From a virus, in IMG/VR virus record IMGVR_UViG_3300037258_000514, positions 111,953 through 175,952 of that record: a stretch of 64,000 bases of DNA; one strand, 5' to 3'. Position 1 is the first letter of the stretch. The number at the start of each line of letters is the position of its first letter. This document shows positions 1-64,000 of this stretch, piece after piece. The position numbers were made by a program, and so were the translations under genes. Below the pieces are notes generated by a model that worked only from the letters and a program-made list of their open reading frames with translations, did no database searches and had not been told where the DNA came from.

Positions 1-975
1 TGCTACTTGACCGATCGTTAATCCGGCAGCTTTTCGCATAGATTCAAGCGCGCGGTTGTCTGTTACTTCAGGTCCAACACTCACAAGTTCGTAGCGTTGA
101 ACGAGAGTTTTCAAACGAGCATAAGAAGATTTGATAAGTGTTTTTGTGCTCATCTTCTTCTTACGGATATCACGCTTTACTGTCGGATGAGCAAGGAGCA
201 TCTTAATCATGTCCTTGCGATCCTTCTTAACCTCGACCACAAGTTTTTTCTCAAGTTCAGAATAACCTTCATGCTTGAAGATATGCGTGTCTTTGTCGCC
301 TAGTTCCATCAGTACTTCGTATCGAAGTACTCTAATCTTTCCTGATTGCGCTGAAAGTACATCACGCGGATTTGCTTTTACAGCCATCGTTTTCTCTCCA
401 TAAACTCCATACTGTTTTGAACAGATATGGAATCCAGAAGAGCACTGTGTATACCAATGGGGATCACCCTCTTTACGAGGCATCATGATGATCTGTCCTG
501 GGCTGTTGTCAACTGTCTGCGAATGCGTATCCATGTTGTTACGTTTTACTGACTTGTATGCAAGAAAGTGTCCATCATCTGTGATTGGTAAGTCGTTGTT
601 AACAAGCCAATCATAGAATTCTTTAATTGCATGTGGTTCAGGATTCTGATACAAGTTATTCATGAAGCGAATAAGATGACTTACGTTCTTTCGCCCCTCA
701 ATCATATCCAAAATTCGTTTACTAAGCGAATTGTGAATCTCTTTGTCTTTGTAAAAGACTGCGTCTTTCTTCACAGTCACAAGTCCATGAGATTCGACTG
801 AGATATTTTCTGCAAGCGTAACTAAGCCCGGAATTTTTTTCCATTCCTTAGCTTTGATTGCAGCTTTCATCTTCTTAAAAGTTGGATGAGACTCTTGCAA
901 TGCGAAAGGCTTACCTCCAACAATTACTTGGATAAAGTTATCTTTCAAAACAAAGGGAATAGTTTTAGTTGGCAT
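1..975 (-). CDS. rIIB-like protein, C-terminus outside the window; start of a possible XRE-type HTH at the edge
   Basis: Not in the ORF track (no stop in window). Manual translation from ATG 975: MPTKTIPF...FMNNLYQNP...LPITDDGHFLAYKSV...CSSGFHICS...VKANPRDV...GKIRVLRYEV, the rIIB motif set. Overlaps the end of rIIA. Confidence 0.8.
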   Translation of the reverse strand, partial: MPTKTIPFVLKDNFIQVIVGGKPFALQESHPTFKKMKAAIKAKEWKKIPGLVTLAENISVESHGLVTVKKDAVFYKDKEIHNSLSKRILDMIEGRKNVSHLIRFMNNLYQNPEPHAIKEFYDWLVNNDLPITDDGHFLAYKSVKRNNMDTHSQTVDNSPGQIIMMPRKEGDPHWYTQCSSGFHICSKQYGVYGEKTMAVKANPRDVLSAQSGKIRVLRYEVLMELGDKDTHIFKHEGYSELEKKLVVEVKKDRKDMIKMLLAHPTVKRDIRKKKMSTKTLIKSSYARLKTLVQRYELVSVGPEVTDNRALESMRKAAGLTIGQVA

Positions 976-3331
976 AGATATTCTTCTTCTCCTCAGGAGT
1001 TACTGTTGTTTCTTCTGCGTTGTTGTTCGCAATAGCAAAGGCTAACGTTACAATTTCTTCGTTAGCTTTGCGATCAGCATCTTCATCTTTCAGACGAATG
1101 TATTCAATTACAGGTTCTGCAGCGAAAGAGTACAAGTACGATTCCTCTATTATTTGTAGTAATGGATATTGTTTTAATATTTTCCTCCACTCCTCCTTAA
1201 AGTTAAACGCGTGTTTAATCTCAAATTTCTTTAAACGTGTTGCATTTGCGATTACGATTGCAAGCCCTTTAGGCGCTTTTCCAACTGTAATGACCAGTGA
1301 ACAAAACGCTTGCATGGGACTATCTTTTGGTAGCATTTGATTGCTGCCTATCGTTTTAAGAATTGGTAAGAGCTTAGTTTTGAATGGATAGACATCAAAA
1401 CTGAGTGATAGTTCGATCTCACGAGTGATAACAGAAGTAGTTTTGTCCAAAACCAGATTAATTACGTTAATCCAATTCGGATCTTTTACAAGTTGGCTGC
1501 TCTCATTAAAACCGTAAATCTTTGTCGTGTCATCAATCCCGAACAGTTTTGATGTCTTTGCTGCTTCGATAAACGTATTAAAATCTTCTGCGAACTCAAA
1601 ACTTCCATCACTCGGTTTTAAACTTTTTAGAGGAATGTAATAGTTCTTTCCCTCTATTGGTTTAGTAGCTATGTCGATCGGTTCCCAAGCATTTAACCAT
1701 CCTGCGCGTTCGTATCCATCGTTAAATTTCGCGATGTCATTTTGTTTGTTGAAGTATAAAATATCTCTATTTACTGTCTCGCCTTGAGGGATTACAGGAT
1801 CCATTAGCGGTTTGTATTTCGCTTTAAGCGCGCTTAGCAAAACATACGGTGGATTACCTAATCCCGCAATTATTGTTTTAGCATCTCTTAGCACGCGCTC
1901 GATAGGCACATCTTTTCGTGTACGTACGATATGATAAATAGTTTCAATTTTACCACCGTACGCAGATCTTTCGAGATATTGCGTGTTGTCCGCTGCGTTT
2001 TGAAGTAAGTAGTGTATGTAACGTTCACCGCCGCGCAACGTATCATCAATAACAAACAATACGTCGCTTCCAACTTCGATTTGTCTATCGTAATAAGTTT
2101 TCTTGCGATAGTTTAAATCTAAATCTTTCTGCGCACTAACTCTACCTTCGGATGCTAACTCAAAAACTTTTTCCTTCTTAGCATCTGATCTACTTCTACT
2201 GCTTTTTGTAAAAACATTTATTTTAACTTCGGAATAATCCAACTCATTTACTGAGACTTTTCCGTGAGTTAAAGTAAAGTTTGGATATTGACCATCGAAC
2301 ACCCCGCTGTCAATTGCACTTTCATACAATGCAGCTATATTAGGCGTATTCGTCATTGTGAATAAAAGAATCATGGCCTTCCAACTACAATCACACGCCG
2401 CAATTTGCTTCTTAGCGTTATCTATTAGCTCAGCGTTGATCTTGTCATAAGCTTTCAAGATATTTGCGATCGTTCTATCATCATTGCTTAGTGTTTCTCG
2501 CGAAGCTGCAACAGACAACTCACCAATTGGAAAGAAGATATCAATAGGCAAATTGTGAATTGTTGCTTGCATGAGAGACATTTTGCTAGAGTCAATACTT
2601 CCAACTTTGTACTTAACCATGCCTTGAATTGCACGAATACCTGTAACTCCGAGATATGAGTTACTTCTTAATCCCCAGGATTCATTTTTCTGTAAATATT
2701 CCGTTTTTTTGATATGGATCTCACGGTTAATTGTTGGAGTAGGATTAAAAAACTCTAATACACTTTCAGTGTTGTTTTGAAATTCTCTAATATCACCCTG
2801 CTTAACAGGAAATGAAACCTCCAGTCCGTTTTGTGCATCAGGAGTATCTTCTTCAGTTTGAAGAAGTATTTCAGGCGTACCCTGCGATCCTAAGAATGCA
2901 GAGTAAACGCGAGTCTTCCCCTCAAAGCGACTAATAACTGTAAACCCTTCTGTGTAGCAGAAAGGACTCTTACTACCTAATCCTAGTGCTCCAACAAAAG
3001 CGTTTGAATTAGATTTGTTAGTTCCGAAGTAAGTTGTATATAGATCAAGAATGTCTTGATGCGATAAACCTACTCCGAAATCCTTTACTGAGAAGAAAGG
3101 TTCAAACGTTGTGGGTAAGTGCAGTTCAAAAGGAACTTCCTTCCTTTCTGCTGCAACATGGGCGTCGTAAGCATTACAACTCAGCTCACGAATAATTGCT
3201 TGAATCTTGTTGTTATATAGTCCTGATGAAAGAATCGAGAACGCTTCTTTCGAAGCGGCGATTTGAAATGCTTTCGGTTGTTCGATTGCATCTCCAAGTT
3301 CAACAGAACTACTTGTTGTTTGCATTTTCAT
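965..3331 (-). CDS. rIIA-like protein with N-terminal GHKL/HATPase domain
   Basis: LYNNKIQAIIRELSCNAYDAH, VKDFGVGL, YFGTNK, GALGLGSKSPFCY motifs; adjacent to rIIB-like gene. Confidence 0.85.
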   Translation of the reverse strand: MKMQTTSSSVELGDAIEQPKAFQIAASKEAFSILSSGLYNNKIQAIIRELSCNAYDAHVAAERKEVPFELHLPTTFEPFFSVKDFGVGLSHQDILDLYTTYFGTNKSNSNAFVGALGLGSKSPFCYTEGFTVISRFEGKTRVYSAFLGSQGTPEILLQTEEDTPDAQNGLEVSFPVKQGDIREFQNNTESVLEFFNPTPTINREIHIKKTEYLQKNESWGLRSNSYLGVTGIRAIQGMVKYKVGSIDSSKMSLMQATIHNLPIDIFFPIGELSVAASRETLSNDDRTIANILKAYDKINAELIDNAKKQIAACDCSWKAMILLFTMTNTPNIAALYESAIDSGVFDGQYPNFTLTHGKVSVNELDYSEVKINVFTKSSRSRSDAKKEKVFELASEGRVSAQKDLDLNYRKKTYYDRQIEVGSDVLFVIDDTLRGGERYIHYLLQNAADNTQYLERSAYGGKIETIYHIVRTRKDVPIERVLRDAKTIIAGLGNPPYVLLSALKAKYKPLMDPVIPQGETVNRDILYFNKQNDIAKFNDGYERAGWLNAWEPIDIATKPIEGKNYYIPLKSLKPSDGSFEFAEDFNTFIEAAKTSKLFGIDDTTKIYGFNESSQLVKDPNWINVINLVLDKTTSVITREIELSLSFDVYPFKTKLLPILKTIGSNQMLPKDSPMQAFCSLVITVGKAPKGLAIVIANATRLKKFEIKHAFNFKEEWRKILKQYPLLQIIEESYLYSFAAEPVIEYIRLKDEDADRKANEEIVTLAFAIANNNAEETTVTPEEKKNIYAN

Positions 3332-3584
3332 TCTTTTTCTCCTCTTCTATTTCTATAACAGAAACTTTTGTTTCTGCATCAACAACACTTTTCATTAAAT
3401 CGTGCAGTTGGTGTTTTTGAGCAGTAAGCAATTCTTTGTTAAGCTGCCATGCATCTACTCTATCAGCAACGCTGACAGCTAGTGTTCCTTGTTTCGCTAG
3501 ATTAACTAATCCACGAAGCAATACTTTGTATTGCTTGTCTGACAATGTTACTGTGTAGGTTAATTTACTCGTTACATTTGGCAT
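3309..3584 (-). CDS. hypothetical protein
   Basis: ORF coupled to neighbours; ATG 3584 preferred. Confidence 0.6.
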   Translation of the reverse strand: MPNVTSKLTYTVTLSDKQYKVLLRGLVNLAKQGTLAVSVADRVDAWQLNKELLTAQKHQLHDLMKSVVDAETKVSVIEIEEEKKNENANNK

Positions 3585-3828
3585 AGTTGTTATTCCGTAG
3601 TAAGGCACGTATTTTTAACACGCCCTCTTTTACTTCTACAGCATTCTTTGTTGAAAGTTCTTCTAACTTCTTTACTATGAAGTTATACGCACCATGTGTG
3701 CTTAGTGCTTCTGCAATCAACTTCATAAACTCTTCTTGACATGCTCCATCATAAATGATAGGAATGTGTTGATACTTACCTTCACGAAAGTAAAGCCCTT
3801 TTCCCCGTGCTTCAATTGTATGTTTCAT
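3565..3828 (-). CDS. hypothetical protein
   Basis: ATGA overlap with upstream gene. Confidence 0.6.
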   Translation of the reverse strand: MKHTIEARGKGLYFREGKYQHIPIIYDGACQEEFMKLIAEALSTHGAYNFIVKKLEELSTKNAVEVKEGVLKIRALLRNNNYAKCNE

Positions 3829-4031
3829 ATCTCATTTACTGTTATTGAAGCTCCCTCTGCATGTCCAGCAGCCTTTAATATCTTATCTGCTAAACCTGTT
3901 GCAAGAAATGTTTCGTACCAGTAGTTAGGATAATGCCCGTTGTGAGCTTCCTTAACTTTGGCACAGTTAGCGTTCCATTCTCGTGGAGTCTTGCTTGACG
4001 ACATGAGTGCTACTACATCTTCTTTTGTCAT
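3825..4031 (-). CDS. hypothetical phage protein
   Basis: Compact operon ORF. Confidence 0.65.
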   Translation of the reverse strand: MTKEDVVALMSSSKTPREWNANCAKVKEAHNGHYPNYWYETFLATGLADKILKAAGHAEGASITVNEI

Positions 4032-4241
4032 TTAATAAATTCCCGAATGTCCTGATGCACGTGCTCGTTGCTTTCTAACCACTCCATAACAATGGTCACA
4101 CAAGGGAACAAGTCTACTCGAACCTAATGGATAGTGATGTTTCCTTGTTTTCTTTGGTTTGTGGCAGCGCGCACAGTTTGGTTTACTTGCTATAGTGGGT
4201 TTGGTTTGCGTGTTATCTAGTTGCTGCTTTTGAAGGTTCAT
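4032..4241 (-). CDS. small Cys/His protein (CxxC...HH...CxxC, HNH/Zn-finger-like)
   Basis: CARC...HHY...LCDHCY; AGGAG SD. Confidence 0.55.
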   Translation of the reverse strand: MNLQKQQLDNTQTKPTIASKPNCARCHKPKKTRKHHYPLGSSRLVPLCDHCYGVVRKQRARASGHSGIY

Positions 4242-4256
4242 CTACTGTCTCCTTTC

Positions 4257-4442
4257 TTATAACTCCTTCCAGTTTATTGTGTTAACTGCGCTGTGCATTT
4301 TAGCTTTCATTGCTTCAGCAACTCTTGTACACTCTGCTTTAGCGAAGATTGTAAATTGATCTGCCATCTGCTCGTTAATAACCCAACCACGACTATTTAG
4401 TTCTTTAACAAACTCTAAAGCGCGATCATGTACTGTCTTCAT
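4257..4442 (-). CDS. hypothetical protein
   Basis: AAGGAG SD upstream. Confidence 0.6.
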   Translation of the reverse strand: MKTVHDRALEFVKELNSRGWVINEQMADQFTIFAKAECTRVAEAMKAKMHSAVNTINWKEL

Positions 4443-4459
4443 TTTCTCTCCTTTCTATC

Positions 4460-5302
4460 CTAAAGCTTGATTCCTTCTAACATTGAAAGTTCTTTTTCTG
4501 TTACTACTACAAAAGTAGAGTTGTTTTCCTCCGCCCATTTTATAGCAGCGGCAAACTTCGCAACATTTTCTGTTGTTTCTAAAAGATTAAAAGGTTTAAT
4601 CTCAACTAGTTTCCTATCTCCGTTAGTGTAAGTAACTAAGAAATCTACAATGTAAATTCTAACTTCATTGTTAAGTATGTATTGAAGTCGAATTTTATCC
4701 TTTTCAAATAAAAGAACGTCTTTTCTTTTATCTAAAAATCTTGTAAACGTTCTTTCCCAATTACTCTGACAGAAAATATTACCGCCTTTTACTGTTATTT
4801 CTACTGATGATTTTGCTTTGAAACGATGTTTTTGCGGGTTTGTTTTTCCTTGACTTATGTTTTCAAGACAAGAATTACTAAGCTGCTTCCTTAAACTCTC
4901 AGGCCATGGATGCATAATCTTTCCCGGTTTTTTGGCTATAGCAGCCCTTATGCTAGCCGAAAGAAGATTTTTTATTGCAGAAGCTTTTTCTTTACCATAT
5001 TGTTCCTCAAAACTTCTGCCTTTCTTGTTATTTGGAGGATGCCATGCTCCAGAAGCAATTAAATTCTTCTTTGATTTACTCATATTCTTCTTATTTTCTT
5101 CTGTTGGCTTCCAACCTTTGTTTCCATGTCCTCCTCTATTTTTATCGCCAATTTTAATTCTAGCTTCGATAGAGACTTTATGGCCAAGAAGTCCTTCGCT
5201 TATATGAGTACGATGAGCTTCAGAACACTTCTTTCCTTTTCGAGAAAGGCTCATTCTCTCTTTCCAAAGAGCGTAAGCTTCGGGATTTTTCGGGGCAGGC
5301 AT
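4460..5302 (-). CDS. free-standing homing endonuclease: NUMOD3-like repeats plus TnsA-N-like PD-(D/E)XK domain
   Basis: KGKKCSEAHRTHISE repeats; SNWERTF...YIVDFLV...LVEIKP...KFAAA...FVVVTEKEL. Confidence 0.8.
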   Translation of the reverse strand: MPAPKNPEAYALWKERMSLSRKGKKCSEAHRTHISEGLLGHKVSIEARIKIGDKNRGGHGNKGWKPTEENKKNMSKSKKNLIASGAWHPPNNKKGRSFEEQYGKEKASAIKNLLSASIRAAIAKKPGKIMHPWPESLRKQLSNSCLENISQGKTNPQKHRFKAKSSVEITVKGGNIFCQSNWERTFTRFLDKRKDVLLFEKDKIRLQYILNNEVRIYIVDFLVTYTNGDRKLVEIKPFNLLETTENVAKFAAAIKWAEENNSTFVVVTEKELSMLEGIKL

Positions 5303-5306
5303 TTTT

Positions 5307-6950
5307 CTAACCTAAAGCCTGATCTATCATATCTTGCTTTTCGATGATTCGTTTCGCCATGTTCGCGTCTAAACTTTGATCGAACACAATATGAAGAACG
5401 TTAACAACGTCCTTCTGTCCAATTCTGTGTAATCTATCCTCAGCTTGTGTAACCATTGCAGGTCTCCAGTCAAGTTCACAAAGAATAACGTGACTTGCAG
5501 CAGTTAACGTCCAACCAACACCCATTGTACCAATGGAACCAATAATCATTTTACACTTAGGATCTTTCTGAAAGCGATCTACAGCCTGTTGTCTTTGTTG
5601 AATGCTATATCCTTGGTGCATAACGCTGGCAACGTTTTGAAAGTGTTGATAAATTCCGTTAACAACGTCTCCATGATGGGCAAACACAACAATCTTGTCA
5701 ACTTGTTCAAGTGTGTTGGTTAAGTAATCAACGATAAAAGGAATTTTTGCTACAGCAGTATCATGTCTGAGTTTACTAATCTCCTCAAACATTATCTGAT
5801 GAAGTCCTTTTAAATCTTTCGCTGCTTCATCGTAACTTTCTTTATCACCTTCTGATTGAGCAATCTCAGCTTTCGCGATTGCTTCAAGCACTGCCGATTC
5901 GTTATTGGCGTAAAAATTTATTTCCTTCTGAACTTTACCTCTTACTTCAGGAGGAGCGGGAATGGCGATGATCTGTCTACGCTTTGGAGGAAGTTCTGTT
6001 AAAACGTCTTTCTTTAAGCGGCGAATCATTATACTAGCACGAAGGCGTTCTTGAAGAACGTCTAAGTTAGTGGCACCATCAAACGTTCTATAACCACTAT
6101 CTCCATCCGCTCCACAGAATTTTTTCGCATACAACCAAAAATTTCTTCCAAGTCCCTCAGCATCTGCAACGCGGAGCATAGGCCATAGTTCAACAGGGCG
6201 ATTTAGAATCGGCGTACCTGTTAACCAGAGTTTCTTTTTAGCCTCAAGTACACGACAGTTTTTAATATCACGTGTGTCTTCATGACCAAGAACCGCCATT
6301 GTTCGTTTAGCATCGGGATTCTTCATTAAGTGCGACTCATCGTATATGTGTAAGTCCCATTCTCTATCGAGAATTTTCGATTTTAACTTCGAGATGATTT
6401 CATAATTCGCTAACACGATATTCGAGTTAGGTAAGATCGTAGATGAAGCAAAGTCGCCTGATAAATTTCTTGTCATCCACTTCATGAATTCTCTGCCCCA
6501 GTTAAGCAACAGACTTGCAGGGCATACAAGTAGGATGTTTTTAATTTGAGGTAAAGCATTACATACACCAATCGCCTGAATTGTTTTTCCTAAGCCCATT
6601 TCATCAGCGATTAATGTATTTATTCTTGGTAGTGCATATTCGATTCCTGCTTTTTGGAAAGGAAGATAAGCAAAAGGTTTTCCAGTATCAGGATCAATTC
6701 CGTCAGGTACAGGAATTGTTAAATCTGAAGATAGTGCTTTTGATAAAGCTATCTGCTGATCGTGAAAATTTAATTGAGCTTTTGCCGATGTATCTGCAAT
6801 ATCTTCAAAGAGTTTTGCTACATGGGTCATGCCCGTCCACCAGACCTTACTTCTAAAGTCAAAGTGAAAGCCTACATCTTTAAACTGACCCTTAAATGCA
6901 GGATAACCAGTTATTTCATACCTAGCGCCCGTCCATGTAAGTTTAGGCAT
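5307..6950 (-). CDS. SNF2-family (SMARCAL1/HARP-like) helicase
   Basis: LIADEMGLGKT, DESH, LTGTP, QAEDRLHRIGQ. Confidence 0.92.
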   Translation of the reverse strand: MPKLTWTGARYEITGYPAFKGQFKDVGFHFDFRSKVWWTGMTHVAKLFEDIADTSAKAQLNFHDQQIALSKALSSDLTIPVPDGIDPDTGKPFAYLPFQKAGIEYALPRINTLIADEMGLGKTIQAIGVCNALPQIKNILLVCPASLLLNWGREFMKWMTRNLSGDFASSTILPNSNIVLANYEIISKLKSKILDREWDLHIYDESHLMKNPDAKRTMAVLGHEDTRDIKNCRVLEAKKKLWLTGTPILNRPVELWPMLRVADAEGLGRNFWLYAKKFCGADGDSGYRTFDGATNLDVLQERLRASIMIRRLKKDVLTELPPKRRQIIAIPAPPEVRGKVQKEINFYANNESAVLEAIAKAEIAQSEGDKESYDEAAKDLKGLHQIMFEEISKLRHDTAVAKIPFIVDYLTNTLEQVDKIVVFAHHGDVVNGIYQHFQNVASVMHQGYSIQQRQQAVDRFQKDPKCKMIIGSIGTMGVGWTLTAASHVILCELDWRPAMVTQAEDRLHRIGQKDVVNVLHIVFDQSLDANMAKRIIEKQDMIDQALG

Positions 6951-7204
6951 TCTCCGCTTTCTAGAGCAGGTTGATTATGTTTTTGCCAGTATAATTTTGC
7001 AAGACCAGCAATACCACCACATCGTAGTTTCTTCATGATGTGTGCCCTATGCGTATCTACAGTTTTTTGCGACAAGCCGAGCTTTGTAGCGATTTCTCCA
7101 TTATTCAAACAATCACGGCAAAGTAATTCTACTATTTCTTCCTCTCTCTGCGTTAGTCTCTTCGGCGGATTTTGAAGTTCAATGGCAGTTCTGTTGAAGT
7201 GCAC
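6911..7204 (-). CDS. LuxR/NarL-type HTH transcriptional regulator
   Basis: LTQREEEIVELL...NGEIATKLGLSQKTVDTHRAHIMKKL; GTG 7204 with GGAG SD preferred over the track start 7282. Confidence 0.85.
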   Translation of the reverse strand: MHFNRTAIELQNPPKRLTQREEEIVELLCRDCLNNGEIATKLGLSQKTVDTHRAHIMKKLRCGGIAGLAKLYWQKHNQPALESGECLNLHGRALGMK

Positions 7205-7559
7205 GGATTCGTCTCCTTTTTCTTTGCTCCTGCAAAGTAATAACTTGTTGTTCAGGTATAATGCCTTTCTCAACAAGTTCAAATTCTACGATTTCAAGCT
7301 GAGGAACTTCTGTTACGTTGTCAGGAAGTTTACTATAGAATTGTATGTCATAAACAGGTGTAAGCAGACGATCTGCATTCCAATTAGATCGTCTTTCAAT
7401 TTCACGTTTGATTCTGCGCTCCATATTTTTCTTTAATACTGTAGCAGACGCTTTGTGCGTATTAAGTGCGGGCGTATCATTTCCCATTAACACTTTATTT
7501 CTACTAGAGCGGGGTATAAACTTTCCTGAAGCAGTATATCTTACAACGAAGCATTTCAT
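7179..7559 (-). CDS. hypothetical protein
   Basis: ORF in operon. Confidence 0.6.
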   Translation of the reverse strand: MKCFVVRYTASGKFIPRSSRNKVLMGNDTPALNTHKASATVLKKNMERRIKREIERRSNWNADRLLTPVYDIQFYSKLPDNVTEVPQLEIVEFELVEKGIIPEQQVITLQEQRKRRRIRALQQNCH

Positions 7560-7561
7560 AG

Positions 7562-7756
7562 TTAGTGTCGCCCATACTTAAGGTTAAGTTTTTCGTCAAC
7601 TTCTTCTACAAATTCCTTTACCATTTCTGCAAGTAATTGCATTCGCTCGCCTCTATCTGCGCGTTTTGCTTCGCCTCTAATACGCTTATCTAAACTTGAC
7701 CAGATGTCTACCATAAATCCAACCGCATTAAGATTGGGACGATTTTCTTTACTCAT
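7562..7756 (-). CDS. hypothetical protein
   Basis: ORF in operon, GGAGG SD. Confidence 0.6.
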   Translation of the reverse strand: MSKENRPNLNAVGFMVDIWSSLDKRIRGEAKRADRGERMQLLAEMVKEFVEEVDEKLNLKYGRH

Positions 7757-8028
7757 TAGTTTATGCCTCCTGTTAAGAATAGGATTCCTTTTTCAAACAG
7801 TGAATCTTCGCAAACACATACAAAATGTTCGTGAATGTACTGTGTATCATCACCTTTTTCGGCACAGATAGCACAGGCTATCGTACCCATAGTTGTAGCA
7901 GTAGCGCATTCAATTAGACTAACGTCTTCAAGTTTTTTTACGTGATCGCACATAATATACCCCGGTCCAACTTTATCATGGCCTGCACAGTAGATGTTAG
8001 GGTATGAAAGTGTTTTTTGTTCAGACAT
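7756..8028 (-). CDS. Cys-rich hypothetical protein
   Basis: C-x2-H, CDH, CAIC, CVC motifs. Confidence 0.6.
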   Translation of the reverse strand: MSEQKTLSYPNIYCAGHDKVGPGYIMCDHVKKLEDVSLIECATATTMGTIACAICAEKGDDTQYIHEHFVCVCEDSLFEKGILFLTGGIN

Positions 8029-8051
8029 TTTACTGCTTCCTTTCTCTGCTA

Positions 8052-8402
8052 TTACCTTTCTTGAAGTTTTATGTCGTCAGGGATAAACCCTTCTCTCAAC
8101 CACTGATCGACGATAATGCTTCCCTTTTTGTTGTCTTTTGTTACTATACGAAAGCTTTTGTTTACAGCTTTTAACTGCTCTGCTAAAGACTTTGCCATTG
8201 CTGGAGTGCAAGGGGCACTGTAAAGAATGAATCCACATTTACAAGCTAGCCCGGTATCTTTATCTATCTGATAATTTTCACATAAAACTGTATGAAGATC
8301 AGATCGTTTTTTGATTACTTCGCTCACGATGTTTACACAACAGTTACACTTTCGGCAATGAATTCCTTTGCAACAAGAAGCGCACTCCCAATCACTAGTC
8401 AT
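8052..8402 (-). CDS. Cys-rich hypothetical protein
   Basis: N-terminal CASCCKGIHCRKCNCC. Confidence 0.6.
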   Translation of the reverse strand: MTSDWECASCCKGIHCRKCNCCVNIVSEVIKKRSDLHTVLCENYQIDKDTGLACKCGFILYSAPCTPAMAKSLAEQLKAVNKSFRIVTKDNKKGSIIVDQWLREGFIPDDIKLQER

Positions 8403-8673
8403 CTAACCTTATTTCACGCTCTTCGTTAACGTTTAGTTTTGGTCTAAGTTTTGCTTGGTGCACTCTCTCTTCTACTTCTGCGCGTTCTTTAGCAAGTTGC
8501 GCTTTAACCTGCTTCTCAATTTTTTCTTTCTTTTGTTTTTCTAATCGTAGATTACTTTCTCGCGCCCAGCGCGCCGTCGCTGTTCTACAATCTGAGCAGT
8601 AGCCCTCTTTGGATAGAAAGACAAGTGATTTAACTGTCTTCGCGCAAGAACCGCATCTAAGTGCTACTTTCAC
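8395..8673 (-). CDS. Zn-ribbon/coiled-coil protein ending REIRLDD
   Basis: CGSC...CSDC; GGAGG SD; shared C-terminal tag. Confidence 0.7.
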   Translation of the reverse strand: MKVALRCGSCAKTVKSLVFLSKEGYCSDCRTATARWARESNLRLEKQKKEKIEKQVKAQLAKERAEVEERVHQAKLRPKLNVNEEREIRLDD

Positions 8674-8765
8674 TAGTCCTCCAATCTGACTTCGCGTACG
8701 TCTAATATTTCTTTCTTCTTCTTTGGTTTTTCGTTCAGAAATTCTTTTCCTGTAAGCTTAGTCAT
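8673..8765 (-). CDS. 30-aa microprotein ending REVRLED (not in ORF track)
   Basis: MTKLTGKEFLNEKPKKKKEILDVREVRLED; fills the gap exactly, overlaps both neighbours, GAGGTG SD. Confidence 0.7.
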   Translation of the reverse strand: MTKLTGKEFLNEKPKKKKEILDVREVRLED

Positions 8766-9039
8766 CAAAACGCACCTCACGCTCTGGTTTCTGCTCTTTC
8801 GAAACGTTTAGTTGCTCAAGTGTGCGGACTCTTGCCCTTAATCGTTCAATATCTTTTTCTGTCTTTTTTACTTGCCATTGGGCTGTATCAAGTGCTCGTG
8901 CTAGTTTAACTACATTTGCTAGCAGGTTGTCATATTTTGATTTTACATTCCTGTGTACTTTGTTATTACTATACGCCTGCAAGATTATTATTACTGTTAA
9001 TCCCGCTAGCCAACCTCCGTAAGCAATATTGAAAGTCAT
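8758..9039 (-). CDS. membrane-anchored coiled-coil protein ending REVRFDD
   Basis: N-terminal hydrophobic helix, heptad region, shared tag. Confidence 0.7.
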   Translation of the reverse strand: MTFNIAYGGWLAGLTVIIILQAYSNNKVHRNVKSKYDNLLANVVKLARALDTAQWQVKKTEKDIERLRARVRTLEQLNVSKEQKPEREVRFDD

Positions 9040-9320
9040 TAATCTTCCAATCTTACAACACGCATTTCCTCGTCGGCAAGTTGCTTCTCATGCTTATCAA
9101 CAGCGAACGAATATCCTTGTCCTGTTAATTGCAGTTGTTTTTGCAAGATATGCTGACAGGCTTTCCTCTTTTCAAATTCTAACTTTTGGAATTTCCATGC
9201 AGGGCAAGTGCATCCAAACACTCCATCTTCGCGTTGACTTACTTTATATTTCTTCCCTGAAGTACCAATTACATCCCAGTGTTTTACCCAACCATTCGTG
9301 TCTTGAGTCTTATTTTTCAA
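9039..9320 (-). CDS. SWIM zinc-finger protein ending RVVRLED
   Basis: GTSGKKYKV...CTCPAW...CQH. Confidence 0.8.
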   Translation of the reverse strand: MKNKTQDTNGWVKHWDVIGTSGKKYKVSQREDGVFGCTCPAWKFQKLEFEKRKACQHILQKQLQLTGQGYSFAVDKHEKQLADEEMRVVRLED

Positions 9321-9543
9321 TTCATCACCTTGAAGAACAAATCCTGCATTAAGACAGCGTTTTTTCGTACCGAGCGAGTTAAAGTGCGCGCTCCCTCTAT
9401 ATATCTGTAGATGTTATAGTCTTGAAACCCTTTTTCCTGGCATCTTCGCTTGCTTCTTCAGAAGGACGCGTTGCTTGGTAAGGCGCATCTGATTGCTTAG
9501 TAAGCATCATAATTTGATTAGAAGTAGACAATTTAAGTCTTCT

Positions 9544-9569
9544 GTTCCGCTCACTTCGGTGAACGGAAC
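9544..9569. promoter_or_regulatory. stable hairpin (terminator or processing element) downstream of the DUF3150-like gene
   Basis: GTTCCGCTCAC-TTCG-GTGAACGGAAC. Confidence 0.45.
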
Positions 9570-9592
9570 GCAGGACTTAACCTGCGTTTACC

Positions 9593-10540
9593 TTAGTCTT
9601 CGAATCTTACAGCGCGCATCGGAGCGTCAACCAAAGCCTTGTCCAATTCAGCTTTGATTTGTTCAAAGCCTGCTTGTACGCCTGCTCTCATTGACTCGTT
9701 AGTCCTTAACATATCAGGAGTAACGTCGTTGATAAGAGCCTTTGCTTGATCAGCAAGTTTGTCTAAGTTCTCATTGCCTGTTAGATTTCTAACTTTGAGA
9801 ACTTTCAGGAAGTCAGTCAGATTATCGAGCATCGAATCTCTGAAAACTTTCTTCTTTCCTTCTTCTGCTGGAGACAACCTTTCAACAAGATGTCCAACAA
9901 GTTCGTTCATTCCCGAGTAGAGGACTTGCTCTGCTACGTTACCCGCCTCTACCCATTTCTGAACCATCTTGTCAGCTTCTCTTGCAGCTACTTCTGCGCT
10001 GATCTCTTTTAGTTTCGCATCAACTGAGAACTGAACATATTGCCAACTAAAGTAAAAGCTAGCTCTATATGCTTCCTTTGTAAGGTAGTCATTGGGATCA
10101 AAAAGATCGCCTAGGGAGGCTTTTGCTTCTTCAAGATCGTGTTCGTAAGCATTAAAACAATTCTCAATCAATGGTAAACGTCCGGCTTGGTGTTGTGTAA
10201 GTTCGTTTTCTGTTTCGTTAAACAGGTCGATGGGCAACATATACATCGCTCTCTTTAACGGGAAGGGAATACAACGTCGAGAAAGGAACTCATCAATCTT
10301 AGCATCAAAGTTAAACAACTTCTTCAGTGCTTGTGAATTGAAGAGATCCTTTGAAACGTGAATGCGTTTCTTGTTCGCGTTCACTTGTATCTCAGAAGAG
10401 CTAACTGTCTTCGATAGGCTAGGCCACCTACGGCTAACCGTAAGGATAACAGCTGAATCCATAATGTTGTTCTTGGGCTTAACTGTTGGGTTAACTTCGT
10501 TGTGTTGCGTTGAGGGCATTTCAATTACTTCTGCTGTCAT
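9593..10540 (-). CDS. DUF3150-like protein ending RAVRFED
   Basis: SKDLF...LGDLFDPNDY...LVGHLVERLSP..EGKKKVFRDS..NL...LRTNESMR pattern; near DUF1257/DUF2997/AAA genes. Confidence 0.7.
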   Translation of the reverse strand: MTAEVIEMPSTQHNEVNPTVKPKNNIMDSAVILTVSRRWPSLSKTVSSSEIQVNANKKRIHVSKDLFNSQALKKLFNFDAKIDEFLSRRCIPFPLKRAMYMLPIDLFNETENELTQHQAGRLPLIENCFNAYEHDLEEAKASLGDLFDPNDYLTKEAYRASFYFSWQYVQFSVDAKLKEISAEVAAREADKMVQKWVEAGNVAEQVLYSGMNELVGHLVERLSPAEEGKKKVFRDSMLDNLTDFLKVLKVRNLTGNENLDKLADQAKALINDVTPDMLRTNESMRAGVQAGFEQIKAELDKALVDAPMRAVRFED

Positions 10541-10731
10541 TGTTGATTACCTTCCTTTTCACAATTTAGTGATGAGTAATCCGCTGAACCTGTAAGAAAC
10601 TCTATAAAATCGTACACGAGTTCAGGACCAGATTGAGGCTGGCTTTCAGCTTTTGATATTTCAAGTAAATAAGCGGCCATATTTTTCGAGCAGAAATGCT
10701 CAAGTATAAATTGTTGTTGTATTTGTTTCAT
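10537..10731 (-). CDS. hypothetical protein
   Basis: ORF coupled to downstream gene. Confidence 0.55.
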   Translation of the reverse strand: MKQIQQQFILEHFCSKNMAAYLLEISKAESQPQSGPELVYDFIEFLTGSADYSSLNCEKEGNQQ

Positions 10732-10797
10732 TCTTCCCCTTTTAGATTAAGTAAGGACTACTCCCTACGGCGGAAGCCGTATTCTTTTTGTACAAGA

Positions 10798-11064
10798 CTA
10801 ACAAGTACAGCTCTTACTTTGTTTTCCTTCTCTTATTCCAAGTAAATAAGCTAAAGCGAGCATTCGATCTAATTCTAGAAGCTGATGCTCCTGATACGGA
10901 TCCACATGAAGCGCAAGCGTTGTAATAAAATCAGTTGCTGCTACACTATTTACTTCATTTGCCATTCCGCCTTCAATGAGAAGCGCTACTATTTCTGTTC
11001 TATTTACATGTAGACGCTTTTCGCATTCTGCTGCTAATTTAGCAGCCCAGGTTAATTCAAACAT
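10798..11064 (-). CDS. hypothetical protein
   Basis: ORF in operon. Confidence 0.6.
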   Translation of the reverse strand: MFELTWAAKLAAECEKRLHVNRTEIVALLIEGGMANEVNSVAATDFITTLALHVDPYQEHQLLELDRMLALAYLLGIREGKQSKSCTC

Positions 11065-11461
11065 ATTTCACCACGATGTATCGTTTGTTCTTCTTTTCTG
11101 TTTTCACTTCTGCTCCAGCCTCTCTAGCCCAAGCAACAGGGTCACCTGGATACTCAGGACAAAGTTCTGCGCATTGGTCGTAAGTAACGATATTCTTGTT
11201 AGCTTTAGCCAATGAAAAGAAAGCAAAGGCTATTACATCACCCTTGCTTCCTGGTTTTAGTTTGCTTTGACTTTTCTTATTTTCTTCTTTAGCTGCTGTT
11301 GTTACAGTTTTGTTATACGCTCTAGCTAACGCGTGTCCTGTAACCTCATCAAGCCACTTATCTAAGCCAATTTCACGAATCCGTAGACGATCTTCTTTGT
11401 TCAATCCACTGTAGTCAATGTAACAACGTCCACCAGTTTGTAATGGTAAGGGGTTTGACAT
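11057..11461 (-). CDS. hypothetical protein
   Basis: ORF in operon. Confidence 0.65.
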   Translation of the reverse strand: MSNPLPLQTGGRCYIDYSGLNKEDRLRIREIGLDKWLDEVTGHALARAYNKTVTTAAKEENKKSQSKLKPGSKGDVIAFAFFSLAKANKNIVTYDQCAELCPEYPGDPVAWAREAGAEVKTEKKNKRYIVVKYV

Positions 11462-11462
11462 C

Positions 11463-12149
11463 TTATCCCTCTACGGTAATCAAGCGTTCAGGATTAAAAT
11501 CTACAGCACGCATTTCAGCATGTTGCTGAAGTTTGTTCCTTTCTTCAGCAAGTTGTTGTTTAGCCTCGGCAAGATGTTTTTCTTTCTCTGCCTTTAAACG
11601 GTCCTCGTTTTGCTTCTCGTAAATAGCCTTATTTGCTGCGTATTCGGCTTCCCACTCCGCAGATTGTTTCGCTCGTTTATCCGCCTTTCTTTGTAGACGC
11701 GCAGCAGTTAATACTTCCTGATGAGCCTGCCTTTGCTTCCAAACTTCAGGGTCGTCTGAAGTTGTAAACGCTGTGTAATACGAATCAAAAGGAATGTGTA
11801 TATGAAACCACTTTCCATCGGATGTTATTTTATAATCTCCCTGATTAAATCCGGCAGTTTTTAGTGTTGTAATTGCAGTTGCAGCACGTTGAATATTAAT
11901 ATTCACGCCACCTGATTCGTAATTCATCAGCCAGATTACGTCTCTGTATTGATATTTATGTCCACTCATGTCTGCATTGGCATTGCCGAACGGTTTGCCG
12001 ATTGCTTCAAGCAGGATTCTTATTGCTTTTCCTGCTTCATCGAACGTTAATGTTCGGCAGCTCCCAGAGCGCAATGCTTCTTCCCACGACCTAATTTCTA
12101 GTTCAGGATCAAGCTCTTGCAGTTGTGTTATGTAATCTTTTACTTTCAT
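11463..12149 (-). CDS. hypothetical protein with C-terminal coiled coil
   Basis: 228 aa; ends MRAVDFNPERLITVEG (tag-like). Confidence 0.7.
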   Translation of the reverse strand: MKVKDYITQLQELDPELEIRSWEEALRSGSCRTLTFDEAGKAIRILLEAIGKPFGNANADMSGHKYQYRDVIWLMNYESGGVNINIQRAATAITTLKTAGFNQGDYKITSDGKWFHIHIPFDSYYTAFTTSDDPEVWKQRQAHQEVLTAARLQRKADKRAKQSAEWEAEYAANKAIYEKQNEDRLKAEKEKHLAEAKQQLAEERNKLQQHAEMRAVDFNPERLITVEG

Positions 12150-12204
12150 TGACCATCCTTTCTTGTTTAGCGCATGTTGAAATAGATTGTTTTTGCAAGT
12201 GACA

Positions 12205-12450
12205 TTACTTCCTCTCTCCTAACAGGTCTTGAACTTTGTCACACGGAACTGTTGCTATACTCGTTACATACGACCATCCGTAAGTATAGGAGTTAATAGC
12301 GGCAAAACAAATACCAGTTCTTTGATCTTTGAAGTAGCTAATCGTTTGGCTTGGTTCTATCTTGTCAGGTTTATCGTTGGATTGACACGAAGTTAGAAAT
12401 AGTGCAGCAGTAAGAACCAGTGTTTTAAGCAGGCGACTCTGTGTTTTCAT
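12205..12450 (-). CDS. small lipoprotein
   Basis: MKTQSRLLKTLVLTAALFLTS-C lipobox; YFKDQRTGICFA; AGGAG SD before ATG 12450. Confidence 0.75.
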   Translation of the reverse strand: MKTQSRLLKTLVLTAALFLTSCQSNDKPDKIEPSQTISYFKDQRTGICFAAINSYTYGWSYVTSIATVPCDKVQDLLGERK

Positions 12451-12706
12451 ACTCTCCTTTAGAGAAAAGAACCCTCTCAATATATGAAACCTCTTCAGCT
12501 AAAGCATCAGCACGAAGCTTATGCTTTCCTAGCTTCGTACCATCTATCATTGTTGCTTGCCACATGCCGTCTTCTGTTGGTTCGACATTACTAACACGAC
12601 AAACGCTGGCTTGCCCCTCACGGAGCAAGTCAGCTAATCTGTCGTCGTATATGAAGGCTATACGGCCTTCTTTACTGATTGAGAGTTTGAGTTTCTGGTC
12701 TGGCAT
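12425..12706 (-). CDS. conserved protein of the DUF1257/DUF2997/AAA cluster
   Basis: FIYDD...RVSNVEPTEDGMW...RADALAEEV; ATG 12706 with GGAG SD. Confidence 0.65.
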   Translation of the reverse strand: MPDQKLKLSISKEGRIAFIYDDRLADLLREGQASVCRVSNVEPTEDGMWQATMIDGTKLGKHKLRADALAEEVSYIERVLFSKGEYENTESPA

Positions 12707-12854
12707 ACATCTCCATTGTTGGTTCGTCGCTTGATACTTTGCCGAGTGCTTCTTCAAGATTGCGCGTTAACTCTTTGCAACTACTTCCTGAAACACCATT
12801 AACAAAGATGGAAACTTTACCATCTTTTGGAATTAACACTTTGATTGTTTGCAT
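12672..12854 (-). CDS. DUF2997-family protein
   Basis: IPKDGKVSIFVNGVSGSSCKELTRNLEEALG...PTMEMY. Confidence 0.85.
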   Translation of the reverse strand: MQTIKVLIPKDGKVSIFVNGVSGSSCKELTRNLEEALGKVSSDEPTMEMYARPETQTLNQ

Positions 12855-12856
12855 AG

Positions 12857-13297
12857 TTAGTTCTTTACCGCCTCAAGCTCAATCGTTCCATCCTTGAGCG
12901 TAGTTGTTCGGATTTCGAATCCAAACGGAATGTTCTTCTTCGCAACTTCCAACTGATAGTTTTGGATCAGGTTAGAAGCATTGGAACCTACCTTTGCTTC
13001 CAAACCATATCCTCCACCGAAGAAGTCGTAAAGTAGAGTGTAGCCAGACTTTGCAGTGCGGCTCTTTACAACACCAACTTCGTAAGCGTTTTTGTTTCCA
13101 GGCACACGAAGAGCATGATCACACTTACCAAGATCCTTCTCGCTAAAGCCGGCAGGGACCGGATAATCTCCTACGCTATGTCCCCACCACTTATATGAAT
13201 GTTGATCACGAACAAATTCTAATCCAATATTCTTAGCTGCTTTTTCAAGACAACCTAAATCCTTAATTTCACAATCTATCGTTACAACGTGTGACAT
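12857..13297 (-). CDS. DUF1257 (Ycf35-like) protein
   Basis: MSHVVTIDCEIKDL..LEKA...YEVGV...YTLLYDF...LIQNY...DGTIEL. Confidence 0.85.
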   Translation of the reverse strand: MSHVVTIDCEIKDLGCLEKAAKNIGLEFVRDQHSYKWWGHSVGDYPVPAGFSEKDLGKCDHALRVPGNKNAYEVGVVKSRTAKSGYTLLYDFFGGGYGLEAKVGSNASNLIQNYQLEVAKKNIPFGFEIRTTTLKDGTIELEAVKN

Positions 13298-13937
13298 TTG
13301 TTATATCCTCCATTAGTTTATTTATACCGTTGTTCTTGAACTTACCTGTTAAATCTGTGACTATAATAAATTCGGCGTTATTTTCTGCGCACCATCCCTC
13401 TGCTGCCGCAAATTTTCTTGGATTATCATAACAATCCAAGAAACACTTTGGTTTTACCTCAACAAGAAATTTCTTTGTCCTTATGCTGTAAAGCATAAAA
13501 TCAGGTACGTATTTCTTCTTGTATCCTGATTCAGATATGTAGGCTATTCTAATTGGTTCATATTCAAATCTTTCTACAAAAGGATTTTCTTCCAAGAATC
13601 TAATGTAGTAACGCTCAAAGCTGCTTCTACAATAGAAATTTCCTCCTTTTTCAGTTTGAATATAGCCTCCACAAAACTTACCGCGCTTTGATATAAGATT
13701 CTCTTTTCCTATAGATCTAAGAATCTTCTTTACGGAATGTAAATTAATTCCTGATATACTCCGTAGTTCAGAAGCGTTAAGTAATGAATGCTGTTCGAGT
13801 AATGATACAACTACTCGACGCTTTCCCGCAAAATCCAGTTGTTCTTTGTGCTTCACGTATTTTTGTATTTGCTCATCTGGCGAAGTGCGCCATCGAATTT
13901 TCATTTCTTCCTGACGATCTTTTAAAGATTGAATCAT
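13269..13937 (-). CDS. homing endonuclease-like, TnsA-N PD-(D/E)XK domain
   Basis: RSSFER...YEPIRIAY...YVPDF...LVEVKP...KFAAA. Confidence 0.8.
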   Translation of the reverse strand: MIQSLKDRQEEMKIRWRTSPDEQIQKYVKHKEQLDFAGKRRVVVSLLEQHSLLNASELRSISGINLHSVKKILRSIGKENLISKRGKFCGGYIQTEKGGNFYCRSSFERYYIRFLEENPFVERFEYEPIRIAYISESGYKKKYVPDFMLYSIRTKKFLVEVKPKCFLDCYDNPRKFAAAEGWCAENNAEFIIVTDLTGKFKNNGINKLMEDITNVTRCNDRL

Positions 13938-13988
13938 TAAGTAATAATGGTATCAAAAATCGTAAAAATCGTCAAGCATTTCTTTAAG

Positions 13989-15295
13989 TTACAGTTTTTT
14001 CTTCGCCCCTTTCTTCTTTGTTTTCTTGGTAATATCCTTCACATACACCTTTACAAGTGGGGATGCAAAAGGTCTGTTTCTGTATCCACATTGCGACTTC
14101 AATGTAAATTCATGAAACCACATCTTTACCTTCCCACCCCACTTAATCTTCATGCCGCAGTTATTGCAGCGATGCAAAATCTTATACGTTTTGAGAATTT
14201 TCAACTTTCACTCCTACTGAATGCTTTGTGGTTTGTGCAGTTTAAGGTCTATTCTTTCTCCGTCTATTATCCATAGCGCTTGTTTAATAATTTCTTCTGC
14301 ATCCCAATATTTCTTACGCAGCGTGCCTTCTCTGTTTTTGTAATTAGCTAGAAGATACGACCAAGCATTAATCAGCTTAGTCTTTCCTGGTTCTTCTCTT
14401 TCAGCTAAAGGCGTAGCCCGACTGTAATTAATTTTCAACTATTACTCCTGTTTCCTGTAAGATGTAATAGTCAATTACGTTTGCTACAACTTGCGCGCGC
14501 TCTTTTAGAAGAATTGCATTTTCAAATCTTACCTGATCTTCTTCGCGCCAATCGCCCACGTAGAATAGCCAATCGTCTTGATGACGATCGCTAATCCTGA
14601 GAAGTGCCCGCGCTACTCTAGCATCGCTTCCTTCAAACTTAGCTCTTTCTTCTTCAGGAGAGAGCAATACGCTCCATCCTGCTATACATCCTGCAGTTCC
14701 ACACGATGGTAGATTAAAAGCAAATCCACAATCCATAATTGGTTCACCCGCAAATCCTCTTCTAACATATCCACCCATTATCAAGCGAGCGGGCTCTTCA
14801 AGAATGTGCTTCTTTACCTCAAGTAGTAGCTCGATGTTGAGGTTTGGGTTGGGATAATTAGTTGTACCAACGGCGTTTTCCATCTTTCGGTTCCTCATTC
14901 CTAAATTCTTCTATAGTCGCATCATCTTCTTCAATAATCGAATTACAATCAATGCAACGACGAGGCCCAGTTACATCTGTTTCCTCTTCAACCCATGTTT
15001 TATCGCATTGTATACATGTTAGTCTAACGTATATTGTTTCATATGACATAACTCCTCCAGAAGATGCTCTTTTACTAAGAGCATCTACATGCAAAAGTTA
15101 CTTCCTCACAATATAACCAATGGCTTCGAGCCAAGCGATAAAGCCCGCAATAGACATAAGTGAGAACAAGAACTTTAGCACTATGTTGAATATATCAGTT
15201 GTTTTCCAAATTACAGCCAGAAACAAAAACACTACGGCTGCGCTAAACATATAAAGTTGGTATAGATGTGTCAATTTTTTCTCTCCTTTCCGCAT
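13989..15295 (-). other. run of five small hypothetical genes (13989-14204, 14214-14438, 14428-~14883, 14858-~15049, 15098-15295)
   Basis: Contiguous ORFs with SD motifs; one has CGTAGCIAGW, one a Zn ribbon, one two TM helices. Confidence 0.6.
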
Positions 15296-15489
15296 TCCTC
15301 AAAGAAATGCATCGCACTTATCTGTATTTCACTCATTGCTCACCTTCTCATCGTAAGCAGCCTCAAAAAGCTTCTTAGCTACGTCATAGTGAATATGACG
15401 CAGTGATTGATAGATCAAGTTACAAATCGAACAGGCTTGATTTGCATGATCGTAGACAGGCGCTTCTTCACAGAATCGACACATCATGC

Positions 15490-17049
15490 TCATGCTTCAC
15501 CTACTTTCGTATCAAGATTTACAATTCGTCCTTGATCAGAATCTTGCGTTTGTTTTACGTTACTGAATGTGTAAACACCGCTCTTGCTAGCGGATAGATA
15601 CTTTCGATCTGCCATTCTGCGCAGTTCTTCAATCCTCTTTGGATCAGCCCTTATGACTGGAACGATGTAACATGCTGCTTCCTCAAGCGTAATGCGTAAT
15701 TGCCATGCCAACATGCAGCAATCGTGGATATTTCTTGGGGTCCATCCATCCTCGTTAGACGGTAGTGGGTGGTCCAACTTATATTTAGTTTTCCATACGT
15801 CCCACACTGCCATTCTTTCTTCCCTTGTCGGCAAATCAAAGAAGAACGTTCCGAGATTAAATCTGTCCTTTAATTCTGACGACAAGGCACTCTCATCATT
15901 GCAAGTAGCAATCACAAGTGGCTTGCCTGACGCAACAATTGCAGCAAGAGCGTTCTTCAACTGCTGAGTTGACTGTCCAACAAACTGTCCCTTCAACTCA
16001 GAAATGTTATTGATAATAAGTGGAATCTTATACTCTCCAGCCAGCGCCTTCGAGATATAAGATTTGCTGCATCCCTGAATGCCTGCAAACCTAATCGCAA
16101 GCACTTCATTATCAGCCATCCAAGAAAGAATCTGTCCGTGCATTTCCTGCGATACTCCACTGCTATCACCTTTTGATCCTGCAAAGGCTTTCTCAAGTTC
16201 ATCCCAGAATACAAGAACAGTTGGCGGATCTTGGCCGTTCATTACTTTTGTAAGATATTCCTTAATTACAGGAACACCTCTTACATCGTTGAATGATTCT
16301 TTCCCGCCCCAGATTCTCATTCCAGGGTTTTGTTCAATAGCCGCTTTCTTTCTATCCCATAACCGCTTTGAATCTATGCCTTCTTTGGTAAGTGACATAG
16401 CAACAACTTGTTCCGCCGAGAATGCTGCTAACCCTTTGATTGATCTAACAGCACGCTTAATGTCGTCCTCTTCAGGCTTAACTTTCGCTTCTTTGTAAGT
16501 TGACTTACAAAGCTTCTCAACAATTACTTTTAAATCTTCTTCTGTTGGAAGAGGATCTTCAAGTACAAGCATATCCTGCTTTAGTTCAGCGGGCAGTTGA
16601 ATGCCTGGTGTTAGGATAACCAACGTCTTGCGCGAAGATTTGAACTGATCACGCAAATTCCAAATCGCTTGCCCAACGATCGCCTCTGCAAGATCGTGAC
16701 TACCAATAAATCTGTGACCATTGTGGATGAAGATGATTGTCTTTCGATCCACATGTGCAAACAATTTCATTGCGGCGGCAGGATCAGTAATCTGACTTGG
16801 GAGAATGTTCTCCCTCTGTGTTGCAACGCACAGTTGCTGAACCTGATCTTCGCCAGCTTTATTGACAGCTTTTAATCCCGATGAAATATCAAAGCTGATA
16901 AGTGGGGCACCCTCGTTGGCGGTGCCTTTTTCTTCTGTAATTGCGTTAATTTGCTTAATTACGGAAGCAGGGTCAGGTGTTTGGATACACAGCAGAGGTA
17001 CACCAGCGCGTAAAGCAGCTTTAAAGTCTTGTATCAACTTTGTTTCCAT
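15490..17049 (-). CDS. Ycf46-like AAA+ ATPase with rearranged core
   Basis: Inactive N-terminal AAA-like domain; VLVFWDELEK; GIQGCSKS; VIATCN; RFNLGTFFFDLP. Confidence 0.85.
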   Translation of the reverse strand: METKLIQDFKAALRAGVPLLCIQTPDPASVIKQINAITEEKGTANEGAPLISFDISSGLKAVNKAGEDQVQQLCVATQRENILPSQITDPAAAMKLFAHVDRKTIIFIHNGHRFIGSHDLAEAIVGQAIWNLRDQFKSSRKTLVILTPGIQLPAELKQDMLVLEDPLPTEEDLKVIVEKLCKSTYKEAKVKPEEDDIKRAVRSIKGLAAFSAEQVVAMSLTKEGIDSKRLWDRKKAAIEQNPGMRIWGGKESFNDVRGVPVIKEYLTKVMNGQDPPTVLVFWDELEKAFAGSKGDSSGVSQEMHGQILSWMADNEVLAIRFAGIQGCSKSYISKALAGEYKIPLIINNISELKGQFVGQSTQQLKNALAAIVASGKPLVIATCNDESALSSELKDRFNLGTFFFDLPTREERMAVWDVWKTKYKLDHPLPSNEDGWTPRNIHDCCMLAWQLRITLEEAACYIVPVIRADPKRIEELRRMADRKYLSASKSGVYTFSNVKQTQDSDQGRIVNLDTKVGEA

Positions 17050-17054
17050 TAAAT

Positions 17055-17867
17055 CTATTTCCTTCCTCTCATCGATTTTATTAGTTCATCAACTGTTGTT
17101 ATCTTGCTCTCAAAATCTAAGAAGATTCTTTCAATATCTTTCGTTAAATCTTCTTTTGTTTTTTCCCTGCGCATTTGAAGCGCTTGTTTAAATCCAATTC
17201 GAAATCCTACGAGTAAAAATCCTTTTCGTTGCGATTCTGGTTCAAGAATTTTATGGCAAGCTGTACAGACCGTTATACCATTCATTAAATCATATTGAAG
17301 TTCGGGAAATGCTCGTCGTGGTTTAAGATGATGAGCGTGGCGATCTTTTCCTTTTACTATTTTTTCGCAAATTCTACAAGTATCCTTATCTCTTTTGTAA
17401 ACCGCTTGTCGCCATTCATAATATTGAATGCCTCCTTGCGTATCGAGAGTAGCGCGTGCTCGTTGACTTTTAATTCTTCGTGCAAGAATTTCTTTTGCTT
17501 TTTCTTCTCCGTGAATTTCCTGGAGAGTTTTACCACGAAGTTTATCGCCTAGAATATTACCAGCTTTTACTATGTTCATAAGCATCTCATTTGCGCGTTC
17601 ACCATAAGTCTCAGTTAAAGACTCTCCTTTATTATGCGGCTGCCGTGCTCTTGCTTTTTTGATTAGTTCGGCTGCCCTTTCCTCTCCGTACAGTTCAACA
17701 TACGATTTGCCTACTGTGCGACCTTTTCTCCCTTTTAAAGCCTTTGAAATTTTCTCAGCTATACACAGTTTTTCTGCTTGAGATCGCGTAGATGCTTGGG
17801 CAATTGCAAACAAACGCCTCTCCTCGATCCATATTTTATAGCGCTCTGGATTCAGAGGAGCAGGCAT
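17055..17867 (-). CDS. HNH homing endonuclease with N-terminal DNA-binding repeats
   Basis: WRQAVYKRDKDTCRIC...HAHHLKP...NGITVCTACH. Confidence 0.85.
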   Translation of the reverse strand: MPAPLNPERYKIWIEERRLFAIAQASTRSQAEKLCIAEKISKALKGRKGRTVGKSYVELYGEERAAELIKKARARQPHNKGESLTETYGERANEMLMNIVKAGNILGDKLRGKTLQEIHGEEKAKEILARRIKSQRARATLDTQGGIQYYEWRQAVYKRDKDTCRICEKIVKGKDRHAHHLKPRRAFPELQYDLMNGITVCTACHKILEPESQRKGFLLVGFRIGFKQALQMRREKTKEDLTKDIERIFLDFESKITTVDELIKSMRGRK

Positions 17868-17870
17868 TAA

Positions 17871-18554
17871 TTATTTTCCTTCCCTTCTTTCTTTTAGATA
17901 ATCTTCTAACTCATCGGGTAATCCATCAGCATCTATATGCTCCATATACGATGTAGGAACATAGTGACGCCACGCTCCGCTTCGGCTAACAACTAACGTG
18001 TCCTCGCCATTATTAGGATCTTTGTAACCAGATTCGTCGTCTGTTCCGAGAAGCTCCCATCCATACGCTGTTAGCAATGTGTGTGCTTCATCGTTTATCG
18101 GTCCTTGCGTTAGCATTACCTTCCTTTCTGTTTACACCATCTACGATTGAGTTCTTTTCATGCATGCGGATAAACTCTTTCATTGCTTCGATTACATCCA
18201 TGCGATCCGCATTACCTGTGTAAAACATGTTCTTTCCATGAAATTGAAATAGCAAAAGAGAGAAACCATACCCCTTTGGCAAACGCTCTCGAATAGCCCG
18301 ACCTACTAACTCTAAGGCTTTTTCTGCTTGTGTATCTCTTACTTGATAATCGGATGTCATTAACTCTCCAATGCTGCCGCGATCCCCATCCATGCCAGGC
18401 ATGCAGGGAAAATTGCGGCAGTTCCAACTGCAATCATCAATAGAACAGTAAAAAATTTCTGCACAAATGATGTTGGTTTACAGAGCTCCCAAACAAGTAC
18501 TGGAGGAGTTGCTGTAATAATGATTGCAACAACTGTTGCAATTAGGAATCCCAT
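17871..18554 (-). other. three small hypothetical genes (17871-18116, 18088-~18360, 18360-18554; the last has two TM helices)
   Basis: Coupled ORFs. Confidence 0.6.
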
Positions 18555-18557
18555 AAG

Positions 18558-18875
18558 TTATATTCCTTTCAAGGTCCGAATAAATATATCTAACTTTTGA
18601 AGATCTTCTTCGCTAGTCCATATTGGAAGTGCGCTACGAAGCCCTTGCGCAACCATATTAGCCGTTCCCTTACTCAATCTAAGATTGTTGTGGAATGCTA
18701 CAATTCCATTTGCTCCTTTTCGGAGCATCTCTGTATTACGAATGGGACCAGCAGCTCTTCCAAATTCTTTCCAATTGGCGGGCGTAGGGTCAACAGGTAG
18801 AATACAAATGTTCTCAGCGACGTAACGTGATTGAAGGTCCGCTCCAGGAGCTTCACCCTCAATCACTGTAAACAC
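18558..18875 (-). CDS. DUF2493/YspA-like SLOG-family protein, apparently N-terminally truncated
   Basis: IEGEAPGAD...ANWKEFGRAAGPIRNTEML...AFH...SKGTANMV. Confidence 0.75.
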   Translation of the reverse strand: MFTVIEGEAPGADLQSRYVAENICILPVDPTPANWKEFGRAAGPIRNTEMLRKGANGIVAFHNNLRLSKGTANMVAQGLRSALPIWTSEEDLQKLDIFIRTLKGI

Positions 18876-19062
18876 ACCAAGTTCCTGTTTTACGTTGCTC
18901 GTAAACTTTTGTTACTTTCCACTCCCCATCATCACCATCAAACTTAACGATGAGTCCTTCTTTTAATTTCCACCGAGCGTCTACCCAAACAACTTTGCTT
19001 ACTTCGATTAAAGCATCTGTAAGAAGCTGACGACGTTTAACTTCGATTTGAATCATTTCCAT
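18859..19062 (-). CDS. hypothetical protein
   Basis: Coupled ORF. Confidence 0.55.
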   Translation of the reverse strand: MEMIQIEVKRRQLLTDALIEVSKVVWVDARWKLKEGLIVKFDGDDGEWKVTKVYEQRKTGTWCVYSD

Positions 19063-19367
19063 TAACTAATCCTTTTCTTCTTTTGTGCAAATTCTTCTGC
19101 ATCTATCCGCTGATTTGTCCAGTAAATGTCTTCCGGAGAATCATCGTCCCTAACGTAGAGACCTACGTATTGCGGGTAGATAAATTGGTTAGCAAATTTC
19201 CCTTTACTATCCGCTAACATGAGGGCATCGTACAATTCTTCAGGGAAGCCGTTCGGGCCATGATACTGGTAAATCTTACCTGAATTAAAGCAGATTTCGA
19301 GTGTTTTCTCATGTTTATTATACCCGATGCTGCGAATGTTAGAGCTTTTAACGAGTGTGTGGTTCAT
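19062..19367 (-). CDS. KTSC-domain protein
   Basis: VKSSNIRSIGYN...LEICFNSGKIYQY...LMLADSKGKF. Confidence 0.9.
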   Translation of the reverse strand: MNHTLVKSSNIRSIGYNKHEKTLEICFNSGKIYQYHGPNGFPEELYDALMLADSKGKFANQFIYPQYVGLYVRDDDSPEDIYWTNQRIDAEEFAQKKKRIS

Positions 19368-20029
19368 TTATTTCTCCTGTTCGAGAACAGCATCAACGAC
19401 AGCTCGATGTACATCGTTCATAGAATCGTTGCGTGATTCAATTAGTTCTTCGACTCTATTCGCGATTAAATTTGCATGTTGAAATGCTCTGCTCTCTTTT
19501 GTTTTGCTTCCGGGTCGGTGAAACATACAATAGTCATTCATTGATGTTGGATCCCAAGAACAACCGCACATTTTCTTACAATGCGCGCATTCTCCATGTG
19601 TCATCGTACCCATATCTTTATGACAATGAGGGCATTCCATTAGTATAACGCCTTTCCGCAAAGTCTATTTGCTAGATTAGAATAACGAATTTGTCTCATT
19701 CTCTTTACAAAATTCTTTCGCTCGTCTCCTTTTAGGTTGTAGGGTGTACCATACATATCCATGCGATCTGCATCGAGGGTTACTTCGATTCTCGCTGCTT
19801 TTGTTATGCGTTCGCCAGGATCAACAGAAGCTTCAACATCAGCTCCAATGGCATCCCACGTCCTACCGCATGCCTGTACGAATTGTTGTTTCTCTTCTTT
19901 TGTAAACTCAGGATAATTACCTTTCCCTTCACAATCTTCGCAGTCTTTTCTTTCTTTCATTGCACTGCCAACGATTGTAAGATTGTTTGGGAAGTATCCT
20001 GCACCTTTACAAAAATCACAGATTCTCAT
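19368..20029 (-). other. two small Zn-finger-like genes (19368-~19640; 19640-~20029 with CxxCxGxG repeats)
   Basis: CPHC/CAHC; CDFCKGAG...CEDCEGKG. Confidence 0.6.
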
Positions 20030-20179
20030 TCTTAACCCTCCACTCTGCCCTCTGTCACAGGGCAGTAGCAAGACTAAGTCTTTTCTTTAGCAAGACGTTT
20101 TAATCGTCGTAAAGCTTTGCAGACATCACATCCTCGACCTGTACAGAGGTTAAAGAATTGATGTCCTAACCCACGATAA

Positions 20180-20680
20180 TCAAGCAGTAGATTTATTATC
20201 TGTTTCGGAATGAACTGCCTCCTGTACTGGCGGTATGTGTGCTCTTAGCTCTGCTGCTATTCTTTCTCTCTCAGCTTTGTTTGTTACTGCAACTTGCCGA
20301 CGACGACTCATCTCAGCTGATCGTGCTTCAGGTGAAAGTGTATCCCAGAAACTCCTGATCTTCTTCTTACGAGGCTTTGCAACGAGCTTTTTCTTCTTTG
20401 CCAATGGAGTCTTACCCAATTTCTTGAACTTCCTCCATCGTGCTTTCTGCGCAGCAGCAATCTTTCGCTTGCCTGCAGATGAGATCTTATGGATCGTTAT
20501 TTCCGGCCAGCCCGGATCTACGATGGGTTCATATGCAAACACCTCAACATAACCTTCGTCCTGTGAAAAAGGTGAATGGGCTTTTCCCACAAGCATCTCA
20601 AGCAACAGTGAATCATTTTCATCTTCGGCAAATAGTGCAAATTTGTATTTGCCTGTCATGTGTTTTATTTGTACTCTCAT
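20180..20680 (-). CDS. basic protein with nucleoid-associated-like motif
   Basis: SSAGKRKIAAAQKARWRKFKK; WDTLSPEARSAEMSRR. Confidence 0.7.
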   Translation of the reverse strand: MRVQIKHMTGKYKFALFAEDENDSLLLEMLVGKAHSPFSQDEGYVEVFAYEPIVDPGWPEITIHKISSAGKRKIAAAQKARWRKFKKLGKTPLAKKKKLVAKPRKKKIRSFWDTLSPEARSAEMSRRRQVAVTNKAERERIAAELRAHIPPVQEAVHSETDNKSTA

Positions 20681-20696
20681 TTACTCTCCTTTTGTG

Positions 20697-20969
20697 TTAG
20701 TAGTTAACATACTCTTTCGTTTTATCTGCATTAGGACGACGGCGACCTGTTTCAGGATGACGCATCCATCCATCCGGTTCACCTTTACCATCCCAAACTG
20801 CTAAGGCGACAACTGCCGCCTCTACAGTATCGTATCACCAACTATTGCTTAACCACTCCGCGTTAGTTGGTCCATAGATAATCCTCGCACGATCGAACGT
20901 TAGAGGAACTACCCATGCAGAATTTCCATCTTCAAAATCTTTCTGTGTGATATAATATTCTTCTTTCAT
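20697..20969 (-). CDS. candidate selenoprotein, 90 aa, with in-frame TGA at codon 45 (not in ORF track)
   Basis: GAGGAG SD 6 nt before ATG 20969; MKEEYY...WLSNSW-TGA-YDTVEAAVVALAVWDGKGEPDGWMRHPETGRRRPNA...; frame fills the intergenic gap; SECIS-like hairpin follows the TGA. Confidence 0.7.
20797..20828 (-). promoter_or_regulatory. bacterial SECIS-like stem-loop
   Basis: ACTG-TA-GAGGCGGC-AGTT-GTCGCCTT-AG-CAGT starting 6 nt after the TGA; G in the apical loop. Confidence 0.6.
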
Positions 20970-20983
20970 AAACATCTCCTCTG

Positions 20984-21523
20984 CTATTTGCTTTGATTTA
21001 CTTTGACTCTGCGTGATCGTTTTACTGAGGGACGATGCACGGGTAAGAGCGTTAGTTTCTGCGCAATGATGTTTTTAAACTTCGTAAGATAATACGCAGT
21101 ACCATCAGTGCCTTCTGCTAAGATGTTTTCAAGCATAACAGGATACACTTTGCACGTCTTGTACTTACTTGAAAGTGTATTTTGCCACAACTTTTTTAGA
21201 GCCACCTTTGCATCTTTCTGCGTTTTATAGGCATGGAAGCCGTTTGGATATTGGTATCCATCATCTGCAGAAATAAAGCGTTCTGTCCAACCACTCTGAT
21301 CAAGTTCTCGTGTTACTTGCACTCCCTCGCGAAAAGAGAAGTTTCTGAACGGAGAAAGATAGTGATATGGAATCTCCTCTTTGTCTTCGCCAATGATCGG
21401 GATTGATACTCTCTGAAGTATCTTCCATGCTTTTACTTTCTTTCTGAGCATCGGTCTATGCACTTTACTTACTGTTGCTAAACACATCTTTACCTCCTTG
21501 GAAGTTGTCCCTACTACACTCAA
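20984..21523 (-). CDS. hypothetical phage protein
   Basis: Likely start MCLATV (GGAGG SD); YPNGFHAY motif. Confidence 0.65.
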   Translation of the reverse strand: MSVVGTTSKEVKMCLATVSKVHRPMLRKKVKAWKILQRVSIPIIGEDKEEIPYHYLSPFRNFSFREGVQVTRELDQSGWTERFISADDGYQYPNGFHAYKTQKDAKVALKKLWQNTLSSKYKTCKVYPVMLENILAEGTDGTAYYLTKFKNIIAQKLTLLPVHRPSVKRSRRVKVNQSK

Positions 21524-21621
21524 AGGTACTTGTGCAAGTGCTATATACCACCTACACTTTCATTAAACGTGCCGGCGTTCGTCCTTTGAATGTAGAAGGC
21601 ACAGCTTCCTGTGCCCTGTTA

Positions 21622-22101
21622 CTAGTCTTCCCATTGAACTAAGTCGATTGTTGGCATTTCTTCACCGGACATTTCAACGGGAATACTCCAAAAGTATCCG
21701 CCTGCTCTACCAATTAAATCTATTTCCTTTTCAATCGTTTCTCCGTTATACTTTACGGATGAAATGTGCGGACGCATATTTTCAGGATCTTTTTCCATTT
21801 CAACTTCAATTGTAAATTTCATCTTCTCCTTTCAGAAGCTCGGATCTGACTGCCTTTTCTTCGAAGCCTTTCTGATTAAGACATTTTCTAACCAAACAGG
21901 AGCGTTGATCTTGTAGAGAGTGTCACGATAGAACACACTCCATTTTCCGGTTTCGCCATCGTACTGCCAATATACATCTTCAAAGAACACTATCCACGGT
22001 CTGTGGTCTTTAAAGCATGTACTAACAATACGCTCACGTACCTTTCCACTACCAAGTAGTTCGCTGTCTAATAACAAGGTTCGCTTTCCCTCTTGTTTCA
22101 T
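21622..22101 (-). other. two small hypothetical genes (21622-21822, 21832-22101)
   Basis: ORFs with SD. Confidence 0.55.
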
Positions 22102-22204
22102 GTTTGTGACTGCATAGTAATTGGTAATGATTCCTCCTGTTCGATTTCTTTCTTATTTTTTTCATACATAGCAAAAGCTGCTTTCCATTGCTTGTCCGTA
22201 GCCA

Positions 22205-22330
22205 TAACATTACCTCAAACATCTTATCGGTAAGAGTCTTGAGATCGGTTGCAGTTGCAGTTGAGAAACCTGAAAGGTCAACTTTGCTTACAGGCTTCAA
22301 TAGGAACGGATCAGGATGTTTTAATATCAT
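22205..22330 (-). pseudogene. N-terminal remnant of peptide deformylase
   Basis: MILKHPDPFLLKPVSKVD...LKTLTDKMFEVM, then similarity stops; no GxGxAAxQ, EGCLS or HExDH. Confidence 0.55.
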
Positions 22331-22571
22331 CTTTCTCCTTTAAACCAAAAAGGCTTTCTCCTCTAACAAACACCTTCCAGTAATTAAAATCTAACGTATG
22401 AGAATACGAAAAGCTATCCTCTAACTCTACGCCTTCTTCATCGTTTGCGCGTTGAATTGCTTGTTCTGGTGAATCTGCCTCTACTTCAATGCTTTGATAG
22501 TAGAGTTCAGGACGTTCAACGATGTATTTCACTTTACCTCCTTCAAAAGTAATCCTTCCTGTGCATATCAC
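22311..22571 (-). CDS. hypothetical protein
   Basis: IEVEADSPEQA motif; GGAGG SD before a GTG. Confidence 0.6.
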   Translation of the reverse strand: MICTGRITFEGGKVKYIVERPELYYQSIEVEADSPEQAIQRANDEEGVELEDSFSYSHTLDFNYWKVFVRGESLFGLKEKDDIKTS

Positions 22572-22602
22572 TATGCACAGGCCACATTACTCTATATGCT
22601 TA

Positions 22603-23139
22603 TCAGGAAGTTAAAGTATCACGCTTTCCTGTTATCTTCGCAATCATAGAGTTCTTTATGCCTTCACGCAGGCTGCGCACTGATGCAGGAGCATCCTGCC
22701 ATTTTACTGTTTCATCTCCTTCGTAAGTTGCAAGCGCTGAAGATGCAATATTGTAATCGAGTTTAGGATAAATTTCGCCCGCTAATTTCCAAGCTTCAAC
22801 TTCTCTCGGAAGAGTTCCGATCAACTCTTGAATTATGTAGTTGTGCGAAGGAGTATTAACAGCGTTAGCAATTGCATGACCCATTTCATGTGCAATAACA
22901 GTTGCAAAGAGCTGTCCCTTATTTTCGGACACTCTGTCGCCTAACAAAGAGTCAATTTGCTGAACATCGTTGCTAGGAACCATGATTATCGCAAATTCTC
23001 CTTTTCCATGAGGGTTAGGAGTTAACCGTGATACTTCATTTGTTTGTTTTCCATCGTCGTAAATCAGATGGATAGTTGCAATGCGCTTTTGTCCTTCTTT
23101 CAAGATAGGGCCATAAAATGCTTGATTCTCTTCTGTCAT
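22603..23139 (-). CDS. HExxH zincin-like (ImmA/IrrE-type) metallopeptidase
   Basis: VIAHEMGHA...REVEAW. Confidence 0.7.
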   Translation of the reverse strand: MTEENQAFYGPILKEGQKRIATIHLIYDDGKQTNEVSRLTPNPHGKGEFAIIMVPSNDVQQIDSLLGDRVSENKGQLFATVIAHEMGHAIANAVNTPSHNYIIQELIGTLPREVEAWKLAGEIYPKLDYNIASSALATYEGDETVKWQDAPASVRSLREGIKNSMIAKITGKRDTLTS

Positions 23140-23365
23140 AATTTACCTTCCTTTCTTTGTATTATTGCTCAAGAATTGTTTCGTTGAGATGGTAAAGATA
23201 TTGCTTCTTCAACTCTTCTCTTGCCTCAATCACAGCTTCTTTGACAAGACGCTCTGCTTCACTTCGATTAATAGCGTTACGTCCGCCGAAGAAATCTGTG
23301 ACAAGTTTGGTAATATCCATTTACCGTCCTTTCATGGTTATACCGGTTGCAATTAGCAACGAACT

Positions 23366-23704
23366 TTAGTTAGAGGTTAGGATTTCGGCGGGCAAAACAG
23401 ATGCTGAGATGCGTTTTGCGTTTGGTCCACCATAGATGTTGCCTTCAGGTTGAAGCTTAATGAATACAGGCTGTTTAGCCAGATTTCCAATTGCTTTACC
23501 TGTGATGAAGAAATAACGACCGAGTAAGAGTTGAGAAGGAAGCTCACACTCAGCATCAAACTGTGCACTGTCAGAAAAACCAATTGCTTTTACTAACTTC
23601 TCCATGTCCTCTGCATTATCGACGAACAAATATTCATCACCATCTGAATCGTCAATCTTTAACGATGCAATTTCTACTTCACCTGTTTCTGAGTAATAGA
23701 TCAA
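23366..23704 (-). CDS. hypothetical acidic protein
   Basis: ORF in operon. Confidence 0.6.
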   Translation of the reverse strand: MIYYSETGEVEIASLKIDDSDGDEYLFVDNAEDMEKLVKAIGFSDSAQFDAECELPSQLLLGRYFFITGKAIGNLAKQPVFIKLQPEGNIYGGPNAKRISASVLPAEILTSN

Positions 23705-24141
23705 TTCGAGCCTTTCTTAAGATCGAACGTGCCCCAGTACTGCTTGCGTACTCCGAACTGGATGAAATACGACTTCCAGGCTTCATCGAAATAGCAGTTT
23801 GGAGGCGAATCGAGAAATAGAGCCACCATTTGTGTGTGTTCATAGCCTGCATGACCTGTGCCAATCTGAGTTACCTTGAATTCAAGTTCAGGATGTCTTT
23901 GGGCGAATGTAATAAACATCGCCACATAGTCCTGAATCTCAATGAAAGGCATGTCTACAATGTACGGATTGCCTTGTTCAACAGTCCGCGTTGGAATGGC
24001 AAAAGATTGACCTTGAATGCCAAACCCTTGCCCCTGCTTCGCACCGAAGTTAACGCGGGCGTCTCTCGCCGCGCCCGCACCGTGAATGCCGTGTGTATTA
24101 CTGCCAAAGACAAAAATCATATTTTCCTCTCTACCTTCCAA
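23701..24141 (-). CDS. macrodomain-like phage protein (IFVFGSN/HGAGAA family)
   Basis: IFVFGSNTHGIHGAGAA...GQSFAIPT...FKVTQIGTGHAG. Confidence 0.75.
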   Translation of the reverse strand: MEGREENMIFVFGSNTHGIHGAGAARDARVNFGAKQGQGFGIQGQSFAIPTRTVEQGNPYIVDMPFIEIQDYVAMFITFAQRHPELEFKVTQIGTGHAGYEHTQMVALFLDSPPNCYFDEAWKSYFIQFGVRKQYWGTFDLKKGSN

Positions 24142-25673
24142 GGCATAGATACAAGATCTCTCGCTAGTTGTGAGAGTTCACCTCCATCATTGCACATCAT
24201 TACAAGCTGATTATCTTTTTCAACTAAATCGGTTACGGAGACCACGACAGTCTCCTCAAGATAGTTAGCGAAGCAGACATGTCGTTCCGGATTAAACTTT
24301 TCAAGCTTTACCATTAGATCAGCTACGGTCATTTGCCTCCTTTTCTAGATGCAGTTGCATCAATAGAGTCTACTGTCACTAGACTCTAATGTTGAAACTA
24401 CGTTAAAACACTAATTTCCTAGAAAGTTAACATCTTCAGCATTAAATCCTATCTCACCCATTGTAATATCACCGATGATTCCCGCTCCAAGGTCAGTTTG
24501 GAGAAGTTCGTCTAATGGGGGAAGTTGCGCGCCTTCAGGATCAGTACCAGCTTTGAGCGCGTTGTAATTAGCAGTCTGAGCATCTTTCTTTAACTGCGTT
24601 GCTTCTTCGAGGTTAAAGCCCACACCAATTAGTTCGTCCTTCTCACCAAAGATGCCCCACAACTTGTAGTGTTTATCTTCAAACATTAGCTTACCGTCCT
24701 TTCATTGGGTACTAACATCTGTTGAAGTTGTACCTTCCAGTTATCCGGAAGCTTTTTCCAATTGCCATCAACAAATTCTTCGATCTCATCGAAGATAGTT
24801 AGTAAATGTCCTTCAGGTGGATGCAGAAGATAGCCAGGATTAACATCTCTAAACATATCTGCTAGATGTCTCGAAGTTATTTCCAACATCCAAGCAGTTC
24901 TTCGTGCTTCTGTTGCATTTTGCCACATAAATTCAATTACGCTTGGGATTTTCTTTGGGGACACGATTCTCTTCCTCCATTCTTCTTATTTTTTCCATTG
25001 TCCAAGTCTTGTGAACAAAACAACGCTGCACACCATCAATAACTTTTATTGCAGGAAGACGGCAGCGTGAATATTTCGTCGTTAGACTCGGATATCTTGT
25101 AAGTACAGCGCATCTCTTCTCATCAGGTGGTGGAGTCGTACTAGCGAGGTATGTAAGATTACCATACTTATCGAGTCTGGACATCTAGTTTACCTTCGAA
25201 GGGTCTGTCTTCAAATATGGAGACATGTCCTTGATAAATTCGGGCATTAGTTCTTGTGGAACACCCTTCTCAGCCATTTGTGCGTAAACTTCTTGCAAAG
25301 TTGTCTCTCCGGGCTTGATGGCAATAACTGCACCGTTTATGTTGCTATTGCTTTTATTCTTACTCGAGGATGAAAGCAAAGTTTGCAACAAGTCTTCAAC
25401 AATAAGATCACGAACATCATGTTTAATGGAATGGCGAAAGTCTTTTCGTTGCTCTTCCGTAAGCTCATGTTTGTCGAAGAAAGCTTTCACTGCATTATGT
25501 GCAGTCACTGTTCCAACCGGGTCGTCGGCCATTAGTTTGTGGATTTCAGCAACCCCAAAATTAAGCGGTTCAAAGATCTCGTCTGTCATCAGTTTCTTCA
25601 GTTTGCAAGTTGGCGAGTGGATGTCTTTTGCGTCGTCGCAACTTATTTCCCATTGTTCTTTTGTGTATGCCAT
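24117..25673 (-). other. five hypothetical genes (24117-24332, 24411-24686, 24686-24964, 24933-25184, 25185-25673)
   Basis: Contiguous, coupled ORFs. Confidence 0.6.
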
Positions 25674-25715
25674 TCTGCTTGTTCTCCTTCATTTAAGATT
25701 AACACCCCAACCTTT

Positions 25716-26198
25716 TTAGTTCCTGATTTTCTTAGCAAGTTTATACGTAAAAGGTAATGAACATAGCCAATCCAAAGCCTGCTCAAAGTTATACCCGATA
25801 CGTATGACATTCATTGCTGAATCGTGATCATACACATTGCGCCACCATCTGTGGTTGCCGTCGAGTATATAACTGTCTCTTGACACTAACACAGGTTTTA
25901 GCTTGACTTCAATCGGCATATTCTTTGCCAAGTTAAAGTCAATATGCTGATGCGCATGTAATTCTTTTGGATCAACAACTTCCAAAGTTGGATTGAGTTT
26001 TTTCTCCCATGCTTTAACAATTAGCTGTGGAAGATCCTTTCTATCAACCTGAGGCATAACAGCTCTCGGAACATAGAAAGGCAGCAATTCGCCTCCCCTA
26101 TAGTCTATCCCAAAGAACGATTCGCCTCCAGCAGGTACTCTTTGTAACTGCATAAAACCTCCTATGTTCGGATAACTTTCTTTGCTGCTTCTTCCCAT
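25716..26198 (-). CDS. ParB/sulfiredoxin-like domain protein
   Basis: PVLVSRDSYILDGNHRW; likely start MQLQ after GGAGG. Confidence 0.7.
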   Translation of the reverse strand: MGRSSKESYPNIGGFMQLQRVPAGGESFFGIDYRGGELLPFYVPRAVMPQVDRKDLPQLIVKAWEKKLNPTLEVVDPKELHAHQHIDFNLAKNMPIEVKLKPVLVSRDSYILDGNHRWWRNVYDHDSAMNVIRIGYNFEQALDWLCSLPFTYKLAKKIRN

Positions 26199-26318
26199 TG
26201 TTCGTCAGTTGCAAGAACATTAAGTAATGCTGTATGCAACGTAAGGAGATATTCGTTTGCAAGCTCGTCGGCATTGTCGTAGATAATGTCGAGCTTTTTT
26301 GCTTGCTCTGCGATCCAC

Positions 26319-26728
26319 TTAACTCTTTCGGTTGTTTTCAAGTTTTACTCCTTTCTCAAATACAATTTCTTCTTCTTTCTCAACGTACTTATTAAGAGAA
26401 GAATCTTGTTGCATCTTTGTCTTAACAAATTCTTCATAGCTTCGCCAAGACAGAGAAGCAAGACGAGAAAGATATAGTGCATATACATCTTGTTTAGGCT
26501 TTTGCATCGTTATACTCCTGAAAGTTGTTTTAGCTTAGTAAGTTCTGCTTCTAATACCCTGATTTGCTGATTCTTCTCGCGAAGAAGATGCATTAATGTT
26601 GAACGTGTTGCTTTAACAACAGCAGAACAGCGTTCCGGATCGTCAATAAACTCCGATCCTCCAGGCGTTAATCCCTCTAGTTCACGTCTGTATCGCGTTA
26701 AGAGATCGTCTCCGTCTAATCTGTTCAT
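26319..26728 (-). other. two small hypothetical genes
   Basis: LEGLTPGGSEF motif in 26510-26728. Confidence 0.55.
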
Positions 26729-26883
26729 TATATCTCCTTTCTTTTTAAACTGCCTCCGACTAACCCGTCCTGTCTTAGTAAAACAGCTATTAAGTCGCGA
26801 AACATGCTGGTTGTCGTAATAGCGGCAGCTCTAATACATCTATCCAATTGCACAACGGGTTCGCTGTGCAATTGGTAGGTGCG

Positions 26884-26994
26884 TTAGATGATTTCTTCTA
26901 ACGATTCATCCGGATTAGCTTCCGGATCAAGTACGTCTGGCTCAGGATCACGTTCAGACTGAAGTAGAGTGTCGATGTTGTCCTCTTTGAACAA
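26884..26994 (-). CDS. 36-aa highly acidic microprotein (not in track)
   Basis: TTG start, GGAGG SD; MFKEDNIDTLLQSERDPEPDVLDPEANPDESLEEII. Confidence 0.5.
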   Translation of the reverse strand: MFKEDNIDTLLQSERDPEPDVLDPEANPDESLEEII

Positions 26995-29900
26995 TTACTT
27001 TGCCTCCTTTCCATGAGGTTTGTTAGTCACAGCAACCTCTTGTACAGGTCCGGATACAATCATTGGATAGCCTCCCATTGCGACATACATCTCAGCTAGA
27101 GAGATTGACGATGCTTGTGGCATCTTCCTATCCAACCAGTTTCGAAAACGTTTTAGCATGATGTTACCTTCCTTTCTAGCGTTCGCCGCGTAAAACTTGC
27201 GCGAGAGCGTTGTTAACAAACACATCGTCAGTGTGACGAAGAATTTGCGCAGCGATAAGCATGTCTATACGCAAATCTTTGGCAACACTGTAGGCTTGAG
27301 TTTCCAGCGTTTTTGCTACTTCCTTTGCAAATTTTGCTTTCATCGCTTCCTCCGCTTGCTGCTATTGTTGCGATTCGTTACGGTAAGGCGAAGCTTTAGT
27401 TGCTTCCCCAAGGAGCACTTCGTAATCTCGAAGCATACGTTCAGCAAATTCCTCTTCCGACATTTTCTTCGGAGGCTTAGGTTTTCGCTCAATATTCAAC
27501 ATTAAACTTCCCCTGCACATAATCTACGATTACCTCAGCAACTACTACGGCGAGGATTACGCAGACGGTTAAGATGATCTTACTCATCGCTGATACTCCC
27601 TTAAAATCGAAATACCACGACCACTCTACGATAATTGATGAGTGATCGTGGTTTACATGGCCCCGAAAAGCCTTACAGTTCCAGCAAGAAGTGTTCGCCA
27701 ATCATACTAAAGGCGAACTCAACGAACTGGAATCCAACAAGCGTTGCGGAGATCTCCTTGTGCTGCATGTAAACTGCAACAGCAGCCAGAAGAACGACCA
27801 ACGTGAAGATGGGAATGCGCCGGAACAAGACGCGCGCCAGTTTAGGGTGAGTGCAGAAGAAGCATTTCTTCCGCGCATTGTGCCTGTGGTACTTACGGGG
27901 CATAGAGCCTCCATGATCGCAACGTGAGCTATACACGTTGTTTGAGTGGACAACTACTGCTGTCCTTGCTGTACTAAGCCTACTTCGTCTCTAAGAGCGA
28001 AATAGTTAAACTCCTAACTTAGTACAGTAAGCACAGCAGAAGCCTGTGCTTTGTTTTCATGCAACTGTCTTATCAGTGATTCGTGCCGTAATGTAAGCGG
28101 TCATTTCCTCAGCAGACAGCAATTCTGTACCTGTCTTCTCAAGAACTTCCTCTGCAATATCCAACGCCCTCATGCCGTCTGGATAAGATAGATGCGAATC
28201 TTGAGACATAAATCTCGTAATAAATGCCACGGCACGACGCATTAGATCGTCGCGAGACATACCAGGATTCATTTCTGCTTCTCCTTTAGCGTCTTAATTG
28301 ACCGATCAGCAATTGTGTCAGCAAAGACATCAAGAATGTCTTCGCTAAACACTCCTCGTTGAATATAGATTTCGAGAATAGAACGAAACGCGCATCCTAT
28401 TCCAGCACAGCCATTCACAACACTGTCGGGGAAGTGTTTAGTCATAACGCTGTGCACGTCTTTGACTAATTCTGCTGCCTTTTCATCAGCGATCTTATCG
28501 AAGTAAAGAGAATCTTTAGAGGTCGACATTCATAAACCTCTCCACCTCAACTTCAGGCGTCCTGAAAAAATCGCTAAGAACATCGGCAACTAATCCTCCT
28601 GCAACAACAGTTGCAAGAATTGTACCGACTACTTTAGTGATAAACTGAATGCTTTCCATTATATTACCTTCCTTTCATTAGTTTGAATTTCTGAGCGATC
28701 TTCTGTACTGCCCAACCAGTTAAAGCAATAAAGAAGAGTATGCAGCTAACATACCAGCCAAACAGGAGTGTTTGCATTGTCCTCCTTAACTTACACCTGC
28801 ACGGCTGCTGTGCCAGCCGTATAGTCTAAGCTAAGAATAGAGGTAAGAGCCAGCTAAAGCTCTAACTTCTCGTGTATGTAGAGGCAAATCGCAACAATAA
28901 GCTGATTTACCTAATGTCTAAACAAGCGTTGCGGGATAACATCGCCATTAACATCCTTACAACCATGTGGTAGAACAAGATAGCCGAAGTCCTGTCCCTC
29001 CTTTGTTTTAACGACTGTGTGCTTCGGCACAACCCATTGATGGATGTGAAGGTCTTCCTGGAGAATCACATCTCCAAAAGCCTTCTTATGGAAAGGTAAA
29101 TTTTCAATATACATGTTACCGTCCTTTCTTATTACATCTTCCAGTTTTCAGAAAGAAATTCTGTCGCCTTTTCATTTGCAGCAAGCATTTGACTAATGCG
29201 CGAACGAAGCTTTGTTAGTTTTGTGTAGTTCTCCTGAGCTTCGGAGATATTAGCGCCGCGAATCTTCCTCTCAGCGAAATATCTGCTAGCCCAAAGCGTC
29301 GTCCATTGATCGGCATAGCTGTAGGCAGTTGAGAGCGAGTCTTGCGCTTCCTCAAGCGCATTCATTACCTCTGCTTCTATTGCAGCGCCTTCAGCCTTCA
29401 TCTTGTCAGCTTGTTTTGCCACAGTTTAACCTCCGAGTATAACTCTGTTTCTTGTTTGTAGTGCTTGCTCAGCGAATTTCCTCAGCTCAAACAGATGCGC
29501 TTGAGCTTGAGCAAGATCGTCAACGGGCAGGTTAGCATATGAAGCAATACGCTCTAATTCACCTGTTAAGTAGTTTTGCATCCGTAAATCATCCATGGAC
29601 TCTCCTTTCATGAATTTGTCCAAAAACAAGAGCTACTCCTAATGTACATCCAACAGCTAGCTGCGACTAGCGGTTGGTGTAAACTAGTTAGCCATTGTTA
29701 ACGGCCCAATGCGGCATCTTCTGCTGCAGTTCTTCTGCTGCATCCTGATTCTTCAACAGAATACTAATCGCATAGACCTGCTTACCATCCTTTCCAGGCG
29801 CGAAGCCTAATGACACGGTTGCATCAGTGTAGTGAAACTGACGGATGAGATCTTCCGATACACCGTCTGCTACTAGCGTAGCGCCCTCATCTTGAGGCAA

Positions 29901-30092
29901 ATCGTTGAACGTCATGGTAATGCGCTGTTGTCGATGAGCCTGCGACACAACTACGTCGGCAGTTTCTTTCAGCTCGCCAACTAGCGGTTCCATGCTATCT
30001 GCGTCTTTTTCCTCACGCGCTTCCAGAATCGAAAGATCCGGGATACGGCCACTGATAAGATCTTCGGCATTGCTAAGCGAAAGAGTTGTCAT
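26995..30092 (-). other. array of small early hypothetical genes (e.g. 27673-27903, 28057-28272, 28269-28529, 28911-29114, 29132-29422, 29426-29629, 29688-30092)
   Basis: Short ORFs with strong SD sequences separated by hairpins. Confidence 0.6.
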
Positions 30093-30487
30093 TGTTATTA
30101 CTTTCTCCTTGAGGTTTTGTTGATCCAGCGGTAAAAATCACTTTCAGCCACAGTAGAATTCCTACGAGGAATACAACTGTGACTACATCAGGAAGATCGT
30201 CACGCAACAACACATGCAGCGACATCGCACTCCTTACAGTATTGGCGGTTGACCAATACTAACTAAGACGTGATTAATAACAAATAGTAGCGGCACCAAG
30301 ATTAGTGCCGCTACCAGGAAAAGCCAGCCAAGGCCCATTTACTTCTGGGCTTTCTTTTCTTTCTGTTGGCGAATTACGTTTACAAACATGCCCTCAAGCT
30401 TTCTGTTGCCTGAGTTCTTCAATGCCCCAAGCAGTTTGGAGCGCATCGTTGTGTTCATCATATGTACCTCCCTTTCTTGTTTTGTAC

Positions 30488-30516
30488 TTGACAGCAAGAT
30501 CTAAATTTCTTACAAT
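30488..30516 (+). promoter_or_regulatory. sigma70-type promoter, leaderless transcript
   Basis: TTGACA-17-TACAAT, 6 nt before ATG 30523. Confidence 0.75.
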
Positions 30517-30522
30517 AAAAAC

Positions 30523-30891
30523 ATGAATCGTCCCTGCCCTGTCAGCAGGAAGTTAAAGTTGCAGTATAAACTGCATTGGAATAGTTTTTATAATCTACTG
30601 CATTGCAAACCTTACAATCCTGATGAAATAGCAATCTTTCCATATACAGAAGAAGGATTTCTCAAGTTTATAGACGAATTAGGTATTCCTAATTCGTTGA
30701 TTAATCATCCCTCCCTTGCTCGAAAAGATCATCGCCTTCCTCATATTCCAGGCAATATTTGTTGGCAAGAACGTGAGTATAACATTGCTGAATCTCACTT
30801 CAGAAATCACTGGCTCCATCCTGCTGGCTACAGACATTGGAACGACGTAAGAAAAGGCGTTAAGGAACAAGTTCTGTTTTACAGATACTAA
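30523..30891 (+). CDS. degenerate HNH-like endonuclease
   Basis: FIDELG...SLARKD...PGNICW...N; resembles 34463-34930. Confidence 0.55.
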   Translation: MNRPCPVSRKLKLQYKLHWNSFYNLLHCKPYNPDEIAIFPYTEEGFLKFIDELGIPNSLINHPSLARKDHRLPHIPGNICWQEREYNIAESHFRNHWLHPAGYRHWNDVRKGVKEQVLFYRY

Positions 30892-30894
30892 CTC

Positions 30895-30923
30895 TTGACA
30901 AAAAGTTTAACTTACTATAGACT
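30895..30923 (+). promoter_or_regulatory. sigma70-type promoter
   Basis: TTGACA-17-TAGACT followed by a perfect GAAA-loop hairpin. Confidence 0.55.
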
Positions 30924-31020
30924 TCGTCCGTGCGAAAGCACGGACGCCAGTCGTGCAACCTATGTTCCACTTCTGTTACAGCGCGTATACTTCGTTAAGC
31001 AGCTCACCTTCTACTGCATT

Positions 31021-31475
31021 CTACTCCTCGCTAATCTCGAACGTTGGAATCTCACCAACGTATTGTCGTTGGGTGATTCGTTGTGGTACACTAGGCTCGC
31101 GCCCAGCAAACTGGTAAATCAGCCTGCGCTGGTTAACTTGCAGGTTGGACGATCTTGTTGAACGAAACACGTGAAGCCGTTTTATCTTACGGTCATCACG
31201 TAGTTGAAAAGCCAGTCGTTCAGTATGAGATACAACGTGAGGATTACGGCCTGGATGCGCCATCGCATTTATCCCTCCTTGGCATGGAAGCCATTGTAAA
31301 ACTCCGTATCGTACGGAGTAATAGGTAAGCTGTAAGACTCGACAGGAAATTGCTCAGTCATTACTATGTTAACTCCTGCCTGTGAGAAGAGCACTTTAGC
31401 TAGTACATCTCTACCATCGTTTGTCCATGCTACGACGATGTGAATGATTTCGATGTCTAAGCCTTCATCCTGCAT
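31021..31475 (-). other. two small hypothetical genes
   Basis: GGAGG / GGAAGG SD. Confidence 0.55.
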
Positions 31476-31821
31476 AACTGTTACCTTCCTTTCGTTAGAT
31501 TAGTGTAACCACGAAAGGCTACGTTTCTGACCACAATCAGCCTGCGCCTGAGCGTCTCCTGTTATTGTGGTAGTAGCCTTTCATCTGGTTGCGCTAGTCC
31601 TTTACGCTGTCCATACTAGCACAGCTACAGGCCATGATACACCTCTTTTCATTTGTTGTTGTGGTTTGACGAACGAGTTGATTACGCTGCTTAGGCGCCG
31701 ATTTAGATTATGTTAATTGTTGTGTCTGGTTAAACTAGTAACGTTTCATAAGGTAGCACCTCCTGTACTCATTACTACGCTCTCCTGGTTTGAAGAGCGC
31801 AGTATGAAGACAGGCTAGCCG

Positions 31822-32331
31822 TTAGCCTTGCGCTTTAACTTCTTCGCGAGACTCTTCGTCTTCCTCTTCCGCCTCGTTGTCTTCCAGTTCATGTTCCAGT
31901 TCGTCGACGTTTACCTCATCGCCGGCATCAGCAGCCGTCACCGAGTTGGCATCCATCATCTCCTGGTTGATATCGCGCCCGGTCTCAAAGCCTTCCTTCG
32001 TATTCAAGGAATGTTTGCCAACCGTAATGTGCACCTTGGTTGGATCGACCGCTGCATGCGCAGCCACGGCAACCTTCGCCGTTACCTTTGTGTCTTGCTT
32101 GGTGAGCAACTGGTCACCGATAACGGCAGCCGCGAAACCCTCCTTGTAAGACTTGATCTCCGGCAACGATACGCCGCCCTGACGACCGATCTGAATCGTC
32201 GGCCAACCAGGCGCCTGGATGAAGACGTTCCCATTCTCTTCCGTCTGCTTAAAGTCCGGATTAACGGCCGGAACACGCGCAGCAATGGCCGAGACGAGCT
32301 TTTCCAGCGTAGCAGTTTGTTTTACGTTCAT
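31822..32331 (-). CDS. early protein with acidic tail, paralog of 36821-37237
   Basis: WPTIQIGRQGGVSLPEIKSY...AAVIGDQLLTKQ; GC-richer codons. Confidence 0.8.
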   Translation of the reverse strand: MNVKQTATLEKLVSAIAARVPAVNPDFKQTEENGNVFIQAPGWPTIQIGRQGGVSLPEIKSYKEGFAAAVIGDQLLTKQDTKVTAKVAVAAHAAVDPTKVHITVGKHSLNTKEGFETGRDINQEMMDANSVTAADAGDEVNVDELEHELEDNEAEEEDEESREEVKAQG

Positions 32332-32423
32332 ATTGTAACCTTCCTTTTAACGCCCAATGGGCGATGAATTGGAGCCTTGAAGCACTCCTTCCTCTACATC
32401 TGTGCATGTAGAGGCCACAGTGC

Positions 32424-33251
32424 TTAGTAGCGTGAATAGTGAGGTTTGCGACTAACAATGGGCGTTAGCAGCGGCAAGCCATTGACTGTCATGCCATCAT
32501 AGTCGCAATGCTGCGCGATAGCAGGTTTCTTGAAGCCGAAGTATTTCTTCGTCACTTCCTGTTTACCGCACTTTGGGCAAGTATGAGACTCAGCCCATAG
32601 TTCTTGTGATAGGTGGGCGCAGCTATCGTTGTGCTCCCAGATGAAATAACAGGAAGGACAGCGATGCTTATGGTTAGATCCGAAAGCCGATCCGTAGGAC
32701 TTTGTGTTGTAAGGCATGAAACGCTCCTTGGTTGTTAGGAGTTAGAGATTGTTAAATGTAGCGGACGTCGTCGAAGACTGCAACGTCATGTAGTGGATAC
32801 ATGACCATGTCGTTGTAGGTCTCAGGCCATCGTCTATTGTCTATTACCAACGCGGCAAGGTAGGCGTTCTTGGAAGGGAAGAGGTACGTAAGTACCTCTA
32901 GTTTGGTTTCAGGCTTGGGCCAGCCCAGTTCTTGGGCCTTACGCCCGCCTAGCCGAAGTGCTACTAGGGCAGCTTGTTCTGTCCATTCGGCTTCGGAGAT
33001 GATGTTACCTTGAGGATCTTTGTAGATACCTCCGTCCATTGACATAGTGGTTCTCCTTACTGAGGGATGGGCCAACCGCGCCTGGTATATTCATTCTCAA
33101 GAAGACATTGGTCACGAATAGCATCCCAATCTTTAGGATTGGCAGCAAGAGCTGATGCAGTGACGCTCCACCAGCTATCCAGTTTTTCTTTCGGAATGTC
33201 TGTGTAAGACATGTAGTATCTCCTTTCGTAGTAACGATATAACTCGTCCAA
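32424..33251 (-). other. three small hypothetical genes (Zn-ribbon 32424-32717; 32752-~33045; 33057-~33212)
   Basis: AGGAG SDs; CPSC/CPKC. Confidence 0.6.
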
Positions 33252-34017
33252 ACATAGTCGTTACTCCTTTCTGTTAGGGGTTAGTACGTGAGAAGAGGTA
33301 AGTGGTTAGTCGTTGAAGTGGTAGTAGGCGTAGTGGAGTGTGGTTGTGTGGAGTTAGTTAATAGTAGAAGGGGTAAGACGTTGCCGCCTACGCTCAACCG
33401 CAACCTCTTTCTGCAAGAGTACTTACCGTTGATATGGTTTGATTAACGAAACCAGGAAAAACGTAAGAGCGAAAGCAACTGCTGCAACTGCCAAATTCAC
33501 AAACATGTTATAACCACCTTTCATTGAAAGTACAGTGAGAAGCACATACCAAAACTGTCTATGCTTATAGCTCCCGTCAGTTGTTCAACGGTCCACCTAA
33601 GTCTCCAAACCTCCCCCATTTGTTCTACAATCCGGTCGTACGTTCGTTCGCCACAGTAAGTTGCCCTAACCGCCAGACAAACCAGTACGTTACACAATGA
33701 AGCACGTACAAGCACGTCTAACAGCGCGAACAGTGATTCTAGCGGACTGTAAACCTTGTGGTCTAGTCGCTGGGCTCACTATAAGCTTTAAATCGCTAAT
33801 ATTCTAGCGACCTACTAGGCGACGGTTCGGATGCTTCCCGTCCATCCGTTCGTTGGCGGTTTCAAAGTGCAACGGCGGCCATCTTCTATGTCCAACGTGT
33901 CAGTGATTCTTTCCACTGAACTGCCCACAGTGGTGGTTGTTCCACCATGAGTTACCTGCACTTGGTGAAGCAGCAGGTTGACGCTGTACCGTTGCAGCCC
34001 GTTTTGGTATATGTTTC

Positions 34018-34266
34018 TCACTGTACTTCCTTCTTTTCTCTTTCTTCCTGTGAACCTATCCGTACGATAGGTCCTGCTAACAGCCCTAACTGCTTTAGTT
34101 TATTCCGATTGTCCTCCTTTAGATGCATCTGTCCAATCACCTTGTGGTAAGCGCCGCATGAGGCACAGTCACAAGTTTTAGCATGTGGTTGTGGATCAGG
34201 TCTATAATACCTTGTTTTAGGCATTATAAGAAATGGTAGGCGTTTGGATTGAGGTGCTTTGGACAT
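34018..34266 (-). CDS. small Cys/His protein
   Basis: HAKTCDCASC. Confidence 0.55.
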   Translation of the reverse strand: MSKAPQSKRLPFLIMPKTRYYRPDPQPHAKTCDCASCGAYHKVIGQMHLKEDNRNKLKQLGLLAGPIVRIGSQEEREKKEVQ

Positions 34267-34426
34267 ATGATTAATTAGGCCCTTTATGGCCCAATTATTA
34301 TTATAATAGATCTTAATAGCAGATTATATAGAAGTTTTAAAGAAAACTGTGAATATCTAATATCTTCTGTTACACAACGTCTATACTACAACTGTTCTAC
34401 AACTATTCTGCTACAAGCAGATGAGG

Positions 34427-34455
34427 TTGACTTACGGGACGATTCATATTAAACT
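34427..34455 (+). promoter_or_regulatory. sigma70-type promoter, leaderless transcript
   Basis: TTGACT-17-TAAACT, 7 nt before ATG 34463. Confidence 0.7.
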
Positions 34456-34462
34456 ATAAGGT

Positions 34463-34930
34463 ATGTCATCACTAACTATGCAGTACGAAAGAGAATATGA
34501 TGCATTCCTTGGTGCTCGTAATAGATGTAATACACCTTCAACAACAAGTTATGAAAGATATGGAGGTAGAGGAATTAAGTTCCTCTACAAGGATTTCCAA
34601 GAGTTCTTTACCGATTTAGGCGCCAAACCCTCTTATGAGAAACACAAGAATGGAATGCCATTATACTCGCTTGACCGGAAAAATACGAACGGGAATTACG
34701 AGAAAGGTAACTGTAGATGGGCTACATTCGAGGAACAGCAAGACAACAGAGAGAATGTAGGACGTCCGCGAAGATTAGAAGCAGATAAGCTAACAGAAGG
34801 AAAGTTCGATAAGATAGTCACGTTCTCGTGTACTAACAAGCAAGCTGAACAGTTAAGAATCCTTGCTAGTGAGAAGGGCATGAATACTTCTGAGTATATG
34901 AGGTTCCTAATCTCAGAGCTTTCTACATAG
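34463..34930 (+). CDS. HNH endonuclease fused to a C-terminal ribbon-helix-helix-like domain
   Basis: YGGRGIK...SLDRKNTNGNYEKGNCRWAT..EQQDN; IVTFSCT...LASEKGMNTSEYMR. Confidence 0.8.
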   Translation: MSSLTMQYEREYDAFLGARNRCNTPSTTSYERYGGRGIKFLYKDFQEFFTDLGAKPSYEKHKNGMPLYSLDRKNTNGNYEKGNCRWATFEEQQDNRENVGRPRRLEADKLTEGKFDKIVTFSCTNKQAEQLRILASEKGMNTSEYMRFLISELST

Positions 34931-35333
34931 AAGTGGACCTTACTACAACTGTTCTATATCTATTCTACAACTATTCTGCAGGGGATGTATTAATGCTTAG
35001 AAGGGATATTCGCACACAGGGATGAACTGATCTAAGAGTTGTGATACATCTATACGATAGTTTAGATTGGCAGGAGAAGAGAACGGATCTAGAACACTTA
35101 ACAAGTCTACAAACATGGTCCAAGCATTTGTCTGGATGTGTAATACACCATTGTCCTCTGTACTCCGAACGTATGTGTGCTCCATACATCTGGTTATACC
35201 GATGCACGCGTAGTGCCCCTAAAATTCCCCCACGAGGGAGCTAGGTTTTTATGGCACGCACTACCAAGAATGTTCAGGATACACTGCTTCGCCTAAGCTT
35301 TTAGGGTACGTGGGAACTTTGGTATACTAGAAT

Positions 35334-35717
35334 ATGACTACGTGGTATCAACGATATGAGCGGGATAAGAGGGCTGGTTATATCTATATTGTTGGTTCAA
35401 CTACAGAACACAAGTTTAAGTTTGGAATGACGATGCAAAGTACGCCTGAGGAAAGGATGCGTACAGTTGCTCTATCAGTTAACTTTTTCTGTAACGTACG
35501 TATTGCGTGGTCTACAGATGATTGTTATGCTGAAGAACGATCTTGGCATACAACACTAACGTCCAGAGCGTTAGGTGGAGAGTGGTTCGCCTTAGACGAA
35601 GAGGATTTATCTATACTGTTGAATGTAATAATAACATTTCCTAACTGCTATAGCTATCTTGCTGACGATTATAACAGGAAACCTATGCCGGAAAGAATAC
35701 TTCTTCTATCTACATAA
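35334..35717 (+). CDS. T5orf172/GIY-YIG-like nuclease
   Basis: GYIYIV...KFGMT...PEERM...E..WH...GGEWF; extended -10 TGgTATACT 5 nt before the ATG. Confidence 0.8.
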   Translation: MTTWYQRYERDKRAGYIYIVGSTTEHKFKFGMTMQSTPEERMRTVALSVNFFCNVRIAWSTDDCYAEERSWHTTLTSRALGGEWFALDEEDLSILLNVIITFPNCYSYLADDYNRKPMPERILLLST

Positions 35718-36065
35718 CAACAACTTTTCTACACCACGTGTACGGGAAAGTATACAGCAGTAAGAAGTGGACCTTATAACAACCTTTCGATAACTATTCT
35801 TCTGCTACTGAGAGGCGGACCTTATAACAACTATTCTTCATCATTTCTGCGACCACTACTGTTCTACAACTATTCTGCAGCAGCAGAGGGGTGCAGACCG
35901 TAAGCAAGCATAGCAGCAGGTAATCATGCGGGAATAACGGGAGAATAACGCGCATAAGAAAACCCGCCTGTACCAGCGCGGGTTTATCGGTCGGATGTGA
36001 TGCGCGTTATGCGCGTAATCGGAGTGAGAGAACCGCGAGCACAATTCCTGTGATTATCAGCGCGG

Positions 36066-36317
36066 TCATGCCAACATGCTTTCTAACGTTTCGCGCTCAC
36101 GCTGGAGTACGGTTTTCGCATCTTGCAGGTCACGTTGCGCTTTCGCAACGCGATTCGCCTGTGCAAGCATGGTAGGCGTTACTGCCCCTGTTATTTGCGC
36201 CATGTGCGTTAGTAGGTTTGCACGGTAGTTCAGTGATTTTCCCGCACCTACTCCCGCCTGTATCTCACGGTAGCGGTCATTGTCTGAGATTAACGCGGTT
36301 TTCTCATTACCGTTCAT
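36066..36317 (-). CDS. hypothetical early protein
   Basis: GAGG SD. Confidence 0.6.
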   Translation of the reverse strand: MNGNEKTALISDNDRYREIQAGVGAGKSLNYRANLLTHMAQITGAVTPTMLAQANRVAKAQRDLQDAKTVLQRERETLESMLA

Positions 36318-36415
36318 TTGTCTTTTCCTCGTTTTCGTTTGAATTGGCTTACTCTACCGTTATGGACACGTTACTAACCCGTATCCCATAACGCGGGAGT
36401 AACCCCACGTAGCGT

Positions 36416-36595
36416 CTAATACCTGTTTTTTAACAGCCAACGTTCTACAATTTCGCGCAATTGCGTTTGTTCATTCTCTGTGAGTTCTCCCCTTACTGCC
36501 ACTAACGTGAAAGTATGTGCTTCGTTGTTCGCGTGAAAAGCCTGCACGGTACTCTTGAGTACCTGCACATCGTTACCCGTTGCATTTATTAACAT
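36416..36595 (-). CDS. 59-aa hypothetical protein (not in track)
   Basis: GGAG SD; MLINATGNDVQVLKS...WLLKNRY. Confidence 0.55.
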   Translation of the reverse strand: MLINATGNDVQVLKSTVQAFHANNEAHTFTLVAVRGELTENEQTQLREIVERWLLKNRY

Positions 36596-36820
36596 GGTAG
36601 TTATTCTCCCGTTACGTACAGGTAACCCCTGTCCATAACGCGGGAATAACCCCGCGCCTTACGTTAACCCTTGCGCCTGAGTGTCTCAAGAGAACGCTGT
36701 TGCTCGCGCCATGCGGTCATGTAACGCGTTAACTCAGCTTGCCGTTTGTCATTCATTGTCGTCATCTTGTCTGCGCCTGAGCGCGGTCTATTACTACCGT
36801 TAAAGAGAAAAACCCCCGCG

Positions 36821-37237
36821 TTACTTTTTCGCGGGAATTGTCGCGGGAGCCGTTACACCGGGCGCATTGCCTACCGTAACGGCAACGGGTAACGCGGGAG
36901 TGGTGGCTAGTAACGCGCTGCGATACCCGTTTTGGCGGGCAAGGTGCTTGTCAGCGATTACGGCTGCATCAAACGCGGGATTGGCGTAACTACGGATAGA
37001 GGGTAGGTCGATTCCCCCATTGCGACCAATGGCAATAACGGGCCAATTGTCGATTTTCGCAACAGACTTGTCGGGCATCGTTCCACCCGTTACGCTGACC
37101 AGCACCTTACCCGTTGTTGCGTCATCCTTCAACTCGAACGTGGGAGAAAACCCGCGTACCGTAAGAATTGCTTGCGCGAGTGCGAGAACCGTTGCCTGTT
37201 GCTTCATGTTTCCGTTAGCTGACATTTGAGTAACCAT
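36821..37237 (-). CDS. early protein, paralog of 31822-32331
   Basis: WPVIAIGRNGGIDLPSIRSY...AAVIADKHLARQ. Confidence 0.75.
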   Translation of the reverse strand: MVTQMSANGNMKQQATVLALAQAILTVRGFSPTFELKDDATTGKVLVSVTGGTMPDKSVAKIDNWPVIAIGRNGGIDLPSIRSYANPAFDAAVIADKHLARQNGYRSALLATTPALPVAVTVGNAPGVTAPATIPAKK

Positions 37238-37867
37238 CCTTTTTGAATTTCACGTTAACCTTAACGTGATAATGGGAGAATAACGCTAAAGGGGGAAATT
37301 GCAATGCACTTTTACAAAACTTTACAATTCCCGTAATGGGATAATACCCTATAGAATTACTCAACATGCGTAAACCCTTTGTAATGAATGACATACAATC
37401 AAAAGTTTCTTCGCTTGCACCCGGGCTACGGAGGTTGAATATAACATACTTCTGCAACCATTTAACTTACCAGTACCTCTAACACATACTACCACTTCAC
37501 ACCAGTCTTCCTACTTATACCTACAACATTCATCATAACAGTACATCTTACATCTAACATCTAACCACTACGTCTTAGCTCTTCTCCCCCACTATAGTAT
37601 GCCTTCTCAGATTTTGTAGTATTATTACATTGACGTATTTTTGCTTACCTGTTCTTTACTACGGTATAATTACATATATGCCAACACTAACACTAACAAG
37701 AACCTGTCCTTGGGTGCTATGAGATTTATAATCTAACACACAAAACAGAACAAGCTCATCTTAAAATTTGTTCGGTATATCAATCACTTCCTATTGCCTT
37801 AATTAAAGATGGCAAGACTTACGTAGCGCTCCCATCTAATCCAGAGATCCTAGTTGAACGGATATAA

Positions 37868-38086
37868 ATGAACAGAGGCGTATTTGACGAACTAAACTGG
37901 CCTAACTGTACTGTACCGAATTGCTCTAACAAAGCCTGCATTGGCTTATCGGATACGCTTTGCTTTCCTCACCACTTTAAGTTAAAGATAAAAACATTGC
38001 AAAATGGCGAGCACGCACCTGTATTTCCAGATAAAGCTACAAAGAAAAATATTACAAACTATTACATGAGGCACTTGAGGAGTTGA
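37868..38086 (+). CDS. small Zn-finger protein
   Basis: CTVPNC...C...CFPH. Confidence 0.55.
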   Translation: MNRGVFDELNWPNCTVPNCSNKACIGLSDTLCFPHHFKLKIKTLQNGEHAPVFPDKATKKNITNYYMRHLRS

Positions 38087-38495
38087 ATAAACTATGACTT
38101 TCGACAGAAGGGAATTTGCCAAACTCTTAGCTACATGTGCACTTAATAAATCTCGAGTGCAAACTTTATGCTATAGATAGAGAGAAGAAATGACTACTGC
38201 AATTGTGGATAACATCGAATTGTTCTTTCGCGGTATGGATGGCTGGGCACCTTGCCCTAGATGTAAAGATACATCTCCGAAACTTATTTCTACAACAAAC
38301 GAATACGATCACTACTGCGCCAAGTGCGATATAAGATATACTAGTAAAGGCGAGATATACACAGGATGAAAACTATTGCTGATTTTAAATATTGCCCTTT
38401 CTGTGGACAGCGACTAGAAGAAGATCAGAAGTTCAAGCTTGATGAAACTCTTGAAGATGTGTTTCATGCTTGTGTCGGAGGATTGTATGTTTATC

Positions 38496-38881
38496 CTAAT
38501 TACCGCTGGTCCGACGTACTAGTGTAACAGGATACGTTCCTCTTCTGATGTGCATATTCTTTACTGCTAGTACACGAATAAGCAAATCCGTATTTACTAG
38601 TACAGACATAGGAAAATTATCTACACCAGGATTGTAACCGCATAATGTGTGAGCTACTGTTTTTCTTGCGTCTTCTACGTCCTCTTCTGACGGTTCCATT
38701 TGTACAATTCCTCATATAAAAATTTTGCTGCCTCTTTACTTACAAACGTACAGCCAACTTGTATTCCCTCTTCTGTTACTTTAACCTTCAAAGGCTTCTT
38801 CTGTCCTGAATGATAAATATAGCCGTTGGCAGCTGTTAATCTGATCTTATTACGCCAAAAAAGAAATCTATTTCTTTCCAT
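38496..38881 (-). other. two small hypothetical genes
   Basis: Coupled ORFs. Confidence 0.5.
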
Positions 38882-38985
38882 AATTCACTATACCAAAATC
38901 CACGTGGGAGCAGATTTTTAGTATTACATCATTGCTACAAATATACTTACCAGTTCTATAGTCCTTACAATTGGTATAATTAGAT

Positions 38986-39222
38986 ATGAGTTCTATACCA
39001 GAAGCTTATATTTCAGGGGAACCTTACAGAGGGTTTTTGCCTAAGTTTTTTGCGTTTATTTGTCCTCACTGCAACTTCTGGAAGGCTTATCCTGCTTGTT
39101 TGGGTACTATTCGAGGGATCAAGTGTGCTGGAGGTGCCGGTGTGTTACAACCTGTATGTGGCAAATTTACAAGTGAAGAAACAATCATTACTGCAAAGTT
39201 CTTACGAATGGTAGAAGAGTGA
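38986..39222 (+). CDS. Cys-rich protein, probably leaderless
   Basis: TGgTATAAT 5 nt before the ATG. Confidence 0.6.
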   Translation: MSSIPEAYISGEPYRGFLPKFFAFICPHCNFWKAYPACLGTIRGIKCAGGAGVLQPVCGKFTSEETIITAKFLRMVEE

Positions 39223-39449
39223 TTCCCAAGAATCCTTTCCCCGACCCCCATGACGGCTACTTACGGAAGCTGTGCGAGAAGCACTCTACGCGAGTATCAA
39301 AGGAAAGTCAGTTAGTTCCTAGGGACCAATTCATGTCCGCTCTTCTCGAAGCGGTCCAGGCAATGAGAGAGAAAGCAGCGCAGACAATTTTGTCGTTCAC
39401 TGAGGATTGGCGTCCATGCGAATGCGGCTGGAGCGAAGGCAAGAAATAA
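39219..39449 (+). CDS. hypothetical protein
   Basis: GTGA overlap. Confidence 0.55.
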   Translation: MIPKNPFPDPHDGYLRKLCEKHSTRVSKESQLVPRDQFMSALLEAVQAMREKAAQTILSFTEDWRPCECGWSEGKK

Positions 39450-39658
39450 AAATAAATCAGGAATTTGTGCGCCAACTTCTTCTGTACATGGATATTAATA
39501 ACATTTCCAAGAGTGAGTTAGCTAAGCAACTAAACATTTCTAGATCACGAGTTTCACAAGTTCTTAATTATCAAAATAATCTTACACTTAGAAGCATGAT
39601 AAAGTTTTCTAGTGCCTTCGATCTAAAAATAGAAGTTGTAATTAGCAATAATAAATAA
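39407..39658 (+). CDS. XRE-family HTH regulator
   Basis: ISKSELAKQLNISRSRVSQVL...NLTLRSM. Confidence 0.85.
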   Translation: MASMRMRLERRQEIKINQEFVRQLLLYMDINNISKSELAKQLNISRSRVSQVLNYQNNLTLRSMIKFSSAFDLKIEVVISNNK

Positions 39659-39719
39659 ATTTTTCTCTTTTCGCGTTTTTTCACGAAAATACCCTTTAAC
39701 TTATGGTATATAGTTTTAT

Positions 39720-40529
39720 ATGAGTGAATCTCAATATCATTCCTCAGGTTGTATTTGTGCTCCTTGTTGTCAACGTCGCGAAGACTTTGGTTCAAACGGA
39801 GATGCAACTACTCCAGGATTTTTTATCCCTACTACGATAACTTCCCCTGAAGCTGAAATGGGTCGTCCGTGTATATTACTAAATAGAGAAAATTATGCTA
39901 CTGCAGAAGAAGTGTTGCAATTAAATCCCTCCTCAGAATCAGAACCTTTACCATGCGCTTCTGAGTTAGTTAGCGTTGAAGAAGAAAGAAGAATAGTTTG
40001 CACTAGTTGTAATAGAAGAGTTGCTCGTAAAGGAAGCACATTTTGTAGTAGATGCACTCAGAAAGGAACCTTTAATAAACTTCGCGATATACTCCCAGGC
40101 ATTGAAATTCCAAGAGAAGAACAACACGAAGTTATTCATCATCGTCCTGTTGAAAATACTGTTACGGTCACAGAACTTAATGGTAAACTAATATATACAA
40201 GAAAACAAGTTGCAGAGATGTTAGGCACGAGTCAGACATCTATATGTAGATGGGAGAAAAAAGGAGTTGTTCGTCCACCTGTCCGTCATGTTGCGAGTGG
40301 ACAACTGATCTATACAGAAGAGCATGTGCAAGAGCTTAGAGAATATAGGAATAAGGTGGAGATTGTTTATCATGCTCCTGTAGATCCAACAAAACCTGAA
40401 TCTCAACAGAAAGAAGCAGCAAAGTCAATTGGCAGAAAGTCGTTCAGTATTGGAAGAGGATTAGAGCGGGCAGTTGCTTCTAGGTTAGGACGCTTATCTT
40501 TAATCCCTGGTGGCAATCTCTTAAAATAA
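39720..40529 (+). CDS. MerR-like HTH protein with Zn-finger
   Basis: YTRKQVAEMLGTSQTSICRWEKKG...YTEEHVQEL. Confidence 0.75.
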   Translation: MSESQYHSSGCICAPCCQRREDFGSNGDATTPGFFIPTTITSPEAEMGRPCILLNRENYATAEEVLQLNPSSESEPLPCASELVSVEEERRIVCTSCNRRVARKGSTFCSRCTQKGTFNKLRDILPGIEIPREEQHEVIHHRPVENTVTVTELNGKLIYTRKQVAEMLGTSQTSICRWEKKGVVRPPVRHVASGQLIYTEEHVQELREYRNKVEIVYHAPVDPTKPESQQKEAAKSIGRKSFSIGRGLERAVASRLGRLSLIPGGNLLK

Positions 40530-40569
40530 CGGTTAGCTAAGTAGTTTGGTATATGCACCTTTATGAAAA

Positions 40570-41343
40570 ATGGCTGACTTAGATATTTGTTCGCACGATG
40601 CTCCGGGACAAGAACAGAATGCGCTGTGTATTCGCTGCGGCAAGATTTTAGGTAAACTTCCTCAAACTCCAATATCAACGGAATTTGACTGGCGCGATAT
40701 TCCAGTTTATATTCTCAATAGAAATAATCTGGATAGAGGATTTCGTGATCTTGTTTCTTGGTTAAGTGCAACAGGAACACGTTACATAGAAGTATTGGAT
40801 AATGATTCTTCTTACCCTCCCCTCCTTCAATATTACAACGTCTGTCCTGCAACAAAAATAACGATGCTAAAGGAAAACTTAGGTCCGTATGTGTTTTGGA
40901 GTAGTCAACGTCACCTACAAACAGAGACTCCTTACGTCATAACTGATCCTGATGTTGTTCCTGATAAAGAGTGTCCTCACGATCTAATTAAAAAGATGTT
41001 AGATGTTTTTATGCGTTACAGTCCTACATGTTTAAAAGTGGGTCCAGGATTAAGGATAGATAATTTACCAAATAACTATAGCAGAAAGAATGAAGTCATC
41101 GCGCATGAAAAACAATTCTATGCCGAATTAATGCCTGAAAAAGATGTTTATAAGGCAGCAATAGATACAACATTTGCGATGTACTGGACAAGGCAGGATA
41201 ACTCTGCATGGTATAATCATTACAGGTTAGCTCCTCCTTACGTAGTAGAACATCGTCCGTGGTACATAAATAGTGCTCAAAGAACAGATGAGGATGAGTT
41301 CTACGCTGCACGCTGCGAAGCTTGGTCTTATTGGAGAAGATAG
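40570..41343 (+). CDS. GT-A fold glycosyltransferase-like protein
   Basis: LDNDSSYPPLL...ENLG...YVITDPD...AAIDTTFA. Confidence 0.75.
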   Translation: MADLDICSHDAPGQEQNALCIRCGKILGKLPQTPISTEFDWRDIPVYILNRNNLDRGFRDLVSWLSATGTRYIEVLDNDSSYPPLLQYYNVCPATKITMLKENLGPYVFWSSQRHLQTETPYVITDPDVVPDKECPHDLIKKMLDVFMRYSPTCLKVGPGLRIDNLPNNYSRKNEVIAHEKQFYAELMPEKDVYKAAIDTTFAMYWTRQDNSAWYNHYRLAPPYVVEHRPWYINSAQRTDEDEFYAARCEAWSYWRR

Positions 41344-42011
41344 TGATCTCAATCATATTCCCCACACGCAATCGCCCCGATAATGTTAGAAGAATGGTTA
41401 AGTCTGCTGTTGGGACAGCATCTGTAACAAGAAATTTAGAATTTATCATCTATGCAGACAGCGATGATCCTCAATCTGTGGAAGTAGCTAGAGAATTAGG
41501 AATTAAAGTAGTTAGTGGTCCAAGAAAAATACTTTCTGATTGCTATAACGATTGTCTCATCTTAGCTGACGGTGAAATCTTTATGTTTGCTGGTGACGAT
41601 CTTATTTTTCGCACATCCGGATGGGATAACATGGTTATTCGTGAATTCAATAAATACTTAGACGGTATTCTTTTTGTTCATGGTGATGATGGATATTGGG
41701 GAGGACAGTTAGGGACTCACGGATTTGTTAGTAAGCATTGGATCAAAGCTGTAGGTTACTTAACTCCGCCATACTTTTCCTGCGATATGACCGATATGTG
41801 GATAACAACTGTTGCCGATCAGTTGCGAAGACGTAGTTACTTACCATTCTTAATTGAACATATGCATCCTGCTTTTGGTAAGGCTGAGTTGGATACTACA
41901 CACGAAGAACGTATCGCCCGCGGTGAGCGCGATAATGTACAACGTCTTTACAAAGAACTCACACCACAACGCCAACAGGATGTAGAAAAGTTAAGAAGAT
42001 TTATGCACTAA
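41343..42011 (+). CDS. GT2 glycosyltransferase
   Basis: ISIIFPTRNRP...YADSDD...GDD...WD...EHMH; GTG 41343 preferred. Confidence 0.85.
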   Translation: MISIIFPTRNRPDNVRRMVKSAVGTASVTRNLEFIIYADSDDPQSVEVARELGIKVVSGPRKILSDCYNDCLILADGEIFMFAGDDLIFRTSGWDNMVIREFNKYLDGILFVHGDDGYWGGQLGTHGFVSKHWIKAVGYLTPPYFSCDMTDMWITTVADQLRRRSYLPFLIEHMHPAFGKAELDTTHEERIARGERDNVQRLYKELTPQRQQDVEKLRRFMH

Positions 42012-42044
42012 CCAAAAATAGTTCGTCTTTCCTATAAAAACTAC

Positions 42045-42073
42045 TTGACTTTGTTTTAACCATATATTATAAC
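42045..42073 (+). promoter_or_regulatory. sigma70-type promoter of the packaging operon
   Basis: TTGACT-17-TATAAC. Confidence 0.6.
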
Positions 42074-42118
42074 TTGCCCAAAGGGAAGAATGAATAAGTT
42101 ATCATTCTTTTAGGTACG

Positions 42119-42802
42119 ATGGGCGCGCTACCTCAAATTACTCAACAATTACCTCTGCGCCAATTAGAAACTCCTCAAACTTCTTCAGTTCAATCCACGG
42201 AAGAATTACCAAATCTCACGCGCAAGCAAAAGAAGTATATCGAAAAAAGAGTTGAAGGTTTATCCCCTTCAAAAGCAGCGGTAGCTGCGGGTTATTCACC
42301 ATCAGTAGCAAATGTTGCTTGGACATCGATTGAGAGTAATTCATTAGTTAAGAAAGAAATTAATCGAAGAGTATCAGAAGTTTTTAGAGGGATGGAACTT
42401 GAAACAAGTAATATCATAGATGGAATTAGACACTGCGCTGAGTGGAACATTCTAGATTACGTCGAACGAGACCCCGAAAATCCTAATAAAGTTTATTTCG
42501 ATCTTAGGAATGTCTCGCGTGCGCAAGCTGAGGCTATTCAAAGTGTTGGTTATGATTCTGAAGGAAGATTAAAGGTAACGCTTACAGATAAGAAAGCTTA
42601 TAAAGAGCTGTTATTTAAAGCAAAGAGAATCGGTGAATCAGATTCAAAACACCCAATGGGTGTGGATGGAGCTCCACTTACTATTTCAGCACTCGACGCC
42701 ATTGTATCGCAGTATAGAAGCGTAACAATTCATAATACAACGATTAACGTAACAGGTAAAGAAAAAGAAGTAGAAGTACCCTTCACAATTGACGCTCAGT
42801 AA
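42119..42802 (+). CDS. terS: terminase small subunit
   Basis: LTRKQKKY...AAVAAGYS; upstream of terL. Confidence 0.8.
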   Translation: MGALPQITQQLPLRQLETPQTSSVQSTEELPNLTRKQKKYIEKRVEGLSPSKAAVAAGYSPSVANVAWTSIESNSLVKKEINRRVSEVFRGMELETSNIIDGIRHCAEWNILDYVERDPENPNKVYFDLRNVSRAQAEAIQSVGYDSEGRLKVTLTDKKAYKELLFKAKRIGESDSKHPMGVDGAPLTISALDAIVSQYRSVTIHNTTINVTGKEKEVEVPFTIDAQ

Positions 42803-42879
42803 ATTTAGTTGGCCGGTGGTTGCCCGGCAACCAAAGCACATTTTGTCGAAAGACAGATATAGAGCTACATCTTCTTACA

Positions 42880-43314
42880 ATGCTAACAATAATTAATCAA
42901 ACGCGCCAAGAAAGCGCTTCAAGAGAAATTGTACCAGCATACTATCAGAATCAGGACGATACAACTAAACCCTGTCAACTGTTAACGCGCGCTGATGCTC
43001 GAATAGCTAAGAAAATGAACAAAGGGCGTTTTATTTGCAATGGAAAGAAATTTCGTTTTCATGATCAAGCCCCCGTTGCGTTAGTAGAAGTTTTACAAAA
43101 ACCTTCGATTAATTCTTGCTGCGGTATTTCTAAACGGGAAATGCTTGCGAATAACGAAATACCTGTAGCATTGAATATATCGCCCTTAGAGATAATGAAA
43201 GCAAAAGAAAAAGTTAAAGCTTATCCATTTGTCCATGATACACGAGCAGTTTTAGCTTTCGGATCTTGGAGAAGTTTTACTCCGCAAAATACTAGAATAC
43301 AATTAATTAAGTAA
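42880..43314 (+). CDS. hypothetical protein
   Basis: Between terS and terL, TAATG coupling; start uncertain. Confidence 0.55.
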   Translation: MLTIINQTRQESASREIVPAYYQNQDDTTKPCQLLTRADARIAKKMNKGRFICNGKKFRFHDQAPVALVEVLQKPSINSCCGISKREMLANNEIPVALNISPLEIMKAKEKVKAYPFVHDTRAVLAFGSWRSFTPQNTRIQLIK

Positions 43315-45086
43315 TGTCTAACGATCTTCTTGCATATAGTAATACAGCTATTCAATCAGCAATCCTAAATTCTAGCATCCCTCATGTAAATGTTGCACAA
43401 GCACTTGATGAGCCGGATTTGTTTGCTGAATACTTTTTACAAACGGATCTATGGGATATTCAAAGAAAGATCCTTCAAGCCTTAAAGAAAAGTAGAAGAG
43501 TAGCAGTAAAGGCATGTCACGCTAGTTCAAAAACATATACTGCTGCAAGGGCTTTACTTTGGTTTTTAGCATCATTTGAGAAATCAACTGTAGTTACAAC
43601 AGCACCGACCTGGATTCAGGTTGAGAAATTGTTATGGGGTGAGGTTCATTCGGCTTTAACTAAGAGCCGATATCCATTTCCAAAACCTCTTAAGACTGAG
43701 TTAAGTTTTGCACCTGAATTTCCTAAACGTGAAGCTTATGGTCTTTCCACATCCGTTACAAACCAGGATGAAGGCGTAAAGTTTCAAGGTATTCACAACG
43801 ATCACGTTTTAATTATTCTAGACGAAGCTCCTGGTGTTGAGCCGAAGATTTGGCAGGCTGTCGATGCTGCCATGTCAGCAGGTAATGCAAAGGTTTTAGC
43901 AATTGGTAATCCGACGTGGTCTTCAGGACCCTTTCATGATGCTTTCACAAAAGCCCGGTTTGCTTGGAATTGTTTTACAATTAATGCTTTTGATACACCT
44001 AATTTTGTAGATATTCCGCACACGGCTCCTTTTCCGGTTAAAGATAACTTAGTAGATAAAGATGGTAAAGTAATTGAAGGTTCCAGACTTGATAATTTAC
44101 TAAAGATCGGAAAAGAAAACGATGCTTTCTTGGATGCTGACGAATTTGTTCGCCCTTACTTAACCAGAAGGAGATGGGTTTACGAACTGTATTATACATG
44201 CGGTCCCGGACATCCATATTGGGAAGCTCGTGTACTCGGAGAATTTCCAAAGCAAGATGAATTTGCTCTTATTAGTTTAGATTGGCTTGAAAAAGCCAAA
44301 GTACGTGAATTAAACGGTACAGGTAAGGTTAGTGCTGGGATAGACGTAGCCGGCGGTGGATCTGCAGAAACAGTTTTATGTGTTCGTAGAGGTCCACAGA
44401 TAATCGAACTTAAATTTTGGCCTATAAGCGATCCTCGCGGCGAGATTGTCGCTGTTCTTAACAAGTATAGAGGAGAACTTCAATCAGTAAATGTTGACTC
44501 TATAGGTGTTGGATATTATCTTTACAAACATCTAGAAGAGATAGGTTTTCCAGCGAATCCAATTATTGCTCAAGCTACAAGCTCCGACTCAGAAAAATAT
44601 CGCACATTAAAAGATGAATTCTACTGGGGATTAAGACTACGCCTTGAGCAAGGTGATTTTAGTGGATTGGATGATGAGACCACAATCGGACAACTGGCTG
44701 GAATTAGATATAAACATAATTCCAGAGGACAGGTAGAAATAGAATCAAAGGATGAAGCAAAGAAACGAGGAGTTCCGTCACCGGATAGAGCTGAAGCAGT
44801 AATGCTTGCTTTCGGAACTCATCAAGTTTGCTACGGAGTACTTGACGCTCAACGACAAGAGAAGATGCAAATGGAAAAAGTACAATCATCGGTAATGATT
44901 AAACCAACAACATCAGACAGTCAACTCAGCTGTCCTGAATGCCAAGCTATTTGTATAGCTCCTTGTCAAGGAGGATGGCGGTGTGGACAGTGCGGACATC
45001 AATGGAATTCAAAGCCTAATGTTATCTCTCCTCAAACGAGAGGAGACTACTTGGCAAAAGCTGAAGTAGCAAAATCAAGGTTATGA
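43314..45086 (+). CDS. terL: terminase large subunit with C-terminal Zn ribbon
   Basis: ACHASSKT, TAPT..Q, ILDEA, IGNP, GIDVA, SPDRAEA. Confidence 0.92.
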   Translation: MSNDLLAYSNTAIQSAILNSSIPHVNVAQALDEPDLFAEYFLQTDLWDIQRKILQALKKSRRVAVKACHASSKTYTAARALLWFLASFEKSTVVTTAPTWIQVEKLLWGEVHSALTKSRYPFPKPLKTELSFAPEFPKREAYGLSTSVTNQDEGVKFQGIHNDHVLIILDEAPGVEPKIWQAVDAAMSAGNAKVLAIGNPTWSSGPFHDAFTKARFAWNCFTINAFDTPNFVDIPHTAPFPVKDNLVDKDGKVIEGSRLDNLLKIGKENDAFLDADEFVRPYLTRRRWVYELYYTCGPGHPYWEARVLGEFPKQDEFALISLDWLEKAKVRELNGTGKVSAGIDVAGGGSAETVLCVRRGPQIIELKFWPISDPRGEIVAVLNKYRGELQSVNVDSIGVGYYLYKHLEEIGFPANPIIAQATSSDSEKYRTLKDEFYWGLRLRLEQGDFSGLDDETTIGQLAGIRYKHNSRGQVEIESKDEAKKRGVPSPDRAEAVMLAFGTHQVCYGVLDAQRQEKMQMEKVQSSVMIKPTTSDSQLSCPECQAICIAPCQGGWRCGQCGHQWNSKPNVISPQTRGDYLAKAEVAKSRL

Positions 45087-45221
45087 ATATCCTAACTGAA
45101 CGTTCTCCAATCAGACCTTTAGAACCGCCATATTGTTATGCGCATTCTCAGAAAGCACCTTGTATGGAATGTTTGCGTATAGAAATTGCTCTCCTCGTAA
45201 ATCAGTCAAACAAAAATAACG

Positions 45222-45875
45222 ATGCAATTATATTCTTTACAGATGCCGACTCTAACTCAAACTAGTGTAGTAAAGATTAATAAAGATATTCTTAACGTTA
45301 ATCTTACCCCGTATAGAGAATATTTGTCATGGAACACTGCTGCTGAGAAATGGTTCGTTGAAGAAACGCAATACAAGTTACTTAACTTTGTAGCAAAACA
45401 AATTGCATTATTTCCTCATATTATAGAAACTTCGCCCTATATAGCAGATTTAGGAACTCTATATGGAGCATCTGCTCTAGCGCTCGGAGCAGATAATCCT
45501 CATTCATATATTAGAACATACGATATTATAAATCACATTCCTGCCGGCGAACTTTCATGTAAAGATCTTGGAAATATTGCAGTTGTTCATGCTGATTGCT
45601 TACTTCACATAAATGAATTTACAGATGCTGATTTAATCCACTTAGACATTGATCCGCATGATGGTATTCAGGAACAGAGGCTTTTAGACCTACTTATCCG
45701 TAACGATTTTAAAGGCTTACTTATTTGCGATGATATTCACCTTTCAGCATCAATGGAAAGTTTTTGGGATAGAATCAATCTGAAGAAGTTTGATATTACG
45801 CACTTAGGACATTGGTCTGGAACAGGAATAGTTGTATTTAACGATAAAGTACTTGATGTTGAAATAGAGAAATGA
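45222..45875 (+). CDS. class I SAM-dependent methyltransferase-like protein
   Basis: DLGTLYGASAL...IHLDIDPHDG...ICDDI...GHWSGTG. Confidence 0.75.
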   Translation: MQLYSLQMPTLTQTSVVKINKDILNVNLTPYREYLSWNTAAEKWFVEETQYKLLNFVAKQIALFPHIIETSPYIADLGTLYGASALALGADNPHSYIRTYDIINHIPAGELSCKDLGNIAVVHADCLLHINEFTDADLIHLDIDPHDGIQEQRLLDLLIRNDFKGLLICDDIHLSASMESFWDRINLKKFDITHLGHWSGTGIVVFNDKVLDVEIEK

Positions 45876-46513
45876 GTTCATCAAAAGCATCAATAGTATC
45901 CATCTACATGGATAACATTCCTGTAGATGTTGTTGAATATCAACGAAGATGTGTAACTAAATTTCTTCCTGAAGGTTGGATATTTACACAGTATAAACAT
46001 ACAACAGGAAATTATTCACATCCAGCGGCACTTGAAAAGTGTTTAGCTAATTGTGAAACAGATGTCGTAGTTTTTCTTGATATTGATTGTATACCGCTTA
46101 ACAAACAAGCTTTAATTACACTCGAAGATAGAGCAAGCAAAGGTATACTAGTAGGTGCCGTTCAAAGAGCAAATCATCTTCAAAACGACGAGCATATTTA
46201 TGTTGGACCATCGTGTCTAGCTTTTTCAAGATCGAAATACTATGATCTTGGAAGTCCGTCGTTTCACGAGACGTTAAGAGGCGACGTTGGAGAAGAACTT
46301 ACTTACAGATGGCAGGAAAGTGGTGCTCCTGTTTTCTTCTTATGGCCTACAAATGTTCAGCGCCCGATGTGGTTATTGAATAATAGACAAAGTTTTGGTT
46401 ACGGCACGACGTTCGGAAATATGTTTTATCACGCATTTTGTATTCGCGAGAATACAACGTATTTCATATCAAAATGTATTGAGATTTTAAATTCGAAGAA
46501 GGAGATGGTATGA
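45872..46513 (+). CDS. GT-A fold glycosyltransferase-like protein
   Basis: VFLDIDCIP (DxD). Confidence 0.7.
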   Translation: MSSSKASIVSIYMDNIPVDVVEYQRRCVTKFLPEGWIFTQYKHTTGNYSHPAALEKCLANCETDVVVFLDIDCIPLNKQALITLEDRASKGILVGAVQRANHLQNDEHIYVGPSCLAFSRSKYYDLGSPSFHETLRGDVGEELTYRWQESGAPVFFLWPTNVQRPMWLLNNRQSFGYGTTFGNMFYHAFCIRENTTYFISKCIEILNSKKEMV

Positions 46514-48129
46514 GCAATAGACCTGTCACTATTGTTGCGTTAACGAAGTACGCAGAAGTATTAAAAGGGTTTGTAGAATCAGTAGAAAAATTCTGTCCCG
46601 GTATTCCAAGAATATTAGTAACAGACGGACTTCACTATGAAAAAGCATTTAATATTAATGCTTCTCAAGTTACAGGCGTTTGGAATTTTATCCCCGGACC
46701 AGAGAAGTTCTCGATGGCCGGGAACGGAAACCTAGGCTTAAAAGCCGTTCCTAACGATCATGATATTCTATATTGTGGTGATGATATAAGATTCTTGGAA
46801 GAGAATACAATAGAACGGCTGCAAGAAATTGCTTATAAAGACGAGACTGTTGGTCTTCTATCGCCTAGACTTATGGGACGAGCAAGTCCAACACTTGCAA
46901 ATCCGAAATTTGAAATTACATTTGTTAGACCGCTTGAGATGTGGTTCCCTTGTATTTATATCAAGCGTGAAGTTTTAAATAAAGTTGGTTATTTAGATGA
47001 ACGGTTTTCGGATTTTGGTTCAGATGATTTAGACTATTGTATTCGCACGCTACTTGCAGGATATTCGCTAGCAGCGACGCCTCGTGTTGTTGTTCAACAT
47101 GACGCAAGTCCTGAGGGCGGCCCCACAACATTTGTTAAGAACATTGGGATGGATAAGTGGGTTGCGCAAGAAAAAGAATCCTATGCGAAAATTAAAAACA
47201 AGTATGGTGTAGATACAAAAACATTTAATGAATTTCTTTCGACGGGTAATCTAGAACTTCTAAAGACAAATGCTGTTGCTCAGATGCAAATTCCTGATGC
47301 TGTCAAGGAAAAGGCACGTGAAAATATAAAAGGACGTAGTTTGTACATAGCCACCCCTGCTTATGGTGGTATTATGACTACAAACTATGTGGAGTCTTTA
47401 TTAGGACTTCTTAACCTTTGTACTAACATGGGTATTTTTTACGAACTTGGGTTTGTTCGCAATGAGAGTCTTATTACGCGCGCACGTAATAAGATGGTAG
47501 ATGGTTTCATGCGCAAGAGTAAATGCACTGATTTTGTGTTTATCGATGCTGATATAGGTTTTGATCCGCGCGGTGTTCTTTCACTTCTTCTTTATAATGA
47601 GGGTGTGATTGGAGCGCCCTGCGTTAGAAAGAATTTGCGTCTAGATAGAGTCGTAAGAGCTGCACGAAGCAATCCTGATAAGAACTATACGCAGGATGAA
47701 CTTGAATTACTATGCGGTGAATTTGTACTTAACTTTCATCCTGATAACACGCCTTCTTCAATTCAACTCGGGTGTTTACTTGAAGTGAAAGATAGTGGCA
47801 CAGGAATTATGCGGATTAGGCGCGAAGTGTTTGAAAAATTTAGAGAACATTACCCTGAGAAAATGTATGAACCCGCTCATGGTGAAGATGGCGATCCAAT
47901 CTCGCCTATGTGCATGTATTTCCAAGCTGACCTTGATCCGGATAGTGCTAAATACACTACCAGTGGTCTACCTATTTATATTAGTGAGGATTATGGTTTC
48001 TGTCGCGATTGTCGTAATATGGGAACTAAAATTTACATCGCGCCTTGGATAAATACAACGCACATGGGTAGTTATTTGTTTAGAGGTAATATGTCAAGTG
48101 TAAGTGCTGCTAAAGGTACAATAAGATAA
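46510..48129 (+). CDS. two-domain glycosyltransferase
   Basis: GT2 domain (GDD, LDERF..FGSDDLD) plus second GT-A domain (IATPAY, ESLITRARN, FIDAD, SEDYGFC). Confidence 0.85.
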   Translation: MSNRPVTIVALTKYAEVLKGFVESVEKFCPGIPRILVTDGLHYEKAFNINASQVTGVWNFIPGPEKFSMAGNGNLGLKAVPNDHDILYCGDDIRFLEENTIERLQEIAYKDETVGLLSPRLMGRASPTLANPKFEITFVRPLEMWFPCIYIKREVLNKVGYLDERFSDFGSDDLDYCIRTLLAGYSLAATPRVVVQHDASPEGGPTTFVKNIGMDKWVAQEKESYAKIKNKYGVDTKTFNEFLSTGNLELLKTNAVAQMQIPDAVKEKARENIKGRSLYIATPAYGGIMTTNYVESLLGLLNLCTNMGIFYELGFVRNESLITRARNKMVDGFMRKSKCTDFVFIDADIGFDPRGVLSLLLYNEGVIGAPCVRKNLRLDRVVRAARSNPDKNYTQDELELLCGEFVLNFHPDNTPSSIQLGCLLEVKDSGTGIMRIRREVFEKFREHYPEKMYEPAHGEDGDPISPMCMYFQADLDPDSAKYTTSGLPIYISEDYGFCRDCRNMGTKIYIAPWINTTHMGSYLFRGNMSSVSAAKGTIR

Positions 48130-48640
48130 TGTCTGCTACGGATATTATTTTTGCGCCTGTTGGTTGGATAGCTTGGATTCTTTCACTGCCTGTTGAAATA
48201 TTTTCTTTCATCGTAAAAAAGGTAAGGAAGCCTTACGATCCTGAGCGAGAAGTATGCTATGCCTGTGGTTTTAAAGGTGATGCGGGAACAGATAGAAAAT
48301 CTTGTGTTATATGGTTCGACGATAGTGTACAAGGTGGTCCTGCTCTACGACATGATTGTTTTCGTTGCGGAGCGCGTCATTGGACCAAACTTTTTGTGCC
48401 TGCAGGTAAGTGGTATAGAAGCCCGCTACCGTCACCGCCTGAGGGAGAAAAATAATGGCTGCATGGCAAACATGTACATTTAAGCTTGTCGATAGTACAA
48501 CAGTTACGAAGACGCTCACATCGCTTGATGCAAATACACAACAGTTGTTTGTACAACAAATTCCTCGTAACGGTGGATTTTTTGATGATAGCGGCGTTTT
48601 CCATCCGAGTAGCGCAATAGTTTCAATTGTCTTAACATGA
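48129..48640 (+). other. two small genes (48129-48455 TM plus Zn ribbon; 48455-48640)
   Basis: TAATG coupling. Confidence 0.55.
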
Positions 48641-48682
48641 TAGTTTATCTATATCAAACTGAATCAATAACACTTTCATAAT

Positions 48683-50308
48683 ATGTCAAAGAGTCCACTT
48701 TTTGGTCCGGTTATTAGACAACTAGGGCCGCTAGTAAACGCTGTGAACAGCGCGAGAACCTCTATATATAAGCCTCCGCAGACAACAATCGCAGGCTTAG
48801 ATGATAGTGGAGCACTATGGCCTAACCCATTACAACCTGTTACGCCAATGGGGCCGCCAAAGGCTCAGCCACTTACATTTCCTTTTGAGTGGGGCAGAAA
48901 CATCATATTCACTCCGCGCGATGATGCGGAGTATTCAGCGGCAGAACTTCGTTATCTCTCTTCTTATCCTCTAGCCAGGATATGTATTGAAAATAACAAA
49001 GATATGATGACTAAGATGCCCTATCGTATCCAACTCAAACCTCTTCCTGGTGAAACAAGCAAGGCGAGAGCTGTAAGAGGAAAAAACGATAAAAACTTAC
49101 GCTGGCTAACTGATTTCTTTGCAAGACCTAATCCACGCCAAAATTGGCAAGAATTTTTAAGACGCGTTCTTGAAGATATGCTAGTTATAGATGCAGCTTC
49201 AATCTATATTGAACGCGATAAAGCGGGAAAGGTAATAGCGTTAGAGTGGATTGAAGGTGCGGGAATAACTTGTCTTGTAAATGAACGCGGTCTTCCTCCT
49301 CTACCACCAAGTCCCGCGTATCAGCAGTTATGGGAAGGCTATCCTAGATTAGACTTTACAACAGAACAGTTAATTTATCGACCAAGGAATATTGTTCCAA
49401 GGGGAACTCAATCTTCGTACTTGTATGGAATGTCGCCGACTGAACAAGTTGCAAAAGAGATAAAAATTGGAATGGCGCGCTTACAATTTATCTGGGATTT
49501 TTACAGAGAAGGATCAATTCCTGGAATGATTCATTTCGTGCCTCCCGGTATTTCTGTTACAAAGATCCAGGAAGCACAACAATATCTTGATGCAGCGTAT
49601 AGTGGCAATCTTGCTAAGCGGAGGAAACTACAACTTATTCAAGGGTGGCAAGAAAATGGTCACACAGAACAAGTATTACAACCAAAAGAGCCTGTACTTG
49701 CGGACGCCTATGATGAAACGCACACCAGAAAAATTTGTTTTGCTTATGGGACCAGTCCACAACGTTTGATGCGCCAAATGAATAGAGCTTCTGCTGAACA
49801 GGCTCAGGTTGCAGCTGAAGAAGAGGGAACACTTCCTTGGATGGAATGGTTAAAAGGTTTAGTAGATACACTTATTCAACAGGTTTTAGCGTTACCTGAT
49901 TATGAGTTTGTATTTGATCCATTTCATGAAATGGATCGAGTAAAGCAATCTACTGCTGATGAGAAAGATGTTGATAATGGGATTTACACGAGAAATGAGA
50001 TCCGCGAACGAAGAGGCGATGATCCTCGACCTGAAGCTGCTGCCGATCAACTCGGCGTAAAGACAGCTCAAGGCGTAATACCTTTAGGACAGATTTTGCA
50101 ACCTACAACTGCTGCTGGTACAGGGAAAGGACCATTTCCGGCAGCAAAGTCTCTTACAGCGTCTGTAGAGAAAACTAATGGACATACAACATGGGCTACA
50201 TGCGAACAGCATCGGGGAAGCTATCCTAGAACACATTGTAGAAATTGTGTTCAAGCTGAACTATCAAGATTAAATCTTTCTGCAGGATCTTACGATATCC
50301 ATATCTAA
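48683..50308 (+). CDS. portal protein
   Basis: RPNP...LEDMLVIDA...YGMSP...TRNEIRE. Confidence 0.9.
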   Translation: MSKSPLFGPVIRQLGPLVNAVNSARTSIYKPPQTTIAGLDDSGALWPNPLQPVTPMGPPKAQPLTFPFEWGRNIIFTPRDDAEYSAAELRYLSSYPLARICIENNKDMMTKMPYRIQLKPLPGETSKARAVRGKNDKNLRWLTDFFARPNPRQNWQEFLRRVLEDMLVIDAASIYIERDKAGKVIALEWIEGAGITCLVNERGLPPLPPSPAYQQLWEGYPRLDFTTEQLIYRPRNIVPRGTQSSYLYGMSPTEQVAKEIKIGMARLQFIWDFYREGSIPGMIHFVPPGISVTKIQEAQQYLDAAYSGNLAKRRKLQLIQGWQENGHTEQVLQPKEPVLADAYDETHTRKICFAYGTSPQRLMRQMNRASAEQAQVAAEEEGTLPWMEWLKGLVDTLIQQVLALPDYEFVFDPFHEMDRVKQSTADEKDVDNGIYTRNEIRERRGDDPRPEAAADQLGVKTAQGVIPLGQILQPTTAAGTGKGPFPAAKSLTASVEKTNGHTTWATCEQHRGSYPRTHCRNCVQAELSRLNLSAGSYDIHI

Positions 50309-50309
50309 T

Positions 50310-50501
50310 ATGGCTTTTCCTTCGCCCGATGAACTTATTGCAGCAGGATGTAAAGTTGTTCGTGTTGGTAATAGAGAAATTATAACTGGTCCATCAGAAT
50401 TGCTTCGTCAGCTTATGAATGTGAAAAGTCCGAATGAAACGATGAAGAAAAGTTTAGATGCAGGTTTTGAAGAATTTATGAATGAAATAGGTGTTAAGTA
50501 G
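50310..50501 (+). CDS. hypothetical protein
   Basis: Fills the operon gap. Confidence 0.55.
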   Translation: MAFPSPDELIAAGCKVVRVGNREIITGPSELLRQLMNVKSPNETMKKSLDAGFEEFMNEIGVK

Positions 50502-51452
50502 ATGCCGGTTTTTTCGTTCGCTGAACTCGACGTTAGAAATCATTGTTCAAATCACCATTATAGAATGATCGGCTGCCTTGATTGTGAAAGTCTAGAAGAA
50601 CTAGATTCGTTTTTAAAGACCGATGTCGAATCAATTTTGCACGAGAATAGAATAGACTTTAATAGATTTTTACGTAAGCAAGGACTGGTTCAGTTAAAGA
50701 TCGACATTGGAAAGAACGCTAATCCAAAAGTACAATTAATTCGTCAACAGTTGAGTAGAGTCTTTGCTGTGTTCTTCGCCAGAGCTAAAAATAAGGCAGC
50801 AAATGCTGTAGAAGAAGAAACAAAAAAACTTGGTAAGAAGTTAACAAACAAAGAAAAACTTGCTGCACTGGCGTTTATAGCAATTCAGTGGCAAGAACTC
50901 CTTGACGGTGTCTATCTTGATCTATTGGCTGCTGCGCAACTTGGGATCGAAGAAGGATTAACACAGTTGGGAATTACTGACGATGTAGATAAAGCTGATC
51001 TGCTTCAGCAAGCAGAAACTTATGCGAAAGAGCGCTCTGCTGAGATGATCGGGCTTGAATATGTTGGAAATAATTTACTTGAAAATCCTGTAGCAAATTT
51101 TGTTATTTCTGAAACTACAAAAGATGATCTTATAGATGTTGTTGATCGCGCTGTAGAAGAGGAACTAACGCTTGAACAACTTCAAACAATGATTAGAACA
51201 GCGGCGACGTTTAGTGATCTTCGTGCAACGCTGATTGCTAATAACGAAGTAGCATTAGCTCAAGTGAATCTTCATTTAAAAACATGGAGAAAGTTTGGAG
51301 TGAAGAATGTAAATGTTGAGTTAAGTTCGTTGCATAGTGTTGTAGATGAATGTGATGAAATTGTAGCAGGCGGCCCTTACGCAATATCAAACGTTCCTAT
51401 TATTCCTGCTCATCCGAATTGCATGTGTACAATAGTAGGCGTAGAAGAATAA
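50502..51452 (+). CDS. head morphogenesis protein (SPP1 gp7/Mu gpF-like)
   Basis: RATLIANNE...PAHPNCMC; downstream of portal. Confidence 0.85.
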   Translation: MPVFSFAELDVRNHCSNHHYRMIGCLDCESLEELDSFLKTDVESILHENRIDFNRFLRKQGLVQLKIDIGKNANPKVQLIRQQLSRVFAVFFARAKNKAANAVEEETKKLGKKLTNKEKLAALAFIAIQWQELLDGVYLDLLAAAQLGIEEGLTQLGITDDVDKADLLQQAETYAKERSAEMIGLEYVGNNLLENPVANFVISETTKDDLIDVVDRAVEEELTLEQLQTMIRTAATFSDLRATLIANNEVALAQVNLHLKTWRKFGVKNVNVELSSLHSVVDECDEIVAGGPYAISNVPIIPAHPNCMCTIVGVEE

Positions 51453-51479
51453 TAAGGAGATAAAATATCAATAGCAGCG

Positions 51480-51725
51480 ATGGCAACTGAAGTTTTTCTT
51501 GCTGAGGCTGTTCCTAATCCCTCTGCAAGTCAACCAAGTTTAACTAATGGAAATGCAAATTTAGCAAATACTCCTCCTGCTACAGGAGCAATTACTGTTC
51601 CTCAATCACCTTCAGGTGCTGTAGTTACAAATACAGGACGAAGCACTGAAGCTACATATACTTATATGGCGACATCACTGAATATCCTAAACGTTGGAAC
51701 AACACCTCCAGCTGCGAAAAATTAA
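51480..51725 (+). CDS. small Pro/Thr/Asn-rich protein
   Basis: ORF in operon. Confidence 0.55.
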   Translation: MATEVFLAEAVPNPSASQPSLTNGNANLANTPPATGAITVPQSPSGAVVTNTGRSTEATYTYMATSLNILNVGTTPPAAKN

Positions 51726-51734
51726 GAGGAAAAC

Positions 51735-52082
51735 ATGAAGAAAAAGTTTTTACTTATCTATATTGTATTTTGTTCGACGTTAGTATTTGCACAACATTCT
51801 GCAATATTGTCGTGGACTAACTTGGGAAGTTACACAGGCAACAACGTCTATAGAGGAACAGTTTCAGGCGGACCATATACAAAAATCGCAACGTTAACAT
51901 CGCCTGCAACAACTTATACAGATAATAGTGTTGTCGCCTTAACAACATATTATTATGTTGTTAGTTCTACATGTACTACATGTAGTCCATCAGAATCAGG
52001 TTTTTCGAATGAGGTTAAAGCTATTATTCCCGGTGATGCTCAACCTCAATCACCTTCAGGTCTTACAGTTACAACGAAATGA
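51735..52082 (+). CDS. secreted fibronectin type III-like protein
   Basis: Signal peptide; LSW...VYRGTVSGGPYTKI...YTD...YYYVV...ESGFSNEV. Confidence 0.8.
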   Translation: MKKKFLLIYIVFCSTLVFAQHSAILSWTNLGSYTGNNVYRGTVSGGPYTKIATLTSPATTYTDNSVVALTTYYYVVSSTCTTCSPSESGFSNEVKAIIPGDAQPQSPSGLTVTTK

Positions 52083-52363
52083 ACATAATAATTCATCTTA
52101 TCATTGCTTTATCACTTTTTGGTGGAGCAAAGCATAAAGCGGTGCTAAATTGGGTTGCAAGTCCTTCACAAGGCGTTGTATATCGCGTATACAGGGGACC
52201 GCATCTTGGTCCCTATGTACGCGTAGCTGCCGGAATAATTAAAACAACATATACAGATAGCGGTAATAAAGGACAGATTTTTTGTTATGTCGTAAGTGCT
52301 TACGATCAGAAAAAGCAGGAAGAATCTAAATACTCAAACGAAGCCTGTGGAACGATACAATGA
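52079..52363 (+). CDS. secreted fibronectin type III-like protein
   Basis: LNW.AS...YRVYRG...YTD...CYVVSA...ESKYSNE. Confidence 0.75.
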   Translation: MNIIIHLIIALSLFGGAKHKAVLNWVASPSQGVVYRVYRGPHLGPYVRVAAGIIKTTYTDSGNKGQIFCYVVSAYDQKKQEESKYSNEACGTIQ

Positions 52364-52869
52364 CTATAGAGGAAATCACCTCGAATTTTGGGGATATAAC
52401 AAAGTATGATGTATATGCTCTAATTTTGTTAGCATTTTTTGCATTGATAGTTCATCAAATTCTTAAACGAGTAGTTTTCCCTTCATTTGAAACTTTTAGT
52501 GGAACAGTAGCCTTACTAAATAGTAAAGGCGGAATTATTTTTGTTCTTCTTATACTTTGGATTATCTCATTCGGTGTAAGTATAGCATTTGGATGGTGGA
52601 TAATAGTAAAAGGAATTAGCCCGCAAAACGCTTTAGTTATGGTTCTTATTTCCTGGTTAACAGGACAAGCGTGGGGAAATGCAAACGGTGCTTTACTTAA
52701 AACGATGACAGGAGAAGAACCCGCAAAACAAGGATCTTCATCATCGATATCTACTACAACAAGCACATCAACAGTCGTTGCGCCAAAACCTGTTGATGTC
52801 GTAGATAAACAGTTACAAATTACCGCAGATCTTGTAAAAGATGCTAGCACTCCATCATCGACGAGTTAA
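52360..52869 (+). CDS. multi-pass membrane protein (holin candidate)
   Basis: About three hydrophobic helices. Confidence 0.6.
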   Translation: MTIEEITSNFGDITKYDVYALILLAFFALIVHQILKRVVFPSFETFSGTVALLNSKGGIIFVLLILWIISFGVSIAFGWWIIVKGISPQNALVMVLISWLTGQAWGNANGALLKTMTGEEPAKQGSSSSISTTTSTSTVVAPKPVDVVDKQLQITADLVKDASTPSSTS

Positions 52870-52890
52870 ACTGAGGAGAATTAAGCGTCT

Positions 52891-53316
52891 ATGCCTTTGC
52901 GATCATATATTGATAAACTTGAGACGTTAACTCCTATACTGGAGGACACAGAAAATAAAAGACAAAAAGTACTAGATTTCATGCGTCATGCACCATGTAT
53001 TTGTTTTTTGAAGAATGCAGATACAGGAAAATATGAATTCGCAAACGCAGCGATGTGTGAAGCGCTCAACAAGACTGAAAATGAAGTTATTGGTAAAACA
53101 GATTATGAACTGCTCTCGTTAGACGAAGCTAAAATCTCAACAAATCATGATCTCGAAGTTTTGGCAGAGAAAAAGGAATTGATTACAATAAGAAAAGTTA
53201 AAGGAAAAGTTTATCTTGTAGCAAAATTCCTCGTAGTTAATGGAGGGACATCAATAGGCGGGTTTGGAATAGAGTTTCCTGAAAATTTTAAACTAGTTTA
53301 TAGCAAGGAGGAGTAA
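52891..53316 (+). CDS. stand-alone PAS-domain protein
   Basis: FMRHAP..CFLKNADTGKYEFANAA...EVIGKTDYEL. Confidence 0.8.
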   Translation: MPLRSYIDKLETLTPILEDTENKRQKVLDFMRHAPCICFLKNADTGKYEFANAAMCEALNKTENEVIGKTDYELLSLDEAKISTNHDLEVLAEKKELITIRKVKGKVYLVAKFLVVNGGTSIGGFGIEFPENFKLVYSKEE

Positions 53317-53323
53317 CTACAAT

Positions 53324-53611
53324 ATGACCCGCCCCGACTCCCAGCTTAACTTAACAGAGGCGAATAGTTGGTCAGAGTATCGAAGATTAGTTACGCAAGG
53401 ATTAAAGGATTTAGATGACGATATAAAGACACAGAAAAGAGAATGTGATCAAGTTATGCGCGATCTTGCAGAACGCTTTGAACAAATGCGCTTGCAGATG
53501 ACAGTAGATATTACTACACTAAAAACAAAGGCAGGATTATGGGGAGGAATAATAGGTGCTGTTGTTGCTTTCCTAACTGTTTTTGTGACTGAAGCTGTTA
53601 TAAAGAAATAA
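53324..53611 (+). CDS. coiled-coil protein with C-terminal TM helix (lysis-associated candidate)
   Basis: WSEYRRLV...LKTKAGLWGGIIGAVV. Confidence 0.6.
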   Translation: MTRPDSQLNLTEANSWSEYRRLVTQGLKDLDDDIKTQKRECDQVMRDLAERFEQMRLQMTVDITTLKTKAGLWGGIIGAVVAFLTVFVTEAVIKK

Positions 53612-53614
53612 GCT

Positions 53615-54052
53615 ATGTGGACATACGAACAACTAACAGGGCGCCTTAGAGATGCAAATCTTAATCTGATAGGTGTTGGATATGCTGGAAGAGATTTCTT
53701 TCCGGTCGGAGTTTTTGTGGGAGGTAAGAATAATCCTGAGAAAGAGAATCTCAAAGACATTGGTCCTCTTCCTGCAGGTATTTACACAGCAACAGCACTA
53801 CATGAAGATGATCCTATAGTGGGAAAGTACGCGATTAAATTAGAACCAGATCCTGCAACAAGAGCAAAGATAATTTCATATGGAAGACAGCCTGATACAT
53901 TTTTCATGCATGGAGATTCATTTACGCATCCTGGACAAGCTTCGGACGGGTGCATCGTTCAAGCACATGATGTAAGAGTTACGTTTTGGACAAGCACGGA
54001 TCATGATATTCAAGTTATAAATAGTGAGACTACATCAGATGCCATATCGTGA
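53615..54052 (+). CDS. Tlde1/DUF2778-like L,D-transpeptidase-fold protein
   Basis: MWTYEQ.TG...GYAG...NNP...GPLPAGIY...FFMHGD...ASDGCIV. Confidence 0.85.
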   Translation: MWTYEQLTGRLRDANLNLIGVGYAGRDFFPVGVFVGGKNNPEKENLKDIGPLPAGIYTATALHEDDPIVGKYAIKLEPDPATRAKIISYGRQPDTFFMHGDSFTHPGQASDGCIVQAHDVRVTFWTSTDHDIQVINSETTSDAIS

Positions 54053-54428
54053 AGATGGAAGTGATGTTCCTGATAGAATCAAAGGAAAAAAGAAACGTCG
54101 TCAATGGGCTCACGTTTGGAATGGGGAATATGCGCAACATGGCGATGAAGGAAGAGCTTTTGCTACTGCGAACAGTATATATAACCAGTCGAAGAAAGTA
54201 ACTCTTACTCAATTTCTTAAATTCGGAACAGATGAAACAGGTTTTACTAAAGGGGAATACGGACCTTTTAAATGCGCTACATGCAAATATTCATCAGCAT
54301 TAGGCGATGAGCATGTTTGCACAAATGACAATGTACACGAAGATCCTGATGTTCCATCAGATAGTTTTGGTAACAAAATAATCGAACCTGAAGATTGTTG
54401 TAATAATTGGACGCCTGTCGAAGAATAA
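54039..54428 (+). CDS. ChaB-like N-terminus plus Cys-rich C-terminal domain
   Basis: MPY...RRQWAHVWN...EGRAFATANS; CATC...C...CCNNW. Confidence 0.65.
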   Translation: MPYREDGSDVPDRIKGKKKRRQWAHVWNGEYAQHGDEGRAFATANSIYNQSKKVTLTQFLKFGTDETGFTKGEYGPFKCATCKYSSALGDEHVCTNDNVHEDPDVPSDSFGNKIIEPEDCCNNWTPVEE

Positions 54429-54458
54429 ATACAAAAGTTCCAAGGAGAAACAGAAATC

Positions 54459-55595
54459 ATGCATGAAATTTTAAAGACAAACACAGGAGATATTGAAAAG
54501 AAATTATTTATCCCCTTTGTCAAAGCCGATGCAGTGAAAAGAGAAGTATGGGGCGTTGTAACTGCGGAGTCTCCTGATAAAGAGGATGAAATTTGTGACT
54601 ACGACTCAACAGTTCCTTATTACAAAGAAATGGTTGCTGAGATGTCTAAAGCAACAGATGGAGCAAACATTTTTCCTTTACGAGCGATGCATGGGTTAAT
54701 TGCTGCTGGTAAAGGCATTGCAATAGAATTCCGTGATGATAAAAAAGAAGTCTACATGGGATTTAAAGTCGTAGATGATGCCGAATGGAAAAAAGTTGAA
54801 GAAAATGTTTACACAGGATTTAGTCAGGGCGGACGCTACATTAAGCGTTGGAAAGATGGAGATAATACAAGATATACAGCGAAACCAATTGAAGTTAGTC
54901 TTGTAGACGTTCCTTGCTTATCCAGAGCAACTTACGATATGGTTCGCGCTGATGGAACGATAGAAGTTCGCAAGTTTGCAAACCTAACAAAAACAGTATG
55001 TCCGTGTGGATGCGCAAATTGTAAAGAAAATAAGTGCGCTTCATGTTCTGCTGAAACGAAGTGTGATATTAGTGGAACTTCCACAAAAGCAGTTAAATAT
55101 CTTGTTACGGCTAAAGATGGAACAGGGCATCTTCCTGTTAGCGATGAAGATGGAAAACCTAATCATCGTTTAATGGGTGCAGCTTGGGCTGCTTTGTTTA
55201 ATCCAAAGGGACATAGAGGTAATAAATACGCCGGTCCCGATAAGGAAAAAGCAAAGAAGAAACTAAAACAACTTTATGCTCAAGAAGGACTAGATACGCC
55301 TACTGAGAAAGGCGAAAGAATTGATGGTCTATTAAAGACCATGATCGAAGATCGGATTCAGCGTAAAGCTTATGGATTCCTTGGTAAAGGAATGTACACA
55401 GTAAGTAGATTTGCGCAGATTACAGAAGATTTAAAGTATCTCTGGATGGCGTTAGAATATGAACGAGAATCAGAAGGAGATGAATCACCAGCAACAGATG
55501 ATTTGCAGGAAATTTTTGTAGACCTACTCGATTCTTTACTATCTTATACAGAAGAGCAAGTTGAAGAGGAGAAAGAAAAAATCCACGCAGCTTAA
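54459..55595 (+). CDS. prohead protease-like protein with Cys-rich insert
   Basis: VWGVVT.E.PD...LRAMH...YTGFSQGG...EVSLVDVP. Confidence 0.8.
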   Translation: MHEILKTNTGDIEKKLFIPFVKADAVKREVWGVVTAESPDKEDEICDYDSTVPYYKEMVAEMSKATDGANIFPLRAMHGLIAAGKGIAIEFRDDKKEVYMGFKVVDDAEWKKVEENVYTGFSQGGRYIKRWKDGDNTRYTAKPIEVSLVDVPCLSRATYDMVRADGTIEVRKFANLTKTVCPCGCANCKENKCASCSAETKCDISGTSTKAVKYLVTAKDGTGHLPVSDEDGKPNHRLMGAAWAALFNPKGHRGNKYAGPDKEKAKKKLKQLYAQEGLDTPTEKGERIDGLLKTMIEDRIQRKAYGFLGKGMYTVSRFAQITEDLKYLWMALEYERESEGDESPATDDLQEIFVDLLDSLLSYTEEQVEEEKEKIHAA

Positions 55596-55625
55596 CAATC
55601 CGCTACAGCGGTAAATAGGAGAATC

Positions 55626-56432
55626 ATGAAACCAGATCAACTAGAAAAGGCAAGAGGCAAGTCTCTTGTTGCGCACTTTAAGAAGGTTGCGGCGCATCAT
55701 GAGAAGATGGCAGATCATCATGAGAAGTGTATGAAGGCTCATGAAGCTGCAAGTGCTCATCATGAATCTATGATGGGAAAAGCTGAAGATCCGATGCATG
55801 GACATCATAAAGCAAAAGCTGCTTTCCATAAGTCTATGGCGGGCAACCATGAGAAGGCTATGAAAACACATACTGCAACTGCGGAACATCATCAAGCAAT
55901 GGCAACAGCACATGATGACACTGCCGATGATGATACAAAGAAAGCAGCGTTTGCTAAACTCGAAATCGAAATTCCTACAGGAGATACTCAAGTGACCGAT
56001 GTAAATAAAACAGCAAATGTTTCCACAGCAGCCGCTGTTGCTGCAGCAGTTGCAGCAACATCAACAGATAACGCAGCAGCAACAAACGCAGCAGCTACCA
56101 CAACAACTGCAGCAGATTCTATTGCTGTAGGAACAGACTTTGCCGACTTTTACAGTAAAGCACTTGAAAAGGGGCTAAAGGGCGCTATCGAAGGCGAACT
56201 TGAGCGTTTAATGAAGAGTCCTGAATTTGGTGCAGTTGTTCAGGAAAAGCTTGCTAAGATGATGCTTGAAAAATTAGGTGCAGCCGAACCAGCAAAAACA
56301 TTTGCTGTTGTACGTACACCTGATGCAATGACTACTCAGAAGACCATTGCAACAACAGGTGCTACACCGACTGTTCCTTCAGCAGCAAAAGTTGATGCAC
56401 AGTTCTTGGATCTAGTTTCAATGGGCAACTAG
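55626..56432 (+). CDS. scaffold-like protein with His/Met-rich N-terminus
   Basis: Position between protease and capsid genes; HHEK repeats, Ala/Thr tract. Confidence 0.6.
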   Translation: MKPDQLEKARGKSLVAHFKKVAAHHEKMADHHEKCMKAHEAASAHHESMMGKAEDPMHGHHKAKAAFHKSMAGNHEKAMKTHTATAEHHQAMATAHDDTADDDTKKAAFAKLEIEIPTGDTQVTDVNKTANVSTAAAVAAAVAATSTDNAAATNAAATTTTAADSIAVGTDFADFYSKALEKGLKGAIEGELERLMKSPEFGAVVQEKLAKMMLEKLGAAEPAKTFAVVRTPDAMTTQKTIATTGATPTVPSAAKVDAQFLDLVSMGN

Positions 56433-56541
56433 TTTTTTAACTTTTTCATATAACTTTCGACTTCGCTTCCTGTCAGCGAGGGAGAGGTTTTAAAGAAGTA
56501 AACACTAAAATACTTTCTTTCGTTTAACAGGAGAATATGCA

Positions 56542-58533
56542 ATGAGAATCAATCAAGAAAATTACGTCCAGAGAGTATTAATGGGACGTGAAGCCGTTGC
56601 TAAGGCGCTTTCAACAGATGCTATTAAAGATTTGTGTAAGCGTACAAGAGACTTAGATCCTTCTTCACAAGATCCTACTAAGAAGTGGACGTTAGATCAC
56701 CCTCTTGTAAAGGCAACTAGCCGAGCCTTAATTAAGGCTCAATATGATGCTATCCAAGAGCTGATGAAAACCAATCCTCCCGGACTTGGAACATGGCTGG
56801 GATTTAACTTCTACGATCTTCGTGGACCTGCTTACTTCCTGTTTCCATTACTAACGCCCTTTATTCAGATGATCCCGAAGAGGGGAAAAGTTAATGCAGG
56901 CGTAGGTACAGTGGCGCACTGGAAGGCAACACGCAATCCAAACAGTACATACATCTATGCTGGCGTGCAAGAAGGTCAGCGCAACGCAACAGCAACACCT
57001 AACGAATTCGATTTCCTTGCAACATACAAGGAACTCGGTATGGAAGGTGGAAACACATTCACAAGCCAATGGGCTGGTGAAGGGTACACAGATAACCTAG
57101 CAGACGAACATTTCCGTAACCTTGCTCGCCTTCGCTTGCAAGAGGAAATGATTACACTGCTTGGAAACTCTGGTACAGCAACTGGTAACCTTGGTTTTCA
57201 AATGGGACAGGCACCAAACATTACAGCAACACTGGTGTCTGCTGATACATTTAATTCGCCTGCTTCAGCAGGATTCTCTTCTGCAACAAACGTGTCAGCT
57301 TGCGTTGTTGCAATTTCCGGAATGGGAATGAATCCTGGTGGACAAGGCGGCTACAACAGCCCGCCAACAATTACAAACGGACTAGTACCAACATCAACAC
57401 GTCAGAACGTTGATGGAACCACGTTGGCAGTTAACGGCGGAACATCGCAGATTTCAAACGTTAACGCATACGTAACAACAAATGCGACTGCCAAATGGGT
57501 ACAGCTTACTTGCGCAGCAGTTCAGGGTGCCGTGGGCTATGCCTGGTACATTTCAACAGGCGGCGTGGTTGCCGCTGCTGGAAATAATACACAGGGCGGC
57601 TGCGCTCTGGCACAAATTACACCTTGGCCAAAAGCAGTTATCGGTGCTGCGGCGTTAGGTGGTGCGCAACTTGGTAACGCAACAGGACTCAGCACTGACT
57701 ACAGTTATCAGACAACAGATTTTGATGGATTGCTAACTTATGCGTTCAAGAATGGTTACTGGAACGACATGGGCGGCGGTACATTTACACCTGTTGGCAA
57801 TGGTCAGATTGCTGAAGTTGAAACCGACTTGCAATATCTGTGGAATAACTATCAGGCACAACCTGATGCAATTTGGTGTTCCTCAGACGTGCGTGCCGAA
57901 CTAGATCAAGCTGTACTGTACTCTTCAACAGGTACAAACTCCTTTATCTTCCAGTACACACGTGATAGTCAAGGAGCAATCCTTGGTGGTAACATGGTAA
58001 CTGCGTATAAGTCTAAATATTCAGTTAACCCTGAAGGTGGAGCAGCAATCCCAATCAGACTTCACCCGATGCTACCACAGGGCACGTTGTACTACGATAT
58101 TAACACAAACCCATACCCGCATAGCAGAGTACCTGCTGTTAGGGAATTCATGACACAACGTGATTACTATGCCATTGAATGGCCGATCGTAACTCGTGAG
58201 TGGACGTATGGTACATATATTCACGAAGTACTCGCTCACTACATGCCATGGATAAGTGCTGTGAGAACTGGCGTCGGACGTTTTGTAGCGCCTTGCTACC
58301 TAGCCGCAGTAGCATTTGACGAGAACTTCTACACAGGTCCAAAAACACAAGCTGTTCGCAACTACTTACTTGGTTGGGAGCAGAAGTCGGGACTTGGCAA
58401 GATCGTTGTTGGCTTCTACAGACTACACGGAAAAGCCGCAGCCGAACTTGCGCAGAAGTCTTCGTTCGCAAAGCGCGTACTACGATCTGTATTTGATCGA
58501 GTGCTTGCTAAGACCGAAGCTGCTGCTAAATAA
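56542..58533 (+). CDS. major capsid protein with extra C-terminal domain
   Basis: YDL...LFP.LTP...IP; RLQEE...LGN; PIRLHP.LP.GT; RDYYAIEWP...YGTY..EVL; strong SD; position after scaffold. Confidence 0.8.
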   Translation: MRINQENYVQRVLMGREAVAKALSTDAIKDLCKRTRDLDPSSQDPTKKWTLDHPLVKATSRALIKAQYDAIQELMKTNPPGLGTWLGFNFYDLRGPAYFLFPLLTPFIQMIPKRGKVNAGVGTVAHWKATRNPNSTYIYAGVQEGQRNATATPNEFDFLATYKELGMEGGNTFTSQWAGEGYTDNLADEHFRNLARLRLQEEMITLLGNSGTATGNLGFQMGQAPNITATLVSADTFNSPASAGFSSATNVSACVVAISGMGMNPGGQGGYNSPPTITNGLVPTSTRQNVDGTTLAVNGGTSQISNVNAYVTTNATAKWVQLTCAAVQGAVGYAWYISTGGVVAAAGNNTQGGCALAQITPWPKAVIGAAALGGAQLGNATGLSTDYSYQTTDFDGLLTYAFKNGYWNDMGGGTFTPVGNGQIAEVETDLQYLWNNYQAQPDAIWCSSDVRAELDQAVLYSSTGTNSFIFQYTRDSQGAILGGNMVTAYKSKYSVNPEGGAAIPIRLHPMLPQGTLYYDINTNPYPHSRVPAVREFMTQRDYYAIEWPIVTREWTYGTYIHEVLAHYMPWISAVRTGVGRFVAPCYLAAVAFDENFYTGPKTQAVRNYLLGWEQKSGLGKIVVGFYRLHGKAAAELAQKSSFAKRVLRSVFDRVLAKTEAAAK

Positions 58534-58571
58534 GCAAAAATTCTGTTCCGCACCAGAACAGATAATCCGGA

Positions 58572-58603
58572 GAGGGTAGATCTTTGACAGGAGATTTACC
58601 CTC
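58572..58603 (+). terminator. hairpin after the capsid gene
   Basis: GAGGGTAGATCTTT-GACA-GGAGATTTACCCTC; no clear U tract. Confidence 0.4.
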
Positions 58604-58646
58604 AAAGGATCTCAGTCATTTTCTGAAGATAAAAGGAGATTTATAA

Positions 58647-59105
58647 ATGTACAGACGCTATGCTGAACAGGGAAATATGGGTACAGCTGCAATGACTTCT
58701 TCAGCAAAGTCATTAGTTTTGCTGATTTCAACTGCCGCTATTCGCCCCTATGTTTATGATTTCACTTTCGGTACTACCGGTACCCCAAGTGATTCAGTTG
58801 TTACACTAACTGCAACGAGGTTTACATCTTCTGCTGCCACTAACGGAACGGCTTTTACACCGAGTCTGTTAGATTCTCTAGATGCTGCATCTACAGCGGC
58901 TTCGATTATCGCTGTTACAGCAGAACCTACTATTGGCGTTGTTCTATTCCAAGTAGGTTTAAACGTACGTGCAACATATAGATGGGTTGCAGCACCTGGA
59001 GGCGAACTTATTTGTCCAGCAACAGCTAACGCCGGTGTTGCTATTAGAGCTTTGTCGCCAGCGTATACATTAGATGCCAGTGCAACAGTTTACCATGCTG
59101 AGTAG
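58647..59105 (+). CDS. probable virion structural protein
   Basis: Ala/Thr-rich, beta-strand character, follows the capsid gene. Confidence 0.6.
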   Translation: MYRRYAEQGNMGTAAMTSSAKSLVLLISTAAIRPYVYDFTFGTTGTPSDSVVTLTATRFTSSAATNGTAFTPSLLDSLDAASTAASIIAVTAEPTIGVVLFQVGLNVRATYRWVAAPGGELICPATANAGVAIRALSPAYTLDASATVYHAE

Positions 59106-59110
59106 TTAAA

Positions 59111-59136
59111 ACAGGGGCAGATCGCTCTGCCCCTGT
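59111..59136. terminator. intrinsic terminator-like hairpin
   Basis: ACAGGGGCAGA-TCGC-TCTGCCCCTGT perfect 11-bp stem. Confidence 0.6.
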
Positions 59137-59168
59137 ACATTTAAAATAAAAAAATAAAGGAAAATAGA

Positions 59169-59801
59169 ATGAAATATATAGTAATTTGTGTTGTACTATT
59201 TGCTGCTTTATCTCTTTCTGCTCAAACATTTGGACCATACCCTGCATTTTGTGATCTTGTTCCGACAGGAGTAAACGCTCCGTTATATCAATATGGTAAT
59301 AATATAGTACTTGGTTCGGATGGATGTGCTAAGATAACATTTGTTACTTCTGCTGTTTTCTTAGGTAATCTTGGTGGACAAGCAGGAGCAGATACTTCTT
59401 GTCAGCAAGCAGCTAATACTGCGGGATTACCCGGGAAATATAGAGCTTGGTTAGATACTAGTTCACATCTTACACAGGTTCCTCTTCCCTATGTTTTAGT
59501 TGATAATGCCCAAACAATTACAACTTTAGCTATAGTTGCACCAAATTGGGTAGCTATATCAAACGGCGTTTTAACTATTCCAATTAATGAAACAGAACTT
59601 GGAACAACGGCTCCCGGAAAAGCATGGGCTGGGCAAGATTCTCACGGAGTGCCAACAGGATTAGATTGTGTAGGTTGGACATCATCTCTTCATTCTGATG
59701 GAGGTGGTGTAGGTTCTCCTCTCGCTACTGATGGAACATGGAGTAATTACGGTTCTCGAAACTGTGATGTTCCGCAATCATTATATTGTTTTCAGCAGTA
59801 A
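59169..59801 (+). CDS. secreted DUF1554/endostatin-like domain protein
   Basis: Signal peptide; FVTS...GNLGGQAGADTSC...YRAWL...C.GWTS...LYCFQQ. Confidence 0.8.
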   Translation: MKYIVICVVLFAALSLSAQTFGPYPAFCDLVPTGVNAPLYQYGNNIVLGSDGCAKITFVTSAVFLGNLGGQAGADTSCQQAANTAGLPGKYRAWLDTSSHLTQVPLPYVLVDNAQTITTLAIVAPNWVAISNGVLTIPINETELGTTAPGKAWAGQDSHGVPTGLDCVGWTSSLHSDGGGVGSPLATDGTWSNYGSRNCDVPQSLYCFQQ

Positions 59802-59811
59802 GAGGAATTTA

Positions 59812-60492
59812 ATGATTTCCCTTCTCTTACCGACAAGAAAACGTCCTGAAAAACTTGGTCTGATGGTTTCGTCTATTAAAGAGACAGCGTTTATTCAACC
59901 TGAAATAGTTGTTTATGTTGACAACGATGATAAAGCTAGTATACATAAAGCTAATGAACTTGGAGTTAATACTATCGTTGGGCCAAAACTTGTTTTTACA
60001 GACTACTGGAACAAGTGCTATGAAAAAGCAACAGGTGATATATTAATGATGGCTGCTGATGACTTAATTTTTAGAACACATAATTGGGACGTAATGGTAG
60101 AAGAGGAGTTTAAAAAATCTGAAGATAAAATTATCCTTGTTTACGGACGCGATTTGCACCCGCGGGTAAGCATTCCTTCTCACCCTATAATTCATCGTAA
60201 ATGGGTTGACGCTGTAGGATATTTTAGCCCGCCTTACTTTCAAAGCGGAGGGTGTGACATCTGGCTTAACGATGTTGCTGCTTTTCTCGAAAGGAAACAT
60301 TTCGTTGATTTTACTGCAGAACATATGCACTACACAGTAAGAAAAAGTGATCTAGATGAAACGTATAAGGCGCAGATTGCCCGACGTAAAGAATACAACG
60401 TAACAGATTTATATTATGCTATGATAACAGAACGAATGGAAGATGCTGCAAAACTTATGAATGTAATAGAGAAATCTGCCCCTGTACATTAA
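59812..60492 (+). CDS. GT2 glycosyltransferase, paralog of 41343-42011
   Basis: ISLLLPTRKRP...YVDNDD...ADD...WD...EHMH; ATG 59812 with GAGG SD. Confidence 0.85.
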   Translation: MISLLLPTRKRPEKLGLMVSSIKETAFIQPEIVVYVDNDDKASIHKANELGVNTIVGPKLVFTDYWNKCYEKATGDILMMAADDLIFRTHNWDVMVEEEFKKSEDKIILVYGRDLHPRVSIPSHPIIHRKWVDAVGYFSPPYFQSGGCDIWLNDVAAFLERKHFVDFTAEHMHYTVRKSDLDETYKAQIARRKEYNVTDLYYAMITERMEDAAKLMNVIEKSAPVH

Positions 60493-60851
60493 AACTACAT
60501 ATCTGACTCCCTGCTGGACCTCAACCCGATTCGAGCTAAGGCCGGAATCAATGGAGGAAATATGGACAATGTTACAGCGGAAATAAGAGTAACGGGACTC
60601 AAGGTTCAACCATTTGCCTACAAGGATGGGAACGGCGAGATGGTCGGCGGCGAGTCATTGGAAATGCGGGCGGCTGGTTTCTGGATTGACGAGGGTGACC
60701 ACCGAGCCGCTAACCACTTTCCCGTATCGCTTCACATGACCGTCTATCCGGGACACGATGTTGTTCCCGCTATAGGCGATTGCGTGAAAATCTCTGTAGA
60801 ACGCAGCAGTTAGGTAGTCAAGCGATCCGCAGAGAGTCAAGTATGTAGTTT
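60492..60851. mobile_element. inverted-repeat-bracketed single-gene cassette
   Basis: About 26-bp imperfect inverted repeats at 60492-60518 and 60826-60851; interior is GC-richer. Confidence 0.5.
60562..60813 (+). CDS. hypothetical protein inside the cassette
   Basis: GGAGG SD. Confidence 0.65.
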   Translation: MDNVTAEIRVTGLKVQPFAYKDGNGEMVGGESLEMRAAGFWIDEGDHRAANHFPVSLHMTVYPGHDVVPAIGDCVKISVERSS

Positions 60852-60861
60852 AGAGAAAACT

Positions 60862-61110
60862 ATGAAGCGTTGGATCATCTTCGCATTAGCCGCAGCAGTT
60901 GCAGTTGGGCGTATATTTATTACGCCGCGACTAACAAATATTCCGTCAACTGAAATGAGTTACGAAGCATTTGCTCACTTATTTGTGGGCGGATTGATTG
61001 GTATTTCATGGTACAACTGGCATGATGAAGAAGCAACGCTTTATGGACGTATTGGATGGGGATTAGCATTCTGGGAACTCGGATGTTTTATCGTACAGAA
61101 GTGTTTTTAG
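60862..61110 (+). CDS. small membrane protein
   Basis: Hydrophobic segments. Confidence 0.6.
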   Translation: MKRWIIFALAAAVAVGRIFITPRLTNIPSTEMSYEAFAHLFVGGLIGISWYNWHDEEATLYGRIGWGLAFWELGCFIVQKCF

Positions 61111-61116
61111 AAATCT

Positions 61117-61932
61117 ATGGCTAAGGGAACGTGGATTAGAACTGATGAGTTTCGTGAAGCTCAACGGCAAAGAGCTTTACAAGTGTACGAACGTAAATTA
61201 ACTTTAACAGGAAGTAAAGTTGATTATATAACTCCTGAGTATAGAACTAATCTTAGTGCCGGAGTCCGTAAAGCTTGGAAAGAAGGAAGACGCAAAGGTG
61301 GATGGAAATGTAGCGAAGAACATAATAGAAGTATTAGTTTAGCGTTAAAAGGAAAACCAAAATCTGAAGAACACAAAGCTAAACTTCGTGGACCAAGAAC
61401 AGAAGAGGAAAAGCTTCATATGCGTGAAGCTGCGTTGAATAGAACAGAAGAACAGAAACAACAAAGAAATACGCGCTATCAAATTTCTTTAGACCTTAAC
61501 GGCGGAAGAGAAAGAATAAGTGCGGCTAACAAAGGGATAAAACGATCAGAAACTACAAGAGCGCTAATTGTAGTAAATAGGGCAAAGTTAAAGTTTCCGT
61601 ATAACAATAGTAAACCTGAAGTAAAAACGCAGGAATATCTTCGTTCGATTAATGTTAGTTTTGAAACACACAAGAGACTAGAATTTTATCGTCTTCATAC
61701 TTACGATATTGTTATTACAGATAGAAAAGTAATAGTTGAAGTAGATGGATGTTACTGGCATGGATGTCCTCAACACTATCCGGAAAATTTAGATGAGCAG
61801 AAAGAGCGTGATCTCTTGCATACATCTATTGCTGAACAGAATGGTTGGAAAGTAATTCGAATATGGGAACATGAAATAAACTCGGGCGATTTTAGTAAGC
61901 TAATCGCTTTAATGGAGGGCAGGAATGGCTAA
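61117..61932 (+). CDS. free-standing homing endonuclease: NUMOD3 repeats plus Vsr/DUF559-like domain
   Basis: KGKPKSEEHKAKL; SKPE...YDI...VEVDGCYWHGC...GWKVIRIWE. Confidence 0.85.
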   Translation: MAKGTWIRTDEFREAQRQRALQVYERKLTLTGSKVDYITPEYRTNLSAGVRKAWKEGRRKGGWKCSEEHNRSISLALKGKPKSEEHKAKLRGPRTEEEKLHMREAALNRTEEQKQQRNTRYQISLDLNGGRERISAANKGIKRSETTRALIVVNRAKLKFPYNNSKPEVKTQEYLRSINVSFETHKRLEFYRLHTYDIVITDRKVIVEVDGCYWHGCPQHYPENLDEQKERDLLHTSIAEQNGWKVIRIWEHEINSGDFSKLIALMEGRNG

Positions 61933-64000
61933 AGTATGTATACTAGATAGCCCGTCATGGTTACTTTTCAACCCAAGACAATTCCTGCACCTCTAGGTAT
62001 ACTTTATTTAGCAGGCGCTCTTCGAAGAGCAGGACACGACGTCGAGGTTATTGATTGTCATGATGTAACTTCTTGGGATGCAGATAAACGAGAACTGATA
62101 ATTCATAGAGAGAAACTTACAAAGTGTGATATTGTTGGTATCTCTGCAACTACTGCAAACGTACACTGGGGCAAACAATTAGCAAAAGTATGGCCGGCAA
62201 AGTTTAAGGTGTTAGGTGGATCGCACGCTACTTATATTTTGAGAGGTCCACATGAGCAGTTTAAACGTCCTTCGTACTTTGAAGGGTTTAATTTTATTAT
62301 AATCGAAGAAGCTGAAGAAACTTTCGTTCAGTTCTGCGATGGTTTCGATAAAGGCGATGTATCACAAACGCCTAACCTGTGCTGGTTTAACGCACTCGGA
62401 ATGTTACAACGTAATCCTCATGCTGGATTACCTGATGTAGAAAAACTAGCTCCTCCGGCTTTTGATTTATGGCCTAGTCAATTTGCTGGTGGAGGATTAA
62501 GTGCAAACGGATATGATAGAAAACTGAACTTAAACGAAGCGATGACAGCTTCGATGTATAACAGTAGAGGATGCTTAGAAGCAGGAACACAAATTACACT
62601 AGCTAATGGAACTTTAAAATCTATTGAAGATTTACAGGAAGATGAAGAAGTTCAGTGTTTTGATCTTAATACAAAGAAGTTAGCAAGTGCTCCTATTAAA
62701 GTTACATGGGAGAGGGAAGCGAATGATCTATGGGAAATTGAATTAGAAAATGGTGTTATATTACATATAACAGGTGAGCATCCTGTATGGACAAAGGAAG
62801 GATGGCATATAGTTGAGAAAGTGTACGATGGTCAAGAAGTTTTGTTCTCAATGCGGGACAGAATTCCTTGTTTATCCTTCGCAAATACATCTGAAAACTT
62901 GTTCTCACAAATGCAGAGTAGAACTGTTAACGGAAACACTTACGAAGAAAGCAGCGGCGATGACCAAGGAAGAAAGAGCAAAATACTACGGTCATCCTCC
63001 GATTCCGTCTATAGAGACTCAAAGAGTTATTTCAGAAGGAAAGCGCGGAGACAAAAATCCAGCGAAACGCCCGGAAGTAGCAGCGAAGATTGCAAATACA
63101 GTGAAAACAAAGTATGGAGCTATTCTATCAGCTCAAATCAAAAAGCGTTGGCAAGCTGGAACAATGCCTTTGCCATGGCAAAGAATTGGTGGTATAGGAA
63201 TAGCGCCGAACAAGTCGGAATTGCTTCTAACACAGATACTAAACGAGAGTTTAACTCAATTCAAATATGTAGGAGATGGCAACTTCTGGATTGGGCCCTG
63301 CATCTCAGGTACGCGCCGCAATCCGGACTTTGTGGATTCAAAATCAAAAAAAGCTATACTTCTTCACGGCGAGTATTGGCATCCGGAGAAAGATGCTCAA
63401 GTAGAAGCTTTAGATTATCTAAACTACGGATGGAAAGTTTGCGTAATTTGGGATGCAGAATTGAGTATGAAGAACAGAATAATTCTTCAAAACAAGCTGA
63501 AGTTATTTGGACAAGAGTCATACGAAGGACATTTGTTGGGCATTCCAGCGTCTACAATATAACAATTCATCCTTACCATAACTATTTTGCAAATGGAGTT
63601 CTTGTTCATAACTGTCCTTATGGCTGCAGATTTTGTGCCGATGCCCGCACCAAAATACGTAATGAAAGTTTCGATCAAGTTGAAGGGCAAATTAAGCACC
63701 TTGCATCCTTGGGAGTATCAGCGATTCGGATTCAAGATGACGTTCTCACGATTAAAGCTGATAGATGTAAAAGGATTGCAGATATCCTCGATAATTATAA
63801 CATGAAGTGGCGTGGCAATACACGCGTAAATCTTACAGATCCAAACTTATTTAAGTACATGGCGAAACGTGGATGTATTGAGTTAGGTTTTGGCTGTGAG
63901 CATGGATCTGCAAAGATGTTAAAGTTAATGGATAAAGGTACTACGCCTGAGAAGAACACAGAAGGGATCAAGATGTGTCAAGAAGCCGGCATGGTTGCTA
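61925..64000 (+). CDS. B12-binding radical SAM enzyme, intein-interrupted, frameshift near the start, runs off the window
   Basis: PLGILYLAGALRRAGHDVEVID, VGIS, VLGGSHAT, SRG|intein|CPYGCRFC, IQDD, GCEHGS; main frame open 61957-64000 by manual translation. Confidence 0.88.
62572..63612 (+). mobile_element. intein, 347 aa
   Basis: CLEAGTQITLANG..KSIEDL; TGEHPVWT..GW; VYNITI..YHNYFANGVLVHN followed by Cys. Confidence 0.92.
62813..63562 (+). CDS. Vsr/DUF559-like endonuclease nested in the +1 frame of the intein
   Basis: CSQC...CSHKC; GDKNPAKRPEV; PNKSE...YVGDGNFWI...NPDFV...HGEYWH...GWKVCVIWD. Confidence 0.8.
   Translation: MRKCTMVKKFCSQCGTEFLVYPSQIHLKTCSHKCRVELLTETLTKKAAAMTKEERAKYYGHPPIPSIETQRVISEGKRGDKNPAKRPEVAAKIANTVKTKYGAILSAQIKKRWQAGTMPLPWQRIGGIGIAPNKSELLLTQILNESLTQFKYVGDGNFWIGPCISGTRRNPDFVDSKSKKAILLHGEYWHPEKDAQVEALDYLNYGWKVCVIWDAELSMKNRIILQNKLKLFGQESYEGHLLGIPASTI

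Follow-up and report, generated by a model that had tools for sequence, protein, structure and literature searches.

Hub machines such as proteasome activators, ClpX adaptors and sliding clamps choose their partners through docking peptides that these partners share. HbYX (PAN/Rpt/Cdc48/Blm10) and GQYL (mycobacterial Mpa, Bpa) are extreme C-terminal peptides common to an AAA+ ATPase and to unrelated proteins, with one docking site. The XB tail of SspB (..R-P-A-L-R-V-V-K) and the C-terminus of MuA are read by the N-domain of ClpX. Many proteins of DNA metabolism bind a single hub, the sliding clamp, through the clamp motifs of phage T4 and of bacteria. The PP1-docking RVxF motif, [RK]-x(0,1)-[VI]-x-[FW], binds as an added beta-strand. 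An AAA protein (Ycf46), a DUF1257 protein (Ycf35) and a DUF2997 protein occur together in cyanobacteria and plastids, and the control genome of Synechococcus elongatus has both DUFs. Literature searches found no functional study of DUF1257, DUF2997, DUF3150 or ycf46/ycf35.

The window, a stretch of 64,000 nucleotides, is part of the genome of a 176-kb soil phage (175,952 bp, 86% complete), for which a DNA search against cultured phages returned no close relatives. A first-pass annotation had described five clustered, unrelated proteins of the window as ending in a common tag, R-x-[VI]-R-[LF]-[ED]-D. The sequence confirms all five termini, which are on the minus strand, and a six-frame translation of the whole genome raised the number of carriers from five to eight. 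The carriers, and one uncertain member, are as follows.

8395..8673, minus strand: 92-aa protein with a CxxC..CxxC zinc ribbon, a Lys/Glu-rich helix and the tail ..EEREIRLDD
8673..8765, minus strand: predicted 30-aa peptide, mostly Lys-rich linker and tail, ..DVREVRLED
8758..9039, minus strand: 93-aa protein that combines a coiled coil with a membrane helix at its N-terminus, tail ..PEREVRFDD
9039..9320, minus strand: SWIM zinc-finger protein, 93 aa, with a CxC..CxH signature, tail ..EEMRVVRLED
9593..10540, minus strand: DUF3150-like core module protein, 315 aa, tail ..APMRAVRFED
Genome positions 46925, 47217 and 47810, outside the window (6926-7216, 7218-7811 and 7811-8035 of locus L001): three further carriers
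11463..12149, minus strand: 228-aa protein, uncertain member; ..MRAVDFN, resembling the tail, lies 10 residues from its C-terminus

The three carriers outside the window sit between an Mre11/SbcD-like gene and a Rad50/SbcC-like gene. All eight occurrences of the pattern in the genome lie immediately 5' of a stop codon. The peptide pattern was matched eight times in the real genome and not at all in 20 Markov-2 shuffles, and a degenerate DNA pattern of tag plus stop gave five matches in the window and none in 100 dinucleotide shuffles. The first Arg of the tails is encoded by CGT, CGC or AGA, the second by AGA, AGG, CGT or CGC, and the Leu/Phe by TTA, TTG, CTC, TTT or TTC. These synonymous switches, between CGN and AGR at both Arg positions and between TTR and CTC at Leu, show that the peptide and not the DNA is under selection, in agreement with the first description of the tag. 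A signal in the nucleic acid itself, by which the 3' ends would serve translational coupling (Shine-Dalgarno/start overlap) or act as recombination boundaries of cassettes, is largely refuted and has a negligible probability. The next start does overlap or abut several of the eight tags (ATG in GATGAC twice, TAATG- and TAGTG-type); the predicted start of the 30-aa peptide, for example, is the ATG within GATGAC in the tag of the gene upstream, and GAGGTG precedes it by 7 nt. However, no start codon lies close downstream of the carriers at 9593 and at genome position 46925, the position of Shine-Dalgarno-like purine runs within the motif varies, the synonymous codon differences span several bases, and in GC-rich acidobacterial homologues the peptide is retained although its codons are unrelated. 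Overlap with the start codon of the following gene, a constraint named at the outset as a possible source of the motif, does not account for it.

The DUF3150-like protein is one component of a conserved module that also comprises a tandem AAA+ ATPase, a DUF1257 protein, a DUF2997 protein and a protein of about 85 aa. These components, and a helicase that recurs beside the module, are encoded in the window as follows.

15490..17049, minus strand: tandem (D1-D2) AAA+ ATPase, candidate reader of the tail or co-client, with a disordered C-terminal tail ..QGRIVNLDTKVGEA that holds a loose motif
12857..13297, minus strand: distant DUF1257 (Ycf35-type) module protein, candidate reader, N-terminal Met-Ser-His invariant in the alignment
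12672..12854, minus strand: DUF2997 module protein, 60 aa, candidate reader (PF11211, E 1e-16)
12425..12706, minus strand: ~85-aa module protein, candidate reader, with R-V-S-H-V-E-P .. W-x-A-D .. A-L-A-A-E motifs
5307..6950, minus strand: SNF2-family helicase (PF00176 and PF00271)

The ATPase is about 500 aa in length. Of its two AAA domains the first is degenerate and the second active, and PF00004 is matched at residues 321-379. It shares 33-44% identity with its counterparts in 13 phage loci and has neither an NCBIfam match nor sequence relatives in the PDB. Its AlphaFold2 model (pLDDT 86) is matched best in Foldseek by Rix7, NVL and Cdc48/p97; residues 499-519 fall below 50, the tail being disordered in the monomer. 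The likeness to HbYX and GQYL is that a peptide at the extreme C-terminus occurs on an AAA+ ATPase, here one with a Cdc48/Rix7-like tandem fold and a disordered tail, and on unrelated proteins. In contrast to HbYX and GQYL, the tail of this phage is unrelated in sequence, charged (R..R..ED) and without a penultimate Tyr, and the module holds no proteasome-like receptor ring; all eight tails end [LF]-[ED]-D and not in the hydrophobic-Tyr-any of HbYX. The DUF2997 and DUF1257 genes are adjacent, the DUF1257 link being indirect, as the protein has no PF06868 match at E 0.1 and was connected through hhalign with a PF06868-positive family (74% probability, E 2.7e-5). The combination of PF11211 (direct), PF06868 (by profile comparison) and PF00004 is like that of the Ycf46/Ycf35/DUF2997 set. 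The DUF1257 protein has no sequence relatives in the PDB, and its model (pLDDT 87) shows no clear known fold: Foldseek gave nothing at E <= 0.001, and the best VIA-align Z of 4.9 (adaptin appendage, KA1 and ZipA-type platforms) is within noise.

Phage contigs, bacterial contigs and the cultured Tunturiibacter phage Tunturi_3 all show the DUF3150-like gene in synteny with the AAA, DUF1257, DUF2997 and ~85-aa genes. In Tunturi_3 (PP885686) the tails are on gp103, which is the ATPase, on gp96, the DUF3150-like protein, and on gp131. The proposed co-occurrence of the tag with the AAA/DUF1257/DUF2997 neighbourhood was borne out in the phage contigs, in one cultured phage and in bacterial islands. 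One scan of bacterial genomes yielded 478 module relatives, many of them in Acidobacteriota, and the module is found in soil phages also. Of 17 phage and bacterial loci, 15 gave HMM matches to the DUF3150-like protein, as did 66 of the 80 acidobacterial loci; the ~85-aa protein was matched in 10 of the 17 related loci. The DUF3150-like protein has 36 homologues, all of which retain the first Arg of the tail; in the alignment of 29 this residue, R309, is invariant and P307 nearly so. Close relatives terminate R-x-[IV]-R-[FL]-x-D, and the window protein carries the P-x-R-x-[IVF] of the module proteins at its C-terminus. In the 80 acidobacterial loci, the strict motif was counted 51 times at a distance of no more than 8 residues from a C-terminus (about 5 expected), in every case on a DUF3150-like protein (R-K-F-R-F-D-E-type tails) and on no other protein there. 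The label 'DUF3150-like' is upheld only by an indirect route: PF11348 is matched by 2 of 29 homologues (E 4e-5) and occurs in 18% of the members of the ESM Atlas cluster of the window protein, whereas the window protein itself has no Pfam match and stays below the PF11348 gathering threshold. It has no sequence relatives in the PDB, an IMG/VR scan using it alone gave no confirmed matches, and the exact dialect E-R-E-[VI]-R-x-E-D-stop had no matches in an IMG/VR scan.

Homologues of the SWIM protein are present in L002, L005, L007, L010, L011, L012, L014 and P0038, and every one found ends in the tail as its own phage spells it. The SWIM label is backed by the CxC...CxH signature and by these tailed homologues, although the Pfam match of 9039..9320 is below threshold (E 0.027). 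The tag is therefore conserved in the homologues of two families, the DUF3150-like and the SWIM proteins. It is not special to the five proteins first noted, being this phage's version of a conserved tail of module proteins. A loose form of the tail is present on most module ATPases, and the loose ATPase tail pointed out earlier (GRIVNLD) agrees with a family consensus, ..GRxIxxx. One class of acidobacterial ATPases ends ..PLTVMPPSRSEA, with no motif; together with the only loose match here, this suggests that the ATPase tail may not use the same site. The tail is ancestral on the DUF3150-like protein, on the SWIM protein and, usually and in looser form, on the ATPase. Onto the five extra carriers, which are without a detected homologue, it was copied in this phage. 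The zinc-ribbon carrier (8395..8673) has no homologue among 1.8 billion representative proteins, none was seen for the 30-aa peptide, and the membrane/coiled-coil protein (8758..9039) gave only weak coiled-coil-type matches in Pfam and PHROGs and has no homologue in related loci. The architecture of the five is a small domain, a flexible or helical spacer and the tail, one of them being membrane-anchored. No homologues were found for the uncertain member at 11463-12149, and Rfam and promoter/terminator scans of the gap at 9321-9592 gave nothing significant.

The eight unrelated proteins share a version of a conserved module tail, so that most likely all are addressed to one partner. With a somewhat better than even chance, the tag serves as a short linear motif by which proteins dock, through their C-termini, to a common reader linked to the module. 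In general terms it reads R-x-hydrophobic-x-hydrophobic, mostly with acidic residues after it, and here R-x-[VI]-R-[LF]-[ED]-D-COOH. Read as a beta-strand, the motif would turn R, V/I, L/F and D to the same side, a surface that would fit one reader site, either on the ATPase module or associated with it, and adaptors or clients might thereby be tethered to the Cdc48-like threading ATPase. SspB, likewise, is an adaptor held to an AAA+ machine by a basic-hydrophobic C-terminal peptide behind a flexible spacer, and its P-x-R-x-V is similar; unlike that case, no ClpX-type zinc-binding N-domain was found on the ATPase here, and the tail ends acidic and is carried by eight proteins as against one adaptor. 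The clamp-binding C-termini (T4 gp43, gp33, gp55 and RNase H; bacterial QL[SD]LF) are similar in that unrelated phage proteins share one C-terminal peptide, but the tail is rooted in the ATPase module and not in replication genes, and its consensus, R-x-[VI]-R-[LF]-[ED]-D, is neither QL[SD]LF nor a C-terminal L-x-F type. The Phe variants REVRF and RAVRF fit the PP1 RVxF pattern, a pattern resemblance only; five of the eight tails have Leu in the last hydrophobic position, unlike RVxF, and no PPP phosphatase is present, the only two Metallophos proteins of the genome being the Mre11-like nuclease and a small phosphoesterase beside QueC. A complex prediction of the DUF1257, DUF2997 and ~85-aa proteins with the 30-aa tagged peptide, the ATPase being absent, scored 0.01 (mark 0.32), which weighs neither for nor against binding.

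The same ATPase could instead use the tail as a degron or substrate-entry tag, comparable to ssrA for ClpX, its pore or an adaptor engaging the tail to unfold, extract or recycle carriers that are substrates and not adaptors. The tandem Cdc48-like fold, a pore-loop-like Q-F-V-G read from the ATPase sequence, the exactly C-terminal position of all eight tails in this phage and a spacer-plus-tail architecture similar to that of tethered degrons all speak for this possibility. It is nevertheless considered unlikely, as conserved core proteins of the module, and in many cases the ATPase too, bear the tail permanently, no peptidase could be recognised among the module proteins, and other lineages have extra residues after the motif. 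These residues are basic in some lineages, or number up to about 12, so that a free carboxylate directly after the motif is not universally required. Tails placed strictly at the C-terminus, as in this phage, would also be suited to carboxylate chemistry and might mark proteins for E1-like adenylation or conjugation, or else for capsid loading. Two relatives have ThiF-like genes close to the module, and acidobacterial islands a PRTRC_E gene; on the other hand, no ThiF was found in this genome (86% complete), no capsid genes were noted beside the module in bacterial islands, and no carrier is among the structural genes, which leaves this a very improbable function.

The spelling of the tail is specific to the lineage. 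Other C-termini of a locus match their own DUF3150-like tail better than the tails of other loci (permutation p = 3e-4), and the ATPase and DUF3150-like tails co-vary weakly (p = 0.025). In L005 all tails continue with Lys/Arg, in L006 they stop straight after the second hydrophobic residue, in L009 position 3 is Leu, and the L002 dialect reads P-I-R-Q-I-x-L-x-D; about 6-7 independent F/L switches at tail position 5 were placed on the AAA tree. A charge-swap scan of the ATPase in a basic-tail lineage returned only four columns, resembling an intra-helix salt-bridge swap, and was set aside. Co-variation within an element fits an element-encoded, co-evolving partner better than a conserved host hub. 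Mimicry of a host factor, the tail binding a hub such as the N-domain of a ClpX-type protease that reads SspB-like R-V-V-K tails, would agree with its likeness to known basic-hydrophobic adaptor tails and with the fact that no module reader has been identified so far. It is rendered quite improbable by the strong differences in spelling between related elements, by this co-variation, and by the link of the tail to one gene module across hosts of different phyla. The dialects bear also on self-association, in which the pseudo-symmetric motif (plus, x, hydrophobic, x, hydrophobic, x, minus) would pair antiparallel, needing no separate reader, and cluster all tagged proteins or pair them with the ATPase tails. 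Every partner bears the same motif, and in an antiparallel pair of this phage's dialect R1 and D7, and V3 and L5, would be expected to face each other. The basic dialects (R-A-I-R-L-R-K-K in L005, R-N-I-L-R-R-P-K in bacteria) and the L006 tails, which end at position 5, are not self-complementary, and the probability of such pairing is accordingly very low.

Docking to a shared, module-linked reader leaves the ATPase and the DUF1257, DUF2997 and ~85-aa proteins as candidates. An exclusion of DUF1257 and DUF2997 as universal readers, on account of their absence from tailed complete phages, was rejected: Pfam models detected neither in two complete tailed phage genomes, but a custom profile located DUF1257, ~85-aa and DUF3150-like proteins 20 kb from the ATPase in one of the two, so that the Pfam model is insensitive and the exclusion fails. 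As no protein other than the DUF3150-like one bears the strict motif in the acidobacterial loci, recruitment of many clients appears to be an elaboration of the phage lineage and not universal. Tentatively, and with a probability well short of even, mobile elements may encode a ubiquitin-independent, Cdc48-like remodelling system in which the C-terminal tail is an address label that co-evolves with its reader and is copied onto new genes, wiring arbitrary proteins to one ATP-driven machine that works on DNA-bound complexes. If so, the label was copied here onto zinc-finger proteins near Mre11/Rad50 and SNF2 genes, and onto a membrane anchor. Searches found neither a published function for the module nor a publication on the shared tail. 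As a handle, the tail predicts which uncharacterised proteins belong to the system and offers a bait for the reader; the lineage spellings are natural specificity swaps, and phage Tunturi_3, which carries both module and tails, makes the system testable at the bench.

The PADLOC defence models gave nothing beyond generic SNF2 matches and a P-loop match between the ATPase and IetA that was marginal (E 3e-4). Homologues of the SNF2 helicase adjoin the module in L002, L007 and L015, and 34 acidobacterial loci have an SNF2-like gene upstream of that for the ATPase. Many of the tailed proteins are zinc-finger proteins, with genes adjoining DNA-repair and helicase genes.

The first-pass annotation had reported a common C-terminal tag, R-x-[VI]-R-[LF]-[ED]-D, on five clustered proteins, and all five ends are present, on co-directional minus-strand genes at positions 8395-10540 of the window:

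8395-8673, minus strand: zinc ribbon protein (CxxC..CxxC), 92 aa, ending ..EEREIRLDD
8673-8765, minus strand: 30-aa peptide, ending ..DVREVRLED
8758-9039, minus strand: protein with membrane helix and coiled coil, 93 aa, ending ..PEREVRFDD
9039-9320, minus strand: SWIM-type protein (CxC..CxH), 93 aa, ending ..EEMRVVRLED
9593-10540, minus strand: DUF3150-like protein, 315 aa, ending ..APMRAVRFED

Written as a degenerate DNA pattern, tag plus stop codon has five matches in the window and none in 100 shuffles of it. The window is the final 64 kb of the 175,952-bp virus record (estimated completeness 86%). Across all six frames of the whole genome the motif occurs eight times, always on the minus strand and always abutting a stop codon (8/8); the count in 20 Markov-2 shuffles is zero. 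The three carriers outside the window (96, 197 and about 74 aa) have a Metallophos Mre11/SbcD-like gene on one side and an SMC_N Rad50/SbcC-like gene on the other. The 272-nt gap after the DUF3150-like gene (9321-9592) starts with an 8-bp hairpin (AACGCAGG..CCTGCGTT) without a U-tract, holds a single ORF (44 aa, without the tail) and gave no match in an Rfam search.

The first arginine of the tag is encoded by CGT, CGC or AGA, the second by AGA, AGG, CGT or CGC, and leucine by TTA, TTG or CTC; the codon differences among tags require two or three base changes. A nucleic-acid signal behind the conservation is essentially excluded. The start of the next gene does overlap or abut the tag in several carriers (ATG within GATGAC, twice, and TAATG- and TAGTG-type overlaps), but no start lies close downstream of two carriers, the Shine-Dalgarno-like runs shift within the motif from carrier to carrier, and GC-rich acidobacterial homologues encode the same peptide with unrelated codons. 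Shine-Dalgarno or overlap constraint thus does not explain the tag, and the selection is on the peptide rather than the DNA, as originally proposed.

The 315-aa protein has 36 homologues and its family is a distant relative of Pfam DUF3150. The tag is kept: in an alignment of 29 homologues its first arginine is invariant and a proline two residues upstream nearly so. Close relatives end in R-x-[IV]-R-[FL]-x-D, distant bacterial ones in R-P-R-R-x-I-L-R plus a few residues. Gp96 of the cultured Tunturiibacter phage Tunturi_3 (PP885686, locus positions 18693-19652) ends ..R-K-F-H-L-E-G-E-E-F and is hit by the DUF3150-like profile at E 1e-79; its label, 'HNH endonuclease', is probably wrong. The anticipated co-occurrence with the AAA/DUF1257/DUF2997 locus is borne out by a conserved neighbourhood (an AAA+ ATPase of ~500 aa, DUF1257-type, DUF2997 and ~85-aa proteins) in phage contigs, Tunturi_3 and bacterial contigs. 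Scanning one genome for each prokaryotic species gave 478 ATPase relatives, the majority in Acidobacteriota MAGs, with more than one copy in several genomes. In 80 fetched loci a strict form of the motif lies within 8 residues of a C-terminus 51 times (about five expected), always on DUF3150-like proteins (51/51), most commonly spelled R-K-F-R-F-D-E-E. The acidobacterial version of the module, present in multiple copies in several genomes, runs as follows on one MAG contig (L036, 4114-19189): SNF2-like helicase, Rce1-like CAAX protease, ATPase, DUF1257, DUF2997, a 204-aa protein resembling Fer4_12/radical-SAM proteins, DUF3150-like protein, PRTRC system protein E.

Eight other loci or contigs have a homologue of the SWIM protein, and these too are tailed, spelled in the manner of the respective phage (P-I-R-Q-I-Y-L-E-D, L-R-V-I-T-L-D, V-R-R-I-T-F-D-E-D, I-R-M-F-T-F-D, G-R-A-I-R-I-K-K-K.., T-R-I-I-T-F-D-D-V). 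Among the related loci, L005 has R-x-I-R-[VIL] followed by Lys/Arg at the end of three proteins, L006 tails stop at the second hydrophobic residue, two L007 proteins have Phe as the third residue of the tail, and at least five tails in G004 follow the pattern R-R-I-x-[FL]-x-[DE]. The best-matching C-termini of a locus score higher against its own DUF3150-like tail than against those of other loci (permutation p = 3e-4, loci treated as unrelated). Most ATPases compared end in G-R-x-[IVL]-x-hydrophobic (..GRIVNLDTKVGEA in this phage; one acidobacterial class is without the motif), and the ATPase tails show weak covariation with the DUF3150-like ones (p = 0.025, loci again treated as unrelated). 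In this phage the strict tail is added, on top of three ancestral carriers, to five proteins without a detected homologue: the zinc ribbon carrier has none among 1.8 billion representative proteins, and the others have none in Pfam, PHROGs or the related loci. These are built alike: at the N-terminus a small domain or a membrane helix, next a spacer (Lys/Glu-rich helix, coiled coil, poly-Pro run or low-complexity stretch), and finally the tail, an architecture typical of tethered short linear motifs.

We lean towards reading the tag as a docking tail for one reader, a single tail-binding partner tied to the ATPase module. The lineage-specific spelling fits one co-evolving reader per element, encoded by that element. 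Tailed proteins would be adaptors or clients; as a beta-strand, the conserved positions 1, 3, 5 and 7 of R-x-V-R-L-E-D would share one face, which would suit strand addition to the reader. The main rival, a degron-type tag marking substrates for the module ATPase, is judged unlikely; host-hub mimicry by the tail, tail-to-tail pairing, and C-terminal conjugation or capsid loading are less likely still. The AlphaFold2 model of this phage's ATPase (15490-17049, minus strand; pLDDT 86) shows two alpha/beta domains, with residues 499-519 as a disordered tail. Structurally it comes closest to Rix7, NVL and Cdc48/p97, all tandem AAA proteins (E about 1e-13, TM 0.45), and the second domain has a pore-loop-like K-G-Q-F-V-G. 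The P-loop of that domain has a non-canonical sequence (G-I-Q-G-C-S-K-S versus the family consensus G-P-P-G-x-G-K-S) and is preceded by a strand resembling Walker B, V-L-V-F-W-D-E-L-E-K (model strand 278-282). Since the family consensus keeps this order, the AAA core may be permuted. The DUF1257 relative was modelled at pLDDT 87, and structure searches found no clear known fold. Its family (window copy 12857-13297, minus strand) has an invariant N-terminal Met-Ser-His and invariant Asp91 and Tyr114, which suggests that the N-terminus is itself functional. Module proteins had no relative among solved structures and no match among defence-system models, and a literature search found no functional paper on them. 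Because the Pfam DUF1257 model misses the phage copies, absence excludes no module protein as reader.

A TnsA-like endonuclease gene lies between the ATPase and DUF1257 genes (13269-13937, minus strand), and the flanks of the module carry another TnsA/restriction-like gene and an HNH gene (4460-5302 and 17055-17867, minus strand); all three resemble selfish endonuclease insertions. A 788-aa protein encoded immediately downstream of the SNF2 region (965-3331, minus strand) has at its N-terminus a GHKL ATP-binding region of the HSP90/sacsin type (NCBIfam E 2e-8). ThiF (E1-like) is absent from this genome, unlike L002, the closest long relative, which has it (19648-20364) about 4 kb downstream of an intein-containing SNF2 helicase gene (13029-15974).

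Follow-up and report, generated by a model that had tools for sequence, protein, structure and literature searches.

In classical AAA ATPases, Walker A comes first in the chain and is followed by pore loop 1, Walker B and sensor 1. A gene in the stretch of viral DNA analysed here (the window, 64,000 nucleotides, positions 111,953 to 175,952 of the record IMGVR_UViG_3300037258_000514) was reported, in a preliminary description made from the letters alone, to encode an AAA+ ATPase in which the Walker B block precedes Walker A. This raises the question of whether such an order is real and, if so, whether the fold and the active site of the ATPase can be retained with it.

The gene and the order of its motifs

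The gene occupies positions 15490 to 17049 on the minus strand and is an open reading frame whose translation gives a 519-residue tandem AAA protein, P0001. An RBS-like GGAAGGAAA-type site is located 9-17 nt 5' of its ATG. A homologue search with P0001 returned 562 matches, and the 119 others listed share 40-65% identity with it at 91-100% query coverage. P0001 consists of a degenerate D1-like domain followed by an active D2, the hydrolysis of ATP itself being inferred. The D1-like domain (residues 1-240; 16330..17049, minus strand) has no Walker motifs, and its strands are in the normal order according to the secondary structure of an AlphaFold model. It contains a conserved QxIWNLRDxFK helix, in which Q127, N131, R133 and K137 are invariant in a 120-sequence alignment, and a match to phrog_8638 spans residues 3-268 of P0001.

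In the AAA domain of D2 the Walker B block does stand ahead of Walker A, as had been claimed. A relocated cassette (residues 274-315; 16105..16230, minus strand) comprises the Walker B strand VLVFW-D283-E284, a pore-loop-2-like GDSSG loop and helix alpha3 with W310-M311-x-D313, and is followed by the Walker A/pore-loop cassette (residues 316-376; 15922..16104, minus strand), which is made up of beta1, the P-loop G323-x-x-G326-C-S-K329-S330, alpha1, beta2, pore loop 1 (F356-V357-G358) and alpha2. The sensor-1 strand ATC-N384, the second region of homology (SRH) E392-L-K-D395-R396-F and beta5 come next (residues 377-405; 15835..15921, minus strand), sensor 1 proper being residues 377-384. All four strings on which the claim was based, PTVLVFWDELEK...ILSWM (residues 276-311), AIRFAGIQGCSKS...FVGQS (318-360), PLVIATCN (377-384) and RFNLGTFFFDLP (396-407), are present in the order given. 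A second Walker B at the canonical position, which would have refuted the claim, is absent, only two residues separating helix 359-374 from strand 377-382. The domain ends with a helical lid (residues 406-495; 15565..15834, minus strand) that carries the relocated R439 and WTPRNI in place of WTGAEI; its helices are seen in the AlphaFold model and align with the lids of Vps4 and p97-D2. The C-terminal tail (residues 496-519; 15493..15564, minus strand) is disordered, with a pLDDT below 50 at residues 504-510 of the model, and contains a conserved R508-I-V-N-L-D, an R-x-h-x-h-acidic motif whose R508 is found in 381 of 404 family sequences.

P0001 is not colinear with the family model. The Pfam AAA profile (PF00004) matched residues 321-379 only, which represent profile positions 3-60 of 131, and residues 262-315 scanned alone matched positions 46-96 weakly (E 0.073, 14 bits, under the Pfam cut-off of 21.2 bits). 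As positions 46-96 thus lie upstream of positions 3-60, the order is reversed relative to the Pfam model. The proteins of this lineage are under-annotated because standard models detect half of the domain only; NCBIfam gave noise-level matches only with P0001, and a search of PDB sequences yielded nothing beyond a weak match of the P-loop to NVL.

P0001 meets the Ycf46-like signature, that is, a degenerate N-domain and a C-terminal AAA domain with DE[IL]EKxxxG, GDxxG and W[ML]xD. Normal-order Ycf46-like ATPases of mobile elements are gp96 of the mycobacteriophage Corndog (cluster O) and WDT77853.1 of the Ca. Manganitrophus plasmid CP114559.1. Both follow the same two-domain plan, share with P0001 the motifs DE[IL]EK...G, GDxxG, W-M/L-x-D, the Y/F/L-V-G pore loop, the T-x-N sensor 1 and FFFDLP, and likewise have an arginine-containing C-terminal tail. 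Unlike P0001, the normal-order relatives have the order Walker A, pore loop, Walker B, sensor 1 (116/116), a full GxxGxGK[ST] Walker A and an SRH with R-x-G-R spacing, and their whole AAA domain and AAA_lid_3 are recognised by Pfam.

The two orders were compared by block alignments of P0001 with Corndog gp96 (300 shuffles each), in which residues 278-313 aligned to 374-411 (z = 12.3), 323-376 to 320-373 (z = 16.6) and 379-415 to 418-455 (z = 9.9). In the pairwise alignment of the two proteins, the Walker B block of gp96 is contained in a 37-residue gap. A profile of the permuted family (404 sequences) was also compared with a normal-order profile (116 sequences) using hhalign, and the alignment covers both domains (6-493 versus 27-552). 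In the native order it scored 400 and left an off-diagonal match of 277-320 to 373-418 (probability 98%, E 2e-13), whereas after in-silico de-permutation, in which columns 271-315 were put behind column 376, a single colinear alignment was obtained (score 524, E 6e-68) and the off-diagonal match was gone. The rearrangement is a swap of two adjacent internal cassettes and not a circular permutation, since the flanking elements are in place, with alpha0 (residues 260-270) before the swap and sensor 1 and the lid after it.

Active site and fold of the rearranged domain

The Walker A of P0001 had also been called non-canonical. This is correct for P0001 itself, whose P-loop reads G323-I-Q-G326-C-S328-K329-S330 with Ser328 before the Lys, in place of the Gly of GxxxxGK[ST], but the feature is not fixed in the family, where position 328 is occupied by A (223 sequences), G (120), S (43), T (9) or C (8). 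Ser328 could weaken nucleotide binding. The deviating Walker A is one of three observations from which it may be argued that the protein has the permuted fold but is a catalytically dead scaffold or pseudo-ATPase; the others are the SRH, which reads ELKDRF and not ELRRRF, an arginine having become D395, and the detection of only half of the domain by Pfam. We consider this improbable, as position 328 varies freely among small residues and the remaining catalytic positions are conserved: G326, K329, S/T330, E284 and sensor-1 N384 are found in 404/404 sequences, SRH R396 in 403/404 and D283 in 400/404, so that the Walker B pattern hhhhDE is met. Pore loop 1 is met as well (V/I/L in 404/404, G358 in 403/404). 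The lost arginine is also accounted for. Exactly one Arg is present at position 395 or 439 in 404/404 sequences, P0001 having R439 in the lid; D395-R439 is the top covariation pair, and the loss of R395 is matched by a gain of R439 in 37/37 cases. Because the loss is always paired with the gain, it can be argued that selection acts on a working active site. Inteins moreover interrupt some relatives within the P-loop and at the sensor-1 strand, the usual places for them in active ATPases.

The reading preferred here is that of a hexameric ring, which would hydrolyse ATP through K329/S330, D283/E284, N384 and R396 and in which, in P0001, the second arginine would come from the lid (R439) and not from the neighbour-facing position 395. 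Both points are inferred and have not been demonstrated. A two-copy complex prediction of residues 241-519 with ATP gave a score of 0.00 and speaks neither for nor against a ring.

An AlphaFold model, suggested earlier as a check of the fold, was confident (pLDDT 92.8, pTM 0.86), including the relocated cassette (pLDDT 95-97). D2 (model residues about 240-490) superposed on Vps4 (Z 16.8, 2.8 Å, 205 residues) and on p97-D2 (Z 15.9, 2.6 Å, 197 residues), and model residues 1-483 aligned to D1-D2 of p97/Cdc48 (Z 17-18, about 400 residues), to which Foldseek matches were found too. In these sequential structure alignments about 200 of the about 250 residues of D2 are superposed and about 45 are left unaligned.

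Residue covariation (404 sequences with an effective number of 252, and thus of moderate power) indicates that the Walker B and sensor-1 strands are neighbours, with the pairs V280-V379 (rank 16) and L285-A381 (rank 11). The pair F321-F404 joins beta1 to beta5. Helix 299-313 (alpha3) is coupled to alpha2 and beta4, which are also the partners of alpha3 in AAA domains of normal order, and its preceding loop is coupled to pore loop 1. Among strand pairs, the four that are neighbours in the canonical sheet hold ranks 16, 45, 86 and 104 and the six others ranks 84 to 749, beta4-beta5 at 84 falling among the neighbour pairs. The covariation of the Walker B strand with beta2 is the weak one, at rank 104. 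This weakness and the unaligned residues of D2 leave some room for the view that the DExEK block, though homologous to Walker B, occupies a non-canonical place in three dimensions, perhaps at the edge of the sheet or within the D1-D2 linker, in a remodelled core, as the coordinates of the model were not inspected. Such an arrangement is nevertheless highly improbable in view of the two high-ranking pairs that set the strand against the sensor-1 strand, the contacts of alpha3 and of its preceding loop, the high pLDDT of the cassette and the invariance or near-invariance of D283 and E284.

The internally permuted AAA+ fold that had been inferred is therefore supported by the sequence blocks, the profile-profile comparison, the conservation in the family, the AlphaFold model and the covariation. 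The beta3 (Walker B) - pore-loop 2 - alpha3 cassette (~45 residues) would have traded places with the beta1/P-loop - alpha1 - beta2 - pore loop 1 - alpha2 cassette (~60 residues), with only three loops rewired, alpha0 to beta3, alpha3 to beta1 and alpha2 to beta4. The sheet, with its five strands in the order 5-1-4-3-2, is predicted to be kept together with the packing of the helices and the active site, a prediction that rests on the covariation and the sequential structure alignments in the absence of an experimental structure. With the swap, the intersubunit-signalling helix (W-M-x-D) leads straight into the P-loop strand, and the coupling between subunits may be changed. A leftover duplicated cassette was considered as a trace of duplication and deletion, and was rejected, the rewired elements being only 7 and 2 residues apart. 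We are quite confident of the explanation as a whole, predicted fold included, namely that the ORF is a real phage gene, by its looks an expressed one, and encodes an AAA+ ATPase of the classical clade with a degenerate D1-like N-domain and a catalytic D2; there are no biochemical data for any member.

Spread of the swapped order

Homologues with the swapped order, for which a search had been proposed, do exist. In 379 of the 381 homologues with both motifs, DExEK precedes GxxGxxK[ST] by 25-70 residues, which holds for 0/116 of the normal-order set, and the swapped order is present in the complete isolate genome of Nitrospira moscoviensis (L018) and in the isolated phage Tunturi_3. A misjoined contig or a local rearrangement private to the IMG/VR record, for which no supporting evidence was found (no read mapping stands behind this result), can practically be discarded, as the order recurs in hundreds of independent assemblies and the reading frame runs unbroken through both junctions, with strong conservation on either side of each (12- and 120-sequence alignments).

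At 50% identity, 3,178 clusters matched the lineage profile at E <= 1e-30, a count that includes normal-order relatives. The best 150 cluster representatives all scored at least 568 bits; among them, 143 matched the profile end to end in one stretch and six long ones were split in two, by inteins where tested; the match of P0240 was split too. Stretches encoding relatives numbered at least 397 in the GTDB species-representative genomes, of which 80 loci were kept (several from some genomes), and 167 in IMG/VR contigs. In a tree, the permuted sequences formed one clade versus the sampled normal-order ones, with the limits that there were 29 normal-order tips, that the root was placed at the midpoint and that the support on the split was ambiguous (0.71 or 1.0). 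Most likely, the swap arose once, in a Ycf46-like ATPase of mobile elements, given the limited normal-order sample and the midpoint root, and most likely it marks a very large lineage whose members occur in phages, plasmids and integrated elements. No description of the rearrangement was found in open papers and preprints on permuted AAA+ proteins, Walker B preceding Walker A, Ycf46, DUF3150/DUF1257/DUF2997 or PRTRC.

Gene neighbourhood and known systems

Three partner genes were identified in the window, all on the minus strand. A DUF2997 gene (60 aa; 12672..12854) was recognised by Pfam PF11211 (E 1e-16). Direct Pfam scans gave no match for the DUF1257-like and DUF3150-like proteins, and these were identified by BLAST and iterated profiles: the DUF1257 (Ycf35)-like protein (146 aa; 12857..13297) by an iterated profile built from Pfam-assigned DUF1257 neighbours, and the DUF3150-family protein (315 aa, ending in ...RAVRFED; 9593..10540) by 36% identity over 273 aa (E 1e-55) to a Pfam-assigned DUF3150 protein of another locus (L001). 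The association of Ycf46-like proteins with DUF1257 and DUF2997 is thus met at the P0001 locus. With targeted profiles over 47 bacterial and 82 viral loci, DUF3150 was found near the ATPase in 43/47 and 79/82, DUF1257 in 32/47 and 44/82, and DUF2997 in 35/47 and 42/82, respectively. The DUF1257-DUF2997-DUF3150 module also accompanies the normal-order ATPase on the Ca. Manganitrophus plasmid, and Corndog gp95, the conserved partner of gp96, has a weak DUF3150 match (hhalign probability 51%). Corndog gp96 is produced in infected cells (PMC4351075).

DUF3150 proteins also end in a motif of the R-x-h-x-h-acidic type, and five proteins tagged with this C-terminal motif are encoded at 8395-10540 of the window, the DUF3150 protein and four further small unrelated ones. 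PADLOC-DB 2.0 returned no match for the DUF1257, DUF2997 and DUF3150 proteins and, for the ATPase, only a local P-loop match to IetA (E 2.8e-4, residues 322-366) and no system. The function of P0001 is unknown; from its neighbourhood only, we infer that it acts early, on behalf of mobile elements, as a hexameric unfoldase or remodeller. Its F-V-G pore loop would thread or remodel a protein substrate. On the same contextual grounds, the ATPase would work with DUF3150, and with DUF1257/DUF2997, early after the element enters the cell, and the common C-terminal tails would be docking or recognition signals. It is possible, although unlikely, that the rewired ATPase powers a tag-directed system of phages and conjugative elements that has not been described, in which the R-x-h-x-h-acidic motif docks clients or adaptors onto the ring, perhaps at the QxIWNLRDxFK surface of D1, and the ring unfolds or remodels a target of the host shortly after the DNA has entered.

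It is commonly assumed that the AAA+ core has a fixed chain topology, and here a very large natural lineage appears to keep the fold and the catalytic residues despite the swap. It offers a natural test of the weight of connectivity in folding, in ring assembly and in the coupling of nucleotide site and pore loop, with a built-in control, since the normal-order relatives share the gene module. The toggling of the arginine between a trans (395) and a cis (439) position would be a natural experiment on subunit coupling. Among the modules of mobile elements that lie close to early or establishment genes and are still uncharacterised, the ATPase-DUF3150 pair is one of the more widely distributed.

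A comparable context is known from the IncC hde genes vcrx089-vcrx090, which code for an AAA+ ATPase and a partner without annotation, have ssb after them and are carried by a conjugative element. On entry they act in the recipient, where they give protection from type I restriction and also from some type II restriction (PMC7498323, PMC11602122). The gene order vcrx089-vcrx090-ssb resembles that of the bacterial loci found here (ATPase ... DUF3150 - SSB). However, Vcrx089 is a MoxR/CbbQ-type AAA_5 protein of a different clade and, unlike P0001, of normal order. A kinship of Vcrx090 with DUF3150 is not established, and the likeness may be regarded as an analogy of context only.

In structure, the best matches of P0001 are the type II AAA unfoldases p97/Cdc48, NVL/Rix7 and Drg1/Afg2 and the single-ring proteins Vps4, spastin and FIGNL1. 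P0001 shares with this group the classical-clade pore loop 1, the sensor-1 Asn and the SRH arginine, at a sequence identity of 13-20%. It differs from them in that its D1 is without nucleotide-binding motifs, its D2 carries the cassette swap and an N-terminal domain for substrates or adaptors, such as that of p97, is missing. A precedent for a changed motif order with fold and activity kept is provided by the circularly permuted P-loop GTPases of the YlqF/YjeQ type. In these, the GTPase domain is circularly permuted and has new termini, whereas in P0001 two neighbouring internal segments of the AAA+ domain are swapped and the ends of the domain are unchanged.

Segment order in P0001 and in a normal-order relative

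The open reading frame of the tandem AAA protein P0001 (15490-17049, minus strand) is open over 519 aa and is preceded by a GGAAGGAAA-type ribosome-binding site. All strings quoted in the preliminary description, which had reported the Walker B block ahead of Walker A, were found in P0001 in that order. The Pfam AAA model (PF00004) matches residues 321-379 only, corresponding to profile positions 3-60 of 131, and residues 262-315 scanned alone match positions 46-96, weakly and under the Pfam cut-off (E 0.073, 14 bits). As read from the sequence, the segment order is thus reversed relative to the Pfam model. Along the AlphaFold model, a helix (260-270), the Walker B strand (278-282) and a second helix (299-313) are followed by a strand (317-323), the P-loop helix (329-340), a strand (344-347), a helix (359-374), the sensor-1 strand (377-382), a further strand (401-404) and the lid helices. 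Between helix 359-374 and the sensor-1 strand there are only two residues, too few to accommodate a second Walker B in the canonical position; its presence there would have refuted the rearrangement.

Searching phage records by tblastn identified a normal-order relative, gp96 of Mycobacterium phage Corndog, in which Walker A (GVSGCGKT) is followed by KYVGES, Walker B (VIVYIDEVEK...GGVS...ILTWMQD) and then MMTAN. In a pairwise alignment the Corndog Walker B block lies opposite a 37-residue gap in P0001, and the DELEK block of P0001 has no true partner. Aligned block by block against 300 shuffles, P0001 residues 278-313, 323-376 and 379-415 match Corndog residues 374-411 (z = 12.3), 320-373 (z = 16.6) and 418-455 (z = 9.9), respectively. 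Profiles of the permuted family (404 sequences) and of Corndog-like proteins (116 sequences) were also compared. In native order they gave a main alignment scoring 400 and an off-diagonal match of 277-320 to 373-418 (probability 98%, E 2e-13); with columns 271-315 placed behind column 376, a single colinear alignment scoring 524 (E 6e-68) was obtained and the second match was gone. At the sequence level, two adjacent cassettes have cleanly traded places. A circular permutation was rejected, since alpha0 ahead of these cassettes and sensor 1 and the lid behind them keep their usual positions.

Occurrence of the swapped order

Among the word-indexed homologues, the other 119 best ones listed, at 40-65% identity and 91-100% coverage, all have the swapped order. 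When 1.84 billion cluster representatives were searched with the profile, 3,178 proteins matched at E <= 1e-30; this total includes normal-order relatives and so does not give the permuted clade's exact size. The best 150 of these matches all score at least 568 bits, 143 of them as a single uninterrupted match along the whole length. The match is split in two in P0240 (539 aa) and in six long proteins (650-900 aa), the five tested of which (P0123, P0193, P0199, P0255 and P0266) contain inteins, in some cases together with a LAGLIDADG or HNH homing endonuclease. Insertion sites are the P-loop and the position immediately ahead of the Cys in the sensor-1 strand ATCN. In P0199, Pfam AAA positions 58-106 match directly ahead of the P-loop intein, so that Walker B is once more seen to come first.

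A search for homologues with the same order had been proposed. Of the 381 permuted-family sequences having both motifs, 379 carry DE[ILVM][EDQ]K 25-70 residues ahead of GxxGxxK[ST], whereas the opposite order was found in 116/116 sequences of the normal-order set. Relatives are encoded by at least 397 stretches of species-representative genomes (Acidobacteriota, Nitrospirota, Armatimonadota, Planctomycetota, Proteobacteria and others), including the complete genome of Nitrospira moscoviensis, and by 167 stretches on IMG/VR contigs; tblastn of phage records added the isolated Tunturiibacter phage Tunturi_3. An artefact private to this record is ruled out by this family-wide order, which extends to a complete isolate genome and an isolated phage, and we regard the rearrangement as almost certainly real. 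Permuted (181) and normal-order (29) sequences are cleanly separated in a tree, consistent with a single origin of the swap, although the normal-order sample is small. No description of this rearrangement was found in open papers and preprints.

Predicted fold and catalytic residues

The AlphaFold model of P0001, built on 120 sequences, has a mean pLDDT of 92.8 (95-97 across the relocated cassette) and a pTM of 0.86. In a structural alignment of the whole model with p97/Cdc48 D1-D2, ~400 residues are matched (Z 17-18), and the protein is predicted to resemble tandem AAA unfoldases. According to this alignment, residues 1-240 form a degenerate D1-like domain, of normal order and without Walker motifs. 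The D2 domain alone (model residues ~240-490) aligns to Vps4 (Z 16.8, 2.8 Å, 205 residues) and p97-D2 (Z 15.9, 2.6 Å, 197 residues), leaving ~45 residues unaligned, as expected of a sequential aligner meeting one out-of-order cassette.

Mean-field direct-coupling analysis (404 sequences, effective number 252) was used to stand in for model coordinates. The Walker B and sensor-1 strands are coupled (L285-A381, rank 11; V280-V379, rank 16), as are beta1 and beta5 (F321-F404), helix 299-313 with alpha2 and beta4 (E302-T361, W310-V372, W310-V379, Q306-L364), pore loop 1 with the loop preceding this helix (S300-K353), and alpha1 with helix alpha0. Four strand pairs would be neighbours in a 5-1-4-3-2 sheet, and these rank 16, 45, 86 and 104, against 84, 120, 162, 246, 305 and 749 for the six non-neighbour pairs. 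This covariation, of moderate power, supports an AAA core preserved despite the swap.

Among the 404 sequences, K329, S/T330, G326, E284 and N384 are found in all, R396 and G358 in 403 and D283 in 400. The Walker A motif (GCSKS) had been described as non-canonical; P0001 does carry Ser for the Gly before the P-loop Lys, but five residues (A, G, S, T and C) occur there across the family and the oddity is therefore a variable feature rather than a fixed one. The strongest covariation pair is D395-R439: all 404 sequences carry exactly one arginine at this pair of positions. In 367 it is residue 395, within the second region of homology; in the other 37 it is lid residue 439, and WTGAEI there reads WT[GP]R[EN]I. 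At least 16 switches between the two states are inferred by parsimony on a 181-tip tree. P0001 is in the rarer lid-arginine state (residues 395 and 439, window 15865-15867 and 15733-15735). The conserved catalytic residues, the variable Walker A position, the arginine toggle and the P-loop and sensor-1 inteins argue for a putative working ATPase, in the absence of an assay; a preserved and active fold is considered highly probable, without activity data.

Gene module, shared tails and possible function

The source virus record (175,952 bp, the window being its final 64 kb) is estimated to be 86% complete. A second Pfam AAA match (profile positions 2-73) lies outside the window, in a 367-aa open frame of the same record (G000:C1:57532-57750, L005). 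In the window, the partners of the ATPase are DUF1257-like (12857-13297), DUF2997 (12672-12854) and DUF3150 (9593-10540) genes. An HNH endonuclease gene (17055-17867, minus strand) abuts the ATPase start, five bases from the downstream P0001 ORF, and a TnsA-like endonuclease gene (13269-13937, minus strand) lies between the ATPase and the DUF1257/DUF2997 partners; both resemble insertions of mobile endonucleases that would have separated the genes of the module in this phage.

Bacterial loci carry the array AAA - DUF1257 - DUF2997 - NrdG-like radical SAM - DUF3150 - SSB, sometimes adjoining a PRTRC/ThiF-E2-ubiquitin-like cassette of mobile elements. DUF3150, DUF2997, radical SAM and DUF1257 genes are present in 43, 35, 33 and 32, respectively, of the 47 bacterial loci with enough flank, and in 79, 42, 3 and 44 of the 82 viral loci. 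The small NrdG-like activase (TIGR02491, E 6e-26, below the cut-off) was seen in L001-L003 and in 44 of the 80 bacterial loci L010-L089; none was found in this window, and almost none in viral versions of the module. On a Ca. Manganitrophus plasmid, DUF1257-DUF2997-DUF3150 adjoins a normal-order ATPase, so that the swap took place within a module that already existed. A conserved ~250-aa partner with a weak DUF3150 match (hhalign probability 51%) accompanies Corndog-like ATPases.

DUF3150 proteins usually end in R-x-h-x-h-acidic-acidic (78/132, strict pattern), and the disordered tail of P0001 carries R508-I-V-N-L-D, R508 being present in 381/404 sequences. The strict motif, here in the form R-x-[VI]-R-[LF]-[ED]-D, ends exactly five of the 653 window ORFs (0.27 expected from shuffled tails). 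These are adjacent (8395-10540, minus strand); besides the DUF3150 protein they encode a zinc-ribbon-like protein of 92 aa, a peptide of 35 aa and two proteins of 93 aa, one membrane/coiled-coil and the other SWIM-like. Other viral loci have mostly one such ORF and three at most. The shared tails suggest, without showing it, a docking signal. Arginine-hydrophobic-acidic tails (...KVRVLDL, ...RAVDLEMVH, ...NIRLLDL...) also occur in the ATPases and ~250-aa partners of three normal-order loci, L008 (Corndog gp95/gp96), L170 and L172, and the motif thus seems older than the swap.

The ATPase may act as a hexameric unfoldase or remodeller, an activity that would serve establishment of the mobile element. 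This proposal, for a family with no studied member, is tentative and rather less likely to hold than to fail. The nearest experimental analogy is contextual. On IncC plasmids, an AAA+ ATPase and an unannotated partner are encoded ahead of ssb and act against restriction in the recipient cell (PMC7498323, PMC11602122). The IncC ATPase belongs to a clade different from that of the permuted one, and the likeness between the two is one of context only.

Follow-up and report, generated by a model that had tools for sequence, protein, structure and literature searches.

We report that the major capsid protein of an uncultured 176-kb phage ends in a tail of 79 residues which, on the evidence of profile comparisons, is a divergent branch of the CFI-box-CTERM superfamily. 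The homology is well supported, although the tail stays below the curated threshold of the family model. The domain as such is already known and catalogued in NCBIfam. New are its capsid context with clean presence and absence among relatives, the evidence for shuffling of the module, and a branch on phage and RiPP proteins that is missed by the curated model. The gene lies in a stretch of 64,000 nucleotides, here called the window, and all coordinates refer to this stretch.

The capsid gene and its surroundings

Upstream of the capsid gene we find genes for a portal protein (PF04860), a head-morphogenesis protein, a protease-like protein and a His-rich scaffold-like protein, i.e., a head module; the last two genes lie at 54459-56432. 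The features of the capsid gene are as follows:

56542..58533, plus strand: major capsid protein gene; 663 aa including the tail, plus stop codon; one continuous open reading frame
56542..58293, plus strand: capsid body, residues 1-584, ending in ...GVGRFVAP; HK97 fold with a large beta-rich insertion according to the predicted model; same end point as the tail-less relatives
58294..58296, plus strand: codon TGC of Cys585, residue 1 of the module; the Cys is invariant across carriers
58294..58530, plus strand: CFI-box-like C-terminal module, residues 585-663, 79 aa; NF041770 match; predicted basic four-helix bundle
58542..58562, no strand assigned: hairpin just past the capsid stop codon; a weak candidate for the end of the capsid transcript

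The body ends in AVRTGVGRFVAP, which is followed by C585 and 78 further residues, with the TAA stop codon at 58531-58533. The in-frame continuity of 56542..58533 confirms what the earlier note had read from the sequence, namely that 79 extra residues follow the apparent capsid end. The hairpin was called by a consensus scan on the minus strand only, and this one match is no excess over shuffled sequences (mean 0.7).

The capsid body is covered by phrog_13692 over residues 77-579 (E 6.5e-67). An AF2 model of the full protein, built from an alignment of 89 relatives, reaches a pLDDT of 77.5 and shows the tail as helices. Its best Foldseek matches in the PDB are the capsid proteins of phages SU10, Pa223 and SPO1 (E 1e-6 to 1e-5, probability 1.00). 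Since these matches are phage major capsid proteins, the 663-aa product is, judged by its predicted structure, an HK97-fold major capsid protein with a large beta-rich insertion. The capsid identity proposed in the earlier note is thereby borne out.

Homology of the tail to the CFI-box-CTERM domain

The earlier note had recognised a CFI-box-CTERM pattern and proposed an HMM search for it. The outcome of this search is divided. The alignment with NF041770 runs from end to end, with residues 1-70 of the tail placed on positions 1-68 of the 69 model positions (E 0.002), but the score of 17.9 bits lies under the curated cut-off of 40 bits, as do the scores of all 18 non-identical capsid tails. NF041770 nevertheless matches 17 of these 18 tails, with a best E of 3.8e-6, and is the sole family that recurs across the relatives. 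For a comparison with genuine members, we drew NF041770 members scoring 62-94 bits from 301 genomes of the phylum to which an Acidobacteria MAG with a related phage contig belongs, and aligned nine of them. When the profile of the capsid tails is aligned to these nine sequences with hhalign, a probability of 97.75% with E 1.3e-12 over 71 columns is obtained, and both profiles start at the Cys. Together with the NF041770 match, this shows that the pattern is real. Scanned with the tail profile, a genome collection gave one match only, the phage contig binned in an Acidobacteria MAG.

Position 1 is a Cys without exception, be it in the capsid tails (74 of 74), the 142 other carriers or the 9 canonical CFI-box domains. 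A joint alignment of 43 sequences leaves C1, A4 and Y42 invariant and R22 and A50 nearly so. The tail in the window opens with CYLAA at residues 585-589 and runs to the protein end at 663; all tail-bearing relatives follow the motif C[WYF][ILV]AA. With the canonical domain it shares the size of about 70 residues and the C-terminal position, the invariant first Cys followed by an aromatic residue, Ile and Ala, the conserved Arg, the motifs G..V..(L/Y)Y and ...A..I/V..., and the pattern of helices. In contrast to the canonical CFIATA, the capsid tails begin with CW/CY-I-A-A, carry an insertion of 2-3 residues (E-D/N-F-x-T-G), and show LYR.(Y/H)G in place of YY..SP. The carriers differ as well: here it is a virus capsid protein, while the nine canonical carriers that were fetched have TPR, zinc-ribbon or PASTA N-termini.

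Pfam places no family on the capsid tail or on the canonical CFI-box members, and its Hint family does not match the tail. A sequence search of the PDB with the tail yields nothing under E 0.14, matches in the ESM Atlas are confined to unnamed clusters with scores of at most 0.85, and our literature search found no paper on the CFI-box-CTERM domain or naming its motifs.

Predicted fold and charge

Modelled alone from the 43-sequence alignment, the tail reaches a pLDDT of 86.2 in AF2 and forms four helices, at tail residues 2-7, 16-31, 33-55 and 57-78. Comparison of this fold with the PDB gave E values above 2.8 with Foldseek and a best Z of 4.6 with VIA-align, both of which are uninformative for a small helical bundle. 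The capsid tails are strongly basic, with a median pI of 9.9 and a median net charge of +7 (range +3 to +11), as compared to a pI of 6.5 for the capsid body. Towards its end, ...FAKRVLRSVFDRVLAKTEAAAK, the tail consists of charged amphipathic helices, and inspection of its sequence reveals no hydrophobic stretch of membrane-spanning length. The tail is thus predicted to be a compact basic four-helix bundle, without match to a solved fold.

Gain and loss of the tail among capsid relatives

A tree was built from the capsid bodies of 118 full-length relatives. The tail is present in 74 of them, about 60% of the close relatives, and absent in 44. Because so many full-length relatives share the same in-frame tail, it is not an artefact of read-through or assembly. 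Both forms that the earlier note had asked to compare do exist. Among the best 120 relatives, the long capsids (627-668 aa) all read ...FVAP-C[WYF][ILV]AA, whereas the short ones (544-581 aa) end right before the Cys, at ...FVAP or one or two residues on (e.g., ...FVAPA). All relatives at 30-50% identity are tail-less, including those of two cultured Brevundimonas phages, which are the only cultured phages among these distant relatives. As the more distant relatives are all short, the tail appears to be a later acquisition. A tblastn search of cultured phages with the tail from the window gave no match.

Well-supported branches of the body tree force at least 10 changes between presence and absence, and parsimony counts 18. 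The flavour of the tail changes twice on the tail tree and 10 times on the body tree, and the patristic distances of tail and body are weakly correlated (Spearman 0.26). The two trees thus disagree, which points to separate histories: the tail is, as far as these phylogenies reach, an optional module that is horizontally shuffled. In one sister pair of a long and a short capsid, DNA identity is about 95% up to the last codon of the body and is then lost, and the downstream genes differ. Median dN/dS is 0.32 for the tail and 0.16 for the body, which indicates purifying selection on the tail.

Several explanations for the two forms were rejected. A split gene or a relocated tail in the tail-less phages is ruled out: within 4 kb at their loci, no reading frame holds an ORF resembling the tail, and the module is missing from the whole of five tail-less phage records, of which two are 100% complete. 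Five tail-bearing records hold exactly one copy each, on the capsid gene, and the phage of the window likewise has its single copy there. Production of the tail by frameshifting, as for T7 10B, is ruled out because every tail is in frame with its capsid body. A disulfide between body and tail was rejected as well, since no Cys of the body co-varies with the tail; nor does any other body residue.

Carriers outside the capsid lineage

The capsid-tail profile was searched against 1.84 billion representative proteins and found 367 proteins at the threshold of E 0.001. The 149 proteins that we inspected match from the Cys onwards and have the module at their very C-terminal end, where a median of about 4 residues follow it. 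A linker rich in Gly, Ala, Ser and Thr usually precedes it in the inspected carriers, and many have a Gly/Ala-rich hydrophobic stretch or an N-terminal membrane helix before it; the capsid body joins the Cys with no linker. The residue at position -1 varies across carriers (P, G, A, S, K, F, Y, L and I). NF041770 also matches 97 of the 142 other carriers, with a best E of 3.6e-10. A match to one repeat protein (P0166) was discarded as spurious, being aligned only over an LYxKYG stretch.

Phage carriers include tail proteins (phrog_1101, phrog_4271), a virion structural protein (phrog_6121) and a family annotated as 'DNA ejection' (phrog_598), and further carriers resemble a GTA baseplate protein and FliD. 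In the cultured Puniceispirillum phage HMO-2011, the module is carried by gp25 in the tail-fibre region.

The presence of RiPP precursors among the carriers was unexpected. One of them (P0125) has a mersacidin-type leader and a core of 23 residues before the Cys, and its gene adjoins LanM and a C39-peptidase ABC transporter on a bacterial contig of 228 kb. Another (P0247) and two tandem genes on contig L111 have lasso leaders and adjoin genes for a lasso cyclase, PqqD and a transglutaminase. In six precursors of the lasso type, exactly 18 residues separate the leader cleavage site from the Cys, with Asp or Glu at position 8 or 9. These precursors lie inside genuine biosynthetic clusters. A putative stand-alone protein of the form 'M-C...' (P0212) was rejected; it is a lasso precursor with a mis-called start.

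With these data, the resemblance to the CFI-box can hardly be a matter of chance, and the tail can hardly be a non-functional extension brought about by read-through. Such an explanation could appeal to the single-sequence NF041770 score, which falls far short of the cut-off. Against it stand the E value of the profile-profile alignment, the 367 profile matches with their start at the Cys in all those inspected, the purifying selection on the tail and the confidently predicted fold, and we regard it as ruled out for practical purposes.

Search for partner genes

The earlier note had suspected a link between the tail and the glycosyltransferases nearby, which the data do not support. The GT2 family, encoded at 59731-60492 in the window, is found at 7 loci with a tail and 5 without, and in a tail-less sister phage the capsid gene is immediately followed by three sugar-modifying genes. 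When the downstream genes of 75 loci were clustered, no family was confined to the tail-bearing loci. Whole records were compared for four tail-bearing and five tail-less phages; neither in the 75 loci nor in these 9 records does a sortase-like, lipid-transfer or glycan-transfer partner track the tail. Two candidates were dismissed. The one gene that separates the two groups of records, encoding a clamp-loader ATPase and seen in 3 of 3 other tail-bearing records but in 0 of 5 tail-less ones, marks the lineage with large genomes, and an ORF of 152 aa just downstream occurs in only 4 of 20 tail-bearing loci.

Possible functions of the module

Our first choice, a tentative one, is that the module is retained on the shell and serves as an outward-facing accessory module which binds or anchors anionic envelope material. 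All 79 residues would stay on the assembled shell. In T7 gp10B, the C-terminus is displayed on the outside. The C-terminus of the shell protein is also exposed on the outer surface in family 1 encapsulins, which share the HK97 fold (PMC8229669). Given this location in HK97-fold shell proteins, each capsid subunit would present to the outside a single helical bundle that is small, strongly basic and rich in aromatic residues. The bundle may bind or anchor membrane, LPS or exopolysaccharide and so could aid adsorption or membrane association, like the Ig-like accessory domains on other phage particle proteins, while being dispensable for building the shell. We place retention first because the positive charge is conserved in the capsid tails, because the module is shared by particle proteins that come into contact with the host envelope and often follows hydrophobic Gly/Ala stretches, because the tail is gained and lost like other accessory capsid domains, and because no partner enzyme was found. 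The compact helical fold, predicted with confidence, also speaks for it. Some facts fit less well. It is not obvious why a plain binding domain should require a first Cys that is 100% invariant or a strictly C-terminal position, and the Cys implies an extra chemistry which retention leaves unexplained. Moreover, the module follows RiPP cores of normal length, where followers are usually removed, and no linker separates it from the capsid body.

A role in processing we consider possible, nearly level with retention on the shell. The protein would be cut between Pro584 and Cys585, either by itself, via an N-to-S acyl shift at the Cys and hydrolysis of the thioester, or by a separate protease; the cut would release a basic piece of 79 residues and leave a mature capsid protein that corresponds to the tail-less form. 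Processing explains better than retention the first Cys, the terminal position, the natural capsid end and the place behind RiPP cores. The Cys is fixed while the residue before it is free, hardly any residues follow the module, the tail-less capsids end right at the junction, and the constant spacing in the six lasso-type precursors with their Asp or Glu, as well as the 23-residue core of the precursor next to LanM, speaks for processing too. No partner gene is needed, and none was found. In Hedgehog proteins, inteins and lipoboxes alike, the reaction takes place at an invariant Cys on a module boundary. The tail-less ends at ...FVAP, the invariant Cys and the module behind RiPP cores are compatible with cleavage before Cys585, as far as sequences can indicate. 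On the other hand, the predicted fold is helical rather than HINT, and the invariant positions are limited to C1, A4 and Y42, with R22 and A50 nearly so, and include neither His, Thr, Asp nor Asn. Pro at position -1, as in the capsids, is unfavourable for acyl shifts of the intein type. Positive charge is kept along the whole module, which a leaving group does not need, and the C-terminus is expected on the outside of the shell, whereas the prohead protease acts within it. The more specific proposal that the CFI-box is a self-contained processing device, in which the upstream protein is either released or ligated to an amine through a thioester formed by the acyl shift at X-Cys, appears rather unlikely at present.

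Covalent transfer, a generalised form of the idea in the earlier note, is improbable in our judgement. Here the thioester at the junction or the Cys thiol would link the C-terminus of the capsid protein to a lipid, to a glycan or to a lysine of a neighbouring subunit, or disulfides between tails would cross-link capsomers. The invariant Cys and the exact boundary would suit it, and cross-linked capsids do exist: the HK97 capsid forms a covalent isopeptide chainmail. A disulfide network is known from the capsid of phage Milano (PMC10491603). However, glycosyltransferases do not track the tail, neither a Cys nor another residue of the body co-varies with it, its frequent loss argues against a load-bearing cross-link, and the module also occurs on cytoplasmic RiPP precursors, where disulfides are unlikely. 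We give equally little weight to a transient aid in assembly, in which the tail would serve free subunits or procapsids as intramolecular chaperone, solubility tag or membrane tether and would have no role in the mature particle. Many close relatives dispense with the tail, which is basic and amphipathic, and head assembly in T4 is membrane-associated, all of which would agree with such an aid. Yet separate scaffold-like and protease-like genes are already there, and the module is also found on proteins that build no shell, such as RiPP precursors and TPR or zinc-ribbon proteins.

Relation to known systems

Accessory C-terminal additions to HK97-fold capsids are known from T7 gp10B and from the BIG2 domain of phi29 gp8, and Ig-like domains occur on phage particle proteins. 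Like these, the tail is an optional domain past the normal capsid C-terminus, presumably outside. As with the Ig-like domains, the module turns up on capsid, tail and baseplate proteins alike and is easily gained and lost. The likeness concerns distribution and optional presence only, as the tail is predicted to be helical and basic and not a beta sandwich. Unlike additions of the T7 gp10B type, it is in frame on every subunit, no frameshift variant having been found, and unlike all these accessory additions it has an invariant leading Cys.

With the Hedgehog autoprocessing domain and the inteins, which have the HINT fold, the tail shares an invariant Cys that opens a C-terminal module, a variable upstream partner and independence of a partner enzyme. 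It differs from them in its four predicted helices, as opposed to the all-beta HINT fold, and in having no catalytic motif of the TxxH type. The followers of RiPP precursors (cyanobactins, bottromycin, triculamin) resemble the module in that it stands directly behind lasso or lanthipeptide cores in biosynthetic clusters. Known followers, however, are short and restricted to a single class, whereas the module is a folded domain of 75 residues that extends across RiPP classes and phage structural proteins. Signals of the sortase type (LPXTG, PEP-CTERM, MYXO-CTERM) differ in their layout of motif, membrane helix and basic cluster, which the tail does not have. Family 3 encapsulins likewise combine an HK97-fold shell protein with a C-terminal extension, in their case a membrane helix proposed to contact lipids (PMC8229669); the capsid tail has no membrane helix and is unrelated in sequence.

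Biological significance

The divergent branch that falls under the NF041770 cut-off comprises at least 367 representative clusters, and its carriers range from phage capsid, tail, baseplate-like and ejection proteins to lasso and lanthipeptide precursors. The capsid lineage amounts to a natural experiment, in which a single codon cleanly divides close relatives that have the module from those that do not. A module that is retained would constitute a new kind of decoration of the capsid surface. If the module is cut or ligated, a protein-processing chemistry would emerge that is new and common to viruses, RiPP pathways and cell-surface proteins. Should the CFI-box be a self-contained device, it would mature lasso and lanthipeptide precursors and release or anchor cell-surface proteins, and in the phage lineage described here it would either trim the capsid protein or cross-link the capsid covalently in a new way.

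Genes flanking the capsid gene

Three genes lie close to the gene of the capsid with the Cys-first C-terminal module, the tail (window coordinates):

55626-56432 (+), scaffold-like protein, encoded after the protease-like gene and before the capsid gene
58647-59105 (+), 152-aa ORF rich in Ala, Thr and Ser, the first after the capsid gene
59169-59801 (+), DUF1554-like protein with a signal peptide, between the capsid gene and the GT2 glycosyltransferase gene

The 152-aa ORF was considered as a partner of the tail and rejected, since it is present in only 4 of 20 related loci whose capsid bears the tail and in none of the 54 tail-less ones; this distribution marks it as lineage-specific. A family match was found neither for this ORF nor for the scaffold-like protein, which shows striking His-rich repeats (motifs HHEK, HHES and HHKA) followed by an Ala/Thr-rich stretch. 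The DUF1554-like protein scores 27.4 bits, marginally below the Pfam cut-off of 27.5 bits, and its ORF runs about 70 bases into the beginning of the GT2 ORF.

Related phage records

Record sizes differ widely among phages sharing the capsid family (whole records G302-G311, behind loci L002-L061): two 100%-complete tail-less records measure 87 kb and 179 kb, the tail-bearing ones 152-180 kb. One related contig (JABCZL010000017.1, 123,707 bp, locus L084) was binned in a MAG labelled Acidobacteria, a placement that could be either a clue to the host or a binning artefact.

The module in other proteins

Outside the capsid family, the following genes carry the module or adjoin a carrier (coordinates within the fetched loci):

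L111:2474-2929 and L111:3046-3489, tandem pair of lasso precursors, adjoining cyclase, PqqD and transglutaminase genes
L082:6001-6471, mersacidin-type lanthipeptide precursor, adjoining LanM and a C39 ABC transporter
L079:1763-2956, 397-aa protein, neighbour of a 266-aa module-bearing protein on a 5-kb contig
L113:3102-5222, gp25, 706-aa hypothetical protein in the tail-fibre region of Puniceispirillum phage HMO-2011 (NC_021864.1)

In the lasso and lanthipeptide precursors, the core peptide is followed immediately by a Cys-first module of 75 residues, and the core of module-bearing lasso precursors comprises 18 residues throughout. The 397-aa protein gave a weak Hint/Vint-like match (E 4.6e-5, under the cut-off).

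In gp25, the C-terminal part reads ...SAFISSKF-CWVAREVYGEGDPRW..., the same module as the capsid tail, preceded by a Gly-rich hydrophobic stretch. HMO-2011 is a cultured marine phage, and its gp25 could offer a tractable system for functional tests of the module.

Follow-up and report, generated by a model that had tools for sequence, protein, structure and literature searches.

We describe here a phage radical SAM gene interrupted by a probably mobile intein, whose homing endonuclease appears to be a separate gene overprinted on the intein in the +1 frame; to this reading, in which both proteins function, we assign a probability of roughly 80%. The window, i.e. the whole stretch of DNA analysed, comprises 64,000 nucleotides (positions 111,953 to 175,952 of IMG/VR virus record IMGVR_UViG_3300037258_000514), and the features described below all lie on its plus strand. 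In the usual textbook picture, an intein is a splicing domain to which a nuclease is fused in frame. The loci presented in this work indicate, with strong statistics, that splicing domain and nuclease can instead be encoded by distinct genes that overlap on the same DNA, and that this arrangement is conserved across many lineages.

The host gene encodes a B12-binding radical SAM protein. Its N-extein (61957–62571; Pfam B12-binding, 8e-10) ends in ...NSRG, and its C-extein (63613–64000; Radical_SAM, 1.3e-11) begins with CPYGCRFC, which carries the CX3CX2C cluster motif; the C-extein is incomplete, the final base of the window being the last base of the 175,952-bp virus record. The host frame is open from 61957 through the end of the window, and the two Pfam domains lie on either side of an Intein_splicing match. 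The first-pass annotation of this DNA had proposed that an intein splits SRG|CPYGCRFC at the first Fe-S cysteine, and intein-less alleles confirm this position, which is located exactly before the first Cys of CX3CX2C. In the nearest of these alleles the sequence is ...ARG|CPYGCRFC..., with 77% identity on either side of the junction (77% to allele P0016 for the N-extein up to that point), while in L057, which is also intein-less, the exteins are directly joined at 4636/4637. The exteins of the window align to both P0016 and L057 without gaps at ...RG|CPYGC..., and removal of the intein restores a contiguous host protein.

When 61000–64000 was compared by blastn to GenBank phages, no near-identical DNA was matched; single-protein scans of viral contigs yielded no relative, and neither did a profile scan of GTDB genome contigs. 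The loci of the relatives discussed here came only from scanning viral and metagenome contigs with profiles. Gene callers break these loci into a nuclease gene and a truncated radical SAM gene.

Read in the host frame, 62572–63612 is identified by its sequence and predicted fold as a class-1 intein of 347 codons that runs from C1 to a terminal HN (Pfam Intein_splicing, 1.3e-16, matched over intein residues 8–347 with a large insert) and that should be active in splicing. Retranslation agrees with the earlier count of 347 codons free of stops. The AlphaFold2 model is that of a 135-residue mini-intein with an interruption of approximately 212 residues: the N-terminal HINT lobe (intein residues 1–95; 62572–62856), which aligns to mini-inteins, and the C-terminal lobe (residues 308–347; 63493–63612), which carries blocks F and G, are both modelled with pLDDT values above 90. 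The modelled intein superimposes on the Mtu RecA, Npu DnaB and Ssp DnaB mini-inteins with a Z-score of 22 and rmsd values of 1.4–1.8 Å over 134–136 residues. The residues required for splicing are all present (C1, T67-G-E-H70 as the block B TxxH motif, H346-N347 and a Cys at +1) and are invariant across 12 homologous inteins, and the VYNIT...H.Y.AN..VHN motif of the C-terminal lobe is kept in 12 loci. The filler that joins the lobes (residues 96–307; 62857–63492) is rich in Ser and Arg (42 Ser and 26 Arg per 249 residues), matches no Pfam domain and has no predicted fold (pLDDT ~32), in line with the earlier remark that the centre of the intein resembles no domain.

The +1 frame of the same DNA carries an ORF of 249 codons (62813–63562) that starts with a TTG at 62813 and is immediately preceded by a TAG; the first ATG is located at 62828. 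It terminates with a TAA (63560–63562) placed within block-F codons, 16 codons before the end of the intein, and thus inside the C-terminal splicing region, as had been noted. The folded nuclease overlies the intein filler, and overlap with the intein lobes is limited to nuclease residues 1–15 and ~227–249; in the overlapped C-terminus, the last 11 residues are of low confidence, and residues 219–233 are modelled as a helix. The best of its relatives are found at E = 5e-50 with approximately 40% identity, and a full profile search gathered 6865 family members. Together with its predicted structure, these matches indicate that the +1 ORF encodes a real protein, a Vsr-like nuclease, which would be expressed and would cleave DNA.

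Three elements can be distinguished in this protein, as the first-pass annotation had proposed. A zinc-ribbon-like CxxC...CxxxC arrangement (C11, C14, C30, C34; 62843–62917) was recognized by reading the sequence; the model shows two short beta hairpins in this region, and Pfam zinc-ribbon matches are weak. It is followed by the NUMOD3-like motif G.KNP.KRPEVA.KI (63038–63112), assigned by resemblance, whose residues N82, P83, K85, R86, E88, V89, A90 and K92 do not vary within the clade; this protein has no Pfam NUMOD match, and NUMOD3 (PF07460) is matched in the more distant relatives P0012 and P0014. The third is a Vsr-like nuclease domain (63200–63517, with D172, H185, H190 and D201), whose profile matches the Vsr chains 1odg, 1vsr and 1cw0 of the PDB with E = 6e-4. 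With Foldseek, the best hits for the nuclease model, which is of moderate confidence (mean pLDDT 69.5), were 1cw0 (probability 1.00, E = 2e-3) and I-Bth0305I (3r3p; TM 0.69 by target, E = 8e-3); these scores are moderate, but they all point to the same fold. The Pfam Vsr family PF03852 gave 18.7 bits (E = 0.0016), below its gathering threshold of 27 bits, and was matched in 7/7 clade members, in no case better than E = 8.6e-4. The family matches and the Vsr profile hence agree with the annotation as a Zn-finger/NUMOD-like/Vsr-type endonuclease, in which the NUMOD part stands by resemblance.

The active site had been called into question because the usual catalytic Glu seemed to be missing, and this reservation falls: the position concerned corresponds to Phe62 of Vsr, which is non-acidic in Vsr itself. 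The invariant nuclease segment ILLHGEYWH aligns to IFTHGCFWH of E. coli Vsr, and D172, H190 and D201 align to the catalytic residues D51, H69 and D97. In the clade alignment (7 members), 41 columns are invariant, and they include the equivalents of Vsr D51, H64, H69 and D97.

The strongest signal in these data is the avoidance of stop codons in the host frame. Under synonymous recoding of the +1 ORF, ~20.5 host-frame stops would be expected across it and none is observed, with a probability of 1.9e-12 that the host frame of the window is open by chance; in the 14 other loci that share this layout, the corresponding values lie between 2.7e-5 and 3e-10. A host-frame stop would destroy the enzyme, and a nuclease codon ending in T is thus forbidden before a codon that starts with AA, AG or GA. 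Indeed, T-ending codons occupy 0/67 of the at-risk junctions versus 64/181 (35%) of the positions elsewhere (Fisher, 5e-11). Seven free-standing relatives carry 23–59 stops in the equivalent frame, and a free-standing relative located within the window carries 39. Chance openness due to composition was rejected, since the GC content of the window is 41%, these free-standing relatives are rich in stops, and open stretches of the third frame do not exceed 30 codons in the window or 111 codons in any of the 15 loci.

Substitution patterns separate the two frames. Variability is highest at the third position of nuclease codons (0.57, versus 0.43 and 0.38), and translations of the loci are 46% identical to one another in the nuclease frame, as compared with 29% in the host frame. 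In every pair tested, pNN/pSN for the nuclease frame was 0.33–0.59, indicating purifying selection on the +1 protein, and pNN/pNS for the host-frame filler was 0.85–1.73, which indicates no constraint on its amino acids. On the basis of these comparisons, selection is seen to act on the nuclease protein and not on the filler sequence, the latter being kept only free of stop codons. The suggestion that both frames are under selection is therefore borne out in a particular form, namely purifying selection in one and specific stop avoidance in the other. The rule that no T-ending codon precedes AA, AG or GA provides a clean signature of selection on frame openness alone.

The window is a single metagenome-assembled viral contig, in which paired sequencing or assembly indels might have displaced an ordinary in-frame intein endonuclease. 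The chance of such an artefact is negligible, and we rejected it: 14 independent assemblies, from different samples and with different GC contents, show the same relative phase, and indels cannot explain host-frame stop avoidance at the level of codons.

Translation of the nuclease would probably start within the intein. A Shine-Dalgarno-like AAGGAAGGA (62794–62802), identified by sequence reading, is located 10 nt 5' of the TTG within the KEG codons of the intein, and in the L002/L030/L031/L032 group an AAGG that resembles it lies 9 nt 5' of the TTG. This signal is modest in the window and weak or absent in several homologous loci. A scan of 60800–64000 for consensus promoters and terminators found fewer promoter-like sites than in shuffled sequences, and none was positioned for the +1 ORF. 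Such weak or variable start signals could also be read in favour of a +1 ribosomal frameshift, which would generate a fusion of N-extein, N-intein and nuclease and, with a second shift back, a conventional in-frame intein nuclease; an in-frame fusion of N-intein and nuclease does occur naturally, in the relative L058. We nevertheless regard frameshifting as very unlikely. The TAG just before TTG 62813 closes the +1 frame, so that a shift could only occur after it, and a routine exit from the host frame would make 250 stop-free host codons needless, yet their openness gives the strongest signal of all.

The overprinted nuclease is not confined to the window. An identical +1 phase was found in the 14 other metagenomic or viral loci (GC 0.43–0.63), and in all 15 loci, window included (GC 0.41–0.63), the nuclease ORF is intact. 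The overprinted loci represent ~10 lineages below 60% identity, and they fill two insertion sites, before Cys1 or Cys3 of CX3CX2C; insertion before Cys2, a third site, is seen in L058, a true fractured relative whose split intein carries the nuclease as an in-frame extension of its N-intein. Close alleles that lack the intein are abundant, and the distribution of the intein among them is patchy. Homologous radical SAM proteins of intein-less length number 93 (417–569 aa), in a search biased towards normally called genes, and the extein of the window nests in the extein tree among 38 homologues of this kind, with at least three gains or losses required to account for the presence of the intein. 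A search of near-length homologues for a mini-intein ancestor brought up a single longer match, P0108 (569 aa), which proved to be a TPR fusion and not an intein.

All sampled inteins have diverged from that of the window, with nuclease identities of at most 50%, and no recent transfer is documented. In addition, L031 has one host-frame stop and L034 seems to have lost the N-terminus of the nuclease, and some copies may thus be decaying. These observations, as well as the lack of an EDxHD-type acidic residue, would fit an inactive relic, i.e. a free-standing gene that landed in a mini-intein and was inherited vertically, with homing lost. We consider this unlikely. A dead +1 ORF would gain stops fast, as the third frame illustrates, but the ORF is intact in 15/15 loci; pNN/pSN remains at 0.33–0.59 in all tested pairs, every Vsr catalytic equivalent is among the 41 invariant columns, and vertical inheritance has to contend with the repeated gains or losses in the extein tree.

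We thus favour a mobile intein in which both genes work, and for which the following cycle can be proposed. Translation initiated at the start codon of the radical SAM gene (61957) would proceed straight across the intein, and its two HINT lobes (residues 1–95 and 308–347), although joined by the ~212-residue unstructured filler, would fold as a mini-intein. Class-1 protein splicing via C1, T67xxH70, H346-N347 and Cys+1 would then rebuild the CX3CX2C iron-sulfur motif of the enzyme. Internal initiation at TTG 62813 or ATG 62828 would yield a nuclease of 244–249 aa, which could cut intein-less radical SAM alleles in co-infecting phages, and recombinational repair would copy the intein and its nuclease into the cut allele.

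Out-of-frame intein nucleases have already been reported in actinobacteriophage inteins, where they lie in another frame or on the other strand (Gosselin, Arsenault & Gogarten, bioRxiv 10.1101/2025.01.02.630785), and a further preprint (bioRxiv 10.64898/2026.09.14.751524) describes a cyanobacterial dnaX intein with an out-of-frame endonuclease. This kind of layout is hence known from preprints of 2025–26, in agreement with its earlier description as rare rather than unprecedented, and it is the combination of nuclease, strand, frame and host gene that is new here. As in the actinobacteriophage elements, the intein is contiguous and its frame stays open, a nuclease ORF that is not in the intein frame lies between the splicing blocks, and no fold is recognised for the middle part of the intein frame; invasion of an intein by a free-standing nuclease gene is the proposed origin in both cases, and the actinobacteriophage inteins are often missed by automatic gene calling, just as callers split the gene here. 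The actinobacteriophage nucleases are either same-strand and endonuclease-VII-like, in frame 3, or antisense and Vsr-like or LAGLIDADG, within terminase, DNA polymerase, minor capsid and thymidylate synthase genes, whereas here a Vsr-like/NUMOD3 nuclease is found on the same strand, in +1, in the B12-binding radical SAM gene of uncultured environmental phages. Further differences are the two overprinted insertion sites, with a third in the split-intein relative, and the quantification of stop avoidance and frame-specific selection.

Fractured genes, in which a free-standing Vsr-like homing endonuclease gene lies between the halves of a split intein (Dassa et al. 2009, PMC2677866), are also related to the loci described here. 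Both kinds of element occur mainly in phages and metagenomes, and in both the nuclease has N-terminal DNA-binding motifs and a Vsr-like catalytic domain, and its gene occupies the canonical position, flanked by the two intein halves and on their strand. In fractured genes, however, the host gene is divided into two ORFs that a non-coding spacer separates, and the intein acts in trans, while the host frame here is continuous and is held open by selection, and the intein should act in cis. Overprinting within an insertion that is stop-free in the host frame is shared with the ShiLan-type hidden out-of-frame HNH endonucleases of phage methylase genes (Arsenault et al. 2025, PMC11855218). That insertion has no splicing domain and remains as a loop in the host protein, whereas here it is flanked by a complete intein, and its removal by protein splicing is expected.

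With respect to the nuclease itself, the closest characterized comparison is I-Bth0305I, of the EDxHD homing endonuclease family (PDB 3r3p; Taylor et al. 2011, PMC3239194). In both proteins a Vsr-like fold follows NUMOD-type motifs (NUMOD3-like here, by resemblance), and the Mg-binding Asp, the general-base His and a neighbouring Asp are conserved; unlike the intein nuclease, I-Bth0305I resides in a group I intron and carries NUMOD2-type motifs. In the EDxHD family, the position of Vsr Phe62 is occupied by a conserved acidic residue; here the residue is Leu183, and with H185 (the Vsr-His64 equivalent) retained, the active site appears to resemble that of Vsr proper more closely than that of EDxHD.

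The existence of separate overlapping genes supports the acquisition of nucleases by inteins through invasion of free-standing homing genes. Within this one nuclease family, members are free-standing (including L005–L009), overprinted in +1 (15 loci), fused to a split N-intein (L058), or fully in frame within a QueC intein (L059, with Glu at the Vsr-Phe62 position, IEVLGDYWH). We tentatively propose, at a little under even odds, that a single family displays every stage of this route, and that overprinting is a long-lived, selectable state along it. If so, the family would lend direct comparative support to the 'splicing first, nuclease later' model, and would provide a natural system for following the effects of a 200-residue disordered loop and of two-frame ribosome traffic on splicing and homing. 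The family also offers compact mini-inteins predicted to tolerate a loop of ~210 residues, and a set of Vsr-like nucleases whose target is probably the conserved CX3CX2C-coding sequence. The splitting of these loci by gene callers means that annotation of phage metagenomes goes systematically wrong both for such inteins and for the enzymes behind them, which are in fact intact.

Directly 5' of the radical SAM gene lies the free-standing relative mentioned above, a NUMOD3/Vsr-like (DUF559) homing-endonuclease gene (61117–61932) with matches to Pfam DUF559 and Vsr and to PHROG HNH/homing endonuclease families. The first-pass annotation had placed it in the same family as the intein nuclease; the two do belong to one superfamily through a common catalytic core, but they are not close paralogues. 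BLASTP aligns them with E = 2e-4 over 59 aa, and hhalign gives 73%. As only the ~55–60 residues of this core align, the upstream gene was rejected as a recent source of the nuclease of the intein. The intein-less L057 lacks this gene. At the Vsr-Phe62 position, the upstream gene carries a Glu (VEVDGCYWH).

The translation of 62572-63612 begins with Cys1, ends with His-Asn and is followed by CPYGCRFC; it matches the Pfam Intein_splicing profile (1.3e-16), with the profile broken by a large insert. The nearest intein-less alleles share 77% identity with the window gene on either side of the junction and read ...ARG|CPYGCRFC... (radical SAM protein P0016), and in L057, an intein-less relative contig, the two extein matches meet at 4636/4637. 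The insertion point thus falls directly in front of the first cysteine in the CX3CX2C iron-sulfur motif, in agreement with the first-pass annotation. C1, T67, H70, H346 and N347 are invariant in an alignment of 12 homologous inteins. In the AlphaFold2 model built from this alignment, residues 1-95 and 308-347 have pLDDT values above 90, and residues 96-307 values of approximately 32; the confident part superposes on the Mtu RecA, Npu DnaB and Ssp DnaB mini-inteins (Z=22; 134-136 residues aligned, 1.4-1.8 A). Since the confident lobes superpose on mini-inteins and the middle is modelled at such low pLDDT, the host-frame element is a mini-intein with a Ser/Arg-rich loop of ~212 residues that is predicted to be unstructured.

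The window makes up the final 64 kb of a linear IMG/VR virus record (175,952 bp, estimated completeness 86%) and ends at its last base, so that the host gene runs off the contig: it is truncated at 64000, and ~130 C-terminal residues, as well as the downstream neighbours, lie beyond the record. Its frame is stop-free from 61957 to base 63999, in the order B12-binding domain, intein, radical SAM domain. The radical SAM start is preceded, at a distance of 24 nt, by a free-standing homing endonuclease gene of NUMOD3/Vsr-like (DUF559) type (61117-61932), which carries the EDxHD-type Glu (VEVDGCYWH). This gene is missing from the syntenic L057, and the window locus therefore holds two independent selfish nuclease genes. 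When 59731-61110 was compared to L057:2133-4008, the glycosyltransferase further upstream was conserved (44% identity), and tblastn found no L057 counterpart for the small ORFs 60562-60813 and 60862-61110. The neighbourhood is one of sugar modification, given this glycosyltransferase and, downstream in L057, an NAD-dependent epimerase.

In the +1 frame, an ORF of 249 codons (62813-63562) starts at a TTG directly preceded by TAG, has its first ATG at 62828 and stops at a TAA within the block-F codons. Its product has homologues with E values down to 5e-50 (~40% identity), and the ORF is thus no composition artefact. Searching all 1.8 billion representative proteins with a profile yielded 6865 relatives, mostly of 150-400 aa, 43 of them with E <1e-30; the clade alignment shows 41 invariant columns, including NP.KRPEVA.K, RNPDF, AILLHGEYWH and DY...W. 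The profile matches E. coli Vsr structures (E=6e-4): PDF...LLHGEYWH aligns with Vsr PDFV...FTHGCFWH, as does the GW.V..W strand, and D172, H185, W189 and H190 correspond to Vsr D51, H64, W68 and H69, with D201 corresponding approximately to D97. Among PDB structures, the AlphaFold2 model (mean pLDDT 69.5, much of the nuclease core at 80-89) matches Vsr (1cw0) and the catalytic domain of I-Bth0305I (3r3p) best. Because the Pfam Vsr score, 18.7 bits, is under the curated threshold of 27 bits, we call the protein Vsr-like and not a Pfam Vsr member. Its activity had initially been considered uncertain, the usual catalytic Glu position reading ILLHG. That position indeed lacks Glu and carries Leu, at the site of Vsr Phe62, which is occupied by an acidic residue in EDxHD-type homing enzymes (PMC2677866, PMC3239194). 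Vsr itself, however, is not acidic there, and the Leu is invariant in the clade; it is thus no argument for inactivity.

For a host-frame stop to arise, a T-ending nuclease codon must precede one that begins with AA, AG or GA. T-ending codons occur at 0 of the 67 junctions with such a second codon in the window, versus 35% of the other 181 (Fisher 5e-11). When synonymous codons were resampled from the locus's own long ORFs, in all six frames, which makes the background approximate, 20.5 host-frame stops were expected and P(open) was 1.9e-12. The equivalent frame of free-standing nuclease genes contains 39 stops in 61117-61932 and 23-59 in six relatives elsewhere.

Gene callers annotate two genes for each of the homologues, a stand-alone nuclease and, after it, a short radical SAM gene; upon re-reading of the DNA, the radical SAM frame was open throughout, with the nuclease in +1. 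Further loci were added by scanning viral and metagenome contigs with profiles. In 15 of 15 loci (the window, L001-L004 and L028-L037; GC 0.41-0.63), the host frame has a long open stretch and the nuclease is in +1 to it, the third frame being open for only 5-111 codons; five (L002, L030, L031, L032 and L034) are close relatives, and the set reduces to roughly ten lineages with <60% nuclease identity. T-avoidance is seen in each of the other loci (P(open) 2.7e-5 to 3e-10), and the host gene is always a B12-binding radical SAM gene. Most inteins are inserted before Cys1 of the motif; that of L004 (3625-4683), in a different, longer B12-rSAM subfamily, lies before Cys3 (...CPFPCSF|C...HN|CYWG), which shows a site shift inside the same short conserved target. 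L031, 97% identical to L032, has one host-frame stop near 603-605, and in L034:3454-4761 the host frame contains an additional insertion of 37 residues and the zinc-ribbon N-terminus of the nuclease seems to be missing; both may be decaying copies or assembly errors.

Pairwise differences are highest at nuclease codon position 3 (0.57 versus 0.43 and 0.38, all pairs), and the same DNA gives 46.5% amino-acid identity when translated in the nuclease frame, as opposed to 28.8% for the host frame. Changes were also classed by their effect in both frames (OLGenie-style, uncorrected p-distances), giving in eight pairs pNN/pSN values of 0.33-0.59 for the nuclease and pNN/pNS values of 0.85-1.73 for the host frame. 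The nuclease protein is thus under purifying selection, and the host-frame filler is free to vary provided that it remains stop-free. The first-pass annotation had read the two open frames as selection on both: stop avoidance and the constant phase bear this out, and amino-acid constraint applies to the nuclease but not to the filler. In the models, the functional residue sets of intein and nuclease barely overlap, the intein lobes covering only nuclease residues 1-15 and about 227-249, of which the last 11 are low-confidence, although the model has a helix at 219-233.

The element is genuine, conserved and backed by good evidence; its function we infer. Host-frame translation would give a precursor in which the two lobes of the intein come together in spite of the loop and splice, restoring CX3CX2C. 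The nuclease would come from independent +1 initiation, with TTG 62813 and ATG 62828 as candidate starts. AAGGAAGGA lies 10 nt upstream of TTG 62813, and AAGG-N9-TTG occurs at the same place, just past the intein GW motif, in the L002/L030/L031/L032 group; several other loci showed no clear start signal upstream of the ORF, which makes initiation the weakest link of this account. Production of the nuclease by frameshifting is very improbable, as it leaves the need for 250 open host-frame codons without explanation. A nuclease initiated independently would then cut vacant alleles of co-infecting phages.

A search with the N-extein returned 93 homologous radical SAM proteins, a sample biased to normally called genes, with up to 77% identity and lengths (417-569 aa) that fit intein-less alleles. 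At least one such allele, in L057, lies in a phage-like context, adjoining an SU10-type major capsid gene. In the extein tree the window gene is nested among 38 intein-less alleles (sister P0020, an intein-less relative; support 95), the L003/L028 pair is placed elsewhere, and a third intein-bearing group forms a separate subfamily; the intein label requires at least 3 changes, two of them forced by well-supported branches. This patchy distribution fits homing or repeated precise loss, and alone is no proof of current activity.

An October 2025 preprint (bioRxiv 10.1101/2025.01.02.630785) described out-of-frame and antisense nuclease ORFs in contiguous actinobacteriophage inteins; those differ in being frame-3 endonuclease-VII-like, antisense Vsr-like and LAGLIDADG nucleases. 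A September 2026 preprint (bioRxiv 10.64898/2026.09.14.751524) reports a cyanobacterial dnaX intein with an out-of-frame nuclease. The out-of-frame HNH genes of ShiLan (PMC11855218) lie within non-splicing insertions, and the Vsr-like nucleases of fractured genes reported in 2009 (PMC2677866) are paired with split inteins. In the literature searched we found no report of a contiguous intein with a Vsr-like nuclease overprinted on the same strand, nor of out-of-frame-nuclease inteins in radical SAM genes. Overprinted intein nucleases are a recently recognised kind of element, of which the same-strand Vsr-like form in a radical SAM gene is new.

Other arrangements occur within the nuclease family. 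More distant relatives include ordinary free-standing genes (L005-L009, L038, L045). At L059:530-2842, the intein of a QueC (7-cyano-7-deazaguanine synthase) gene holds a relative that is entirely in frame, with several NUMOD3-like NPM repeats flanking it. L058:367-3209 is a fractured radical SAM gene, in which ORF 1 combines the B12 domain, N-intein and nuclease in a single frame and overlaps by 4 nt with ORF 2 (C-intein and radical SAM domain); insertion is before Cys2 of CX3CX2C, and after it, 3652-5112 holds another B12-rSAM gene, which is intact.
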